This document shows positions 1-64,000 of a stretch of 64,000 bases of DNA, in pieces. This stretch comes from Mantamonas sphyraenae STR306 (Eukaryota; Protista; CRuMs): contig JAPMXV010000018.1 of NCBI GenBank assembly GCA_026936335.1, positions 217,266 to 281,265 on the forward strand. Direction: 5' to 3'. The first letter of the stretch is position 1. The number at the start of each line of letters is the position of its first letter. The notes beneath the pieces are model-generated. The model was not told the origin of the DNA. It saw nothing but the letters and a program-made list of their open reading frames with translations, and ran no database searches. The position numbers were made by a program, and so were the translations under genes.

Positions 1-697
1 CCCCTCCTCTCCCTCCCTAGTGCGGACTCGTTTCGCTCTCTCATTTCTTCTCTCCTCGGCTCCTCCCCCGCTTGCTTTCTATCCACGCCCCTCCTCTCAT
101 CCACACACTCGCCTCCACTCCATCTGCCCCTCCTTCCCCTCCACACTCACCTTGCGCAGATAGTCCATCTTGTTTCACGTGTCTGCACACACCCCATCCC
201 GCCCGTTCCGTGTCAGTCCACACTCAGCCTCGCCTTGTTTTTCTCCGCCCGAGATGCCCTTTGCTCGAAAAACGCCCCCCGGCTCTTATCCAGCCCCGCA
301 TCCACCCATACACTCCTCAATCCCCTCTCCCATCCACACTCCACACATCCTCATCCCTCTTCCAAACATCTCCACACCATCTGCCCTCCTCCATCCCTCT
401 CTATCCATCCCTGTCGCTCCCGACAACTCCACACTTCTCGGCTCTCGGCGTTTGCGCTGAACCCGGAACCACTTCCGTCCTCGCACAACGCAACCATCTC
501 CCGTCTCCTCTCCAACCCGCGCTCGACATGCAACACCTTCCTCCTTGCTATTCCACACATCCATCGACACACGTCCTCGCTTGGCCTCCTACTCACCTGC
601 GATTGTGTGGGGTGTTTGGTTTTTTGTTTGCTTTCAGCTTGTTCCGCACTGCGCATCCATCCACATCCTGCTTTTCAACTGCCGTGCACCGGTTCCT

Positions 698-2302
698 TCA
701 TCCCATGAGGGCTTGCACGTCTGCGACGAGCTCCTTGGTGATGCTGCTTGCTTCCACTTTGCTGAGATCCAGCTCCATAGCCACACAGAGGTCTTTGGCC
801 ATCTCGTTGCCCTTGATGAGAAACCCGATGGCCAGCAGCATACGGTTGATCACATCCTCGTCTTGTTCTGCACTGCCCGACGAACTCTCTGCGTTCTCCT
901 CACCATGGTACAGTGAGTTGAACGCTTGTGCCGTGGCACTGACAGCCATCACCACCCTGTCCTCGTAGTCGTCCTCTGCACTGCCGTGCACCTCATGCAG
1001 CATCCTTCCCACGTTGCAAAACAGGGCTGCCGCAGTGCCTCGGACCTGCTTGTGGCTGGAGCCGAGACCTTTGCTCGCGGCATCCAGCACTTCCTGCAGG
1101 CCGTCCTCATCCAGGGCAAAGCCCATCCCCTCCTCGGTGGCAAACAGGTTGACAAACACACGCAAGCTCATGAGCACAAGGGGCATGGGCAGTGACGAGT
1201 CTTCGTCTGCTTCCAGGAAGCGCGTGAGCAACCCTCGGAGTAGATCCGGGCACGTTGTGGTAAAGTGCGAAGCTGCATCACGGTTACACAGCAGCACACG
1301 CAACACATCGACGACAGGGAACACCTTGTCGGTGGGCATGACCTCGTACAGAGTGGCTACGGTGTCAAACATGCCCTGAGTAAACACAGGGTACAACGCA
1401 TCCTTGTCTCCGCTTTCAACCTGCTGTTGTCTTTCCATCTCTGTCTGCAGTGCACTCAACACGTCTGTGTCCACCTTGTCGTCCAGCTTGCTCTGTTTGA
1501 TCTGCCCGCGGATGCGATCAAACACTGCCGGCACACGCGTTGTGTTGAACACGACGGGCTTCACGTGCTTGTGGATGTGCATCACCTGCACGCTGGGTTG
1601 TGACTGAGTCATTCCAAATCCAGCCCCGCTATATCCGCTGCTTGCCTGTTCCTGGCCCGCAATGGCGTTGTGGCCTTCAAACTGCATCTTGTTGAACATT
1701 TCTTCGATCATGGGGCGCAGCATGCGTCCTCCAGGCGTGTTCATGGCCTCTTCAGGGAGGCCCGAAATGTACTCTGGGATGTTGCCGCCTGTGAGGAACT
1801 GGCATGCCTCTTGCGTAAAGTTGTTGCAGTTGTGCGTCAGCAGGTGGTAGTCTTGCGCCCGATATCGGTTGGCCACCTCCTGCACCCAGGCCATGAACAC
1901 GTCTGGTTCAACGTCAGTGGAGCCGAGATCCACCACGTCCACGGGATACCCGTACGGCGTCTGCATCTGTGCGAAGTGAGGCGGAATCCCGTCAGGAATT
2001 GCCCCTGCGTTTGTCTCACGGGCTCCTGGCACGGCTTACTGGAGGATCGCCAAAAATGCCCTGGCCGTAGTAGTACTCTGTATCGTAGACAACAATGCCG
2101 GTGTGCCTGGTGATGTGTGTGGATGGACGTGTGAGCGGCGGCAGGCGTGCAACGTTGCATCTCGTTTCCGCTTCCACGCAACAAGGCGCCGTGCATCGTA
2201 CCAGATGCCATCGATAGACTGGCCAAGAATCATGCCACTGAAACTCTTGGCCATGCCTCCACTGAGGTCATAAACATGCAACGCGACTTTGTATTTGCCC
2301 AT
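698..2302 (-). CDS. DeSI/PPPDE peptidase (desumoylating/deubiquitinating) fused to a C-terminal PUL (ARM-like) domain; 2 introns
   Basis: Exon 1 MGKYKVALHVYDLSGGMAKSFSGMILGQSIDGIW; intron 2201-2107 (GT..CAG); exon 2 HTGIVVYDTEYYYGQGI (catalytic His); intron ~2039-1967; exon 3 has YHLLTHNCNNF (catalytic Cys) and PUL-like FPVVDVLRVLL / LMSLRVFVNLF. Confidence 0.88.
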
Positions 2303-2409
2303 CGGTGGCTGTTTGCTCACACTGGCGCAGGTGTTGTTGTTTGCACTGTGCTGTGCACACTCATGGCCCGTCTCGCAATGCAAAAATCAACGGTATAGTC
2401 GTATATTTA

Positions 2410-2915
2410 ACGGAACAGCCAATGTCCGTGTTTCTATGGATGGGTCTACCGTTGTGTGTTATTCCGTGTGATATCGTCACGCGTACGATCGACACGCTGC
2501 CAGGAGGTGGTAGAGACGTGGGTTGATCAGCCACGCTGGTTGGTATGGTGCACAGGTTTGCCACGAAGTGAATACGCTATGGAAGCGACGTCTGAGACCG
2601 TGGCCAGACGAAGGAAGTCTGGCGGTTGAGTGTTGTCAAGAGGGAGGTTGAATTCACCTTGCCGCCTCACCGTCCAACCTGCTTCGCAAAGAGGCCGAAC
2701 CCATAAAGATGGACGCTAAAACAACACATGCCAGTGCTGCTGCAGGAATAGGGCGGGCAGCAATGGGTTTTGGCGATGGCAATCCATGCTTCGGATTGCC
2801 TGTAGGCGAAAGTGTATGTGCAGGACGCGGTGGTCAGCAATGGTGATCGTACACCAAAATGGGCCATGTTCAGTGTGTACAGACTGCTCGTGCCCTCTTG
2901 TAGTCAGCCACGTGT
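2410..2915 (+). ncRNA. Putative large structured non-coding RNA or structured leader upstream of the Fanzor-like gene (strand inferred)
   Basis: At least 10 stems read directly, e.g. 2445-2450/2509-2514, 2466-2472/2476-2482, 2603-2609/2617-2623, 2637-2644/2893-2900, 2671-2676/2710-2715, 2735-2740/2757-2762, 2778-2785/2793-2800, 2849-2854/2875-2880. G-U pairs and GNRA loops (GAAA 2808-2811, GCAA 2837-2840) favour the + strand. Confidence 0.55.
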
Positions 2916-2970
2916 GTGAGCGCCCCCGTGTTGTCGTCCTCTGCCTCATCCAAGCAAAACACACAAGCAC

Positions 2971-5900
2971 ATGGAAGACGAGTTGCAGCAACTCGTCGAG
3001 CAGGTACCTCGGCTGCGAAGTGCCCAAGAAGTGGACGGACACATTGAATTGAGGTACACAAGGCCGGCGGACGTGCCAGAACAGCAGACGTCTGAGTACG
3101 TCCTTGTTGGTGAGGATGGCATCCCTGAAGACGGTGAAGACGATGAGGACGATGGCGTGCACTATGTCAGCACAGAGGATGTGAAGGGATTGACAGTCGA
3201 AGCCCTGAAGGCCCTCCTGAAGGACGTCGGCGCCAATCGGCAGGGAGGCAAAGACACCTTACTACGCAAGGCGACAGAGTCGGTGTCCGTCCTCAAATGG
3301 CAGGAATGGCAGGAGAAACGGTGTAAAGTGGACTCCCTCGTCACCGAGGACCAGAAAGCCCTGGCTGACAGAGGAGAGGGCGGTGAACAGGCGAATGTGC
3401 CAACGGCAGAAAACTTAATCAAGGTTCTGGGGAGGTTCAAAAAGGAGACACTGGAGGAAGTGATCCTGGCGTACAAGAGAATCTGGGGAGAACCGAAAGA
3501 ATCGTCTGACACAGAGTCGTCATCTAGCTCAAGCTCAAGCAGCAGCGGCAGTGGCGGTGGCGGACACGCACCCAGCCGGAATGTGCACCCGTTTTTCGCC
3601 TCGGTGACGCTGTCCAGGCTGAAGAAGGACGCGGTCGTTAAAACCTTGGGTAGAATGGTGGAGGAGCAGCTCGCAACGCACGATGGAGTTGTCAATGTGG
3701 CGCGTGCGTTGCAGCAACAAGGGGAGCAGGGTCAGCGCCGTGCGGTGCAGCGCACGGAGGAATTGTTCAATGCTCCCAGCCACGCCGACTATGACAATGA
3801 GACCATCAAGGACATGGTCTGTGAATGCGACGGCATTGTGGTGGACTGCAACGTGATTGGTGTCGAGCACATCGACAGGGGTGGCGATGCAGAGAAACCC
3901 CTGCAGCTGAACGCCGCCGGTGTCGCGCTGACACAGCAGCTGCAAGAAATCCTGCAGGCATCGGACCAGCCAGTCTGCTTTGTGAGAACGGTGGCGTCCC
4001 TACAAGAGCGCTTCGAGGGAAGGAACTGCAGCATTGGGGAGCAGAAGCAGTTCAGAAGGGATGCCACAGGGTACTTGACAACATCATCCCTTCCCGATCC
4101 GAACAGCAAGCACCGGAAGAAGGCGAAGGTGCTTGCTGCGAGAGAAGCAGCGCCCGCATTGGGCCTGGCGCGTCTGAGAACGGTTGTGGCGGATGGGCGA
4201 GAAGCGTGCTTGGCGCAAATGATGAGCTTGCCAGGCAAATTGGCCGTGGTATCATCCAACGCCAAAACAGAGACGATGATGTACAGCAAAGGGTTGCAGC
4301 AAGACCTGCTCGTTGTCAGCGTGGTGAAACCAAGGGTTTTTCCAAAGCTCGCGGAAGTTGATGGAGATGCCGTACCGGGAACGGTTGGCGAGGAGGATGA
4401 AGAGATGGTGATGGAGAAAAACGAAGAGGAAGATGGTGAAAAAGGCGAGGTGATGGTGGTGGAGCGGAACGAAAATGATGAGATGGACGCGGTGGTGCCT
4501 GACGCAATGGTGTTGGTGGAGGAGGTGGCGGTGGAGCCCGAAGAAATGATGGAGGGCAACGAGAACGAGATGGACGCGGTGGAGGCTGACGGAATGGTGT
4601 TGGTGGAGGGAGAGGACGAGGAAGAAGGTGGAGGGGCGGGCAAGTGGTGGGTACGGACGATGCAGCTGCACGACACGAGGAGGGTCTTCCACGCCACTGT
4701 TGTGACTGGCATGTACGCAGGTATGACTGCCCCGACGTGGACACCGATGGAAAGGAAGGAAATCATGTCCACGCTGATGGGAGACCACCCCGAGCGCTTG
4801 CGGACACTTTCACTCATGGCACGCAAGCGGAAGCAGCTCGGCCACAACCTCACACTACTGCAGGCGCAGACGGTGCAGGACATGTATGGGGCGGAGATAC
4901 ATGAGGGATGGACGCCCGCTCAGTACGTGGGCGTCCTCGGAGAACTGGACACTGCGTTGATGAAGCACCACCTGGCCGATGCTGGAGTATTCCACGCGCG
5001 CGGTGTGTTGTACAACTTTGCAGCCCCACTGTCTGAGTGGATGACGTACATGCAGGTTCCGAACGAGCAGCAAGTCAAGCAGGCCATGGCAACGGATCTG
5101 GCACATGTCCAGATCGTGCAAGACGACGGAACCACCCGGCCGGTGAAGGCTCACGACATCACTCCACACGACTTTGTCTGCCCAGACAACAAGAGCGTGT
5201 TTATCACAATGAGGGAAGCTCACAGCACGCAGCAGCAGGCGAAAGAGGAGAGCGCGGAAGTGGGTTCAGTTTCGATGGACAAGCGAGAGCACGAGCAGGA
5301 TGTGCCCTTGGCACATGATGGTGAGCAGATGGAAGTGAGCCACAGCGTGGATGGTGCCGGCGAGGAGGAGGTGCACAACACTGTTGGTAAGCTCCTTCGC
5401 AGAGTTGCCCACCTCAAAACGGAACTCGACCATCACGTCAAAGATCCGGCCACGCTACTGCGCCACAAGGAGATACACGAAGTCGAGCGGGCGCAAGCGA
5501 ACAGTCACACGGCCTCACAACCCGTCGTGGGCGCGCCTGATCTGCTCACGCGATTCGCAGACGACCTGTGCTCCTTCTTGGACAAGGTCAAGAAGGTGGT
5601 TGTGGATGGTATCAACAATACCATCAGACAAGGTACCACCAGCGTCGTGCCATCGGAGGCCGATGTGGCCAGTGCCGCAGAGAGAGTGCGCCCAGCATGG
5701 CTCATCGGCGATCGGCGGGCCCTGACTTGGGACATGCTCCCTGCTGTCCACAAGTGGTGTACGAGCGAGCTCCGGGCCGATATGACGAAGCATCACGTCG
5801 CGGTACGTTTTGGTGAGGTGCTGCTGGAGTGCATGCGCCAAACCACCGAAGAGAAAACAAGCGAGTTTTTTGTGGAAGTGGCGACCGCCGTTGTGTCTGC

Positions 5901-7998
5901 CCACTTGGCATTTACAATGGAAGGGACCAAGAGGGCATTGCAAAAGGCCGGTGTGTCGTTTGCAGGGTGCCAGCTTGGAGAATGGAGCCGGCTCGAGCGG
6001 CACGGGGAGGAACGCCGCTCGTGGGACGAGTGGTCCTTGCATGTACGGAATCTGTTCCAGACGGAGTATAGCCAGTACGAGGGTGTCCTCCAGGGTCTGG
6101 ACGAACGATACTCGGATCGCCAGTTTCTCAAGAAGAAGGTGATGAACGTGGAGGCGAGCGATGCGCATTTGCGGGCATACGTGCAAACCGGCCGACAATT
6201 TTCCAGCACGTCAAAGGCGTTCACCATCACGGGGACATTGTGGCAGTATGGGCTGTCCCGGCTGTTCGACAGCTGGGCAGAGTCCAACAACGAGGAGATC
6301 CGGGTGTGCACGAAGGCAACCGCAACCAAAACATGGGAAGCCGTGTGTAGCGACATCAACACACACCACAGCATCTTCATGTCCGTCATGAAGTTTGAGG
6401 AGTCGAGGTTGTGGCGCCTTCCTGCATTGACGGGCAGGCAAAGGGACGAGTTGATTGGGGTAGAGACGCGTTCTCTGCTTTCGCTGCTCCTCTTGTGGCC
6501 AGATTTGGTGAGCTGCATGCAAACCAACACAATCAGGCAGTGGTCCGGCGGTATTACGGTCCAACACGGACAGCCGCTTCGTTTGGTCGTCTACCGCCCG
6601 GCCACACTGGACCACGTCACGTCGAGCGGAGAGCTCCGTGAGATTTTGCGGCCTCTGAGCTCATTGAAAGCGGCAATCGTGGAGGCGGAGAATGAGGTGT
6701 CCGGGGCAGCTGCCGAGAAGCGTGCCAAGATGAAGAAAGCAGAGGAACAGAAGAAAGCAGAGGAACAGGATAGGAAGGGCAAGAAGAAGAGGCGCGCGGA
6801 GGAGGAGAGCGAGGACAACCAGTCGACACAAGCGCCGTTGCAGGACACCAAGAGAGCCAGGCTGGATGAATCAGGCGAGGGTGACATTGTGGACATGGGA
6901 GAGAGCAGCGAGCCGATGGAAGCGGCCAAGGAACCACAGAGTGACGACCGAGAGGACAGGGCCACGACACAGCACGCAGGCAGCAAAAGCCACTCCCAGT
7001 GGAGCAAGGATCGACAGCGACAGCTGGTGAAAAAGCTCGTTACTGTGTGTACCGTGGCACACGTGTGTGGGCTGGGCAAGGAGGTTGAAGACGCACTTGG
7101 CCAGCAGCTCGGGTTCCGGCACCTGGGGAAGCCGAAGCGCAACGGGCGCATCGACGTGCGCTTCAAGAAGAAGTTTAAAGTGAGGAATCACGATGAGGCT
7201 GCAAGGTTGATCGCCAAAACAGCCTTCTTGGTCAACGACATCGGTAGGAAGAATGACACGCTGGTGGTCTTCTTCTGGCACAAGGGGAGATTGAGGCAAA
7301 GGAAACTGCCCTTCCCCTCACATCGAGACCTCAGGGAAAAAATGCATCTGCACCGACTTGCCAAGGTTGAGAAGGAGGACGAGCCGAAAAAGCACGGGCA
7401 GTTGCGGCGGTACGGGCGTGACGTGCTCGAGAGACATGTCCTGCGCACGGTAAGGTCCGTGAGGAACGTGATGGACGGATTTGGCCTGCACAACATGATC
7501 TACCTTGCGCAGTCGAAATTCTACGGAGGTTTGTCCCTCAGCACGCGCATCCATCACGCTTTCGCAAGACACATGATCTGGGCGGACGTGGCAGAGTGGA
7601 TGACTTCCAGTACATGCATCTGTGGAGGTGGCATTGCACACCCGCATGGGTTCAGTCTCTCGAGATGGGACAGAGTTGTGACTTGCCCTCATTGTGCCAT
7701 CAGCCGCAACCACCACAACAAGCACACGCTGATGTATCACATGGCCCACGACGCCGGAGGAATCACGCCCCTCTCCGACAGGGACGTCAGAGGAGCACAG
7801 GGGATCCTTGTAAGGCAGCTGCACCTGTGGCTGTTTGGCAAAGAGCCCCTGTCGTTCTCCAGCCGCAATCCCAAAAAGAAGAAGCAAGAAACGGCAAAGG
7901 CGCTGGTGCTGGAGAAACTCAAGTCACGAAGGAAGGCGGTCGAGGGTCCACAAGATCATGGGATGGTGGTTGAAGAGGGTGGAGGTGGGGATGAGTGA
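2971..7998 (+). CDS. Giant (1675 aa) Fanzor/TnpB-family RuvC nuclease-like protein with N-terminal SAP domain
   Basis: Intronless ORF. RuvC-I FLVNDIGRKN (D1423, nt 7237); Fanzor-type relocated Glu in ADVAEWMTSSTCICG (E1542, nt 7594); Zn ribbon C-x-C...RVVTCPHC; RuvC-III DRDVRGAQGI (D1605, nt 7783). WSGGITVQHGQPLRLVVYR resembles the Fanzor1 wedge strand. SAP motif LTVEALKALLKDVGANRQGGKDTLLRK near aa 74-100. Confidence 0.8.
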   Translation: MEDELQQLVEQVPRLRSAQEVDGHIELRYTRPADVPEQQTSEYVLVGEDGIPEDGEDDEDDGVHYVSTEDVKGLTVEALKALLKDVGANRQGGKDTLLRKATESVSVLKWQEWQEKRCKVDSLVTEDQKALADRGEGGEQANVPTAENLIKVLGRFKKETLEEVILAYKRIWGEPKESSDTESSSSSSSSSSGSGGGGHAPSRNVHPFFASVTLSRLKKDAVVKTLGRMVEEQLATHDGVVNVARALQQQGEQGQRRAVQRTEELFNAPSHADYDNETIKDMVCECDGIVVDCNVIGVEHIDRGGDAEKPLQLNAAGVALTQQLQEILQASDQPVCFVRTVASLQERFEGRNCSIGEQKQFRRDATGYLTTSSLPDPNSKHRKKAKVLAAREAAPALGLARLRTVVADGREACLAQMMSLPGKLAVVSSNAKTETMMYSKGLQQDLLVVSVVKPRVFPKLAEVDGDAVPGTVGEEDEEMVMEKNEEEDGEKGEVMVVERNENDEMDAVVPDAMVLVEEVAVEPEEMMEGNENEMDAVEADGMVLVEGEDEEEGGGAGKWWVRTMQLHDTRRVFHATVVTGMYAGMTAPTWTPMERKEIMSTLMGDHPERLRTLSLMARKRKQLGHNLTLLQAQTVQDMYGAEIHEGWTPAQYVGVLGELDTALMKHHLADAGVFHARGVLYNFAAPLSEWMTYMQVPNEQQVKQAMATDLAHVQIVQDDGTTRPVKAHDITPHDFVCPDNKSVFITMREAHSTQQQAKEESAEVGSVSMDKREHEQDVPLAHDGEQMEVSHSVDGAGEEEVHNTVGKLLRRVAHLKTELDHHVKDPATLLRHKEIHEVERAQANSHTASQPVVGAPDLLTRFADDLCSFLDKVKKVVVDGINNTIRQGTTSVVPSEADVASAAERVRPAWLIGDRRALTWDMLPAVHKWCTSELRADMTKHHVAVRFGEVLLECMRQTTEEKTSEFFVEVATAVVSAHLAFTMEGTKRALQKAGVSFAGCQLGEWSRLERHGEERRSWDEWSLHVRNLFQTEYSQYEGVLQGLDERYSDRQFLKKKVMNVEASDAHLRAYVQTGRQFSSTSKAFTITGTLWQYGLSRLFDSWAESNNEEIRVCTKATATKTWEAVCSDINTHHSIFMSVMKFEESRLWRLPALTGRQRDELIGVETRSLLSLLLLWPDLVSCMQTNTIRQWSGGITVQHGQPLRLVVYRPATLDHVTSSGELREILRPLSSLKAAIVEAENEVSGAAAEKRAKMKKAEEQKKAEEQDRKGKKKRRAEEESEDNQSTQAPLQDTKRARLDESGEGDIVDMGESSEPMEAAKEPQSDDREDRATTQHAGSKSHSQWSKDRQRQLVKKLVTVCTVAHVCGLGKEVEDALGQQLGFRHLGKPKRNGRIDVRFKKKFKVRNHDEAARLIAKTAFLVNDIGRKNDTLVVFFWHKGRLRQRKLPFPSHRDLREKMHLHRLAKVEKEDEPKKHGQLRRYGRDVLERHVLRTVRSVRNVMDGFGLHNMIYLAQSKFYGGLSLSTRIHHAFARHMIWADVAEWMTSSTCICGGGIAHPHGFSLSRWDRVVTCPHCAISRNHHNKHTLMYHMAHDAGGITPLSDRDVRGAQGILVRQLHLWLFGKEPLSFSSRNPKKKKQETAKALVLEKLKSRRKAVEGPQDHGMVVEEGGGGDE

Positions 7999-8004
7999 GT
8001 GTGA

Positions 8005-8201
8005 AACCTTCCACACGTGCTGTGTGGCATCAGGGCAAACAACAACGATGATGAACGAGGATCTGCTGGGACCACTTTCACGTGCAGTCTCTCAGATAGT
8101 TTATCAGTGGCCAAGTTTACACGACGCTGCGTATTTCGTTGTTGCTCCGCTGTTGTGCACAGCACAGTGGAAACAACAATGCCGTGCGACGTTCTTGTCG
8201 C
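8005..8201 (+). ncRNA. Candidate omega-RNA (Fanzor guide scaffold) or structured 3' end
   Basis: Stems 8011-8016/8022-8027; 8061-8065/8093-8097 plus 8068-8072/8087-8091, with loop CCACT able to pair with AGTGG 8106-8110; 8040-8048/8136-8144 (9 bp perfect); long hairpin 8137-8181; 8186-8191/8196-8201. The position directly 3' of a TnpB/Fanzor-like ORF is where omega-RNAs are encoded. Confidence 0.45.
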
Positions 8202-8218
8202 TTGCGATGCGATCCACG

Positions 8219-8599
8219 TCAACCCATGCGCATGGAACACTTGACACCCGGCGGACAGTTGCCGTCGCCCTGAGAAAGGTAGCGCAGCTTCTCCGCGGGG
8301 GACATCTGGCGCAGCACGGAGTTGGGATTGAGCCAGGGCTCGAGAATCAGGGTCTGGAAGCCCGAATGAAGGGCCACAAACACCACAAACGTGACCAGGT
8401 ATTTACAGAGGAGGAACCAAAACATGCGGTTGCTCTGTTCCTCGTCCAGACGCACCACTTCTTCGTCGTCGCTGGATTCGTCCGAGTCCTTGCTCTTTCG
8501 CCGCCTGCGCCGCACGGCACGCGGTTCATCGCCGTCGCTACGACTACGCACGGGTCTACGACGCAATTGGACAGTGTCCAGCCCGTCGTTCTCGCTCAT
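8219..8599 (-). CDS. Small hypothetical single-pass membrane protein
   Basis: ORF from MSENDGLDTVQLRRR with basic/acidic tract, then hydrophobic FWFLLCKYLVTFVVFVALHSGF. Confidence 0.55.
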   Translation of the reverse strand: MSENDGLDTVQLRRRPVRSRSDGDEPRAVRRRRRKSKDSDESSDDEEVVRLDEEQSNRMFWFLLCKYLVTFVVFVALHSGFQTLILEPWLNPNSVLRQMSPAEKLRYLSQGDGNCPPGVKCSMRMG

Positions 8600-8823
8600 T
8601 GCTGTTGTTTGCGGCCAGGCAAGGGGTGGGGTTGGTGTGGCAGCGTTTGATGTGGCGTGAACACCGCTCTGCTCACTCTGCCCAGAGGGAAAGGCACCAC
8701 CCACTAAAGTCCATTGCTGCTGGGTTTGCCAACATGGCATCCGCAGAGTGTAAGACAAGCGCGAGAGCAAAGACGATTCTCCAAGCACAAAAACGAAACG
8801 GGTCCACTCAAAGCTCATTGGAT

Positions 8824-9240
8824 TTACTCAGAGGTGGTGTTCTTGGCAACCTGGTTCAGGCGGGTGAAGCGAGCCAGAACCTTGCGCTTGAGATCGGCGC
8901 GGTAGGCGGAGCCAGCGGTCTCGGCGGCCAGGGTCTTGGCAATCTTGCGGAAGCCCTTGCGCTTGGCGTTGAGCTTGAGGTTGCGGTTGCTGCGCGCAGG
9001 GGCCTGGATGCGGTTGCGTTTGTACAGCTTGAAGGTGAGGTCAATCACAAACGGGTTCTCCTTGGAAGCGGTCATGCCCACGGCCGTGCGGTTGGCCAGA
9101 CCCGAGTTGACAAAGCTGTTGACGCCAACAATGTTGTTGGGCTCAGCAGTCAGCCTCTGGCCGTTCACCAGCTTGCCCTTGAGGTAGCTGTTGTTGTTGC
9201 GGGTCAGGGCCCAGATGACATTGGGGGAAGTCGTGCTCAT
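8824..9240 (-). CDS. RPL28: 60S ribosomal protein L28 (eL28)
   Basis: SPNVIWALTRNNNSYL...AEPNNIVGVNSFVNSGLAN...YRADLKRKVLAR, typical of eL28. Confidence 0.9.
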   Translation of the reverse strand: MSTTSPNVIWALTRNNNSYLKGKLVNGQRLTAEPNNIVGVNSFVNSGLANRTAVGMTASKENPFVIDLTFKLYKRNRIQAPARSNRNLKLNAKRKGFRKIAKTLAAETAGSAYRADLKRKVLARFTRLNQVAKNTTSE

Positions 9241-10022
9241 TTCTGCGAGGGAGGATATTGGCAAACGGGCGACGACGATTTGCACACAGGGCGCCGCGCA
9301 GCACGTATGAGTGTGAGTGGGACTGTGTCGACTGGTGTGCAAGGTGAGGACGGCATGTGTGCAGCAGCTGGGCTGCAGCAGGAGCCACGTGGGTGCGTGT
9401 GGTGCGCGTAGGCTTGCCCGACGCAGCCGCAGGTGAAAGCGGGCGGTGGAAAAAAAGCGCATGCGCTGCAGCAGAGGGGCAGGCCACACGCACGCACGCA
9501 GGCACACACGGGCACGACAGACAGCGTATACGATACACAGGACACTCCAGTGGACAGTGGCCATGCGCATGTGGCTGTACATGGCCGTGTGCGACGCCGG
9601 AGAAGGGCCACGTGCCTTGCAGGCGCGAGTGCATGCGCGACAACATCACTTTTCGGTGCGCTGCATGACGCTGTGCCGCTTCTGTGTCCATGGCATGCGT
9701 CGCACACGCTGCTCTGTGCAAGTGCCTTGCCTCTCGTGTGTCTGTGTGCATGTGTGTGTGCGTGTGCACCGTGTACGGCACGCGGAACGGCGGGGCCGAG
9801 GCGCTGCTGCCCTGTAGCTCCCCCTTTTGTGCACACCCACGTGCACACACAAGGGTCACGTGCACATGTACGCGCATGTGTCTGTGTGTGCGTCTGTGTG
9901 TGTGTGCACCTGCTGCTGCTGCATCGATACGGTCTGTGTGGGCACGTACCTCTGTGGTCTGTTTGTTGGCTGGCGGAGCGGGCGCAGGCTCGGTCGCAGC
10001 CAGTTCAACCGCCGGTGCCACA

Positions 10023-11339
10023 ATGGACGACTACTTCAGTGCGGCAGACACGTCGAGGCAGGTGGAGGAGAAGGAGGATGTGGCACTGGACTGCAGTGTG
10101 CGCCAGGGAATCGAACTCGAACTGGATCCCGTGGCGGACATGGGTGGGCACGCAGAGTATGTGTGCAGGGCTGTGGTGCGTGGCAAACTGTTGTTTAGCG
10201 TGGCCCACGACGGTGTGTTGCGCGTGTGGAACGTGGACAGCGAGTCCATCGAGTCGCACGCGTGTGTGCTGGCTCACAGGCTGCCTGCGGCGGAGTTGCA
10301 CGGCTTGGATGTGGACCCGCAGTGCACCCAGGTGTTGGTGGGTGACAACGACGGCGGCGTATATTGGGCCTCGTTCAACGCCACTGCTGCCGTCATGGAT
10401 GCAGGCAACAGCAGTGGGAGCAGCAGTGCCATCAAACAGCTGTTTGCCGGACGTGTGTGCCAGCAGGCCATCAGCACGGTGCTCTTGGATTCTCACGAGC
10501 CCACCCTGGCCTACTGTGTGGCCGACGACGCCCTGTTGCACCAGGTCAGCCGAGATGGGGTGGTGAAGAGTGCAGATCCGCTGCACGAGGGCGAATTGTA
10601 TGCGCTGGCCCAGAGCAATGACGGCCAGACTCTGTTTACGGCGGGCACAGATGCCAAGATTGGCATCTGGCGTGTTTCCGGCCAGGCGGATTCCGCCCCG
10701 CAGGCCCTTGCCTGTATCGAACACGTGGTGACGTCGGCAGTGGCCGATCTGCTTGTGGACAGCCGCAATGTGTTGTGGGCAGCCTGTGACGGCGGCCAGC
10801 TGGCGTCGCTGCAACTGGACGGAGCCCACTGTGTGGCCAGCTGTGTGCGCACGCTGGAGGGCCAGCTGGACCTCACAGCCCTCGACAGCGCCCTGGTGTG
10901 TGTCACAGATGAGGGAAAGCGCATGGAGGCATTGGCAGTGCGCACGGTGGGTGCTGTGGCTGTGTTCCAGCTGGGCGACGACGAGCAACCCATGTGGACG
11001 CAACTGGTCTCGTATGCGGAGGAACACTCTGCAAGCACGGTGCTTGCCTTTGATTCCAATCTGTTTCTGTACACTTCCTACGACGACATGCTGCTCGTGT
11101 ATGATCTGGTGCCGCAGCGTGAACTTGCCGCCCTCATGGGCCACTCCCTGGACGACTTTGTCCACGGGCCCCTCGTCGACGAGATCATCCTCGACGAAGC
11201 AGACATGGCTGAACTCATGCAAGGCATGACCATGGGCCAAGTGGACGAGGATGTGGAAGACCTTGTCGATGACGATGATGATGACGATGATGATGATGAG
11301 GATGAGGATGAGGATGAGGAGAACAGCAGCGCCAAATGA
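10023..11339 (+). CDS. WD40-repeat protein with acidic C-terminal tail
   Basis: GHAEYVCRAV..LFSVAHDGVLRVWN, HEGELYALAQSNDGQTLFTAGTDAKIGIWR, LYTSYDDMLLVYD; poly-D/E tail. Confidence 0.8.
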   Translation: MDDYFSAADTSRQVEEKEDVALDCSVRQGIELELDPVADMGGHAEYVCRAVVRGKLLFSVAHDGVLRVWNVDSESIESHACVLAHRLPAAELHGLDVDPQCTQVLVGDNDGGVYWASFNATAAVMDAGNSSGSSSAIKQLFAGRVCQQAISTVLLDSHEPTLAYCVADDALLHQVSRDGVVKSADPLHEGELYALAQSNDGQTLFTAGTDAKIGIWRVSGQADSAPQALACIEHVVTSAVADLLVDSRNVLWAACDGGQLASLQLDGAHCVASCVRTLEGQLDLTALDSALVCVTDEGKRMEALAVRTVGAVAVFQLGDDEQPMWTQLVSYAEEHSASTVLAFDSNLFLYTSYDDMLLVYDLVPQRELAALMGHSLDDFVHGPLVDEIILDEADMAELMQGMTMGQVDEDVEDLVDDDDDDDDDDEDEDEDEENSSAK

Positions 11340-11373
11340 ACCACCCCAACACCACCACAGAGCACCCGTCACG

Positions 11374-13811
11374 ATGTCGTCGTCCTCATCCTCGTCGTCG
11401 TCGTCGTCGTCCTCGTCATCATCGTCCAGCAGCAGCTCGGGAGGGCCCACGTGGATGCTGCAGCCGCGTGTGATGAATGCAGAGAAGCGGATCAGTGAAG
11501 ACCCCTACGACAACGAGGCCTGGTCCCTCCTGCTCACCGAGGCCAGCAAACAGGACATTGCAGATGCACGCGATCTCTACCAGCGCTTCCTCGACGTCTA
11601 TCCCACCACCGCTCGCGTGTGGAAACAGTATGCCGAGCACGAGGTGCGCGGCGGCCATGTCGACAACGCCCAGCAGCTCCTCCAGCGTGCCCTTCCCCTT
11701 TGTCCAGACATTGATCTGTGGTATGTTGACTTCCCTCCCCTCCCCCCTTCCCCCGCAAATGGCTGCACACCACACACACATTCGCGCACATGTTCCCATG
11801 TGTGCCATGGTGTGTTGCCCGCACACGTCACGTCTCGTCTTCCGCCTTCGCCCTCCCACTCACCGCCGCCAATTCCCCCCCCCGTCCACACCCGCAACAC
11901 ACAACGCCCCCCCTTCACACACACAGGATGTTTTATCTGCGCTTTGTGCAGGCGGTACACAAGAGCGACGAGGAGGAGTTGGACAACCACATGCAGGAGG
12001 CGTACACGTACGCGTTGAAAAACGTGGGCCAGGACTTTCTGGCCGGCGCGCTGTGGAACGAGTACGTGGGCTTCTTGGCCAGCAAGAAGACGGAGAGTGC
12101 GTTTGAGGACGGCCAGAAGTTGGAGATGCGACGCAAGGCCTTCCAAAGCGCCATTGCGGTGCCCACCTCGCACGTGGAAATGTTGTGGAAGGAGTACGAC
12201 GCGTTTGAAAACTCGCACGGCAGCGCCCAGCTGGCCCAAGGCTTGATTGCAGAACACAGCAAGCGATACATGTCCGCACGCACCTGCGTGGCCGAACGCA
12301 AACTGCTGTACACAAACATCAACCGCACACTGTGGGCACGGCCTCCGTGTGGACAGGCCAACGAGACGCAACAGGTGGCGGCGTGGCATCGGTTGCTGGA
12401 GTTTGAACGCAGCGACCCGCAGGGTCTGGCCAGCAGCGCACCCGACCAGCTGCGCACTCGCATCGAGTATACATACCGGGTGGCACTGATGTACATGCGC
12501 CACTACCCCAACTTTTGGCTGCAGTATGCCATGTACCTGTGGCAGGAGCACGCCGACGGGGAAGGCGCCCTGGACGTGTTTCAACAGGGCAGCCAGGCCA
12601 TGCCGGACAATCTGTTGCTTCACTTTGCCATGGCCGACTGGTTGGAACAGCGCAAGATGATCGAACAGGCGCAGGAGGTGTACGAGAAGCTGCTGGACGG
12701 GCCTGCAGCAAACAACGCCCTCGTGCACATCCACTTTATGATGTTTGCACGCAGGTGCAAGGGTGTGCGTGCCGCACGCGTGGTGTTTTCGCAACTGCGC
12801 AAGCGTGACACGTGCAGCCACCAGGTGTGGGTGCACGCTGCCCTCATGGAATTCTTCCTCACCAAGGACGCAGGCATTGCCAACCGCATCTTTGAGGCAG
12901 GCCTGAAGAAGTTTGGCAGCCAGCTGGAGTTTGTGGCCAGCTACGTGGACTTTATGCAGCACCTCAACGAGGAGAACAACATGCGTGTGCTGCTGGAGAA
13001 GCTGCTCAACTCTGCACCCAAGGACAACCTGGCACATCAGCAGCGCATCTGGGACATGTATCTGGAGTTTGAAAAGATGCACGGCGACAGCAGCGCCATC
13101 ACAAAGACACAGAACCGATACCACGAGTTTGTGGGCGACGGCGACCCCACGGGCACGTTGACCCTCATCAAGCGATACCAGATGCACGACATTACTCCGT
13201 GCGACGACCAGCTCGTCGACGTGTACAAGAGTGTGGCCATGATCCACAGCAAGGTGCTACGTGCACAGGGCAAGAGCTCACGCATGCTCAACCAACTGCA
13301 AATCCCCGGTGGAGGCGTCCTCAAGCTGCCCAAGAGCGAGTACGTGACCCCTGTGGCCGACCAGCTCACTCCCTATCCACATCCCGAGGCTGCCAAGTTG
13401 CTGTATCGGCCCCCTGCCAACATTGTGCCTGGCTCTATCAACCTTACGGGCATCAAGACGTTTGTGCCGCCCCGCCTCATTGATTTTACCATGACCCTGC
13501 CGCCGTCGCGTGCCATGCAGGGGTTGCCCGTGCCCGACGCAGACAAGCTGATGCAATTGCTGCTGGCCATGCCACTGCCCTCCACCGTGTACCAGGAGCA
13601 ACAGAGCGAACGTCAACGCCGAGGTCTCAAGCGCACCCGAGCCGACATGGGCCAGGGGGCAGGCGACGACAACGAAGTGGAGTTGGGAGAAACCACCACC
13701 AAGGACGGCCTCAAGCCACGCAAGGGCAAACGCAGCCGAGCAGGCACCGATGTCTTTCAGAAACGGCACAAGGAAGAGGCCCGTCTCGCGGCCATCCAAG
13801 GGTTCAGCTGA
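11374..13811 (+). CDS. CSTF3: Cleavage stimulation factor 77 kDa subunit (CstF-77/Rna14/Suf), HAT repeats; 1 intron
   Basis: EKRISEDPYDNEAW..ARDLYQRFLDVYPTTARVWKQY; intron 11721-11926 (GTATGT..ACAG) restores DLW-MFYLRFV; also IFEAGLKKF and NMRVLLEK. Confidence 0.92.
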
Positions 13812-13909
13812 CGAGTGGAAGAGAGAGGAAGAGGCAATGCACAGTTGAAAGAGTTTGTTTTCAGATGATGATGATGATGACAATGATGATGATGGATGAA
13901 GAACGAGGC

Positions 13910-16090
13910 TCATTCGTCCTGGGCAGGCTCGACAATCTGCGGGATCTGTGGTTTGGAAGGACCACGTGCGCGTGAGCTGCTGGATTCAGACGAGGTGACA
14001 GTTCCGGGCAGATTGACAGCAGCGTCGTCTGCGTCGCCTTCCTTGTCGTCGTCGTCGTCGCCCTCGACGCTCTTTGGCGACGGAGTGTCCTGCTTTGCGC
14101 CACGTCCGCCATTGTCGTTGTCGCGTGGTGTCACGGGTGGTCGCTGGTCCACCACAAGATAGGTGGTGATTGGTTCCGAGCCTCCCTTGGGCACAAAGTC
14201 GCGCTCCTCGAGCTCATAGTCGTCAGCGCGGTCGCAGTTCATCAGCTCGTTGTAGGCCTCCTTGCTCAGCTGCACGCGTCCTGCCACACTGTTGCTCTCC
14301 ATCTTCTCTGCATAGTTGACCGTTTCTCCCCACAAAAAGTAGCGGGGCATGCGCAGGCCGATCACCCCGGCCACCACAGTGCCTGTGTGCACACCCACAC
14401 GGATCTTCAGCGTCTCCCCGGGATACTCTCCGGCATGCATTGGCCGCGTAAAGTTCAGCTTGGCCATCACGCGTTGCATATCCAGAGCCATGTCGACCAC
14501 ACGTGCTGTATGGTCTTCTTGCGGGTCCGGCAGACCCCCCACGCACTGCGAGTCGATGCACACACCGCGTGTCAGCCACACACACACACAGCACTTGTAA
14601 ACACACACGCACACACACACACGCTTCGCACACGTACCATGTATGCATCGCCGATGGTTTCGATCTTGTACACGCCGTGGGTGTCTGTAAGAGCGTCAAA
14701 CTTGCTGTACACCTCGTCCATGAGGTCCACCAGATCGGCCGGCTTCATCGACGCAGCCAGCGATGTGAAGCCCACCACGTCGGACAGCAGCACCGTAACC
14801 TAAATGAATGAGTTGCACAGCGATGTCAGAGTTGAGGGATGGAGAGGGGACGGATGGCGACAAGGCAGCGCGGGAAAAATTGTGTGTGTGCGTGTGTCTG
14901 GGAAGAAGAACGCGGGAAAAAAAACGCACGTTGGACACTTCTTCGGCAGTCTGTGTGGCACCACTCTTCATCTTTTCGACGACAGTGTGAGGAAGCATGG
15001 CGTAGAGGAGGGCCTCGCTCTTGTTGTGTTCGAGGGCGGCGCGACGCTGGTTGAGGTAGTCCTTGCGCAGATAGAGCTCGCCCAGATAGCCAGCGAGCAT
15101 GTTCATGGCGATGGCCACGACAATAAACAGATTGTGCTCGATGTACACTTCCTCGGACACAGACTGTGTCTCGATCTCCAGCACGTAGTAGACGGCTTCA
15201 AAGGTGCCGACGGCCAGGAGGGCCAGCACCGAGGCGTACACAAAGCGCAGGCGGGGCACAAGGAAGCAGAATACGATAAAGAGGGTGATGAAAATGATGC
15301 CCACCGATTGACGGAACAGGGAGATGAGGGAAAATAGGACGCCTGAGCAGACAAAGACGGCCAGCAGGTAGCTCTGCATGTTTTCCAGAAACAGGTCGGA
15401 GTAGGTGAAGCCCACAAAGATGCCCAGGAGAAGAACCACAATGGAGTTGAGGATGATGACCTCGGTGGTGACGCTTTGGTCCAGCAGCTGCACCAGGAAG
15501 AAGAGGATGACCACCGCCTCGGCCACAGCCGTTGCCACACGCACCTGCGACAAGGAAATGGTGGCATGGTGCACAGCAAACGAGGCTTCCAAGGCCGGGT
15601 CCTTGAAGTGCAGAGTTAGAGAGTTGATGGTTGCGTTTTCCAGCTGCGTGCGCTCTTCGCTGTCGTTCATCAGAGACGTGAACTTGTCGTACGACCGCTT
15701 GGGGTCCACATCCTCCATCTCCATGTCCTCTACCTCCTTGTCCTTGTTCTTGCGCAGACCTTGGAACAACGTGGCTGCTCTGGAGCGCACCCGTGATCGG
15801 TGGTCGTCGCTAGACGTGCTTTTGCCGGAGCGGATGCCGCGGCTGCTGCCAGCCGTTTTTCCACCGCGTGACGATTTGCCGTCGTCGCTCCCCTCGCTCG
15901 AAGGCGCCGTGGCGGCCATTGTCACACGCTTCGGCGACGACGAACTGCGTTCCATCGCCGGTGACGATCGACTTGCCGCCAACTGCTCCGGCTCGGGAGA
16001 GTCGCGCAGGTATTTCGCAGCTGTGGAAGCCATCCGGGAGCCTCGAAGAAAAGATTGGCTGTGTTTGCGCTTGTGCTCCGCAAATTCCAT
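13910..16090 (-). CDS. Membrane adenylate/guanylate cyclase (about 6 TM plus one class III cyclase domain); 2 introns
   Basis: TM block, then SEALLYAMLPHTVVEKMK. Introns 14929-14800 and 14637-14546 join VTVLLSDVVGFT, VYKIETIGDAYM-CVGGLP, IRVGVHTGTVVAGVIGLRMPRYFLWGETVNYAEKMES. ETIGD and MPRY are guanylate-cyclase-like. Confidence 0.9.
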
Positions 16091-16094
16091 GCCT

Positions 16095-18274
16095 TCATGC
16101 TTCCTGCACCTTTCCCCCCACCACTCTCCTCTGTGTCAATGTGACCCCTTGTGTGCTTTGCAACCGCCTCTGCTTGATGACGTCTGTGAATTCCGAGGCA
16201 TTGTCGACGAGAAAGGTGTGCTCAGTGGTTTGTGCCTCCTCCTCCTCCTCCTCCTCATCCTCCTCATCCTCCTCCTCGCCCTCTGCTGTGGAGATCCGCG
16301 TTTGGCGGAACATGAGTGTGATGCACTTTTCGTTGGACTTGCGATGGCGGATGCGTACGAGCTTGCCAATGGGCATGTAGGCATCCGTGCGTGCAAACTG
16401 CATCGCCTTTGCCTCTCCGACAGGCTCCAGTTCCACCAGCACATCACTGTGGCCACGCACAAGCAACACCCTTGCATGTGCTTGCTTCTCCATCACTCGG
16501 TAGCTGCGAAACAGCAGGTCGGCCTCCTCATCGGCCACCCAATCACGCAAACTGCGCGTGACTCCCACCTCTGCCGCAGCCTCCGCAGCCTCTGCCTTTT
16601 CACGTGCCTTTGCCTTGGCCTCCTCTACATCTCGCTGCGTCTGTCCTGGCTCATGAGCAACCTCACCCAGCTCCTCCATCCCTGTGACAATGCGTGTGCG
16701 CAGCCGTCCGATACCGTTCATCAGTCGCCCCTTGAGTGCCCCAGCCAGTCCCGAGGACGACATCAGCAAGCCCGAACCTTGGTTGTCCGTATTTTCATCC
16801 GTCTGCAAGTCCTGCTGCACAGCCATGGCATCCTCGATGTCAGCCGCGCGTCCTCGCCCGCACATGCTGCACATTCGCCCTCGTTGTGGTCCTGCAACAC
16901 CTCCATCTCCTTGCGAAGCACCAGGTCGTGCACACTCTCATACCCTCCTTCCAGACGGGACACGCGCTTGAAGCCCCGCTGCAGGAAGCACAGCACAAAC
17001 GAATCCACAACCTGTGCCGCAAGCTGTTCCTGCACACTGGGCACGATATCCACCGCCGCCGACGTTGTCGACGTCGACGACGCTGCGTCCACACCCATTG
17101 TATCGCCTGTGTCCTGTATGTTTGAGCCCCCGGCAAGTGGATTCACCTGTCCCGCATTGCCAAACAGCAGCAAGTGGCAATCGCCCAACTCTGCAAACGT
17201 GTCCACGGCCTTGGCCAGGGCCTCTGGGTCTGCCAACAACGCAGGATCCAAATGGAATGCAGTCGCAAGGTGGCCAGCATACTTGTACTGGCGTGCGGAG
17301 CGACAGTCCAACAACAAGAAGCGGATGCCGGCTCCGCTGCCGGCCAGACCTTCGACCACCTCTTCTGCGCTCACTGGCAAACATAGCCTGGAGCTGTAAT
17401 ACGCGCCCACCTTACGTGTCACCACCTGGCTGCGCTCCTTGGACACCATGTTGAACAGCTGGGCTTTAAAGGTGCGCGGCGTGTCGAGCTGCAGCGCCAA
17501 GGCGGTTTCCACGAGCGAATCCACCCACTCGGCCTCCATAGTCAGGGAACTCACACATGTGGGCAATTCGCTCACCTCTGTGTGCATGATTTGTTCGCGG
17601 TGCAGCATAAGAAAGGCCAGCGCCACGAAAAAGTGCAGCGTTGGGTCGTCCTGAACCAGGTACCGGTCCCACAGCTCCAGCAACACGTCCATGTCCAGTT
17701 TGGAGGCAAACATGGTCACAAACCACGGCGTGGCATACAGCTCGGGGCCAACGCCAAACTGGTCCAAGAACTTGCACAACGGCGGATCTGCGTACAGCAG
17801 CAGCAGGCGGAACAGGTGCAACGTGGCCTGCACACACTCCATGTCCGCTGCAAAGATGTTGCGGCAGAACCGGTTGACAAACGCGTAAAAGGCATTAAAG
17901 GCGCCGCTTTCGCTCAACCCCAGCGTAAGAAACGGTGCAAGCACCTCGTGCAGCCCCTGCACGTACGCCATGGAGCGCCTCTTGCAGAAAAAGGTCAACA
18001 TGGCACGCAGTGTCTCCTGTGTCTCCTGCGTCTGGAACAGTTCCATGTCCTGTCGTGTGCGCATGCAGTCTGCGTCCAGCGTCTTTTGGTGTTCCACGTC
18101 GAATTTGCCGTCAAACAGGCTCATAGAGTCCCCCTGCAGCCGGTTGGACTTGAGCAGCACCGACCACACATCTGCCCTCTCGTCCGCCTCCACCTGGCCT
18201 CCTGCAGCCACCACTGCTGCCCGCACCTTGTCGGCGTTGGGTCGTTTCGCCTTGAGCAGCTCGGAAACCGACAT
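16095..18274 (-). CDS. TBC1D23: TBC1 domain family member 23 (TBC + rhodanese + C-terminal PH-like); one apparent frameshift near 16845
   Basis: YVQGLHEVLAPF, GPELYATPWFVTMFA, LLLDCRSARQYKYAGHLATAFHLD (rhodanese), FLQRGFKRVSRLEGGY. The C-terminal PH-like part (LVRIRHRKSNEKCITLMF) is in the other frame, ORF 16095-16874. Confidence 0.85.
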
Positions 18275-18351
18275 GGTTGCGTTGGGAGACGGTGGGCATG
18301 GATATCTCAAAGCACACACACAGACAGACAACACACGCCACGCACAACAAT

Positions 18352-19566
18352 TCATTGCTGCTTCTTCTTGCGCTCCTTGCGCTTTTGCTCACGCTTCTCT
18401 TTGCGTTTCTGTTCGCGCTTGGCTTCCATTTTGGCCTCCTTGAGTTGTGCTCTGGCCTCCTCCTTGCGTTCGGCATCGCGTTGGTCGAGTCCGTCCAGCA
18501 CTCCGTATTGATGGTAGGCCAGCAACGCATACAGGACAAGGGTGCCTGAGGCCGAGCCGGTGATCAACGAGTTGTCCAGCGAAACCTTGTCCAGGGGCAT
18601 GAGGGAGGCAAAGAGGTTGTTGACCATGTGCAGTGCAATGGGTTCGTACAGGTTGCGTGTGATGAGGGCGCGGCTGGAGTAGACAAAGCCGATGAGGGAG
18701 CCCATGGTGACTTGCATGAGCACGTACAGGCCGTGGTACTGGGCAACGGCAATGTTGACAAAGTGGAACACGCCAAAGGCGGTGGCTGCAAACATGGCTG
18801 CGGAGCGACGCGTGCCAAACCGATGCAGGGCCTGTTGGAGCATGACGCCGCGAAAGGCCACCTCTTCAAACACAGGCGCCAGCAGGAGCATGTTGACCAC
18901 CGTCATGTACTCCAAGCCCTCCTGATGGCCCACAAGGTAGTTGGTGAAGCCATAGAGCCAGTTGTTGGTCCGCCACTGGATGGTGAGGAGTAGGAGGAAC
19001 CCTGCGACGTGGGCGAGCATCAAACCCAGGCCGTACAGCGACACCCAGGGACTGTGCAGTCCCAAAAGACGCCAATAGCGCGCCACACTCATGTTGCGGG
19101 TGTAGGAGTAGCGGCACACGTAGTAGAGGAGCATAAATAGGGATTTGGCCACAAACATGTTGATGGGAAGCTGGATGGCCTCCGCGTCGCGGCTGAGCAC
19201 ACAGCGCAGCATGGGCCACGCGTCCTGGTAGCAGGTGGTGGCCACGGCGGTGAAGAATGGGTCCGCCACGGCTGTGTCGTTGACAAAACGGGGAAGCGCC
19301 GCTTTGACGCAGTCCGTTTGGCAGGGCAGCGCGGCTGCAAGCATTTGAGCACGGCTGCGCTGCAGCTCCGGCGCCGTGTCCAGACGGTACTTGACAAACA
19401 GATAGTGGCCCAACGTAATGAGAATGACGAATTCCAGAATGCAGATGGCCGCTTCCATGATGCCCATGGCCACACGCGCCACGTATTTTGTGGAGGAGGA
19501 TGACGACTCGCCGTCAGCGGCTGCAGAAGAAGACGAAGAGGACGAAGAGGATGATGAACGCGCCAT
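18352..19566 (-). CDS. CPBP/Abi family (CAAX type II) intramembrane metalloprotease
   Basis: LLAPVFEEVAFRG, AFGVFH and ALHMVNN motifs; multiple TM helices. Confidence 0.85.
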   Translation of the reverse strand: MARSSSSSSSSSSSAAADGESSSSSTKYVARVAMGIMEAAICILEFVILITLGHYLFVKYRLDTAPELQRSRAQMLAAALPCQTDCVKAALPRFVNDTAVADPFFTAVATTCYQDAWPMLRCVLSRDAEAIQLPINMFVAKSLFMLLYYVCRYSYTRNMSVARYWRLLGLHSPWVSLYGLGLMLAHVAGFLLLLTIQWRTNNWLYGFTNYLVGHQEGLEYMTVVNMLLLAPVFEEVAFRGVMLQQALHRFGTRRSAAMFAATAFGVFHFVNIAVAQYHGLYVLMQVTMGSLIGFVYSSRALITRNLYEPIALHMVNNLFASLMPLDKVSLDNSLITGSASGTLVLYALLAYHQYGVLDGLDQRDAERKEEARAQLKEAKMEAKREQKRKEKREQKRKERKKKQQ

Positions 19567-21175
19567 AATGGAGAGATGAGGTTGACTGTGTGTGTGCGTG
19601 TGCGTGTGCGGATCGGGTTGGGGCAGAGTACGCGGAAAGGGGCATCATCCATTGAAGGTTCCACACCTCGCGTGGCGCATCCTCGGCCCAGCTTTGGCTG
19701 TCGCGGCCCAAATGGATGACGAGACAGCCGACAGTTGGGTCCTGGAGCAGGATGACGACGGCATCCTCGGGGACGTTGAGGGAGGTGGATGGGGTGCGGA
19801 CAACAACGTCCACGTCATCCGCAACGTCCCAGCCCTCCAATACAGGACAGGCACGTGTGACACAGGCCACACGGCGTCCATTGGTGTCATGGATGGACCA
19901 ATCGACGAGGACAACGTTGTGGACGGTGCCGGAGAAGTGGCCTGCTTTCCAGGGCATCTCCAGGGCGCCTTCCACACGCATGTACGTGTCGCTGGACACG
20001 GCACGAAGGCTGTTGATCCCTGTGCTGGCTGACATCACATCGTCGCCCTTGACCAGACAATTCACGTGGCCGTCCCCTGTGTGCTGCGGCGTCAGCATGC
20101 TCACGTGTTCGTGCAACAGTGAGGATCCCGGGGTTCTGATCTGCAGGTGCATCGACGCAGATGTCATGTCCTGTTCCGATGCTTCATACACCACCTTTTG
20201 TGCCGTCAATTCACTTGATGCACGCAAAGGTTCGCGCACAAACGTCGCTTTGTCCACCAGATCCCACAGGTTGCCTTGTCCCTTCCTGCTGTTTCGGCTA
20301 CTGCTGCTGCTGCTGCTTGCACTGCTGCTGCTGCTGCCTTGTGCGCCTCCGTCTGTGCGCGTGTAGTCCGCTCCCAAGAGCAGGTCGAGACGTAGGCGTT
20401 CGCGATCCAGGGTACCAAAGACAAACGCCAGCTCAGGCAGATTCCCGTCACTGTCCTCAGTATCCACCCCACTCGCATTCGTGGGTGGAAACACACCGGC
20501 CAGCAGGGAGTACCCGCAGCCCAGCTGCGCTTCGTACAACGTCAACGTGTCGTCCTGGCTCACCACGCGCCATGTGTCTGTGTCGTCGTCCTCCATGTCC
20601 AATTGGACATCTACCAGAGATTCCCACAACTGCGATGCTGCGCCACGGTTGTCCAGACAGGCCGAGATGCGCAACGGAAGCGCGTGCGTTTCGTCGCGCC
20701 AGGTCGATCCGGAGCTGTTGCGAGTCAGCAACACGGGCTGCTTCACAGCTGCGTTTGGAAACGACACGCGCAGACTAAACACGTCGGCAAACGGCTTGAT
20801 GCGCTGTCCCTTGAGTTCCATGGACACCTGCGTGCCAATGTGCAGCCAGAAGCGTGCCTTGACACTCTGTGTGCTCAGCCGTGACCCTGCGTTCCGATAC
20901 CATGTGCGCAGGCGTATCCAATGACGCACACAGTACAAGTTGATCCACCAGCGCCGTTCGTCCACGCCGTGTTTGAGCAGCATCACCTCTGCTTTGGTGC
21001 GCCACTTTTCGTCCGTGTCCCGCTCCACCAGTGCCCGCCACACACGCTCATCCATCAAGGCTTTGTGCCAGTACGAGTTTACCTGCGACGCACACACCAC
21101 GTCATTTATCCTCATGTGACTGCACACCCGCGCAAGCACTTCGAATGGCAATCCATCCGTCCAACCGCGCCCCAT
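19514..21175 (-). CDS. F-box protein, FBXO15-like
   Basis: F-box LPFEVLARVCSHMRINDVVCASQVNSYWHKALMDERVWR. The C-terminal MPWKAGHFSGTVHNVVLVDWSIHD resembles FBXO15. The 3' end is uncertain (see findings). Confidence 0.7.
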   Translation of the reverse strand: MGRGWTDGLPFEVLARVCSHMRINDVVCASQVNSYWHKALMDERVWRALVERDTDEKWRTKAEVMLLKHGVDERRWWINLYCVRHWIRLRTWYRNAGSRLSTQSVKARFWLHIGTQVSMELKGQRIKPFADVFSLRVSFPNAAVKQPVLLTRNSSGSTWRDETHALPLRISACLDNRGAASQLWESLVDVQLDMEDDDTDTWRVVSQDDTLTLYEAQLGCGYSLLAGVFPPTNASGVDTEDSDGNLPELAFVFGTLDRERLRLDLLLGADYTRTDGGAQGSSSSSASSSSSSSRNSRKGQGNLWDLVDKATFVREPLRASSELTAQKVVYEASEQDMTSASMHLQIRTPGSSLLHEHVSMLTPQHTGDGHVNCLVKGDDVMSASTGINSLRAVSSDTYMRVEGALEMPWKAGHFSGTVHNVVLVDWSIHDTNGRRVACVTRACPVLEGWDVADDVDVVVRTPSTSLNVPEDAVVILLQDPTVGCLVIHLGRDSQSWAEDAPREVWNLQWMMPLSAYSAPTRSAHAHAHTQSTSSLHYGAFIILFVLFVFFCSR

Positions 21176-21201
21176 GTGCCGCAAAGAAATTCCCCTTGGC
21201 C

Positions 21202-22671
21202 ATGATGGCGCGTCCTCGCACCCTCCTCTCTCGTGGATGGGTGCTCATGCGTGCCTCTGTGCAGCCTGCTTCATCCACAGCAGCCCGTGTGGCTGTCCGT
21301 GGAGCAACGGCTGTGCAGCTTCTGCTTCCTGGCACGAGTGTGTCACGGCAGATGGCCACACTCACACGTCTTCCAACCACCCTTGTACACAATCTAAACA
21401 CGCCCATGCGCGTTTCTCCCCTCGTGGTCTCCACGGAAGGCGCAGTACAACGAGGCGTCGTCCGTCGCCACCGCACCTCGTACGTCGTCAAGCGCCACAA
21501 GGCGTCGCAATCACTGTTTACCGCCAACACTGCCTTTGGGGCCTGGCTGGGTGTCATGTCCACACTCTCCCTCAGCATGTTTGCCTTCCACCTTTACCAG
21601 GAGGAGGTGCTGCAGGTGATCATGTTCATCCTCGAGGAAGAAAAGGACACAGACAACGCAGCAGCTGAGCCGGCGGATTCCGACACCTCGCATGCACAGG
21701 CGTCGCAGGGCACAGCAACCAACGGCACCACCCAAGCCTCGTCGTCGGGCATGTCCTGGTTTGGCTGGGGGACGTCGCAAACGACGGAGCAGAAGCAGCA
21801 GCAGCGCTCGCAAAACGCACAAGAAGAAGGAGGGGAAGGAGGAGATAGGGACGAGGATTCCCACCACTTTTTCCTACCGTTTATCTATCCGTTGGGCGTG
21901 ACGCTCACATTTGCGTCTCTGACGGCTGTGGTTGCGTACCGGCGTTCGCACAACGAATGGTTCTCCAAGCAGTTCTTTGGGCGTCTGACGGTGTCGCTGA
22001 ACACATTCCGGCATGGACGGCTGGACATCCGAACGCTGATGGAACGCAATTTGGACGAGGTGCTGTGGGGCAATCGGGTGGCCATGAACCTGATTGCAAA
22101 GGCGGCACGGCAAACCACTCCGGAGCGGCCGTTTCTGATGCTGGCCGCGCAGGACAGGTGGCACGTGCACAGTGCGGTCATGAGCATGATGTCCAACATG
22201 TTTGTGCCTGGATACATGCGTTTCGACCTGGGTCTGCCCATCGTGGGCGACTGGTACGTCTTTGCGCTCTCCTGCGAAAAGGACAACGACGTGCGCCAGC
22301 ACAAGGTGCGTGTGCTGATGGTACGCGAGCGCACTCTGCTGGCCATTGGACAGATGAACAAGCGACCAAAGACATTCAACGACAGGCAACATCGTTTGCG
22401 CTGGGAGACCCTCGTCAAGATGAGCCACTTGTACGACGAGTATCTGCGTGTGCACGAGACCTTTCGCGAAATGATGTCTTCGCACGAGCATGCGCCTGCA
22501 GGGGACGACGTCAACCAGCCCGCCCCGTCGCCAGACAGCTCCGTCATCGTCCACGACAATGACGACCTCGCCATCGACGAGAAACTTCCTGTTTTCCGAC
22601 GCCTGTGGGTGTCTGTGCCAGCAGACCCCGACGAGGCGTCGCGCTGGAGTGAGTGGTTGACCAAGAATTGA
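21202..22671 (+). CDS. Hypothetical membrane protein with possible mitochondrial presequence
   Basis: Arg/Ser/Ala-rich N-terminus, two hydrophobic segments, and a globular C-terminal domain FGRLTVSLN..LDIRTLMERNL..FALSCEKD..KVRVLMVRE. Confidence 0.65.
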   Translation: MMARPRTLLSRGWVLMRASVQPASSTAARVAVRGATAVQLLLPGTSVSRQMATLTRLPTTLVHNLNTPMRVSPLVVSTEGAVQRGVVRRHRTSYVVKRHKASQSLFTANTAFGAWLGVMSTLSLSMFAFHLYQEEVLQVIMFILEEEKDTDNAAAEPADSDTSHAQASQGTATNGTTQASSSGMSWFGWGTSQTTEQKQQQRSQNAQEEGGEGGDRDEDSHHFFLPFIYPLGVTLTFASLTAVVAYRRSHNEWFSKQFFGRLTVSLNTFRHGRLDIRTLMERNLDEVLWGNRVAMNLIAKAARQTTPERPFLMLAAQDRWHVHSAVMSMMSNMFVPGYMRFDLGLPIVGDWYVFALSCEKDNDVRQHKVRVLMVRERTLLAIGQMNKRPKTFNDRQHRLRWETLVKMSHLYDEYLRVHETFREMMSSHEHAPAGDDVNQPAPSPDSSVIVHDNDDLAIDEKLPVFRRLWVSVPADPDEASRWSEWLTKN

Positions 22672-22746
22672 GGTGTTGCCAATGAAGAGTGAGAGAGTGA
22701 GAGTGAGAGAGAGAGCGCTGAGAATGGCAACAAAACCCACCACCGG

Positions 22747-24533
22747 ATGACAACGCCGTACGCTCGCTTCTTGGAGGAGAACGGCCTGCCCAAGGTGCCG
22801 ATGCCGCCCCGCGACCTGGGCAAGGTGTTTGACAGCGCCGAGGAGGCGGAGAGCACCACAAAGGAGTTCAATCGCAAGAGCATGCGGCTGGAGGCGCTTT
22901 CGTTAAGCGAGCTGGATTTCGATGCGCCGCCGCCTGTGGACGACGACGAGCCCTCGGGCGGGTTCCTTTCGTCCACACTGGCCAAGGGCAAGGCAGCAGT
23001 GAGCAGCAGTAGCGGGGACAGCAACGACGGCTCGTCCAAGGGCATGGACTCTGTGTCGTCGGCACAGTACGCCCTGACGACCGCCCTCAACGTGGCCGAC
23101 CTGCGTCAGATGGTTAACCAGAACCTGGAGCAGGTGAGCACCAACCGCAAGATCATGCGGCTGGCCATTGAGCATGAGGGGTGGCTGCACAAGCAGGGAC
23201 GCAAGCTCAAGAGCTGGAAAAAAGCGGTACTTTGTGTTGCAGGGTAAGTTGCGTGGCGGCGCGGAGCGAGAGCGCGAGCCCTCTCTCACACAAACGGCGG
23301 CACACGGCGCACGGCGCACGGCGTCCCACAGGACCGTTCCTCATTTATTATTATCAAAAGGGAGGCGAGGAGAAAGGCTTCCTGAACCTGTCGCGTTGCC
23401 GTATGAGCAAGGCGCTGGTGGTGAAGGAGAACCGAGTGTGTGTGCTGCTGAAGGAAGGCGAGCGAGACCTGTATCTGCACAACACAGACGACTTGGAGCT
23501 GGACACATGGGTCAAGGTGCTCATGTGCAAGATTGCCACCGTGCAGTACCTGTTGTCGCTGGAGAGTGAGCATGGCCTGAACGCAGACCAGCGCCTGCTC
23601 AACTTTTTCGACGACCCCACTTGGATCACCTCGCTCACGCTCAGCGGCATCGAGCTGTCTCCGGATGCGTTTGAGAACGTGTGCCGTGTCATGGACTTCA
23701 ACCAGGGCCTGGAGGAGCTGAACCTGGAAAACACCTCGCTGCGTGACGAGGCGCTGCCGCCGCTGCTGGGGGCTCTGCAAGGCTTGTCGCACTGCTTCAA
23801 ACAGTTGAACCTGAGGCAAAACCTTCTGACACACCTGGGCATGGAAAGCCTGCTTGTGGGACTGGATACATTTGAGCAGCTGCGGTGGTTGCTGCTGGAC
23901 TACAACCCCATCGGAGACCAGGGGTTGCGGGCCGTAGGCAAGCTGGTCACACGCGTGGGCTCGTTGAGCAGGTTAGGCGTGGAAGGATGTCTGCTGACAG
24001 ACGATTCGGTGGTCGCCTGGAGCGAAATGATGCTGAGCATGGGCAGCCAATTGCGCTTGGAGTTTTTGGATCTGGAGAACAACGGTCTGACAGATGCGTG
24101 TGTGGAGCCACTTTGCAAAGCGATGGCAGCAAACATGTCGCTTCGTTATGTCAACCTGAGCCACAACAGGCTGGGCAACGACGGACTGTGTGCGCTGGCC
24201 AAGGAGCTGGCAACAAACGAATCGCTGCGCTGGCTGGACCTGCGCTTCAACTGCTTTGGAGAGATTGGCGGCCTTGCGTTTGCCCAGGCCATGCGTGCCA
24301 ACGAACACGTGCAGTTTGTCGACTTGAGCGGCAACGAGAACTTGAGCGCGGCCGTGGTGGCCAGTTTGTGCGAACCCGGCAAGGTCAAGATCGCCTTTCG
24401 CCACTTTGCCCTGCGCAAGAACTTGCGTCGTGCCACAGTGGTACAACCGCAGAGTAGTGGTGGTGGTGGCAGTGGTGGCAGCGAGGAAGGCACGGCGCAA
24501 GACGGGGTTGCAGCGAGCCAGAATGTGTCATGA
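22747..24533 (+). CDS. PH domain + RNI-type leucine-rich repeat protein; 1 intron and one apparent frameshift
   Basis: HEGWLHKQGRKLKSWK(K)RYFVL requires removing one A from the A6 run at 23218-23223. Intron 23244-23331. PH C-terminal helix ELDTWVKVL; LRRs such as LEELNLENTSL and LRYVNLSHNRLGNDG. Confidence 0.82.
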
Positions 24534-24577
24534 GGGGGGGGGGGTTCTCACCACACCATTCCATTCTTCATGCTGTT

Positions 24578-25935
24578 TCAAAATGTCACTGTGAACCCAT
24601 CCTCATCTTCGATGATGTTGCTGCTGGATTGCTGCTCTTGGACGCCACCCTGGTCTTGCTCTTGCTGCTGCTGCTGCTGCTGCTTCTTGTCGGCGTCTGC
24701 TGTGTTTGTTTCTGTGGCGGGAGTGGATTGTGTGTCTGTGTTGTCGGCAGGTGCGGGAGCGGCCATCGGGGCAGGCTCCTCGACAGTGATTTGGTCGGCG
24801 GGCAGCGCCTCGAGCGGTGCGCCGTAAAGGAGGTCGTAGTGGCCCGGACGATACAGGAGGGCAAACCAGGGTTTGAGCGCCTGTGGAAAGTGGTGCACAG
24901 TGCACAGCTCGCCGTCACTCTGGTCGAGGTATTCGACGCGAATTCCCACTTGAAAGTAGGTGGTCAGCGCCATGATGTGGACCTGGTCGCACTCCTTGCC
25001 CACGGGATCGACGTTTTGTCGAATAAAGTCGTCCATGGTCTGGGCACCGTCGATGAACATGGCGTAGTAGTCTGCGTTGGAGCGCAGTTGGCTGGAGATC
25101 ACAAAGCGCAGGAACGACACCACGTAGTTGGAGACTACACCGGTGCCAGAAGCAGGCATGGAACGTGTGGCATCACAGACGACGTGCCGTGTGACGTGTC
25201 AGCAGTGGAGCCATGAAGCAAAAGGATTGCAGGCGGGCGAAAAACGGGGAAGTGGGTGCTGCTTTGGGAATCGAACTCCATATCCACCACAACTGACCCT
25301 CCTTGTCGTTTGCAGCCGCAAGGATACTCTGAGAGGTGGCCTGTCCGCTGGTCACCGCAAGGACCTCCTCCAGCATGAGGTTGTAAAACTCTTCGATGAT
25401 GAGTTCGGTGTAGCCGCCGTGGTCGACGCAGAAGGCCTTGGCAGCCATCGTCTTGGCCAGGAAGCTCTCCTTGTCCTCCTGGCTGCCGTCCTCCTGCAGG
25501 TAGTGCAACGTGCCATAGAAAAATGCACGCAGGAAGCAGTTGCCATCGCCCAGAACCCTGCGCATCTTGCTGTACTTGGCTGTCAGGGCCTGTGGATGAG
25601 CGTGGGGGCCGTGTGCACAGGTCGTCGGAGGGCGAGTGTCAGCGACGTTTTCGGCTCTCTCGCCTTTGTATGGGCCTGCCGATGCGTGTTTCCCTTACCT
25701 GCACTTTCGTCACATAGACGTCTGATGCGTCTGCATACTCTGCCACCAGCGAGTCGAGTTCGATGGGATCGGTGACAAAGGGCGTGCCGTCCAACTCGTC
25801 CATGATGCGTCGCTGCTGCTCCATGATGGCCTCGTCGTCAAAGTAGGGCGACTGGTCGTCCGAAAGCATAAACGGCGTCGGGTCAAACCCGTCGTCGTAC
25901 CCCGAGAAACTGGAGTTGTCCTGACCCTTGCTCAT
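24578..25935 (-). CDS. Otubain-type deubiquitinase (peptidase C65); 2 introns
   Basis: RRVLGDGNCFLRAF (catalytic Cys), ECDQVHIMALT, LLYRPGHYDLLY (catalytic His); GT-AG introns 25698-25590 and ~25297-25136. Confidence 0.9.
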
Positions 25936-26019
25936 GGCGGTTGTGTTTGTTGTGGGTGAGCGCGCGTCACGGCTTGTTTACTGCTCTACGATGCTTACAC
26001 ACACTTGGGGCTAGGGTTC

Positions 26020-28131
26020 TCAATCGTCTGGCACCTGGTACTCCTCTTGCAGTGCACGCACGTACTCTGTCTTGACCTGGGGCGAAGCCACGGCCTTGAG
26101 TTTGTGAAACACCTGCACGTCGTCGCCATCGTACACATCGAGAGGGCCGTGCACACGGACCCCGTTGACAAACGTGGCCAGGGTCAGCTTGTACTTGTAG
26201 ACGTCATCACTCCTGGCCAGCTTCTGCACGGCAGCGTTAAAGTTGAGCTTCCGCCGCTTGCCGCCCTTCCCCGGCTTGTCTTCCAGGTGGTCGTACTCGC
26301 CGGGCCTGGACAGGTCTTTCCAGCCCTGGTCGTTCTCCACGGGCTCGACGTAGATGTCCATGTCTCCCGAGCTCTTGTTCGCCCAAAAGGTGACCTTGAG
26401 AGTCTGGTCGGGCAGCCGGTAGGTGATCTCGTCCAGGATGTGCTGGAACAGGTTGACGGTGACGTCGAAGCTGAGGTCTGCCAAAGCGCGGGTGTGGAAC
26501 ACACAGAGGTCCATCTCGGAGAGGGGCACGTATTCCATGCCAAAGATTTGTGCAGTGTTGTGGTAGGCGACCATGACCCCGTCCATGTTGCCGATGCGCA
26601 CCTGCAGGCTGTACTTGAGAAAGGCGGCTCGGATCATGTCGTAGTACTCGCGCTCATACGAGTTGCGCTCGCCTGTGACACGTGTGAGCTTGTACCCGAC
26701 GTGTTTGCGATAGTTTGCGCAGTCGATGCGGATGGCATGTGTGGCCCGCGTCTTCAGGTCGAAGGACTTGTTCTCGCGAGGGATCTCCGGGTCCCAGCAG
26801 TCGAGTTGGGAGCGCATCATGAATCGGTCGATCTTCATAAAGTGGTAGGCCTCCTCGTCGTTGTTTGGGGGCGGATTGTGGATTTTGAGCATGGAGGTGA
26901 GGTACTCTTCGGCGTCCAGGGTGAGCATGCGCTCAAGGATCTTGCCCAGGTCGAGCAAGATCTGGTTGTTGGGGGCCTCGCTGCCCGGATCGGAGTCGAT
27001 GCTGTACACAGAGTCTTTGGGACGGAGGTAGACCGAGACGGGCTTCATCGCGCCGCGGGTGAAGGAATCGCGGGCGAGTTGGAACTGGGGCGAGAGGGTG
27101 GACACGTTGACGGGTTTGAAGTTGGAAAACAGAAAGTAGAGCTGGGAGAGGACGGAGGTCATGGAGCTGGTGCTGGCCTTGTAGCGGCAATTGTGCTGCA
27201 GGGCGAGGTTGTGCAGGTTCTTGTCGGTGCTGGTGGTGACAAAGGGCGGGATGGCGTCAAAGTCGATCTCGGCCGGGTCGTGGATGTGGGCCAGGAACGG
27301 GTCAAAGTAGAAATCGCCCGTGCGGGGATCCTGTACATAGTGAAGGCCCGGGTTGGTGACCGCGTGACGTAGCGAGCCGGCAAGGAGAGGCACGGGGATG
27401 TCTGTGGGCGAGGGGATGATCTCATGGGTGGGAAACTCCATGTCCATGGCATCCATGTTGTCCTGCACGGTGCGGCTCTGCTTGGCCTGCTTGCGAGCAA
27501 GGCGCTGCTGTTCTTCGCGGCGTTTGACTATGCGGTGTTGGGGTTCTTCAAAAGGTTTGGAGCGGTAAATGATGCCCTGGGACGGACTGCTGGCCATGAC
27601 GATGTTGTTGAGGCCACGGGGAGCCGCGCGGGTGGGCGGCTTCTCCGCAAAGGCCTGCTGAAAGGCCTGGTCAAAGGCGCCGCGCTTGGGACGGGAGGAA
27701 GATCTGGAGGCATTGGGCTGGGAGGCAGACGGCGGCGAAGATGATGACGACTCCGGGGATGTGGATGAAGAGGTGGCAGCAGCGGCCTTGCGTGTGCTGG
27801 TGCCGCGTTCGAGAAGTTGGAGAACACGCTCGGGCCGGGGCTTGGTGCTGGCGGTGGAGGCGTCTGCGGCCATGGAAGCAAGCTGGCCCTGGGGCGGGAG
27901 GGTGCCTGGAGAAGGCGCTGGCGCGTCTCTGGGTGCGGATTTTGTCCTGCGGGAGCGTCGTCGGCGTGCAGCGCGCGATGCATTTGTGGCGTGGCGGACA
28001 AGCAGCAGGGCGTCGCGGCCTGGTTGGCTTGTGGAGCACAGGAGAGAGGAGGAGGAGGAGGAGGAGGAAGCGCTCACTATGTGGGCGACAGCCGAGGCTG
28101 GGACGAGGGAGGAGGTACTGCGTCTCAGCAT
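26020..28131 (-). CDS. PET127: Mitochondrial RNA 5'-end processing nuclease Pet127
   Basis: NPGLHYVQDPRTGDFYFDPFL, ASTSSMTSVLSQLYFL, MRSQLDCWD..FDLKTRA, EREYYDMIRAAFLKYSLQVRIGNMDGVMVAYHN; presequence-like N-terminus. Confidence 0.92.
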   Translation of the reverse strand: MLRRSTSSLVPASAVAHIVSASSSSSSSSLLCSTSQPGRDALLLVRHATNASRAARRRRSRRTKSAPRDAPAPSPGTLPPQGQLASMAADASTASTKPRPERVLQLLERGTSTRKAAAATSSSTSPESSSSSPPSASQPNASRSSSRPKRGAFDQAFQQAFAEKPPTRAAPRGLNNIVMASSPSQGIIYRSKPFEEPQHRIVKRREEQQRLARKQAKQSRTVQDNMDAMDMEFPTHEIIPSPTDIPVPLLAGSLRHAVTNPGLHYVQDPRTGDFYFDPFLAHIHDPAEIDFDAIPPFVTTSTDKNLHNLALQHNCRYKASTSSMTSVLSQLYFLFSNFKPVNVSTLSPQFQLARDSFTRGAMKPVSVYLRPKDSVYSIDSDPGSEAPNNQILLDLGKILERMLTLDAEEYLTSMLKIHNPPPNNDEEAYHFMKIDRFMMRSQLDCWDPEIPRENKSFDLKTRATHAIRIDCANYRKHVGYKLTRVTGERNSYEREYYDMIRAAFLKYSLQVRIGNMDGVMVAYHNTAQIFGMEYVPLSEMDLCVFHTRALADLSFDVTVNLFQHILDEITYRLPDQTLKVTFWANKSSGDMDIYVEPVENDQGWKDLSRPGEYDHLEDKPGKGGKRRKLNFNAAVQKLARSDDVYKYKLTLATFVNGVRVHGPLDVYDGDDVQVFHKLKAVASPQVKTEYVRALQEEYQVPDD

Positions 28132-28238
28132 CGAGGGAGAAAACTGGGTTGGGTGGGGCAGGGAAGGGGAGGTGTGGATGCATTGTGGGGCGGATCTGGT
28201 TCCATTTTGGGTTTGTGAGCACAGTGGGACGCAGGCGA

Positions 28239-29306
28239 TCACTCCAGCTCCAGCTCCTCAACAAAGGTGACCACGTCACGGAGGGACTGGAACAAAGACG
28301 GATCAAGGATCCCGTCGAGTTTGGCCAGCGCTTGCTGGGCACGGAAGAGCATGGCACGCGTCTTCCATTGTTCGTCCGACAACCGATGGCTGCTGCTTGA
28401 CTCCTCGCTGTCGTCGTCCTGCGTCTCCAGGACGGAGCCGTGGATGAGAAAGTTGCGTGGGATCTCGGGAAACTGGGAACGCGGATGGTCGTGCAGGAAC
28501 TGCTTGGTGGCATCGTGGATGCGGCCGTAGTCTGCGTCCTTGTCACCAAATTCAACACAGGCTACTTGGATGCCGTGCTCGGCAAACAGTTTCTCGGGGT
28601 CGTCGAATCCGGATTCCGGCAGCGCGCCGAAACGCATCCACTCTTGGTAGAAGGCATCCATGGACGGGCTGTGAACCATGGCTGCGTTGAGAACATCGCC
28701 GGCAATGCGTGAGCCGGGCGCCATGAGGAGATGGAGCTTGTCCAGGACGGTGTGGACGTCGTCTTCCTTCAAATACATGAGCAGGCCTTCAATCATCCAG
28801 AATGACGGGATGTTGGGTTGGAAACCATGTGCAACCAGGGCCGAGGGCCAATCTGGATTGCGCAGGTCGTAGGAGATCTCGCACACGTTGTCTGTGGCCG
28901 CACCAAGCTGGCTGAGAATCCGTTGCCTGAACTTCATCACCTCGGGCAGGTCGATCTCCCACACGCTGGCGGACTCGGGGAGGTTCAGACGGAATGAGCG
29001 TGAGTCGCCACCGACGCCCAGCATGACGATTTGCTCAATGCCTGCCTCGTTGACAGCCTGCACGACCTTGTCGTCGAGAAAGCGAGTTCGCACAGCGACG
29101 GCGGACACGGTGGAGTCCAAGTCGCCACTCATGGCCGCAAGAGCGTTGAGAAATTCAAATCCAAAGTCGGTGGCCATGTGTTCGGCAAAGGGATCGGCAA
29201 ACAGCCGCACCTCGGGGTCTTTTTCCGTCTCCTTGGCGCGCGCCGCCGCGATGTACAGCGCGGTGGCACCCAGGGGACATTCGTGGTCCTCAAAGACGGT
29301 GGTCAT
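28239..29306 (-). CDS. SAM-dependent methyltransferase, LCM/ML2640-like family
   Basis: TALYIAAARAKET..LFADPFA, VRTRFLDD, QIVMLGVGGDSRSFRL, WEIDLPEV, WMIEGLLMYL. Confidence 0.88.
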   Translation of the reverse strand: MTTVFEDHECPLGATALYIAAARAKETEKDPEVRLFADPFAEHMATDFGFEFLNALAAMSGDLDSTVSAVAVRTRFLDDKVVQAVNEAGIEQIVMLGVGGDSRSFRLNLPESASVWEIDLPEVMKFRQRILSQLGAATDNVCEISYDLRNPDWPSALVAHGFQPNIPSFWMIEGLLMYLKEDDVHTVLDKLHLLMAPGSRIAGDVLNAAMVHSPSMDAFYQEWMRFGALPESGFDDPEKLFAEHGIQVACVEFGDKDADYGRIHDATKQFLHDHPRSQFPEIPRNFLIHGSVLETQDDDSEESSSSHRLSDEQWKTRAMLFRAQQALAKLDGILDPSLFQSLRDVVTFVEELELE

Positions 29307-29393
29307 GGAGAGAGGGTGTGTGTGACGGGTGCAGGGATGTGTGTATGTGTGTGTATGTGTGTGTGTGGTGTTGCAGTGCGGCGATTCGCGCAT

Positions 29394-32300
29394 TCAGTAC
29401 ACCCTGCTCACCAGCTTCCTCTTGTGGCGCCATCGCCATCGCATTGTGCTCAGAGCAGTCTCTTGATTGGCTTCGACGAAAAACAGGTTGTCCAGCAGCT
29501 GGTAGAGCTTGGGATGCTTGGCCATCCAGGCGACAAAGCTGAGCTCAAAGCCAAAGCTGAGACTCATGGAGGACGTGCCATCCAGATCCTGCATGGATGT
29601 GCTGGTGGAGTAGGCTGTGGCCAGAGGGGAACCAGGGGTGTCTTTGGGATCAAATGCGGCATCGTCGGCCAGGCTGTTGCTGCTTCCGCTGCTGCTCATG
29701 CCCTGACCCGTGCTCTGACTGCCCTGGATCTGTTCGAGGGCGTAGCAACCAAAGGCCACGAGGTAAAAGTATCGCTCGAGGTAGTTTGTGGCGCGGCGGA
29801 GATAGTACTCGCGCTTGGCTGGCTTGGGGTGGAGCTCGCCCTGGCGTTTGCACTGTTCCGTTGCATGGCGCAGACTCTGCATGGCGTTGCACTTGTCGAT
29901 GGCTGCGTCGACCAGTCGCTTGACGCGTGTGCCGTCCATGTGCTCGACGAGCGAGCGGATGACAGCAAACTCGCCGTTGAGCAGATCGGGAGTGTCGAGT
30001 ACACTCTCGGTTTCAAAGGCCAGCCGCTTGAGCTCATGAAAGGCGTGACCCAGGTCGTCGTTGACAATAACCGCGTCGAAATTGCTTTCGTCGATGGTGT
30101 GGCCTTCCATCCATTGGGCGGCCGAGGCCAGTTCCTCGTTGCGGCCGTCGTGCAGCAGGCGTGTCTCGAGAGTGTGCACATCGGGAGGCTTGACGAGCAC
30201 AAGCACAGGACGGGAGGGCAGGGCACGCGCCACTTCTGCGTGCTCAATGTACGACACAAACAGTCGGATGCGCTCGGGTCCGCCGAGGGAGTGGATGTCC
30301 ACGGAGGGCTCGGGAACAAGCAGATTGTCGTCGTCGGTGTCCAGGCGAAAGCCCAGGCGTTCCTCGTCGATTTCGGGTGTTTCCAACCCGACGTCCTCCA
30401 CCTCAAACTCTTCTGGGAACTGCTGTTCCAGGCCGTTGGCTAGGGTGCGTTTGCCGCTGCCTTGCGGTCCAATGAGGCAGATAGGCCTGCGGGGCTCACT
30501 CAAAGCACGCTGGTGAATCAGCGGCCACAGCAGGGTGGCCACGACCATGGCTGTGGTGGTACGCCCGCGTCCCATCTGGCAGTTGAACACCAGTGCCGTG
30601 TCTGGGTCGGAGCCCTTGAGCAGATCCACAAGCTCGTCAAAGTCCTTTTCCTCGGGCGCCGTTTCGTCCGTGATGGGAATGCGGTGAAAGTGGACGTCGT
30701 AGCCATGCTCGTCACGGTAGGTGCGGAAGAGCTGGGGTAGGGTGTGCACGCTCTCCAGTGGTTCGTCCATGAGGGTGTTCTTGAACACCTCTGGCTCGGC
30801 CCAAAAGTCCACACGGCCGTCGCCACGTTGGTCAACGGCAACCTGCACGGCCTGCGCGACCTTTTGCTCGAGCTGGGAAATCTCGTGGCCTTCGATGCCC
30901 GGGTAGGACACGTTCTCGTTGACATTCTCTGAGTGGCGAAGGGTGAAGGGGCGGCCGTTGACATAGAGGACGACCTCTTCGCGCATGTTTGTCCAGCGGA
31001 CCTTTCGGAATCCCTTGTCCTCGGTGAGGTACTGGAGCACCTGTTGGATGCCGTCGACGGTGGGTTGGGCACAGCCAAAGATGGGCAGGCCGCTGACCTG
31101 GCGAAAGTTGGGGACGTCGTCGCCAAACTTTTTGCGCAGCACATGGATGTCTGGGAAGTGGTCCTCCTTGATCTGGTAGCCGCTGGGTTTGTTGCTGATG
31201 GTGATGGTTTTGTGCAGGTAGCGCGTCTCTCCCAACGAGTCGAGCAGGCGGAAGAGCTGCGGGTGGGCGGCCAGCCATTTGGCAAACGATCCGTCCTGCC
31301 CCTCCTCTGCTTGCTGGTTGAGGTGGCCCGCATAGGCCACCAGGAAAAAGTAGCGTTCGAGCAGGCTAAAGGCACGGTTGAGAATGACGGTGCGGCGTTT
31401 GGGTTTGCGTTCCAGTTCGCTCGCCCGCTTTGTGACGACGATGGACTGGCGCAGGTTGACCTGGTGTCCGCAGGCGTCAATCATACGGTCGACCAGAGCC
31501 TTGAGCTCGTAGCCGCGGTCCAGATGCTGCACGAGCTTGCGGATGACCTTGAAGTAGCCGTTCTCGTAGTCGGGTGTGAAGATGAGTTCGCGCAGGTTCT
31601 GGTATGCCTCTTCGTCGTCGTCGTCTCCCATGAGGACGGTGTGTGTGGCCATGGCCTCACTCTGGCTCAGCCACTCCTCACTCTGCTGGACTAGCTGGAG
31701 AATGCGCTCCTGGGAAAAGTGGTAGCCGTCGGCGGTGCGCTCTCGGTAGCGATGGAGGACATGATCGATGGAGCGTGGCCGAATACTGATGACAAACGGG
31801 TCGAGGAGTTGTTTGCTGCTGATGATTTGGGTGGCACCCTGGTGATCGACGTCCATGATGGCAATCTTGTGTGCGTCGTGGATGGTCTGGATCTGCTCCA
31901 AGGATGTGCCGTACAGATGTTCACCGACTTGAGCCCACTCCAGAAACTCATTGTTGTCAATCATGCGCGCTCAAATTCGTCGCGCTCAACGTGGATGTGT
32001 GCGTGTTCGAGGGGCGACGAGTCACTTGGGGCAACTTCATCGTCGCGCAGCGTGCGTGTGGTGTGGGAGACGCAGAAACCGAGATCATCGGGAAATTGGT
32101 GGAGGAGGCGCTGGATGAGGAAGCTCTTGCCGACAGCCGGGGGACCCGTGATGATGACGGGTCTGCGGAAGCCCTCGAGAGGCGCGTGGGTATCGAGCGG
32201 AGGCAGATTGGTGTCGCGTGCTCGGCGGAAGTGCATCCAAAGCTGGGCCATGATGGAAGCGAGGGTAGAGCGGGTGGCACCAGTTTGGCAAGAAAACACA

Positions 32301-33073
32301 ACGGCAGCGGTGGCGTCGTGCGAGTAGGCCTGGTCGAGGACAGCAGCGATGGCGTCAAAGTCCGCTGCCTCTGCGCCGTGATCCTCGCTAATGCCCACGC
32401 GGCTGTACTGGACTTGGTCGAGGCCCTGCACGAGATCTCGCCACGTCTGGACGTCGTTGATGTCCATGGAGTCCGGCTGTGCTCCGGCACGTCCCGACGG
32501 CTGCTCTTTCCAGTAGCAGAAAGGCTGGCTGGTGTCTGAGGAAGAAGAGGCGTAGGAGAGGAGCCATTCAGCCATGTCGGATTCGATTTGTTCCGGGTCG
32601 TCGACACTGATGCGCTTGCTGAGCTTGGAGGGTGTGCGAGCGGCAAGCGGTTCGCCATTGACAAAGAGGCTGGGGTCCTCGCGGACATTGACCCAGAAGA
32701 CAGTGTGGCAGCCGAGAGAGGCGACGTGTTCGACGACGTCGACGACCCCTTTGGCCTTGGGCTGTGCGCAGGCAAAGAGGCGGAGAGAGGAAGAGAGTTC
32801 GTCGCCGTCGTTGCCGCCGTCGTCTCCATCGAGGCGAGCCCAAGGCACCTCGCGAAAGTTGGGCATGGAAGACGATGGAGAAGAGTCGGCGTCGTCGTCG
32901 TCTGCATGCGTGATCATGCCTGGGAAGTGGTCGTGCTTGAGAACGTAGCGGTCAAGGACGCGTGTTCCTTTGGCAAGAAACTCTGTGCGCTCTTTGGTGG
33001 CCTTGCGAGCTTGGGTGCCCCTCACACGCTTTTGGATGCGAGTTGCTGCGTGGTCTGGGGTCAATGAGGACAT
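29394..33073 (-). CDS. IQ-motif, paladin-like tandem PTP-fold phosphatase with guanylate-kinase-like insertions; one apparent frameshift near 31965
   Basis: IQ motif AATRIQKRVRG. Paladin motifs HDHFPG/EDHFPD, PNFREV/PNFRQV, WVNVREDP/WTNMREEV, CQTGATRS/CQMGRGRT, LERYFFLV/LERYFYLV. GK motifs PVIITGPPAVGKS, VSHTTR, FLEWAQVGEHLYGTS; second copy PICLIGPQGSGK. Confidence 0.85.
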
Positions 33074-33187
33074 GTGGGGGATTTGTTGGGTTGGTGGAGG
33101 CGGAGCAGCGGCAGGGAAGCCGTCGTTTGGGGAGGGAGACGGGTGCAGAGGAGGAAGATGGGATGAGAGAGTGGTGGGAGGTACGTG

Positions 33188-33189
<2 letters not shown>

Positions 33190-33234
<45 letters not shown>

Positions 33235-33239
33235 CGCGC
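33190..33239. repeat. Compound (TG)18(CG)6 microsatellite between divergent genes
   Basis: Read directly from the sequence. Confidence 0.95.
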
Positions 33240-33277
33240 TGTGGCAGCAAAAGAGGAGGCAGCGCACCGAAGGGAGG

Positions 33278-35298
33278 ATGCCGCCGCCGCTGACGTGTTC
33301 GGGATTCTGCTGCGAGTCCATCTCGTACAGCGTGGCAATCACGGGCTTGACAGACGGGCTGCACCTCATGAACAGCGTGATTTCTGTGTTTGAGCTCCTG
33401 TGCTTCCTGTTTGTGCTGTTCAAACTGAACGCGTCGTACAGGTCACTGCAGCGGCAGCTGATGCCTGACCACGAGAACGGACAGGTGGACCTGAGCCCGT
33501 ACGACTCGTTGTTGACAGGTCGGCGGACGGCGTTTGTGCATCCATACTTCTTCCACTTTGTGCAGGGGGCGTGTCTGTGGTTCGTGCTGCAGGCACTCTC
33601 GCTGATCCTACCCGAGGGGACATTTGCATCGATCATGGGCCACATCCTGTACATGGGCCATGCATTCATCGACAACTTTGTGATTGTGTTTGCGTTTCAG
33701 AAGCAGGTGAACGCACAGGCGCTGAGCCGGACGCTGAAGGCCTGCTTTGTCTTTGTCGTGCTAAAGGGCGGCTTTATGCTCATCTACACGATCCAGTTCC
33801 AGTGTGCGTGGTGCCCTTTGTTTTTCCCAGCGCCACAGGCAGTTTACTTGTACGCGCTGTTTGCGCTGGCGTACGGGCTGGTGCTGTTGCTTTGCGTGGA
33901 CGGGAAAGTGCGCATCTGGGCAGGCTCCTGGGCGCCGCGACAGTCGATCACGGGCTGGGTGGTCTACCTGATGGTGACCTACTTTGTGGGCACGGTGGGC
34001 GCAGGCGTTGCTGGTTACGGCGTGGACATCGGGTTTTGCATCCTGAGTGGGGCGGTGATTTTGTACACGACCGCCTACGCGTACCTTCTTTACGTGACCA
34101 TTCTGAAGGATAGCGCGCTGATCAACGAGATGACCATGGGGGGTCGAGCAGATGACATGTTGGGGGAGTCGCTGTTGACGGATGGGCGTGTGCAGGTGCA
34201 AGCGAGCGGGATGTCGGGAGACGTGAAGGAAGACGACGTGCAAATGGCACTGCACATCAAACTGCGCCGCAGCCTGGAAAAGAGCAACGTGAACTTTATC
34301 GATCCTGCGCAGATCAAGCTGGTGACACGAATCGGCGTGGGCGGGTTTGGGGAGGTGTTCAAAGGGTCCTGGCGCGGGACACCGGTGGCTGTGAAGAAGC
34401 TGTTTGCGTTTGACCAGGGGACGAAAAAGACTCAGAAAGAGGCCCTGACGGAGTTTTTGAAGGAAGTGCGCACAATGTCGTCGCTCCAGCATCCAAACGT
34501 GGTGCATTTTCTCGGGGTCGTGTTTCAGCCTGACTACCACGCCATGGTGACGGAGTTTTTGTGGACAAGGGGTCGATGTTTGATATTCTACATGCAGGGG
34601 CCACGGGATTGAGCGGAGATGAGGTTGTGGAGGGTGGGGCAGGGGTGCAGAGCAACAGCAGCAGCGAGGAAGAGGCACAAGGCCAAGGGCAGGGGAAGCA
34701 AAGGCAGAAGGGCAAGGGAAGTGTGACAGGGAAGGAGAACAAGATCAGTGGTGACAGCAAGGACGAGCAGCAGAGAGGACTGGAACTGGAGGAGCTGCTT
34801 GGGTACGCGGTGGATATTGCGCGCGGGATGGCGTACCTGCACGCACACAACCCGCCTATCATCCACCGCGACCTGAAGTCGCACAACCTGCTGCTGGACG
34901 CCAACGGGAACATCAAGGTGTGCGACTTTGGATTGGCGAAAGTGAAGCTGCAGACGGCAAACCACACGCGCATTGGAACAGTGCAGTGGGCGGCGCCGGA
35001 GATCCTTCGGGAGGAGGAGTACAACGAAAAAGCAGACGTGTACAGCTTTGGGGTGGTGTTGTGGGAGCTTGCGACAGGGAGAATCCCGTATGAGGGGCTG
35101 TCGACCTTCAAGATTGGACACCGGGTGGCGTTCAAAGGGTGCTTTCTGGAAGTTCCGGAATGGCTGGACGAAGAACTGGTGGGCATCATGCGCGATTGCT
35201 GGGAGTTGGATGTGCAGGCGCGGCCGTCGTTTGAGGTGGTTTTGGATCGACTGCAAAGGAAGCGCGGCCTGCTGCGCTTCGCCAAACAAACGAATTGA
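33278..35298 (+). CDS. Multi-pass (about 7 TM) membrane protein fused to a TKL-family kinase; one apparent frameshift at the T5 run 34556-34560
   Basis: Hydrophobic helices, then IGVGGFGEVFKGSWRGTPVAVKKL; continues in the other frame as HRDLKSHNLL, KVCDFGLA, GTVQWAAPE, DVYSFGVVLWEL. Confidence 0.88.
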
Positions 35299-35305
35299 AA
35301 CGAGC

Positions 35306-36063
35306 ATGGGACTGGTGAGTGGGCAATGAAGATGGAACGAGAGCGTGTGACTTTGGTTTGGGCATGACGGGTAGGCATGTGAGAGCTTTGACTGACGCAT
35401 TCCGGGGGCAGTCGCGTGGAAAGACAATTGTGCTTGTGCTGAGCACGCTTTTGGGGGTGTGGGCTGCGCTGGTGAGCGGAGCCGTGGATCTGGGACTGTC
35501 CGAGGAGACCATGGGTCATGTGCAGCTGGTAAGTGGCGTGGGCATGTTTGGGTGTGCAGGGAGTGTGGAGGAACAACGCCGCCGGGAAGACGGGGTTGCG
35601 GCGAGTCCAACAAAGTGACGTCACCAGGCGCCTTTTACAGCTGAGAAGGAGTCGCCACAAGACCCCGTTGGGTGGGATGTGTGACCAAGGGTGCCATACA
35701 TGCATGGGAGCGTGTGACGGAAGGTCGTAGGGATATGGATGGGCCAGCACAGAGGAGCAGGCGGCGGTGCAATTGGTCGCATGGGGTTGCTTGGCCGCAC
35801 AGCCATTTCCAGTGGAGAGTACAGGGCACACAGCTGACACGCGGGCGGGTTGGGCACATGTACACCGGAATATGTGTGGCTGTGTTGTGTGTGTGTTTGC
35901 ACAGAGCCCTGCGTATGCAATTGTGGCGTACGGGTTGTACGGGTTGTCTCTGGTGCTGTACGGGGTGGCGACGTTCAACGATGTGCCCAAGGCTCACGCA
36001 GAGCTGCTGCAGGACATCCAGCGTGCTCACAAAGGACTGGAGGAGAAGGGGATGCGCTGGTGA
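35306..36063 (+). CDS. DPM3: Dolichol-phosphate mannosyltransferase subunit 3; 2 introns
   Basis: MGL, intron 35315-35411, SRGKTIVLVLSTLLGVWAAL, intron 35529-35904, SPAYAIVAYGLYGLSLVLYGVATFNDVPKAHAELLQDIQRA. Confidence 0.85.
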
Positions 36064-36145
36064 TGGAGCAGGGGCAGAATATCGAATACAAGGATTTTCA
36101 TTTTGGGCGAGGGAATGGCTGGGGCGTGGAGTGCGGCGTGCAGTC

Positions 36146-37150
36146 TCACCAACCCATCGCCGAGTTGACGTGGCGTTGCAGAGCCTCAAACACAGTGAAT
36201 GTGCCGACGGTGTGAGGGGCGAGGCGGGCGTAGTGGGAAACAAAGCCGGACATGAGACCTCGGCGGATGCCGTCAATGCGGTATGTCTTGACGAGGCAAT
36301 CGATGGGGCCCTTGTAGAGGGCGTTGCGGCCCTTTTCGTTGTACATACGGGAAGAGACGACGTCGAACGGGTTCATGGCGGTGGTGACGGCGAGGCCGGC
36401 AACAAGCGAAGCAAGGAAGTGAGTGTAGATGTTGTCTTCGAGAGCAGGAACGTGGGTGAGAAGGGTCTGTTTGATCTGGTCGTAGGTGGAGAGTTGGACG
36501 GCGGAGCCGACGGCGACACGGAGGGAGGCAGCCTGCCAACCGCGGTAGAGTCCGGAGAAGCCTTCGGCCTGGACCACAGAGCGGAAGCCGTCGGTCATGG
36601 AGGAGTAAAGGTGCTGGTGCTGGCCGATGCTGACTGCAGAGCTCTGGGCCTGGAGGCGGACCTTGATCATAAAGAAGGGGCTTGCAACACCCGCGCCGAG
36701 GGCGCCGGCAATTGCACCTGCGGCAAGGCCCTTGATTAGGAAGAAGGGGTCATCCTTTGCAGAAATGCCCATGGTGTCCTTGAGGGCGTTGTAGGTGCCG
36801 AGACGGACGCCGTTCATGACAAACTGGTACCACATGGCTGGGACAAGGCCGCTTTGAATGCCTGCAAGGCCCTCTTCACGCAGGATGCGTCCAAAGGCCT
36901 GAAAGACGCCCGTGTATGCACGCTGGGCATTGGCGCCGGTGAGTTCGTTCTGCAGCTGAAAGCGGGTTTTCACGGTCTCGATGGGGTTTGTGCCGATGCA
37001 GACAAAGGCTGTGGCGCCTCCGCCGAGTGCGTAGTTGACCCAGAGGGGCTTGGTGGAGGGGGGAGGAGTGGATGCATTGTTTTCCGCAGGGGCCCATGCG
37101 ACCACGGGTGCGGAGATTGGGGTGGGTTGCAGGGCAGAGCGAGCAAACAT
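36146..37150 (-). CDS. Mitochondrial carrier, OAC1/SLC25A34-35 type
   Basis: TNPIETVKTRFQLQNEL, YQFVMNGVRLGTY, SPFFMIKVRLQ, VGSAVQLSTYD, MNPFDVVSSRMYN, RLAPHT. Confidence 0.9.
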   Translation of the reverse strand: MFARSALQPTPISAPVVAWAPAENNASTPPPSTKPLWVNYALGGGATAFVCIGTNPIETVKTRFQLQNELTGANAQRAYTGVFQAFGRILREEGLAGIQSGLVPAMWYQFVMNGVRLGTYNALKDTMGISAKDDPFFLIKGLAAGAIAGALGAGVASPFFMIKVRLQAQSSAVSIGQHQHLYSSMTDGFRSVVQAEGFSGLYRGWQAASLRVAVGSAVQLSTYDQIKQTLLTHVPALEDNIYTHFLASLVAGLAVTTAMNPFDVVSSRMYNEKGRNALYKGPIDCLVKTYRIDGIRRGLMSGFVSHYARLAPHTVGTFTVFEALQRHVNSAMGW

Positions 37151-37349
37151 GGCGTTGTCCTGGGTGTGCGGGCGAGGGCGGGGTGACAAGCACGCGGACG
37201 CGGATGCTGTTGCTGCCCAAAACAGGCCTGGGATGAAGGGGAGGGGAATTGAAGATGAGGGAAAGACAAGGATTGGTTGATTGTGGAGGGGAGAGATGGA
37301 TGGCGCGGTGCGCAGCGCGCTGTGAGACACACGAATCGCAGGCGCCAAG

Positions 37350-38159
37350 ATGCTGAATGAGGGAGGCGAGGGGGCTGCGTCGCCCGTGTCGTTTGGTGAC
37401 GAGGAATTGCGGCAGATGATGTCGCCTCGGAGAGGGAGTGGCACAGGCGACGGGATGGGAAAGAAGAAGAAGCGTGCAAAGAAGGCGCCGCAAAAGGTAA
37501 GGGGCAGAGGATGAGATGGTGTTGCCACGGTGGACTGACAAAGGTAGTTTGGGTGGGTGACGGTGGGGGGACAGGTGAAGCTGTTTACGTGGATTGTGAG
37601 CCGTGTGTGGGCTGTGCTGGCGAGGTTGTTTGTTCGGTACGCGCCGGAGCCCGTGCAGGCGGCGGTGGAGAGGGTCAAGAAGGCATACCGAGCGAGAGTG
37701 GAAAGGCTGATCCTGTTGAGGTGGCAACGGTGGGTGTTTGTGGGCGTGCTTGTGCTGGTGTACGTGTGGCGGACGCAACAAGCAAAGCGCGGGTTTCACG
37801 TCGTGACGTACATGCTGGCGATCTATCTGCTGTCGCTGCTGACGGAAATCATCACTCCGTTGGCAGACATGGACGATGAGCGAGCGGATGGACGGCTGCC
37901 GACGCACGGGGACGACGAGGAGTGGAGGCCGTTTGTGGGCAGGCTGTCTGAATTTGAGGCATGGCACAACACGACGCGTGCGTTGCTGGGCTCTCTGTTG
38001 ATCACATGCTTTCCTGCACTGGACGTGGATGTGTTTTGGCCGCTGCTGCTGGTGTTTTTCGTCTACATGTTCAGTTCGCAGCTCGCGCAACGGGTGCAGC
38101 ACATGCAGAAGCACAGGTATTCGCCGTTTGAGATTGGAAGGAAAACAAGATACGGTTGA
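37350..38159 (+). CDS. RER1: ER-retrieval receptor RER1-like; 1 intron (37497-37574)
   Basis: GFHVVTYMLAIYLLSLL, LPTHGDDEEWRPFVGRLSEFEAW, DVDVFWPLLLVFF, QHMQKHRYSPFEIGRK. Confidence 0.85.
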
Positions 38160-38179
38160 CGTTTGCATTTCCTGCATCA

Positions 38180-39538
38180 TCACTTTGTCTTTTTGGTCTC
38201 TGTGGCCTGGCTGGCGACGCTCTTTGTGTCGTCGTCGTCGTCGTTATTGTCAGCCTTGAGCTGCTTGCGGAGCTGCTCATTGTCTTCGTCGCTCATGTCG
38301 TCGTTGACCTCGGTGTCAGAGCCAAAGAGGAGGCGGTAGGCCATGCTGAGGAGGATGGAGAACCACCAAAGGAGCAGGGCCTGGAGGATGCCGAGGAAGA
38401 GAAGGAAGCCGAAACGTGTGTAGGGACCGTTGTAGAGGCCGTTTGCCGGATCCCACTGGATGGGCACAAGCTCGGGCATGTCAAAGTAGATGGACTTGAG
38501 GATGAAAAAGTAGACGACGTGGCGGGTGGCAAACCAGGTGATGCCCCAGACGACAAAGCCAAAGGTGGTGAGCGACTCCAAGTTGGCGTACTTGAGGAGC
38601 TTGATGAGGTAGAAGATCATATCGCCGATGTCCTGTTCGACGAGAACAATGGCACCGCATCGGGAGAAGCTGTGTGGACAGGGTGTGAGGAGGGGCAGCG
38701 CGGGGGGCGGATGGTTGGGGCAAGACTTACTTCATGAGGAAAGAAGAGGCAATGAGAGTGATGGTGACCATGTGATGGGCAAGCATCTGTGCGAAATCCT
38801 TGCGCCTGCGCTCGATAAAGAGGACAAAGACGCAGTGGATCCAAAAGGCAAGCTGGACCATGTACATGAGCTTGAGGGAGGCTTCGAGGGGAAGGTGCGG
38901 GTAGCCAATCCACATGTGGGTAAAGTCGGAAAAGTAGTCTTTCTGCAGGGGTGGGGAGGGGTGGGGAGGGTGAGAACGGGTGGGTCGGCAAACGAGGGGC
39001 GTGGAGAAGGGGCAGGGTGGCCAGGCGGACCGGTGACGACCGAGACAAAAACGCACGTCGTAGGTGATGTAGAACTCAAAGGGCCACATGCAGAGGAAGT
39101 AGAGGAAGTACCAGCCGCTCTCGCCAAACTTGGTGACGGTGACCTGGTCCTTGATGTTGAGGGCGCGGGCAAGGGGCTTTGAAGATAAAGGAAAAGCAGC
39201 GCAGGAGAGGGGGTCAGAATTTGGCGCGCTCTGGACAATTTCTGCAAACGGGCCAGACGTCAAGTGCAGTGGGAGATTGGCTCGGGAAACGGAAGGGTGG
39301 GAGGGGAAGGGCCACACACCTGGAGCAGAAAGTGCTGAGTGAGGTAGCGAGCGAGCGTAAGGGCGAAAATGAGGGTGATGGCAAGGTGAAAGTCGGCCAT
39401 GCCGTTCATGTACTTTCCCTCGGCGACCTGGTAGGAGAGGGAGACCCAGGAGCTGTTTCCCTCTTGCTGGCTGTAGGCGTAGATGGCCACGAGGACAGCG
39501 GCGCAGGCGTGCGGATGGTATTGCTCGACAATGCCCAT
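38180..39538 (-). CDS. Ceramide synthase (LAG1/TLC domain); several introns
   Basis: KFGESGWYFLYF, YMVQLAFWIH, ERRRKDFAQMLAHHMVTITLI, FEQDIGDMIFYLIKLLKY, WFATRH, LQALLLWWFSILL. Confidence 0.88.
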
Positions 39539-39769
39539 GGGTGCAGTGGTGTTTTTGGTGGCTGCGTGTGGGCAGGCGTGTCAGGGGTGGAGGTGGAAGT
39601 TTGAGAGGGAAGGAAGGGGGGAGGGAGGAGGGGGCGGCGGCGGGAGCGGGGGTTCAGACAGCTGTGGGGTGCAAGGGTTAGAGTTGCGGACCAAGAGAGA
39701 GAAGGTGTTCGGCGCCGACACCCGCGGACACGGGCAAGTCTTTTCCCTTTTTTCCGCAAAGCAGAGAGC

Positions 39770-42408
39770 ATGAACTTCCGGTCGTCGACTCGTCGCAAGA
39801 GCAGCACGACGGGAAGCAACAACACGCAATACTTTCAGATTGGCGACCACCAGGTGCGGCGTCGTCCGTACAGCGAGCACCGGATCTCGTTCCAGAACGA
39901 GATCTATGGCGTGGAGGTGCTGGGCGAAGGCGGCTTCAGCGTGTAGGTTGACAGTGTGTGGCCGGAAGATGGATAGACGTAGGCAGTGGGCGAGTGAGGG
40001 GAAGGAGGGAAACGCGCGTGTGCTCGAGGGCGGAAAGGGGCGTTTTCGGTGAGCGGCGAGAGTGAGCGAATTCCACGTCAGACTGACACGCAGACGGGCC
40101 GCTGTACAGAGTGGTGCCGGCAGTGAACCGCACCACAGGCCAGCACGTGGCCATCAAAGTGTGCGACAAACAAAAATGCGACAAGTACCTGGACACAGAG
40201 GTGGGTTGGTGACGTGGGGAGTGGGCGGAGTGAGCGAAGAAGGCGACGGTGTATTTTTCTGGTGGGCTCTCGGGAGAGGTTTTGCAGGCGCTGACGTGGA
40301 CGGGCACACACACGATGGGACGCGATGCACACGTTTTGGGTACAGATTGCAATCATGAACCGGCTGCACCACGAGAACATTGTGGAGCTGTTGAGTGTGG
40401 ACCAGGACGACCAGAACATTTTCATCACACTGGAATACGTCGGCGGAGGCACGATGCACAAGTACATCAGTGAGTTTGTCAGGCGGGATGGGACGAGAGA
40501 GCGGGGCGCAAACGTGGGGGATTACCACGCATTGTGTGGAGGGGAGGGTGAATGCAGAGAATGGTGTTGTTTGAGAGGACAGGTGCATGGGAGGAGGGGG
40601 CGGGAGAAAAGGGCGCGCGGCGGCGGCAGGTCGCACTTTCGCGGAAACCATGCTTGGTTCTCGAGAAGAAGGCAAGCAGGGCTGCGCAGCGAGGAAAGAC
40701 GGACGCCGCAAGACGCATGAGGGCATGTGCATGCGTGGGATGGAGAGACGTGAGTGCATGTTTGTGGAGGAAGCAGCGTGTGGAGACAGGGGCAGCGGGC
40801 ACAAAGGAGAGGTGGTGGGAAACGGGCACGTGTGGAAAACGGCTGGGTTTGGGTCTTTTTGGCGTGGACGGCCACAGCGGGCAATCGGGTGACGGGATGG
40901 ACACTTACACAGTCGGCCCACATGCACACATGACACTTGCACGCACAGACTCGTACCGCGTGTCGAACCAGTATCTGGAACGTGACCAACTGCGCGGGTT
41001 CTTCCGGCAGCTGATTGCCGGGATTGAACATTGCCACCAGAACGGAGTGGCACACCGCGACCTGAAGCTGGCAAACATCCTGTTGACAGAAGACCAGGAG
41101 ACGATCAAGCTGTGCGACTTTGGCCTGAGCAGCGTGGACGTGGACACCGTAAAGGGCATGCGCGGCACGAGGCACTTTATGGCACCCGAGGTGTTTATGA
41201 GCAAGCGCAACGGATCGAGGTACAGCCCGTACGCATGCGACGTGTGGGCCGCAGGCGTGATCCTGTTCCTGATGGCGGCACGTGACTATCCTTTCCACCC
41301 GAACATTGTGGACTCGCCGCACTGGACGCAGATCTCGCAAGGGTACGGCGTGGAGCTGCCGCAAGAGCTGACGGACCTGTACGGCATGGAGCTGACAGAC
41401 ATGCTGAACGGCCTGTGGCGCCCGGACCCGGAGGACCGTTTCACGCTGGACGAGATCAAGGCGCACCCGTTCCTGACGATGGAGTCGGGAGACGGCGAGG
41501 AGGTGGAGGTGCAGACGATGATGGGCGCGGACGACCAGGGAGGATACGCGTCACCAAGCTCCATCGACGCAGACGCAAGTGTGAGCGTGAGCGCTGTGAG
41601 CATCAGCGAAGCAGACCTGCAGAGCGTGGACGAGGGAGCGGGCAACGACAACGAGATGGTCACCGAGTCTGCGCAACGTCGCAGCAGCAACGGCAACACC
41701 AACAACAACAACAACGGGGACAACAACGGGAACAACAACGGGAACAACAACTACGCAGGGGACAACAACGACAACTACACATACGACGTGCCCTACGCTT
41801 CCATTGACCCCGGAGGACCTGCCGACTCGTACGTGAACGAGGAGATGAGCACGGTGGAGGAGCACATCAGCTTGGTGGACGAGGACGAGGACGCCGTGCA
41901 GTTCCGCGGCGCCGAGACGACGACCGAAGGCGAGCTGCCCGTGATCTTGTCGTTCCACGGCAAGGTGGACGACGAGCCGCACCGCACACGCTTCTTCACC
42001 AAGATGGAGGCGACAGAAATCTACCAGGAGGTGCTCAAGGTGCTTACGTACAACAAGAAGTACTCGTTCGAGGTGAAGGAGAACGAGGCGGCGCTGGAAC
42101 TGCTGGTGACCGAAAACAACTCGTCGTGCGGCAAGCCCGGCGTGACGTCGAAGGGACCGGTTGTTGCGGATGAGCTGACCGGCAAGGAGCGACGCAACTT
42201 TGCAGAGGGTGACTACATCTGCGACGACTCGACGTCGTTCACGGTGCGTCTGTACAAGCACGGCGACGACATGGTTGTGGTCGACTTTCAGAAGATGGCA
42301 GGGTGCGAGTTTGGCTTCTCGGACATGTTCTTTGACCTCATGAGCGAGCTGGAGCAGTTCAAGTACTCGCCGCAAGAGGCTGAGCTGCTGAGCACGGACA
42401 GCATGTGA
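39770..42408 (+). CDS. CAMK-group (SNF1/CIPK-like) Ser/Thr kinase; 3 introns
   Basis: Exons give LGEGGFSV-VVPAVNRTTGQHVAIK, EIAIMNRLHHENIVEL, HRDLKLANILL, KLCDFGLS, GTRHFMAPE; KA1/NAF-like C-terminus (RTRFFTK..VVDFQKMAG). Confidence 0.88.
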
Positions 42409-42467
42409 GGTGGAAGAGAGAAGAAAATGGAATGATTGTTGGAATTGCGAGCACGGATCCTTTGTCA

Positions 42468-44520
42468 TCACCTGGCCTTGATGAAGAGGAGGTTGCCACT
42501 CTCGATGCCTGCGTCATGGAGGGTCTGGTCTGCGTTTGTGTAGACACGGTTGGGGAAGCGTGTTTGGAGATGGAACGGGGCGGCGTCCTGGCCGCGTTGC
42601 TCTGTGATCATGGTCTCGAGCTCGCCAATGGTTTGGGTTGGCATGAGAGTGATTGTGTAGACGCAGGAAAGATCCTCGCTCTTGACCTGAATGCGCAGCT
42701 TGGCGGCCTCCTCCACTGCCTCGCTCGCGCTCTCGCTCTCGAGAGAGACGAGCTGCTGCTGCGGAGCCTCTGGGTTGAGGCGTGCACCGACGTCTTGGCG
42801 CACGTTGATGACCTCCCCGTTGCGGATGACGCGTTCGGGCAGCTTGCTGAGAAACTGGTCGCGGTCGAGCGGCGGGGCGTTGCTGGAGTGCATGTTGTCG
42901 AGGTTGTGGACCTTGAGCATGGGTGTGGAGGTGCCCAGCTTGTGGCCCTGGCCGGTGAAGCTGCGGTTTCCTGCAGAGCTGGCGTAGTCGCGGGTGGAGC
43001 AGTCCTCGACCTCGAGGGGCACGCCGTCGGGGTACTTGTCCTTGAACTCGTAAGGGAAGTAGCCGTCCTCGAGGTCGCTTACAAACGCACGTGCATCCTT
43101 GCTGTCAAAGGAGCGAAAGGCGCTTCCGTCGACGACAATGCCGTTGCGGTAAAGGGAGATGTGAACGGACGGGAGCTTGCGCATGGCCTTGCGGCCGCCT
43201 GGAGACTGCACGATCTCGACCTGATCTCCGGCAATCATGTTGAGCTCCTGCACGTTCTTCATGAGTTTGTACACGTCATAATCAAAGTTTGTGGCTGCGT
43301 TCTGCTGCTGCTGCTGCTGCTGCTGCTGTTGTTGTTGTTGTTGTTCCTGTTGCAACGCCTCTTCCAAGGCCACCTCGGCGTCGTCCTTCTCGGCGGATTC
43401 GGCTCCGCCGTTGTTGGAGCCTACCCACACCATGCCATAGTCACTGAGAAACTGTTCCATGTCCTGGACCTGTGCGCGGAGGCGCTCGTTTTCCCTGCGC
43501 AGGCCGTCTTCGGCGCCGGCCGCAGAGGCGTCGAGCTGGGACTGAAGACCATCGCGTTCCCTGCGCAGTTGGTCCAACATGCGGTCTTTGCGCAGGATCT
43601 CTCTGTTCTGCACCTTGAGCATGCGTTCCATCTGGGTGAGGCGAGAAGCCATGGAGCCGAGGAGATCCTCCTCAAAGGCCATCTTGTTCTTGTTGCTCTT
43701 GGAGGAGGAGGAGGAGGAGGCGGAGGAGGACTTTGGCCTCTTGGACTTTGTAGAGGTGGAGGCGGAGGCTCGGACAACGACAGGCTTCTCGTCTGAGCGG
43801 AGGTCGGAGCGGCGCGGGCCGCTGATCTGGCGGGAGACTTGCTTGTCGCTTGTCTGTGTGTCCAGGTCTGCGTCTGCAGAGCTGTCGTTGGACGCGAGGA
43901 GGGATCTGCGTGTGACGGAGGCGCCTGCGGCGACAGCCTGCTCTGTGCGGAGCTCGGCGCGTTTCGGGGCGGGATTCTGGGCGAGCAGGCGCTGGACTTT
44001 GGAGTTGGGGCTTTCGAGGACAGAGGTGAGGCCGGGCTGATTGTTGACGGCATGGCGAGAAGGGAGGACGTCGTTGAAGAGTTCACGCTCGTAGGCGTCG
44101 GAAAAGTCGCTGTCTGTGGAGGCAGCCGCGTCGGCGACGGCCTTTTTGTCCGCGGCCGAGGGAGCCATGGGAGGGTTCTGCCACAGCTTGGAGGCAACCT
44201 CGCGCTCCATCCCCTCGCTGTTGTCCCGGGTGAGTTTGTCTACCTTGTGCTGAAACTCTGTGAGGCGGTGATGAGGCGTGGGTGGGGTTAGTCGCGGAAA
44301 ATCCGCGCCAAAAGCCGTTTCCTGCACTGATCTCGGCACGGACCTGTTTCACGGCGAAACTGTGCACTGTCGGCAAACAGTGGGGCGGGGGAGGTTGGAG
44401 GAGTGAGTGGATGCGTGTGTGCGTGTGATGGGCAGAGGCGCGGATGGGACGGGCACGTACCGAGGCACTCGTTTTGCGTGTTTGGAAGGCAACCTCAAAC
44501 TCATCGGCTTGTGTGCGCAT
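42468..44520 (-). CDS. UBXN11: UBX domain protein 11-like (coiled coil + SEP + UBX); 5' exons inferred
   Basis: VQDMEQFLSDYGMVWVG, ISLYRNGIVVDGSAFRSF, DLEDGYFPYEFKDKYPDGVP, FLSKLPERVIRNGEVINVR, UBX FHLQTRFPNRVY. Exons 44520-44461 and 44359-44344 splice in frame. Confidence 0.85.
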
Positions 44521-44591
44521 GGGCAGGCACCTGAACACAGACCGCACTCACAGCCACACGCGCACACGCAACCACGGACGTCAATTGCATC

Positions 44592-46529
44592 ATGTTTGCA
44601 CGACGTGTCTCGTCTCGGGCAGCGAGAGTTGTGAGCAGAGAGGTGGTAGGGACGCGGCGATGGCTGACGGGAAGCACACGGTCGGTAGGGACGACGTCAG
44701 CGCGCGTAGTGAGCGCCATGCCACGGTACACGGGTATGGTGGTTCGTGGCGAGAGCATGCAGAGCAGGATGGGACACATGTCGTCTTCAGCAAGGGTTGC
44801 AAGGACGGCATGTGGAGAAGGGAGCACAGGGGCGTCGCCACTGGCGGTTGCGTGCTCTGTGGCAACAGTGGCCGGCGTGGTGGTTGCCGTGCAGATGCAA
44901 TACCCTGTCATGGCAGCATCGGCGAACGAGGAGGAGGTTCTGGGCGAGGAGGAGGTGCAACAACTTTCGCCGGAAGAGAAGCGCGCGCGCGAGGTTGCGA
45001 AGAAGCAAGCGGAATACCACGAAGCAGTGCGTAACCTGGAGAATGGACAGTACGCAACGGCGAGGGCGCAGCTGAAGAGTGTGCTGGAGTGGCAACAGTT
45101 GTATCTGGCGAGCGATGCGCCAGAGGTGGCAAACACGCTGTACCATCTTGCGTTTGCCGTGTTTATGAGCAGCCGGGACCTGATTCTGTGTGTGCCGTAC
45201 GCGGCACAGGCAGTGGAACTGTTTGAGAGGCAGGGGCGCATCGAGGAGGACATCTACCTGAAGGCGCTGACGAACCTGGGGGAGTTTTACAAGTTGCAAC
45301 GAAAGTACAAGGACTCGGAGCGGGAATACACAAAGGCGCTGACAGTGGCAACGCAGCTGCACGGAGAGGACAGCGCACAGGTTGCGTTGGTGAGCAACAA
45401 CCTGGGCGTGGTGATGGGTTTGCGACGCAACACAAAGGAGAGTGTACGGCTGCTGCGTGCGGCGTTGGAGGTGCGTGAGCGACGCAGCGACGAGCGGGAT
45501 GTGCTGCGGTGCATGCTGAACCTGGCGGTGCAGTTCATCAACGAAGAGCAGTACGAGGAGGCGGAGGAGATTCTGGAGGAGCTGCACCCGCGCACGGCGA
45601 CGGTGTATGGAGCGACGTCGGACGAGGCGACCAAGGTGCAGCGGTACTGGGGCCTGACGCTGATGAAGCTGGAAGAGTTTGCGCGTGCGGAGCAGCTGCT
45701 GGGCACGGTGGTGACCAACATGCAGTTCAAGCTGGTGGAGAACGGGGCCAACATGTTGCCGCAGGACGTGCGGCTGCTGAAACGGCAGCTGTTCCAGAGC
45801 GAGAGCGCACTGGGAGTGGCACAGTACCAGCTGGACCGACTAGACGAGTCACGTGGCCATCTGCAACGCGTGTACCGACACTTTACGGCGCAGCTGGGCG
45901 GGTCGCATCCGCAGACGCTGCGTGCGCTTGTGAGCCTGGCGGAAATCGATCGCAAACAAGGACAGGTGTACCAAGCGGAGCAGATGCTGTTGCAAGCACT
46001 GAAGCAGTCGCGTGCAGCCAATGGAGGAGACGTGACGTATGAGGCGGTGTATGTGTTGACGAGCCTGGGGCTGTTGAGGGAGCAGCAAGCGGATCTGAAG
46101 CGCGCGTTTCGGTGCTTGGGCAAGGTGGTGCAACTTACGAATCAACGAGTCAAAGAGCGACCACGTGGTCACAACGAGCGGCTGGCTCAGGTGCGTGCGT
46201 ACGTGAACATGGGGCGTTTGCATCTTGTGCGCGGGGCCAACGGGGATTCGGAGAGCGCATGGGAATACTATTCAGAGGCAGCGCGGATCCGCATGCAGAC
46301 GATGGGGGTGGAGAGCACGCGTGCGTGGGCTACACGAGAGATGGCGAGGCTGCAAGAGCGGATCCACTGGGCAGGCGGAGGCTCGCTTTCCGAGTCGGAG
46401 GTGGGGCTGGAAAGGCAAACAGACGACGTGGTGGCGCTGAAGAAGCAGCAAAGCATGTGGGAGCGTGTGCTGAACGAAGTGGCGGTGGGAGAAGGGATGG
46501 CGGCCACAGGAAATGGAGTGGGGCTGTAG
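44592..46529 (+). CDS. TPR-repeat protein (kinesin-light-chain-like TPRs), possible mitochondrial presequence
   Basis: ALTNLGEFYKLQRKYKDSE, LHGEDSAQVALVSNNLG, LGGSHPQTLRALVSLA repeats. Confidence 0.8.
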   Translation: MFARRVSSRAARVVSREVVGTRRWLTGSTRSVGTTSARVVSAMPRYTGMVVRGESMQSRMGHMSSSARVARTACGEGSTGASPLAVACSVATVAGVVVAVQMQYPVMAASANEEEVLGEEEVQQLSPEEKRAREVAKKQAEYHEAVRNLENGQYATARAQLKSVLEWQQLYLASDAPEVANTLYHLAFAVFMSSRDLILCVPYAAQAVELFERQGRIEEDIYLKALTNLGEFYKLQRKYKDSEREYTKALTVATQLHGEDSAQVALVSNNLGVVMGLRRNTKESVRLLRAALEVRERRSDERDVLRCMLNLAVQFINEEQYEEAEEILEELHPRTATVYGATSDEATKVQRYWGLTLMKLEEFARAEQLLGTVVTNMQFKLVENGANMLPQDVRLLKRQLFQSESALGVAQYQLDRLDESRGHLQRVYRHFTAQLGGSHPQTLRALVSLAEIDRKQGQVYQAEQMLLQALKQSRAANGGDVTYEAVYVLTSLGLLREQQADLKRAFRCLGKVVQLTNQRVKERPRGHNERLAQVRAYVNMGRLHLVRGANGDSESAWEYYSEAARIRMQTMGVESTRAWATREMARLQERIHWAGGGSLSESEVGLERQTDDVVALKKQQSMWERVLNEVAVGEGMAATGNGVGL

Positions 46530-46568
46530 AGAGGAGTGGAGGACAGGTGAAATGAGTGAATTTGGACC

Positions 46569-47081
46569 TCAGAGAAACTCGAGACTCTTTGCTTTCTCTT
46601 GCTCATCGGCAATGGGGTTTGCGTGGATGGTGACGTCGTCGATGCTGATATCCTTGACGGGCCGGTCGTCCTCTGCGTTTTCGACCTTTTCCATGGCGTC
46701 GAGGGTTTCCCAACCGTCGATAACCTGGCCAAAGAGGGTGTAGAGGCCGTCGAGGTGGGAGGCGTCGGTGTAGCAGATGAAAAACTGGGAGCCGTTTGTG
46801 TTGGGGCCCGAATTGGCGAAGGAGACGGAGCCGCGCTTGTGTTTGGCCTTGCCGTCGATCTCGTCGTCTATGTAGCCACCCCAAATGCTCTCTCCACCGC
46901 GTCCGGAGCCCGAGGGGTCGCCTCCCTGGACCATAAACTCGGGGATGTTTCTGTGGAAGAGAGTGCCTGTGTACTTTCCGCTTGCGCACAGGCCGAGGAA
47001 GTTTTCACAGGACTTGGGACACCGTTCGCAGCTGAGCTCAATTTTGAGGTCACCCAGGGAGGTATGGAGAGTGACTGACAT
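46569..47081 (-). CDS. PPIL3: Cyclophilin-type peptidyl-prolyl isomerase PPIL3
   Basis: MSVTLHTSLGDLKIEL..FHRNIPEFMVQGGDP..GPNTNGSQFFI..VTIHANPIA. Confidence 0.93.
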   Translation of the reverse strand: MSVTLHTSLGDLKIELSCERCPKSCENFLGLCASGKYTGTLFHRNIPEFMVQGGDPSGSGRGGESIWGGYIDDEIDGKAKHKRGSVSFANSGPNTNGSQFFICYTDASHLDGLYTLFGQVIDGWETLDAMEKVENAEDDRPVKDISIDDVTIHANPIADEQEKAKSLEFL

Positions 47082-47143
47082 GGTGGGGTAGAGGGCAGGG
47101 TTTGTTTGTTGTGCGTGGACGTGCGCTCGCAGTTCCCGGGGGG

Positions 47144-48850
47144 CTACCTGTTGGCTTGCTTGGGAATGGGAGGAGGAGGGCGTTTGGGAGGCTCCCAGTA
47201 CTTTGTGGTTTTGATCACCTTGCGCTTGGGACGGGCGGTGGTGCTGCCGAGCGTGGTGCCGAGCTGTTGGAGTTCGCTGAGGTCGACGACCCGGGCCTGC
47301 CTCTTTGCCTTTGTGGACGAGGATGATTGGTTGTCTGTGGTTGAGGATGTGGATGAGGAGGTGGTGGTGGTGGTGGAGGAGGAGGTGGTGGTGGTGGTCG
47401 AGGTGGAGGAGTTGCTCTCAAAGAGGCCGCGCCGCCATGATCCACTGTCGGCATCGCTGCCCACTTGATAGGACATTGGGGAGAAGCGTTTGGGTTGATA
47501 GGTGCCAAGAGAGGTGGTGCCGACACCATGTTTGTCTGGCTGTTTGGGTGAGTACGTGGAGAAGGAGGAGGAGGAGGCCGAGGATGAGGAGGAGGCCGAG
47601 GAGGCTGTTGAGGACCACGAAGGGGTGATTTGGGAGTCGTCAATGTCATCAACTTCTTGCGATGAGCGTGTGAACAGACTGCCCATGCTGCGGCCTTTGA
47701 CGAGCTTGGCTATGAAAGAGTTGTCGCCGTCGCCATCGCCGTCGAGCCGAGTGTTGTCGCTGGCAGATGTGTCTGCGTCATTGTTGTCATCATTTGCATC
47801 GCGGCTGCCGCTTTGGACGCGGACGGTGTTGAGACCCTTGCCCTGGAAGGTGATGTTTTGTCGGCGCCAATTGTAGGCCTTGCCGACCTCGTAGGACATG
47901 ACGAGCATGTCAAACATGGCGCTGACAGGGATATGGTCGCTGGAGAGGACTTCGGGGTGACTTTTGTACGCACGGAGTGTGAGGGAACGGCCTTTGTACA
48001 GGACGCGGTCGCACCAGGCGGGAATGCGCTGCTTGTCGCTAGAGTCGTAGTCGAGCGTTCCCGGGTCAAACTTGTAGGTTGGCGCAAAGGCCACCACGCC
48101 CTCGCGAAAGGCTTGGAAAACGCGGGAGGCAGCACGCTCAGCCTGGAGCTGGTCGTAGCGGAGGAGGTTGCTCCAGGCCTCCTTTTCAACGAGGGCGAGG
48201 ACCTGGGCTCGGCGCAGCTCGATGCGGTAGTTGAGATCACCAAACCAGAATATGCAGTCGTGGTCGGCGATGCTGACGCGGCCAATGTTGCCGTAGGCAA
48301 ACTTGGCCTTTGAGGAAATGGTCTTGAAGTCACGATTCCTCTTTTCGACGTGCTCCTGGCCTGCGGCGAGGTGGGCTGTGAGAAAGCAGACGGTGCTGTC
48401 ATAGAGCTTCATGCGCACGCCGACGCCGCCCTTGTTGGCGAGCTTGTTCATGAGGCCCGTTTTGACGACGGTTGAAGCGACGTCGGCGACGTAGGGGACG
48501 TGCTCGTCGCGCATCCAGACAAGGAGGAGGACGCCGACAAGGTCCTCACTATGCACAAGAACCATGCGCTTTGAGGTGACCTCCTTCATGGCGTCCTCAA
48601 TCCTCTCTTCCCAGACGGAGGCGACCTTGTCACTGTTTCCCGAGCCGATTCGAGTGCTGCTTCCCTTTACGACAGTCTCTGGGTTGAGGTCGACCGTCTC
48701 CTGAAGGCCTATGGCCACTACGTCTGGAATGCCATCGGAGCCCGACCAGCCGGCAAACCAGCTGCTGACGTCCGGATGGTACGACGATTGGCCGCCGACA
48801 TTCCAGGTGCCAACAAAGACACGCAAGCTGCGTGATTCCAGCGCACTCAT
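47144..48850 (-). CDS. Inositol polyphosphate 5-phosphatase (IPPc)
   Basis: FVGTWNVGG, IGLQE, NKGGVGVR, AHLAAG, FWFGDLNYRI, FAPTYKFD, RIPAWCDRVLY, SSDHIPV. Confidence 0.93.
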   Translation of the reverse strand: MSALESRSLRVFVGTWNVGGQSSYHPDVSSWFAGWSGSDGIPDVVAIGLQETVDLNPETVVKGSSTRIGSGNSDKVASVWEERIEDAMKEVTSKRMVLVHSEDLVGVLLLVWMRDEHVPYVADVASTVVKTGLMNKLANKGGVGVRMKLYDSTVCFLTAHLAAGQEHVEKRNRDFKTISSKAKFAYGNIGRVSIADHDCIFWFGDLNYRIELRRAQVLALVEKEAWSNLLRYDQLQAERAASRVFQAFREGVVAFAPTYKFDPGTLDYDSSDKQRIPAWCDRVLYKGRSLTLRAYKSHPEVLSSDHIPVSAMFDMLVMSYEVGKAYNWRRQNITFQGKGLNTVRVQSGSRDANDDNNDADTSASDNTRLDGDGDGDNSFIAKLVKGRSMGSLFTRSSQEVDDIDDSQITPSWSSTASSASSSSSASSSSFSTYSPKQPDKHGVGTTSLGTYQPKRFSPMSYQVGSDADSGSWRRGLFESNSSTSTTTTTSSSTTTTTSSSTSSTTDNQSSSSTKAKRQARVVDLSELQQLGTTLGSTTARPKRKVIKTTKYWEPPKRPPPPIPKQANR

Positions 48851-49008
48851 GTCGGGGGATGGGAGGGGCTGTGTGTGCGTGTGTGTGTGCGTGTGTGTGG
48901 GAAGGAGTGGCGCGGGACGGTGGCGGGGCGGAGGATTCAGTTTTGGGGAGCGGGCGCTTGGGTCGCCAACAAGCTGCACCCGAGGCCGCCTTTTCCCACC
49001 TCCCTGAA

Positions 49009-49753
49009 ATGTCAAGGCGGTGCACGGCCATGGCGCGTGCCACAGGTCAGCAGTGTCGGCTACCGGCGGTGCCAAACACAAAGTACTGCCACCGGCACAC
49101 GCCGCCCCCGCCGATGTTGAGCCCGGCGGCGACTCCGGGGCTGACTCCACCGGCCATCGACAGATACTTGGCCAACGTGGACACAGACGAGTTTGCAAGT
49201 GTGGGGGCACGTACAGTGGCGACGTCATACAGTGCCGAGGACGACGGCGCGGCGTATTGGCGGCAGGTCAAAGACGAGGACCTGGACACTTTGGCGCTCT
49301 CGCCCCCCTCCTTCATGTACAGTCCCATTTCTTCGATGAACGACCGGCGCTCGTTTTTCAATCGACCGCCAACACCCACAGGTAGGTTGTGGGGGGGACA
49401 GTGAGACACGCTAGAGAAAAGAGACGGATTGGAGGAAGGGTGGTTCATGCGCGGGCTTTTTCGCGCACATTTGCCTTGACGACGAGGCGGAGCGAGGATG
49501 AGAGAGCAATTGGAGCAAAGGATATGGAGGAAAGGATGGGCGACTGACGCGTATGTGTGTTCGTGTGTGGTCATGTGTAGCGGATGATATTGCGGCCATG
49601 CAAGCTCAGTACAATCGGGCGGTGCTCGCTGATCAGGCGCAGGAGTACGCGCTGTCGCAAGAAGGCCAAAGCGCAAGCGTGGTCGCGTTGTTGATTATTT
49701 GCATTCTGCTGTGGCTGGCGTTTGCGTGTGTGCGAGACTTTTGGAGCGGATGA
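49009..49753 (+). CDS. Small protein with N-terminal C-x10-C-x10-C-x2-H zinc finger and C-terminal tail anchor; 1 intron
   Basis: RCTAMARATGQQCRLPAVPNTKYCHRH; intron 49382-49580; C-terminal VVALLIICILLWLAFACV. Confidence 0.65.
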
Positions 49754-49807
49754 GGCAGGGGAGCTCAGCTCGCTGGCGCCAGGTCTGCCAGAGCAACAAC
49801 AACACGT

Positions 49808-50737
49808 ATGGCCGGCAAACGTGCTCAACGCAGGCAACGGAAGCCTGCACGGGAAGACATGGACGACGATGCCACCGTCATGTCTGCCATATCCCACATG
49901 ACTGGCACATTAAACAGTATTTCGATTGAACCAAAGTCGACGGAGAAGGGAGCGTCGGCCCCGGTGCTCTTTGTCCTGGTGCTGGTGCTGTCTGGGCTGC
50001 TGGCGGCGGGCGCATACATGTACACATCCAAACAGAGTGGGAGTAGGTTGAACGTGGAGGGTTGGACTTGTGTGGGCCACAAGCTTTGGGAAGCTGACAC
50101 GTGAGCCGGCACAGTGCCCGACACCTGCCGGCCGCTGGGTTTGGCTCGAGTGAAGCAGCTACGGGATACCTTGCAGGTGCCCCTGCATCCAGACGCCATG
50201 GAAACCCTGTTTGCGGCTCTGAGCGAACATGCATCGAACAGCCAGCCACTGGCGCTGCACATTGCTGGGCCGCGAGCGTCTGCGCTTGCGCTGCTTGCGC
50301 GACTGGCCACACGCGAGGAGAGTGAAATGCAGGCGTGGCCCGATGTGAGCAACACTCTGTTGCTGGACGGCAGCGAGTTTTCGGCGTCAGAGGAGGACGA
50401 GATGGTGCCGCAGCGGACGCGTCTGCGGGCGGCTGTGTTTGAGCAGCTGCAGCGGTGCGAGCACTCGCTGATTGTGCTGGACGGCGTGCAACATGTGGAC
50501 TATCGTGTATTGACGGCCATCGAATCGGCCACAGACGACACGACGTGCCACCTGCAGCTGGACGGACGGGGCCACGTGTCGACGGCAAACGCCATTGTGG
50601 TGCTGCTGTCCACAGATGCGGCAGTGGACACGAACCATTACCAGGGCGCGCTGGCCAAGGTGAAGGCAGGGTTGGTGGAGCGTTGGCAGCGCAATGCACT
50701 GCGAACACGTGTGAAGAAGCACTTGCTGGTGGGATGA
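49808..50737 (+). CDS. Type II membrane protein with degenerate torsin-like AAA+ domain (LAP1/LULL1-like); 1 intron
   Basis: TM VLFVLVLVLSGLLAAGAYMY. A phase-1 intron 50043-50114 removes the TGA at 50102. QPLALHIAGPRASALALLARL lacks the Walker A GK(S/T); then QLQRCEHSLIVLDGVQHV and STANAIVVLLS. Confidence 0.6.
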
Positions 50738-50757
50738 AGAATAGATTCTGATCATTT

Positions 50758-53616
50758 TTAGTCGGTTTTCTCCTGCGGTTGCATCTCGACTTCCTCTTCG
50801 CGCACAGCAGTATAGTGCTTGGTGATACGATAGAGTCCGAGGCGGTGGCGCAGCTTCCACAGCGCAAAGAGAAGGATAAGGAGGACAAGGATGGGCAGGC
50901 CGAGGACGGCAAGCCAGAATGTCCAGTGGTAGCGGATGGGCAACTGGACAACAACGACGGAAGAGGGAGCGTCCTCTTCTTTGGCCGACCAGCTGGCGTT
51001 CATGCCACGCTGGATGAGAAAGGTGAGGGCAAGCAAACCCTCACCGTCGGTTTTGCCCATGGGGCTGATGCTGACGGACAAGGGCTGCGGTTCAAAGGGA
51101 ACCATGTCCTGGATGCTGTCGCTGTCTCCAAAAGACCACGTGGTGGCGTTCCACGAGCTGTTTCCCTGCTGGGAGGCCAGGCCAAGGAGCTTGAAGCGGC
51201 CCGCGCGGCACACGCGTGGCTCGTGCCAGATGAGCGGGATGGTGAGGTTGCGCACGGTGGAGTCAAACATGCCAAAGGGATAGAGAAAGAGCGCTGGACC
51301 AGACACAGTGTCGAGGGCAGGGCGGATGTCAGCGGCGCCAAACATCATGCGCTCCCAGGAGATGTTTGCGTGGCGCGGAAGGGTGTCGTTCAGGTGGACG
51401 CGAACAACAGGACGAGGCAGGGGGCCTGTTTGGTCACCTGGATGGAGAATGGAGTCGTACATCCAGGGCTGGGAAGCCCAGGCACGGATGGAGGCGCCAC
51501 TGGCGGGTTCGATGTCGATTGTGTCTGCCGGAAACTGGTGGTAGGTGCAGGCTGGATGGTTGGTACCCACGGTGATGGTGTAGCGGTTGGGTAGGTTTCG
51601 TGGATAGCGCTCCATGTGGAGGGTGGGCTGAAGGAGGGTGCAGTTTACATCGGGCCTGGTCCAAGTGTGATCGAGCTGGTGTAGGACACCCAGGCCTCCT
51701 ACGATGATGTGGATGTCCAATCGATCGCCTGGAGCCGGATGAGTGAAGGGTGCGTCGAACTGGATGTACGATCTGGGAGTGCTGGTCGTCCACACGGTGC
51801 GGTTGGCAGAGCTTGTCCATTCCGGCATTGTGGATTGCCAGGGCGAACGAGGAGGGATGTCAAAGGGGGTGGTTGATCGAACAGTGACGTTGATGTAGGA
51901 GATGTCACTGGTGGACTCGCGGATGGGGCAGGTGTTGAAGTGGGGCACGCGAACATACACGTAGTGCGTGTTGAAGTTGGTCTGCGCATGGACGTAGGGC
52001 TTGGGCGAGCAGTCTGGGTCGACTGAGACGTGCGCAGTCTGTCGCACACTCAGGACAATGGTGGGCACCTGCGAGAGGGCATCCAGAGTGACGGTGGAGG
52101 ATAGCGCGGATCGTGCGTCGGCAGCTGTGTTGACGCTAACGACCCACGAAGGATCAGCGAGGGGATCGCCAAAGGCGACGTGCTGTGGCGTGACCATGGT
52201 GCGCAAGCCCTTGTCGCTGGAAGAAACCTGGAGGTCAAAGATGAGGCGCTGGGCACGTTCGACGCGGCAAGGAGATTGGCCGTTGTCGGTGAGAAAGGCG
52301 CGGAGGTGTTGTGTGGACACGAGATTGTTTGCGCGGGTGAGATTGAACGCTTTCAGGGGTTCAAGGAAAAGGGATGGCTTCTTGCAGAGAGGGACGTCGT
52401 CGGGAGGGGATGGAGTGGGGTTTGACGTGTGTGCTTCGTTTGCGTGGACTGTGCGGATACGGTGAAAGTCTGGTTCGTCCCAGACAATGGATGCGAGGTG
52501 AAGGTCGGAGAAACGGACGACAGCATGGTCGACATCGAGGTTTTCGACGGTGAGGGTGAAGTTTGGATGGACGAACTTGCGACGGTCGGCATGGCCCCAA
52601 TCATCCGCGTCGATGACATGGAGGAGATTTGTGGTGCGATTCTGCTCCTGAACACGTGTTTCGTGCACCAGAATCAGGGGCTGGCGGCGCGTAGGTGCGT
52701 TGAGGAGGTCGAGGACACGGTACCACTTCCAGGGCAGGTCTGCGTCTGCAAAGCGGTTGTTTGAGCGCACGCTGTAGAGGGAGACATACACCATGCGACA
52801 GCATCCGAGAGATAGGGCGGCGCCGTGGGTTTGTGTGGTTTGGATTGGGCGCAGGACGACGGTGGACGGAGAGCTGACTTTTGTGACGGCGTCCTCGGGA
52901 ATCCAGCTGGCGTCGACGAGATGGGCAATGTTGTAATACAGTTGGGAGCGTGCATGTCCCATGATGCTGCTGCTGTCGCCGTACTCGTCACCATAGGCGT
53001 GTGCGTGCGCAAAGCCAAGGGTGTGGCCTAGCTCGTGGACGACAATGTCGAGGCGGAGGCGGAGAAGCCAGATGCGGCAAGGATAGTAAATGTAGCTGGG
53101 ATGATGGATGCAATAGCCCGAGCCGATGCCTGTGACGTCATTGCCGGGGCCATGGCGGCAGCTCGTGGATTCAGGAAACACGTAGATGACTCGGTGCCAG
53201 CGAGCATCTGCCGTTTGGCGAGGATACTGAGCGTTGACAAGGATATCTGCGAGGTCTGCCCAAACACGTTCGTTGCACTGGCCGTCTTGGGTGGTGTTTG
53301 CCTTGCTTACGTCAATCTGGACCGGTCCATAGATTTTTGTGTCGAGGGCAAGGGTGAGTTTGCCGTGGCTGGCTTCAAAGAGGACGCCTGCAGCAGAAGC
53401 GTTGTTGGGAAGGTTGCTGCTTGGGTTGCCTGCAATGATGTCGAGGATCTGGGAGTCTGTTGCGGTGACGGAAGCGTCGTTGAAGTCGACCTTGACGACG
53501 GTGACGGTGATGGTGGGGGGCACGGGCTCGAGGGCACCTGCACGCCAGGCGAGGGTGTGTGGTAGGAGGGCGAGGAGGGCGAGAAGGGCGAGGAGGAAGA
53601 GGAGGCGAGGGAACAT
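50758..53616 (-). CDS. Surface-anchored zinc metalloprotease, gametolysin (M11)-like
   Basis: Signal peptide MFPRLLFLLALLALLALLPHTLA; HELGHTLGFAHA; EYGDSSSIMG Met-turn; C-terminal TM. Confidence 0.8.
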   Translation of the reverse strand: MFPRLLFLLALLALLALLPHTLAWRAGALEPVPPTITVTVVKVDFNDASVTATDSQILDIIAGNPSSNLPNNASAAGVLFEASHGKLTLALDTKIYGPVQIDVSKANTTQDGQCNERVWADLADILVNAQYPRQTADARWHRVIYVFPESTSCRHGPGNDVTGIGSGYCIHHPSYIYYPCRIWLLRLRLDIVVHELGHTLGFAHAHAYGDEYGDSSSIMGHARSQLYYNIAHLVDASWIPEDAVTKVSSPSTVVLRPIQTTQTHGAALSLGCCRMVYVSLYSVRSNNRFADADLPWKWYRVLDLLNAPTRRQPLILVHETRVQEQNRTTNLLHVIDADDWGHADRRKFVHPNFTLTVENLDVDHAVVRFSDLHLASIVWDEPDFHRIRTVHANEAHTSNPTPSPPDDVPLCKKPSLFLEPLKAFNLTRANNLVSTQHLRAFLTDNGQSPCRVERAQRLIFDLQVSSSDKGLRTMVTPQHVAFGDPLADPSWVVSVNTAADARSALSSTVTLDALSQVPTIVLSVRQTAHVSVDPDCSPKPYVHAQTNFNTHYVYVRVPHFNTCPIRESTSDISYINVTVRSTTPFDIPPRSPWQSTMPEWTSSANRTVWTTSTPRSYIQFDAPFTHPAPGDRLDIHIIVGGLGVLHQLDHTWTRPDVNCTLLQPTLHMERYPRNLPNRYTITVGTNHPACTYHQFPADTIDIEPASGASIRAWASQPWMYDSILHPGDQTGPLPRPVVRVHLNDTLPRHANISWERMMFGAADIRPALDTVSGPALFLYPFGMFDSTVRNLTIPLIWHEPRVCRAGRFKLLGLASQQGNSSWNATTWSFGDSDSIQDMVPFEPQPLSVSISPMGKTDGEGLLALTFLIQRGMNASWSAKEEDAPSSVVVVQLPIRYHWTFWLAVLGLPILVLLILLFALWKLRHRLGLYRITKHYTAVREEEVEMQPQEKTD

Positions 53617-53682
53617 GGGTTTGGGCTCGCGCGCGCTGGGTTGGCAGAGAAAACCCACTGCAACGCGGCAACAGAAAGGGAG

Positions 53683-54099
53683 ATGTCGGGGCAGGGGCAA
53701 GGGCGTGTGTTTATTTTGGTGGTCGCAGTTGTGGTGTGTGCATGTGTGTGGGAGGCGAGTGCGCTGCCCGCAAGCGCGTTGAAGGATCCAAGGATGAAAA
53801 AGCTGCTGGAGACGCAAGCGAGGCAGCAGGCGAAGCAGCAGGAGATATTGCGTGGGAACAAGGAAGGAACGTCGCAAAACGGGTTTGCGCTTCCTCAGCT
53901 GGTGGAGCTGGGTGTCGGGCTGCTGGTGGGGGTGGTTTTGGCGGTCGTGTTGCGACGGGTGGTGATGAAGCTGGTGAGGGACCAGATGGTGGAGAATGAG
54001 AGAGAAGAGGAGGAGGAGGAGGAGGAGGGAGAGGACGAGGGGAATACGGGGAAGAAGCGAGACGGGGACGGTGAGGGCGGGAAGGCAAAGATGGAATGA
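53683..54099 (+). CDS. Small hypothetical signal-peptide/TM protein
   Basis: Signal-like FILVVAVVVCACVWEASA, TM LGVGLLVGVVLAVVL, acidic tail. Confidence 0.55.
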   Translation: MSGQGQGRVFILVVAVVVCACVWEASALPASALKDPRMKKLLETQARQQAKQQEILRGNKEGTSQNGFALPQLVELGVGLLVGVVLAVVLRRVVMKLVRDQMVENEREEEEEEEEGEDEGNTGKKRDGDGEGGKAKME

Positions 54100-54152
54100 A
54101 TGAACAGCTGTGAACGAGGACAAACGATGTGCATTGCATGGACGATCGAGTC

Positions 54153-56646
54153 TCAGGCAAAGGTGTGGATCTGAGTGCCGCGAAGGAGTTCACGGACACT
54201 TGAGATGAAGGCAGAAGAGGCGACGCCGGCCTTGAAACTTTGCGGGAAGCGCTCTTGGATGCAGCCGAGGAGGTTGGAGTGGCCCTGCATGTTCTCTGCG
54301 ATGGCTTCACTGCAGTGGTCAGACTCGTCACTGGCCTGGATGAAGGAGCAGTTTGTGGTTTCGAGGAGGAGAGAATCCCAGTCGACGTCATCAAGGCGCG
54401 GAGGCATGTTGGGATTTGCCGGGCGGTCCTGGATGCGAAAGAGAATCTTATCGGCGCCACGAGACTGGTTCCATCTGCTGCTTCCCATGGTGACGAGACC
54501 AGCGCCGAAGCTGATGTCTGTGATGAAGCGCTCGACGAGTTCGGGGTCCTTTTCCTCGACGTCGACGCTCTCGCTGGCCCACTGGTCGGGGATGAGATTG
54601 ATGCCTGCAAAACGAAGCTTGTTGAGGAGCTCGAGGGCTCGCATGTCACGCTTGCGGAGGTCGCGGAGCTCGGGAAGGGTGGGCTTGAGGAGGCGGCAAC
54701 GGTTGTCGCTGATACGGATCTGGATGGGATAGGGGTCACAGTAGAGGGTAAAGACACACTCGCTGCGACCGGTGGGGTAGATGAGCCAGCCGTTGTAGGG
54801 GAGGCTCTGGTACCTGTTTTGGACGACAGCGAGGGCTGTGAAATGCATGGTGTGGCAGGTGACCGTGCGGGAGGATGAGTCGATGTGGAGTTTGGAGATG
54901 CCATCTGTGTCCCAGACCTGGGACTCTTCGTCCCATGCGGCGACGCGGAGGTTGACCATGTCGCTGGGCAGGACGACAAGCGGGCTGAGGGTGAAGCTGA
55001 CGCGGACGGGCGGCCACTGGGTGGATTTGAGCATGTTTGCTTGTTTGTCGGACGAGTGAGTAGACTCTGTGGTGCTGGATGAGGATAGGTTGGCCGAGTC
55101 CTGGCGGTAGAGAGCGGAGGAGGAGGAGGAGGAGGAGGAGGGGGATGCGATGGAGGAGGAGGAGGACGAGGACGAGGACGACGAGGACGACGAGGAAAGA
55201 GGATAGGGCAGTGTCTTGACGGTGTCGGCGAGTTCGGTGACAGGGCGGAGAACCCAACCGTTGACGGAGCGGGGAGCCGGAGGCATGGCAAGGATCTGGA
55301 TGTAAAAGATGCCGCCGACCGTCATGTTGTCGTGGGCGTAGTTGGAGGGCGTGACGTTGTCGTACTCTGTAAACATGAGGCGTATGGCAACGTTTGCGAG
55401 AGCAAGGGACTTTGGGAGCTCTGTGGAGAGGCCTGTGTCTTTGTACTCGATGTTGCGCTGGCGCGGGTTGCGTGCGAGATTGATCCAGACGCCGTACTTG
55501 AAGTGAGGGCCGGCAAAGTGGACTTGGACTTCGTTGCGCTGGACGACATACTCGTCGGCGTACTGGAGAATGTTTGCGGTCATAAAGTCGGTTTTGCGGT
55601 GGACAAGGTCGCGGAGTTCGCGGCGCAGGCCGTCGTGGACCTTTTGTTCGTCGGTATTGCCGCTCTCAATGGCAGTGTAGTAGAGGGTGTCGAGGTCGCT
55701 CATGAGCTGGGTTCGGGGGGGTGGGGGGGAAAGGAAGGGTCAGGAAGGAGAAGCAAAGAGGAGGTGGCAAGGGGAATGGGACGCACCTGTGTGGCGAGAA
55801 AGATGTGGTCGCGGTTAAAGTCGACGTCGCGCTCGTCGCTTTCGGCCCACTCTGTGATAAAGGTGTTTACGTCGCTTTGGTTTTCGGGATCGACTTCGCC
55901 GGCGCGTTCTGTGAAGCGCTCCCACTGGGGGGTGCGGGGGGTAAAGAGTGTGGATGGTCGGTGAGCCGCGGTGGGATGGAGTGTGGACGAGAGTGCAGTG
56001 TGAGTGGTACTGGATGGGCGGGGTGGTGGGCCGTAGGGCGGGCGTGGGCCGGGGAGGAATTGTAACGAACACGCCGTTGCTCTTGCTCGCGCTCTTCACG
56101 TTCCGAGGCGGCTTCGCGGTGTTGGCTGAGCCAACCGTTGAGGAGTTTGTTCTCTGCGTCGCGCCGTTCGAGGTCCTGTGGAGGATGGGGTGGTGGTGAA
56201 GGATGGTGTGAGGCGTGCGTGAAAATTGGGGAGCCGTTGGGCGGGCTGACTCGCGGAGGGTCGGGCGCGGCGCAGGCGACGGGCGGAGTGCGGATGGAGC
56301 GGGGGGGGGATGCACTGACAAGCTTCTTGCGTCGCTCCTCCTGTTCTCGGAGGAGGCGCTCGCGTTCCTCGCGTTCACGGCGCTCGCGCTCTTCCTGCTC
56401 GAGGCGTTCAGCCTCGAGCCTGCGCTCCTCCTCGAGGCGCTGGGCTTCGAGCTCGGCTTCGAGCCTGCGCTGCTTCTTGCTCTTCTTGCGCTTCTTCTTT
56501 TTGCCTGGTGAGGAGGAGCGACCACGGCCGCCACGGCGCGGGCTGCGAGATGTGCGTGTGCTGCGGGTGCTGCGCGTTGAGCGCGTGCTGCGCGTGCTCC
56601 TGGCTGTGGTGGAGCCAGATGCAACGACTTGACTGCGCGAGGACAT
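54153..56646 (-). CDS. DNAI7: Axonemal dynein intermediate chain IC97/CASC1; introns
   Basis: E/R-rich coiled N-terminus, SQWERFTERAGEVDPENQSDVNTFITEW, YGVWINLARNPRQRNIEY, ELPKSLALANVAIRLM, LPYNGWLIYP, SSRWN. Confidence 0.8.
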
Positions 56647-56719
56647 GCTGTTGCAGGGAGCAGAGGTGGATGGGTTGGACAGCGTGGGGCGAGGTTGAGT
56701 TGCGCAGTTTGTTTTTCTT

Positions 56720-59700
56720 TCATTCGTCCATTGGGACTCGCTGACGTTTGGCAGGATGTGCATTGGAGTTGATGGAGTACTCGGGCGTGCGCTTTTTGGA
56801 GGACTGTTCGAGGGGAGCATGGGGCAAGGAGAGGGAGGCGACGGCGCTCATGGAGGTGGGTCGGGAGGTGTGGAAGGGCCGGAGGCGCATAAGGATAAAG
56901 TGATGGATGACGTTGTGGGGCTGGACGTCGATGGGACGAGGCGGGGTGGACTTGTTGGGAGTGGCAATCTGGAGGGAGAGCCAGGTTACGCCGCAGCGAA
57001 AGTTTGCACGGATGGCGCGGAGGAGCTGGTCAGCCGTGACGGAGGGATTGAGGAGGCGGGCAAACAGAAAGAGCTCGACAGGCGGGATAGGGATGTTGCC
57101 GAGGGCGGTGGCAATGTGGAGGAGGAGGTCGTCGACGGAGAGTTTGGAAATGGGGCGGTCGATGTAGAGCTCGGGGTCGCTGAAGATGCCGGCATACATG
57201 TCGTCGGTGTTGAGCCAGAGGCCCTGGAGGTGTGTGAGGAGGGAGTGGAACTCGCGGTTGGTGCAGCTTCTTCGCTCGCCGTTGGGAAATTGGGTGGCCC
57301 AGCCGGAGCGAATGGAAACCGGGTTCCAGGTGTCAAAGAGAGGCAGGTGTTGGTCAAACTCGCCGCGGGCCCAGTGGTGCGAGTCGTGCACGTGGCTGCG
57401 TAGAGATTGGAGCTGCTGCCAGCGTGTGGGGCGCTGGCTGGAGCGGACGCTGTCTGTGGCGACTATGATCATGTGGAGAAGTGTGTACATGGGCGAGCCG
57501 TGGGTTTCGGGCTGGTTGAGCCAGCACACCTTGAGATCATCGGCAGTGACGCCGAAGCGGAGGTCTGAGGCGTCGATGGCCTGGTGATACTGGTGCCTGG
57601 TCATGGTGCGTCCAAGAAGGAGGATAAAGTCGGCCAGGTCGCCCTTGGAGATGGGTACGTTGTCAATGGCGAGGCAGACCTGGTGAATGAGGTCGACGAG
57701 GGTGCCATGGCAGATGAGAAGGCGCGCAAGGAGTCCTTCCTTGCGGGTGAGGGTGTTTTCCGGATGCTGGGCAGCGAGGGTGCGCAGGGTGAGCATCAGG
57801 GTGGCAAATTCGGCTTGGGTGCTGAATCCGCGTTGAGAGCTGAGGCCTTTTCGCCAGCCCGAGTGGGCCACGGTGGCAGGGAGGGGTGTTGATGTGGAGG
57901 ATGTGGAGGGTGTGGGTGTGGTTGCAGAGGAGGAGGAGGAGACAATGGTGGTCTGCTTCTGCTTGGGTGTCTTTCCGTGGATCTTGTTGCGGCGAGCTTG
58001 TTCGTGGGCTTGAAGGGAGGGACCATCCATCCACTCGGAGCCACCAATGCGGAAAAGGGGCACCTCGGCGGACTGGACGTCCATGTGGAGAACTTGAGGG
58101 TCGTTGGTGGTGCGAGCAGGGGTCGCGGGCGTGGGTTCCGGGGACTCCTGGAAAGCAGGCGAGCGTTCAAGCGGGGGGATGTCCAGGGCTTTGATGTCGA
58201 CGTAGGTGGTGGGCCTGTTGTCCAGGAAGCGTTCGAGACGGTTGACGAGAGTGTGGAGGATGGAGTACTCCGGTTGGGAGACGTCCGAGTCGTGCAAGTA
58301 CACGAGACGGAGCGAGGTGTGGGTAAGGCCACGTCGAAGTCGATGAATGATGGTACCGACGAAGTTGGAGTCTGTTTTGGGTCGCACGAGGCAGGTGAAG
58401 AAAGCGAGCTCGACGGGAGGAATGGGCAAGTTGTCCAAGGCGGAGAAGAGCTGGAAGATGGCATGGGAAACGGAGCCACGGAATCGATAGTTTGTCTTGA
58501 TGTTGGATGAGGTGCGGGCGCGGGCAAGGGTGCGGAGACGATCGACGATAGCGGCAAACTCGCGGTCGGTGCAGGACTTGCGCTCTCCTGACTTGCGAAA
58601 GGAGTCGACCTCTTGAAATGTGGGTGGCCATGTTTCAAGAGGAGGCATGGAGACATCGTAGTCGCCCTGGGCCCAGTGGACTGGAAGGACACCTTGCTTT
58701 TCGGCCATTCGACGAGCGTGGTCGAGCCTTCGGAGGTCTTTTGCTGTTGTGGGCCTGTCGTGGGGGTCGACATCTTTGAGACCTTCCTCGAAAAGCATGT
58801 GTACGATGGAGTACATGGGCACAACGCCGGAAGGGGGTTTGCGGAAAGCAACGACCCTGAGGCCGGCGTCGGTGGCGCCCTTTTCCGGACTCAGCTTTTC
58901 GAGGGCTGTGGAAGGAGAGATATTGCAACATACTCTGCCGAGGAGATAGAGGAATAGGGACATGTCCAAGTTGCAGAGGGGCGTGTCAAGGGTCACGAGG
59001 ATGATGGTGAGGATGTCCGCGAGTGTGCCGTAGCAGACGCGCGATCGCACGACTTGCTCTTCATCTGGCGGGAGAGTGTCGAGGGGGTGGGCATCAGCAA
59101 GGGCTCGCATATATGTGACGAGGGCCTGGTACTCGGAAGGAGTGCTGTATGACCGTGCTCCGTAAGTCCACGGCCTGATGATGACAAAAGGACTTGTTGA
59201 GTGGGCGTTGGACGGGTGTGCGACGTGCGGTTGAGTAGACGATGCGTTGGAGGAGGCGGGTCTGGGAGGCGAAGGGGTTGAAGGGCGGAGCGGGGAGGCG
59301 GCGGGTAATGCATGGGGCCGTTTCCGCACGCGCTTGGGGGGCAGGATGACTACCATGTCGTCTGAATCACTGTCTGAATCACTGCTATCGTCATCTGAAT
59401 CGTAGTTGTACGATGTACTTGTCGTGGTTGAGGTTGTGTGTGCGTGGAGGGGTGGGGAGGTGACGAGATCGCTGGAGTCTGCGTCACGAAGTTCTCTGAT
59501 GTGGAGACGGTCGTTCGAGTTGTCGCTGGTGTGGTAGGCATACACAGAGGGGGGCTGGAGGGTTTGAAACTGTTGCTGAGGCTGTGCTTGAGGTGGTAGG
59601 GGGGGAGGGGGTGGGTTTGCGGTGGAGTTGGCGTCACCCTGGACTTCACTGATGCGGGGGGCGTCGTTGGAGATGTTTTTGGTGCGGTATGTGTGCATGT

Positions 59701-59932
59701 ATGGGAGCTGGGGAGGTTGGAACTGTTGCTGAGGCCATGTCTGATGCTGGGAGGGGACGTGGTGTGGAAAAGGCTGCAATGGGCTGGGACTGGGCCGCGG
59801 GACCGAGCCGTAGGGAATGTTTACGGGCACAGGGACGTAGATGACCTGTGTTTGTATGTATGGGTTGCGTTGGACAAGTTGAGACCATGCAGAGTTGAGG
59901 AATTGAGAATTGAAGTTTCCGGATGGATCCAT
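56720..59932 (-). CDS. Subtelomeric unknown protein (1070 aa) with four copies of an unrecognised domain
   Basis: Intronless ORF with Q/P-rich N-terminus, four repeats with ER.S.T..EF..L / L.N.P / GVT...L / LH / RPTT, and C-terminal PAKRQR NLS-like motif. Confidence 0.75.
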   Translation of the reverse strand: MDPSGNFNSQFLNSAWSQLVQRNPYIQTQVIYVPVPVNIPYGSVPRPSPSPLQPFPHHVPSQHQTWPQQQFQPPQLPYMHTYRTKNISNDAPRISEVQGDANSTANPPPPPLPPQAQPQQQFQTLQPPSVYAYHTSDNSNDRLHIRELRDADSSDLVTSPPLHAHTTSTTTSTSYNYDSDDDSSDSDSDSDDMVVILPPKRVRKRPHALPAASPLRPSTPSPPRPASSNASSTQPHVAHPSNAHSTSPFVIIRPWTYGARSYSTPSEYQALVTYMRALADAHPLDTLPPDEEQVVRSRVCYGTLADILTIILVTLDTPLCNLDMSLFLYLLGRVCCNISPSTALEKLSPEKGATDAGLRVVAFRKPPSGVVPMYSIVHMLFEEGLKDVDPHDRPTTAKDLRRLDHARRMAEKQGVLPVHWAQGDYDVSMPPLETWPPTFQEVDSFRKSGERKSCTDREFAAIVDRLRTLARARTSSNIKTNYRFRGSVSHAIFQLFSALDNLPIPPVELAFFTCLVRPKTDSNFVGTIIHRLRRGLTHTSLRLVYLHDSDVSQPEYSILHTLVNRLERFLDNRPTTYVDIKALDIPPLERSPAFQESPEPTPATPARTTNDPQVLHMDVQSAEVPLFRIGGSEWMDGPSLQAHEQARRNKIHGKTPKQKQTTIVSSSSSATTPTPSTSSTSTPLPATVAHSGWRKGLSSQRGFSTQAEFATLMLTLRTLAAQHPENTLTRKEGLLARLLICHGTLVDLIHQVCLAIDNVPISKGDLADFILLLGRTMTRHQYHQAIDASDLRFGVTADDLKVCWLNQPETHGSPMYTLLHMIIVATDSVRSSQRPTRWQQLQSLRSHVHDSHHWARGEFDQHLPLFDTWNPVSIRSGWATQFPNGERRSCTNREFHSLLTHLQGLWLNTDDMYAGIFSDPELYIDRPISKLSVDDLLLHIATALGNIPIPPVELFLFARLLNPSVTADQLLRAIRANFRCGVTWLSLQIATPNKSTPPRPIDVQPHNVIHHFILMRLRPFHTSRPTSMSAVASLSLPHAPLEQSSKKRTPEYSINSNAHPAKRQRVPMDE

Positions 59933-59944
59933 TTTTTTGTTCTT

Positions 59945-62900
59945 TCAGTGGGTGCGCTGGCGTTTGGAGGAGGAGGAGGAGGAGGAGGAGGAAGGTTCTT
60001 TGCGCTTGGGCAGGGTGAAAGGGGGGATGGGGTAGGCGTTGACGAGTGCGATGGTGGTGGGGCGGGTGGTGATGTGGGGTGTAATGCGGTCGATGAGGGT
60101 GTGGAGGAGGGTGTGCAGTGTGGCGTCGCTGGGTTTGGGGGTGTCAAGCCAGGCGATCTTGAGGGAGAGGGAGGTGACGCCGCGGGTGAGGGTGTAGCTG
60201 ATGGCACCATTCACATGCTTGTAGGTGAGGTGTGGCCTAAGGAGGCGGACAAAGAAGGCCAGGTCGACAGGCGGCACGCCAGCGTTGCCCAGCGCCAGGA
60301 TGATGTGTCGCACCAGGGACATCTTGCTGCCGTTGTTGATCAGCTCACGAAGTGCAGGGTGCTCGTGTGCGTGCTGATGGCGAGGGTGCTTGGCTGCGCG
60401 TGCCTTCATGTGTGCCAGCAGCGTCTGGAACTCCCGCGCCGTGCAGCTGCCACGCTCGTCGTTGTACGGAGTGATGCTCCAGCCGCTGTGCACAGACTGA
60501 GGTTGCCACTTGTCCACGTTGGTGGTGGTGAGGTGGTGGTCGTAGTCGCAATGTGTCCAGTGTGGGTCTCTGTCGTTGTCAGCAGGGTGTCGTGCTTCCT
60601 GCAGCCACAGGTGGGTCTGCTCGTGCTGCTTCCAGGTGGTGGAATGGGGTCTGTCGTCGAGGGTGTCCATCTCTGTCATGAGCAGGTGGAGGAGGGCGTA
60701 GTTGGGGTCGCTGTGGTCGTGTGGCTCCTCCAGCCAGCACACCTTCAACCCAGCCTTTGTCACACCCATGGCCAGACCAGCGCTGAGGATGGCATGTCTG
60801 CACGCCTGTTGATCCACATCACGGCCGAGAAGGGTGAGGCAGAGGGCCATGTCGCCCTGGGAGAGGGGAATGTTGCCCAGAGCAAGCTGAATCTGTCGGA
60901 CCAGCGTGGTCATGGTGCCATGGCAGACCACAACACGCGCCTGCAGGGCCATGAGGTCTGGGATGTCGTCGAAGGGATGCTCGTTTGCCAGAGTGTGAAT
61001 GTGGTTCAGCAGTGCCGTGTGCTCCTTCTTGTTGCTGTGGCTGCGCTCGCTCTTGCGCCAGAACGTCCAACCACTGCGCACAACGCCATCTGGCAGTCCA
61101 TCCTCCATGGCCATCTTCTCCTCCTTTGTGGGCTCGGGAAGAACAAGCTCGGTGATGGCAAGGGCGTTGACGGCGTCGACTGTGGTGGGACGGGTGGTGA
61201 TGTGGGTTGTGATGCGGTCGATGAGGGTGTGGAGGAGGGTGTGCAGTGTGGCGTCCCTGGGTTTGGGGTTGTCGAGCCAGGCGATCTTGAGGGAGAGGGA
61301 GGTAACACCGCGGTTGAGGGTGATGCTGATGGCACCTTGAAACTGCTTGTAGGTGATGTGTGGCCGGAGGAGGCGGACAAAGAAAAACAGGTCGACAGGC
61401 GGAAGGCCAACGTTGCCCAGCGCCAGGATGATGTGTCGCAGCAGGGACTGCAGGCTGCCGTTGTTGACCAGCTCACGCAGTGCTTGGTGTTCGTGTGCAT
61501 GCTGATGGCGTGGGTGCTTGGCTGCGCGTGTCTTCATGTGTGCCAGCAGCGTCTGGAACTCCCGCGCCGTGCAGCTGCCACGCTCGTCACTGGGAGTTCC
61601 TGCGCTCCAACCACTGCGCACAGACTGAGGTTGCCACTTGTCAACCTTGGTGGTGGTGAGGTGGTGGTCGTAGTCGCAATGTGTCCAGTGTGGGTCGCTG
61701 TCGTTGTCAACAGGGCGTCGTGCTTCCTGCAGCAACACTCGGGTCTGCTCGTACTCCTTCCAGGCGGTGGGATGGGGTCTGTCGCCAAGGGTATCCATCT
61801 CTGTCATGAGCAGGTGGAGGAGGGCGTAGTTGGGGTCGCCGTGGTCGTGTGGCTCCTCCAGCCAGCACACCTTCAACCCAGCCTTTGTCACACCCATGGC
61901 CAGACCAGCGTGTCGGATGGCATCACTGCACGCCTGTTGATCAATATCACGGCCGAGAAGGGTGAGGCAGAGTGCCATGTCGCCCTGGGAGAGGGGAATG
62001 TTGCCCAGAGCCAGCAGGATCTGTCGGATCAGCGTCAACAGGGTGCCATGGCAGACCACAACACGCGCCTGCAGGGTCACCAGGTCGGGGATGTTGTCAA
62101 TTCGATGCTCGTTGGCCAGATTATGCATGTGCTTCAGCAGTGCCATGTGCTCCTTCTTGTTGCTGTGGCTGCGCTCGTCGCAGGGTCCCTTTGTCCACCT
62201 TTTGCGCTCTACGCCATCTGCCATCTTCTTCGTCTTGTGTTCGCCTGCTTTCATCCATGTGCCGGTGTCTCCGTTCTTGGCCCTCCTTGCCCGTGTGCTC
62301 GACGTTCCCGTCTCTGTGCCACTGCCAGCCGTGACCCTGCGCTTGCGCTGTCCGCTGCCATTCATCTTCTGTGTACCAATATGATGGCTGGCGTGGTTTC
62401 CTCGTCGAGTGCGGCCTCCTCTGGTGCGTCTCGGCTGCCAATCGTCCGTGTCCTCCTGTTCCATGTCGTCTGCGTCGTCGTCGCTGTCGTCTTGCGGCAT
62501 GTACTCCTCATCCATGGCGTCGCCGGTGTCTGCAAAGCTGAGTGCGCCCTGAGTTTCCATCTCGTCGTCCACGTGCTTCTGGGTTGCGTCGTTTGCCTCG
62601 CCGTCTACCTCGGACGCCTCCATCCATGAGCTGGTCATCCAATCTGAGTTGCTGGAGGTTGACCGTGGTTCACGGTGGCCAAAGTTCAGAAACATCAGGT
62701 CCTCCACGTCGCCGGTGTCATGTGTGTGTGCGTCCTGGTCTGCGTCGTCGTCGTCGCTGTCTCCAGTCTGCCGTGTGGCCTGGTGGGAGGACGACGACGT
62801 GGTGGTGGTGGATGTGGTTCGTGTGATTCCAACAGAGGCAGGGCTGATGCGCTTTGGGATGCGGTTGTGGTTTGCGGTGGGTTGAGCAGGCGGACGGTGC

Positions 62901-63115
62901 GACGGAGTCTGAGCGAAGTGCATCTGGGCGGTTTGTCGCGGCTGAGGAGGCGGCGGAGGAGGGTAGGCGTAGTATGAATGGCCCTGGTGAGCATATGCGT
63001 AGTGCTGCTGGGGGTGGGTGTTGACAGGGACCCAGATGATGGGTGGTTGTGGGTGCTGGTACGGGATTTGTACGCCAGAGACGGGCAGCATGTTCGGAAA
63101 CGGCTGGGCAGCCAT
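59945..63115 (-). CDS. Subtelomeric paralogue of the adjacent gene (about 1056 aa), four-repeat domain protein
   Basis: Same repeat motifs (CHGTLLTLIRQILLALGNIPLSQGDMAL, GVTKAGLKVCWL, ERGSCTAREFQTLLAH, RPTT); Q/P/Y-rich N-terminus; SKRQR C-terminus. Confidence 0.75.
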   Translation of the reverse strand: MAAQPFPNMLPVSGVQIPYQHPQPPIIWVPVNTHPQQHYAYAHQGHSYYAYPPPPPPQPRQTAQMHFAQTPSHRPPAQPTANHNRIPKRISPASVGITRTTSTTTTSSSSHQATRQTGDSDDDDADQDAHTHDTGDVEDLMFLNFGHREPRSTSSNSDWMTSSWMEASEVDGEANDATQKHVDDEMETQGALSFADTGDAMDEEYMPQDDSDDDADDMEQEDTDDWQPRRTRGGRTRRGNHASHHIGTQKMNGSGQRKRRVTAGSGTETGTSSTRARRAKNGDTGTWMKAGEHKTKKMADGVERKRWTKGPCDERSHSNKKEHMALLKHMHNLANEHRIDNIPDLVTLQARVVVCHGTLLTLIRQILLALGNIPLSQGDMALCLTLLGRDIDQQACSDAIRHAGLAMGVTKAGLKVCWLEEPHDHGDPNYALLHLLMTEMDTLGDRPHPTAWKEYEQTRVLLQEARRPVDNDSDPHWTHCDYDHHLTTTKVDKWQPQSVRSGWSAGTPSDERGSCTAREFQTLLAHMKTRAAKHPRHQHAHEHQALRELVNNGSLQSLLRHIILALGNVGLPPVDLFFFVRLLRPHITYKQFQGAISITLNRGVTSLSLKIAWLDNPKPRDATLHTLLHTLIDRITTHITTRPTTVDAVNALAITELVLPEPTKEEKMAMEDGLPDGVVRSGWTFWRKSERSHSNKKEHTALLNHIHTLANEHPFDDIPDLMALQARVVVCHGTMTTLVRQIQLALGNIPLSQGDMALCLTLLGRDVDQQACRHAILSAGLAMGVTKAGLKVCWLEEPHDHSDPNYALLHLLMTEMDTLDDRPHSTTWKQHEQTHLWLQEARHPADNDRDPHWTHCDYDHHLTTTNVDKWQPQSVHSGWSITPYNDERGSCTAREFQTLLAHMKARAAKHPRHQHAHEHPALRELINNGSKMSLVRHIILALGNAGVPPVDLAFFVRLLRPHLTYKHVNGAISYTLTRGVTSLSLKIAWLDTPKPSDATLHTLLHTLIDRITPHITTRPTTIALVNAYPIPPFTLPKRKEPSSSSSSSSSKRQRTH
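60035..62177. repeat. Intragenic direct tandem duplication, period 1128 bp (376 aa)
   Basis: Matching anchors ggcgttgacg at 60035 and 61163, and ctgcgctcg at 61041 and 62169 (both offset 1128); long near-identical stretches between them. Confidence 0.9.
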
Positions 63116-63795
63116 GGGAGGGACCACGTACGCGTAGCTGTGGGGGAGACGGGGAGGGGCAAGGCGGGGTGGTACCGGTGAGCGGAAGGCGGAAGGGACG
63201 CCGTCAGGGCAGAAGCGGGGGTGAAGGGAGGCTGGAACGAGCAAAGAGGGAAAAACGGAGGAGATTGGCAGACGGGGAAACTGGCAACGGGGAAGGCAGT
63301 GACAGGGGAGAGGGGATCGGAGAAGAGCGGAGAAGGCAGCAGCGGTGGTGATAGGGAAGTGGAGATGCATGGGGAGGAGTGCAAGGAAGCGACGGAGGCA
63401 TGGAGGAGGCGTGGAAGCGGGAGAAGCGGGCAGTCAGAAAACGGAGTGGAAGGCAGAACGCACGCTGGGTAGGTGTTGGGTGTGTGTTGTTGCTTCGGAG
63501 TGCTTGAGTAGTCTTCGTCCATGGTGGTGGTGGTGGTATTGGAGTGTATGTGGATTGTGATGGACTGGTGGAGGGTGTTGTGGGTGCTGGTGATACTTTG
63601 GTTGAAGGCGGATGGGCAGTGCTGACTTTGCGGCGTTGCAGGAGGACGGCCACTCACCAGCGACATTTCCACTCCCACCCATTGCCCACTGCCCCATGTC
63701 ACCACCCAACTCAGCCACCCCGCCAGCACACAAGCACGACTCACGAGACATAGACCGGACTCACCTCCCAATGACAATCAAACATCAAGAAGGAC

Positions 63796-63958
63796 AGGGT
63801 TAGGGTTAGGGTTAGGGTTAGGGTTAGGGTTAGGGTTAGGGTTAGGGTTAGGGTTAGGGTTAGGGTTAGGGTTAGGGTTAGGGTTAGGGTTAGGGTTAGG
63901 GTTAGGGTTAGGGTTAGGGTTAGGGTTAGGGTTAGGGTTAGGGTTAGGGTTAGGGTTA

Positions 63959-63989
<31 letters not shown>

Positions 63990-64000
63990 GGTTAGGGTTA
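63796..64000 (+). repeat. Telomere, (TTAGGG)n
   Basis: About 33 TTAGGG units run to the window end, G-rich strand pointing outward; one TTAGG and one TTTAGGG variant near 63956-63973. Confidence 0.98.

Follow-up and report, generated by a model that had tools for sequence, protein, structure and literature searches.

Is an uninterrupted reading frame of 1675 codons in the protist Mantamonas sphyraenae really a Fanzor-type RNA-guided nuclease, and if so, why is the protein so large and what keeps it in the genome? The frame lies at 2971..7998 of the window, by which we mean the whole 64,000-nucleotide stretch of DNA that was analysed (this feature and the parts of its element named below are on the plus strand unless noted), and we think that the answer to the first part is very likely yes, with RNA binding and cleavage inferred from sequence and predicted fold. 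The identity rests on motif order, invariance, purifying selection, fold and a Fanzor-typical element anatomy in combination. A preliminary description, made from the sequence alone, had claimed a 5-kb intronless ORF with the TnpB/Fanzor/Cas12 signature; the frame and every motif quoted there were confirmed, the word 'intronless' on the DNA sequence only, without RNA data. It had also claimed that a RuvC-II Glu is missing while D1423, E1542 and D1605 are present, and this too held, since these three residues (codons starting at 7237, 7594 and 7783) and the cysteines C1549, C1551, C1572 and C1575 are unchanged in 11 of 11 aligned genomic copies, an alignment that spans proteins as distant as about 22–25% identity in the middle part. 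The old RuvC-II site carries no Glu, reading YLAQ here and VLQP in a distant group of relatives. Fanzors are defined by loss of that Glu and by an alternative one six residues before the zinc finger (PMC13565253, PMC10530073), and the giant ORF meets this rearrangement in the residue columns of the 11 copies, with a spacing of exactly six residues between E1542 and the first zinc cysteine. The superfamily order is likewise met (D1423, T1545-S1546, C1549/51/72/75, R1604-D1605), at a D-to-T spacing of 121, four short of the quoted 125–275 (PMC3627910) and about 15 longer in the sister group. The RuvC-I motif reads NDIG or DDIG in place of the usual DPG or DLG, and the RuvC region (aa 1350–1640) is under strong purifying selection, with dN/dS of 0.05–0.3.

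How convincing is the C-terminus as a fold? The RuvC and zinc-ribbon (TNB) domain with its three acids was placed at 7018..7890 from Pfam, ESM Atlas, fold and alignment columns. We take its likeness to known proteins to be beyond chance because all nine members of the C-terminal alignment match Pfam Cas12f1-like_TNB, all of them below cut-off (best E 0.0024), because Atlas look-alikes point at 0.95 to TNB and DUF8286 clusters (giant viruses and Mucoromycota), and because the distant group in the same genome has canonical DPG, DERYTS and QRDRGS at the corresponding positions. The AlphaFold model of aa 560–1660 is poor (mean pLDDT 42.8), and the RNase-H/RuvC fold whose absence would have counted against the claim is seen at moderate strength, as a five-strand RNase H topology at aa 1417–1544. 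As for the proposed clustering of the triad in one site, D1423 is at the end of strand 1 and E1542 within strand 5, and the D1605 region has a pLDDT near 30. The best structural matches to the RuvC part are CasPhi (Z 8.4–8.5, rmsd 3.8–3.9, 126–130 residues aligned), followed by Cas12f (Z 7.0–7.4), Cas12g and GtFz1 (Z 7.1); Z values of 7–8.5 are in the range of common folds, and no single match is strong alone. Foldseek gave no match with E below 0.001 for either the C-terminal or the N-terminal model.

The remainder of the core is less well resolved, with a probable REC and WED at 5518..6720 (aa about 850–1250), read from a low-confidence model and invariant columns. An alignment to GtFz1 begins at aa 851 and spans 318 residues (Z 7.1, rmsd 12.9, again on a low-confidence model). 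The wedge strand claimed earlier is a conserved W-x-GG...R-x-V strand within the probable WED region, and the charged linker claimed before RuvC-I also held, as a charged low-complexity insertion of about 90 aa with a basic NLS-like run at 6733..7005, absent from other subfamilies. The Fanzor core is predicted by the model to cover aa about 850–1640, some 700–800 aa and near the usual 600–700 aa (PMC11423790), so that the earlier statement of at least twice the typical Fanzor size holds for the ORF, the excess being an N-terminal fusion. Without a phylogenetic tree, we consider Fanzor1 likelier than Fanzor2, pointing to the long helical REC-like region, the GtFz1 alignment and the Mucoromycota and giant-virus clusters; the G-rich flank of the element is Fz2-like. 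Protein homology searches found no outside homologues for the RuvC region, the FEN-like region or the sister group, and they covered only proteins of 0.55–1.75 times the query length, so that with the full-length query Fanzors of normal size fell outside their range. A profile search gave a single 207-aa match (E 4e-4) without a contig on record, nothing useful came from viral and metagenome scans, phage tblastn, NCBIfam or PDB sequence searches, and Fanzor and Mantamonas were not found together in the open-access literature searched.

What, then, accounts for the extra size? Our answer, predicted by modelling and in our judgement likely, is a fused N-terminal module of about 850 aa with a SAP domain and a FEN-like fold. 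The SAP domain (aa 67–121, 3169..3333) is supported by Pfam SAP at E 0.07–0.14 and by a structure match (VIA Z 5.4, 27% identity to the PIAS1 SAP), the Atlas rows being mostly SAP proteins, and a second small helical bundle follows at aa about 140–250. Next comes a fold resembling the FEN/Exo1/T5 5'-nucleases with an H3TH-like part (aa 261–645, 3751..4905), interrupted by an acidic repeat at aa 457–556. That this region adopts a FEN-like fold is again a model prediction that we hold to be likely: in the model of aa 1–760, pLDDT is 75–90 over most of the FEN-like core, and FEN-superfamily nucleases fill 9 of the 12 top VIA rows among 48,161 chains (185–274 residues aligned, Z 5.9–8.2), led by T5 exonuclease (Z 8.2), Exo1 (7.7), FenA (7.0) and GEN1 (6.7), then ExoIX, T4 RNase H and Xrn1. 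The individual Z values are middling and it is the enrichment that carries the case. The best viral structural match of the N-terminal model, an XRN-like protein, was not significant. A transposase within the N-terminus had been considered and was rejected, the fold there being SAP plus FEN-like, with aa 680–850 left without an assignment.

FEN1 has seven acidic metal ligands at well-known motif positions. Mapped by secondary structure, D292, the first-strand Asp, is the sole clearly kept acid of the seven, and other ligands are replaced in all copies (the beta2 Asp by R or S, DxD by N-x-K, the GxD Asp by Y or H). D292 never varies, the positions of E357 and E392 hold an acid in at least 10 of the 11 copies, and K432 is conserved together with a basic patch (K380/R382/K383). 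The FEN-like core is under purifying selection, with a dN/dS of 0.16–0.3; no match to XPG_N or XPG_I was found within the giant Fanzor frames. Because most metal-binding acids are absent and yet selection persists, we favour a pseudo-nuclease: the domain, if real, is likely to be catalytically inactive and to bind DNA ends or junctions, both the lack of activity and the binding being inferred. No N-terminal fusion of SAP and FEN-like domains to a Fanzor was found in the literature searched.

The gene does not stand by itself, and here the preliminary description had overlooked the context, which is a 5.85-kb mobile element with inverted ends and a candidate omegaRNA. The element runs from 2334 to 8179, with the Fanzor as sole gene and without a transposase. 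A TG at 2332..2333, repeated past the right end, is the left target duplication and the predicted TAM side, with a G-rich flank before it. There follow the left terminal inverted repeat of 26 bp (2334..2359, 96% complementary, of the type TTGT...CTGTGCACA), which the earlier locus boundaries of 2380–8220 had missed, and a 5' non-coding part (2360..2970) with neither significant RNA structure nor an Rfam match. The right repeat (8154..8179, minus strand) doubles as the 3' arm of the outer stem of the RNA, and beyond it the right TG duplication and host flank (8180..8196) form the predicted guide segment, its position set by analogy to known Fanzors (PMC13565253). A copy on contig C43, 97% identical, has the same limits and agrees with the left boundary; with 26-bp inverted repeats present, a reading without terminal repeats was rejected. 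To its left lies a PPPDE peptidase-PUL gene and, further off on the right, ribosomal L28e, both of them ordinary eukaryotic genes, and because there are bounded repeats, dispersed copies and eukaryotic flanking genes we can speak of a eukaryotic mobile element, as a Fanzor should inhabit. The host spacer that holds it amounts to only about 70 nt (window 2300–2333 and 8180–8221), the element lying 29 nt upstream of the PPPDE peptidase-PUL ATG (minus strand), with about 40 nt between it and the stop of the upstream gene; possibly it displaced or replaced the PPPDE peptidase-PUL promoter. Elsewhere in the window are two adjacent long minus-strand ORFs (56720–59932 and 59945–63370, 1070 and 1141 aa) unmatched in Pfam, a gametolysin M11 domain (50758–54123) and Pet127 (26020–28242).

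Nor is it a lone gene: the genomic-copy check that had been proposed was run and found many mobile copies in an assembly of 25.06 Mb, 78 contigs and diploid state (PMC10492846). A C-terminal domain search of the genome returned 26 loci, among them a close group of 14 elements in five subfamilies with proteins of about 1,680 aa and 12 intact frames, and a distant group with frames of up to 2,058 codons; Pfam TNB added 38 more loci, most with frames of 1,500–2,090 codons, for a total of about 64 Fanzor-like loci. Close and distant groups have a common right end, GTGCACAGC-N-ACAA followed by T (control 0). Several smaller observations may be recorded. The two broken frames are L029 (C33) and L035 (C50), and L037 has a 7-bp tandem duplication within its left repeat. 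About 30 frames of 1,480–2,090 codons and four of 630–850 codons occur among the further loci, and giant Fanzors make up very roughly 1.5% of the 25-Mb genome. Right-end motifs without a Fanzor match within 3 kb occur at G000:C33:104802, C44:38519, C41:20221, C56:146206 and C72:8105, and might be 'ghost' or truncated elements, perhaps suppliers of guide RNA only. The word GCTGTGCAC also turns up in a short repeated palindromic unit (G000:C15:264235-264277, C33:166780, C35:267732, C68:274327), conceivably another small element family.

Does the element encode its own guide? Downstream of the frame, 7999..8179 holds a candidate omegaRNA scaffold of 181 nt, a long stem with a three-way junction, in the position of known Fanzor omegaRNAs, these being at the right end, with the duplication inside the scaffold and the flank as guide (PMC13565253). 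The 3' RNA folds with z of -2.6, -4.9 and -3.7 in three lineages and takes one shape in all of them, a long stem topped by two hairpins, which 4–5% of shuffles reach in each; the outer stem closes 7–8 nt before the element end with different sequences per lineage. The shapes were compared from per-sequence folds without a covariation count, the MAFFT/RNAalifold consensus being out of register. The conserved folded 3' structure is thus shown, and its omegaRNA role, expression and loading onto the protein are inferred, there being no expression data; Rfam has no match for the element. A strongly structured RNA at 2410–2915 was considered and rejected (z -1.36). One relative, L030 (G000:C29:559538-569537), has in its left non-coding region, near the left end, a 181-bp inverted copy of the 3' omegaRNA region, 86% identical, from which a second, outward-facing guide RNA could possibly be made.

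The junctions are where the history of the element can be read. The right end is intact in 18 of 18 copies read. In the TN duplication the T never varies among the 14 copies, 10 of which have a G directly before it; right flanks read TG in eight, TA in four and TC and TT in one each, with TA in three of four members of the DDE-linked group. A 2-bp TN duplication is present in eight of the 14 (TA/TA and TC/TC included, one of the eight with an extra base), and two copies duplicate only the T. Four copies have lost the first bases of their left end to right-flank sequence, over 4, 8, 9 or 10 nt and with the register kept to within 1 nt, and the three long scars end on one or two matching bases; the 4-nt scar is uncertain, its subfamily having one copy, and the left/right asymmetry, with three to four cases, is only marginally significant. 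All four are shorter than the cut distance of 14–17 nt reported in papers on SpuFz1 and GtFz1. Transposases leave duplications of constant length without removing the end of the element, and repair of a cut empty allele from the filled allele predicts left-only overwriting; on genomic scars and small numbers alone, we lean towards homing repair as their explanation. Subfamilies A and B differ by 30–53% over the 5' 4.8 kb and by 3–10% over the last ~1.2 kb, dS falling from 1.1–1.5 to 0.2 towards the 3' end, and C and D show a similar gradient; the subfamilies are mosaics, with 3' homogenisation of a kind that ordinary recombination in the most conserved part can produce. Guide-driven jumping between similar sites was considered and rejected, the right flanks of related copies lacking evident similarity.

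Who moves the element? The genome has 19 DDE_3 (IS630/Tc1-mariner) genes, and 16 of them (0.27 expected) stand 5–10 kb upstream of a Fanzor locus in the same orientation, the DDE-linked loci including C14:82867-91316 and C17:157010-165118; eight of the 16 belong to the distant group sharing a 25-nt right end, 18/25 identical to that of the giant element. Those without a detected Fanzor downstream are at G000:C29:71522, C11:189702 and C43:173082. The distant-group members at G000:C52:331706 and C71:212724 lack an upstream DDE gene and differ by one base in their right end, so non-autonomous members exist there too. An IS630/Tc1/mariner element should have inverted repeats, and does (26 bp, imperfect in sister subfamilies), and a strict TA duplication, which is not met, the duplication here being TG. 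Pattern searches upstream of DDE genes, those allowing mismatches or gaps being partial but including C14 and C17, found no left repeat of the giant-element type, and the transposase is therefore not shown to recognise the element's ends. Helitron2 identity, which calls for asymmetric repeats with hairpins, was rejected on the symmetrical repeats at both termini and the lack of any PF14214 (Helitron) match in the genome, a search without a positive control; Crypton identity was rejected as no tyrosine recombinase was found in the genome. Mobilisation of the giant element in trans by a DDE transposase is, on balance, only marginally favoured.

Putting this together, the element limits, the dispersed copies, the intact triad under purifying selection and the fused SAP and FEN-like fold (the folds as model predictions) are shown, and the reading that we prefer, at a probability of roughly 0.6, is a non-autonomous DNA transposon with a giant Fanzor as sole gene, maintained as a homing endonuclease. 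A transcript over 7999–8181 would run into the right flank and load the protein as omegaRNA; the protein would then recognise an empty site (G-rich flank and TN, then the guide match) and cut 14–21 nt in, and the filled sister chromatid or, in this diploid genome (PMC10492846), the homologue would serve as template for the repair, so restoring or spreading the element at that locus. Where the target tail of the left broken end, which reaches up to the cut, was trimmed only to a chance paired base, it would overwrite the left end in register, and the right end would always be copied whole. The FEN-like domain would no longer cut and, with SAP, would bind junctions or DNA ends, possibly tilting repair in favour of copying, and movement to new sites would be supplied in trans by the IS630/Tc1-mariner-type transposase of sister elements.

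What might a sceptical colleague prefer instead? The FEN-like domain could still be active as a rewired 5' nuclease, resecting the ends left by the cut and giving a two-nuclease protein, and the invariant D292, the acidic E357 and E392, the basic patch and K432 do speak for it; however, at least four of the seven usual ligands are missing in every copy and XPG_N and XPG_I go unmatched in the giant frames, so we regard this as unlikely. A bleaker view, and one that we find very unlikely, has the Fanzor part as an RNA-guided binder without cleavage activity, silenced or TldR-like, or as passive cargo, the scars being ordinary gene conversion with the empty allele. The unusual NDIG/DDIG of RuvC-I, the empty alleles that a diploid genome offers and the lack of in vitro activity of the Fanzor CrFNuc-1 (PMC10530073) are in its favour, but three acids held invariant under strong purifying selection are not needed by a nuclease-dead derivative, and the scars fall at the left end only.

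The remaining rival concerns mobility, in that the giant protein alone might move the element, by cutting with or without the guidance of an RNA and by copy-in repair anchored at the right end; the DDE genes would then be cargo. For this speak the many giant Fanzor loci (most of them) without a transposase, precise right ends with variable left junctions, 5' divergence with 3' near-identity among subfamilies, and the failure to find a matching left repeat at DDE-bearing elements, a Helitron or a tyrosine recombinase. Against it, no similarity is evident among the right flanks, and hence the guides, of related copies, so that there is no sign of guide-driven retargeting; inverted repeats stand at both ends with identical spacing, and 2-bp duplications dominate, which is DDE-like; a DDE gene accompanies one sister group at a fixed distance; and 3' homogenisation can arise by ordinary recombination, as seen in MCi-2 (PMC3627910). 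We consider self-mobility improbable, and are similarly doubtful of a bolder version in which giant Fanzor fusions drive their own copy-in, the SAP/FEN-like module holding or processing ends, still catalytic in some lineages and reduced to a pure DNA clamp in that of the giant element.

The homing reading matters to us because what Fanzors do for eukaryotic elements is unsettled, homing having been demonstrated for bacterial TnpB and IscB only (PMC13565253), and a small diploid genome with dozens of intact giant Fanzors and readable junctions makes the question testable. The predicted fusion would be an RNA-guided nuclease that acquired a DNA-end-processing fold, an activity that is inferred, and kept it after the loss of catalytic residues, a natural counterpart of engineered exonuclease–Cas fusions. 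For editing, size is a drawback, but the core (aa about 850–1640) might suffice by itself, using a short G-rich TAM. New here are the Fanzor–FEN form with a probably decayed catalytic site, the genome-wide link to DDE transposases and the junction scars consistent with homing.

How does all this sit among known systems? Set beside Fanzor1 (SpuFz1, GtFz1 and PpFz1; PMC10432273, PMC11423790), most of which have 600–700 aa, with a mean of 620 for all Fanzors, the giant at 1675 aa is almost three times that size, its flank is G-rich on the left with a TN duplication whereas Fanzor1 TAMs are AT-rich, and its candidate RNA has 181 nt as against 75–150 nt. Restorative homing by TnpB (IS605, IS607; PMC13565253) has the proposed logic in common, a cut at the empty site and restoration from the sister; experimental homing is listed for TnpB and IscB and not for Fanzors (PMC13565253), and for the giant Fanzor the evidence is genomic scars only. 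With the FEN-like superfamily (T5 exonuclease, Exo1, GEN1, FEN1, Xrn1) the protein has in common the predicted fold, the first-strand Asp, a basic patch and an H3TH-like glycine motif, but it has lost most metal ligands, carries the domain as a fusion and is 6–10% identical to solved members. Mariner-Fanzor1 elements (PGv-1, PUl-1, PUl-4; PMC3627910) come as autonomous forms with a Tc1/mariner-type transposase upstream and non-autonomous ones with the Fanzor only, with a 2-bp duplication, and because of that layout the DDE-bearing sisters fit as autonomous partners; the giant element differs in its TN, not strictly TA, and in that matching left repeats of the transposase-bearing sisters were not found. 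CRe-1/2/3 and MCi-2 (PMC3627910) resemble it in their intact 3' ends, variable 5' ends, duplications of variable length and near-identical 3' parts joined to different 5' parts, and the variable duplications at 5'-eroded Fanzor1 elements were described for CRe-1/2/3 without an explanation (PMC3627910); these elements belong to Helitron2 or are unclassified, and lack symmetrical repeats, whereas in copies of the giant element the duplicated sequence takes the place of a left-end stretch of the same length.
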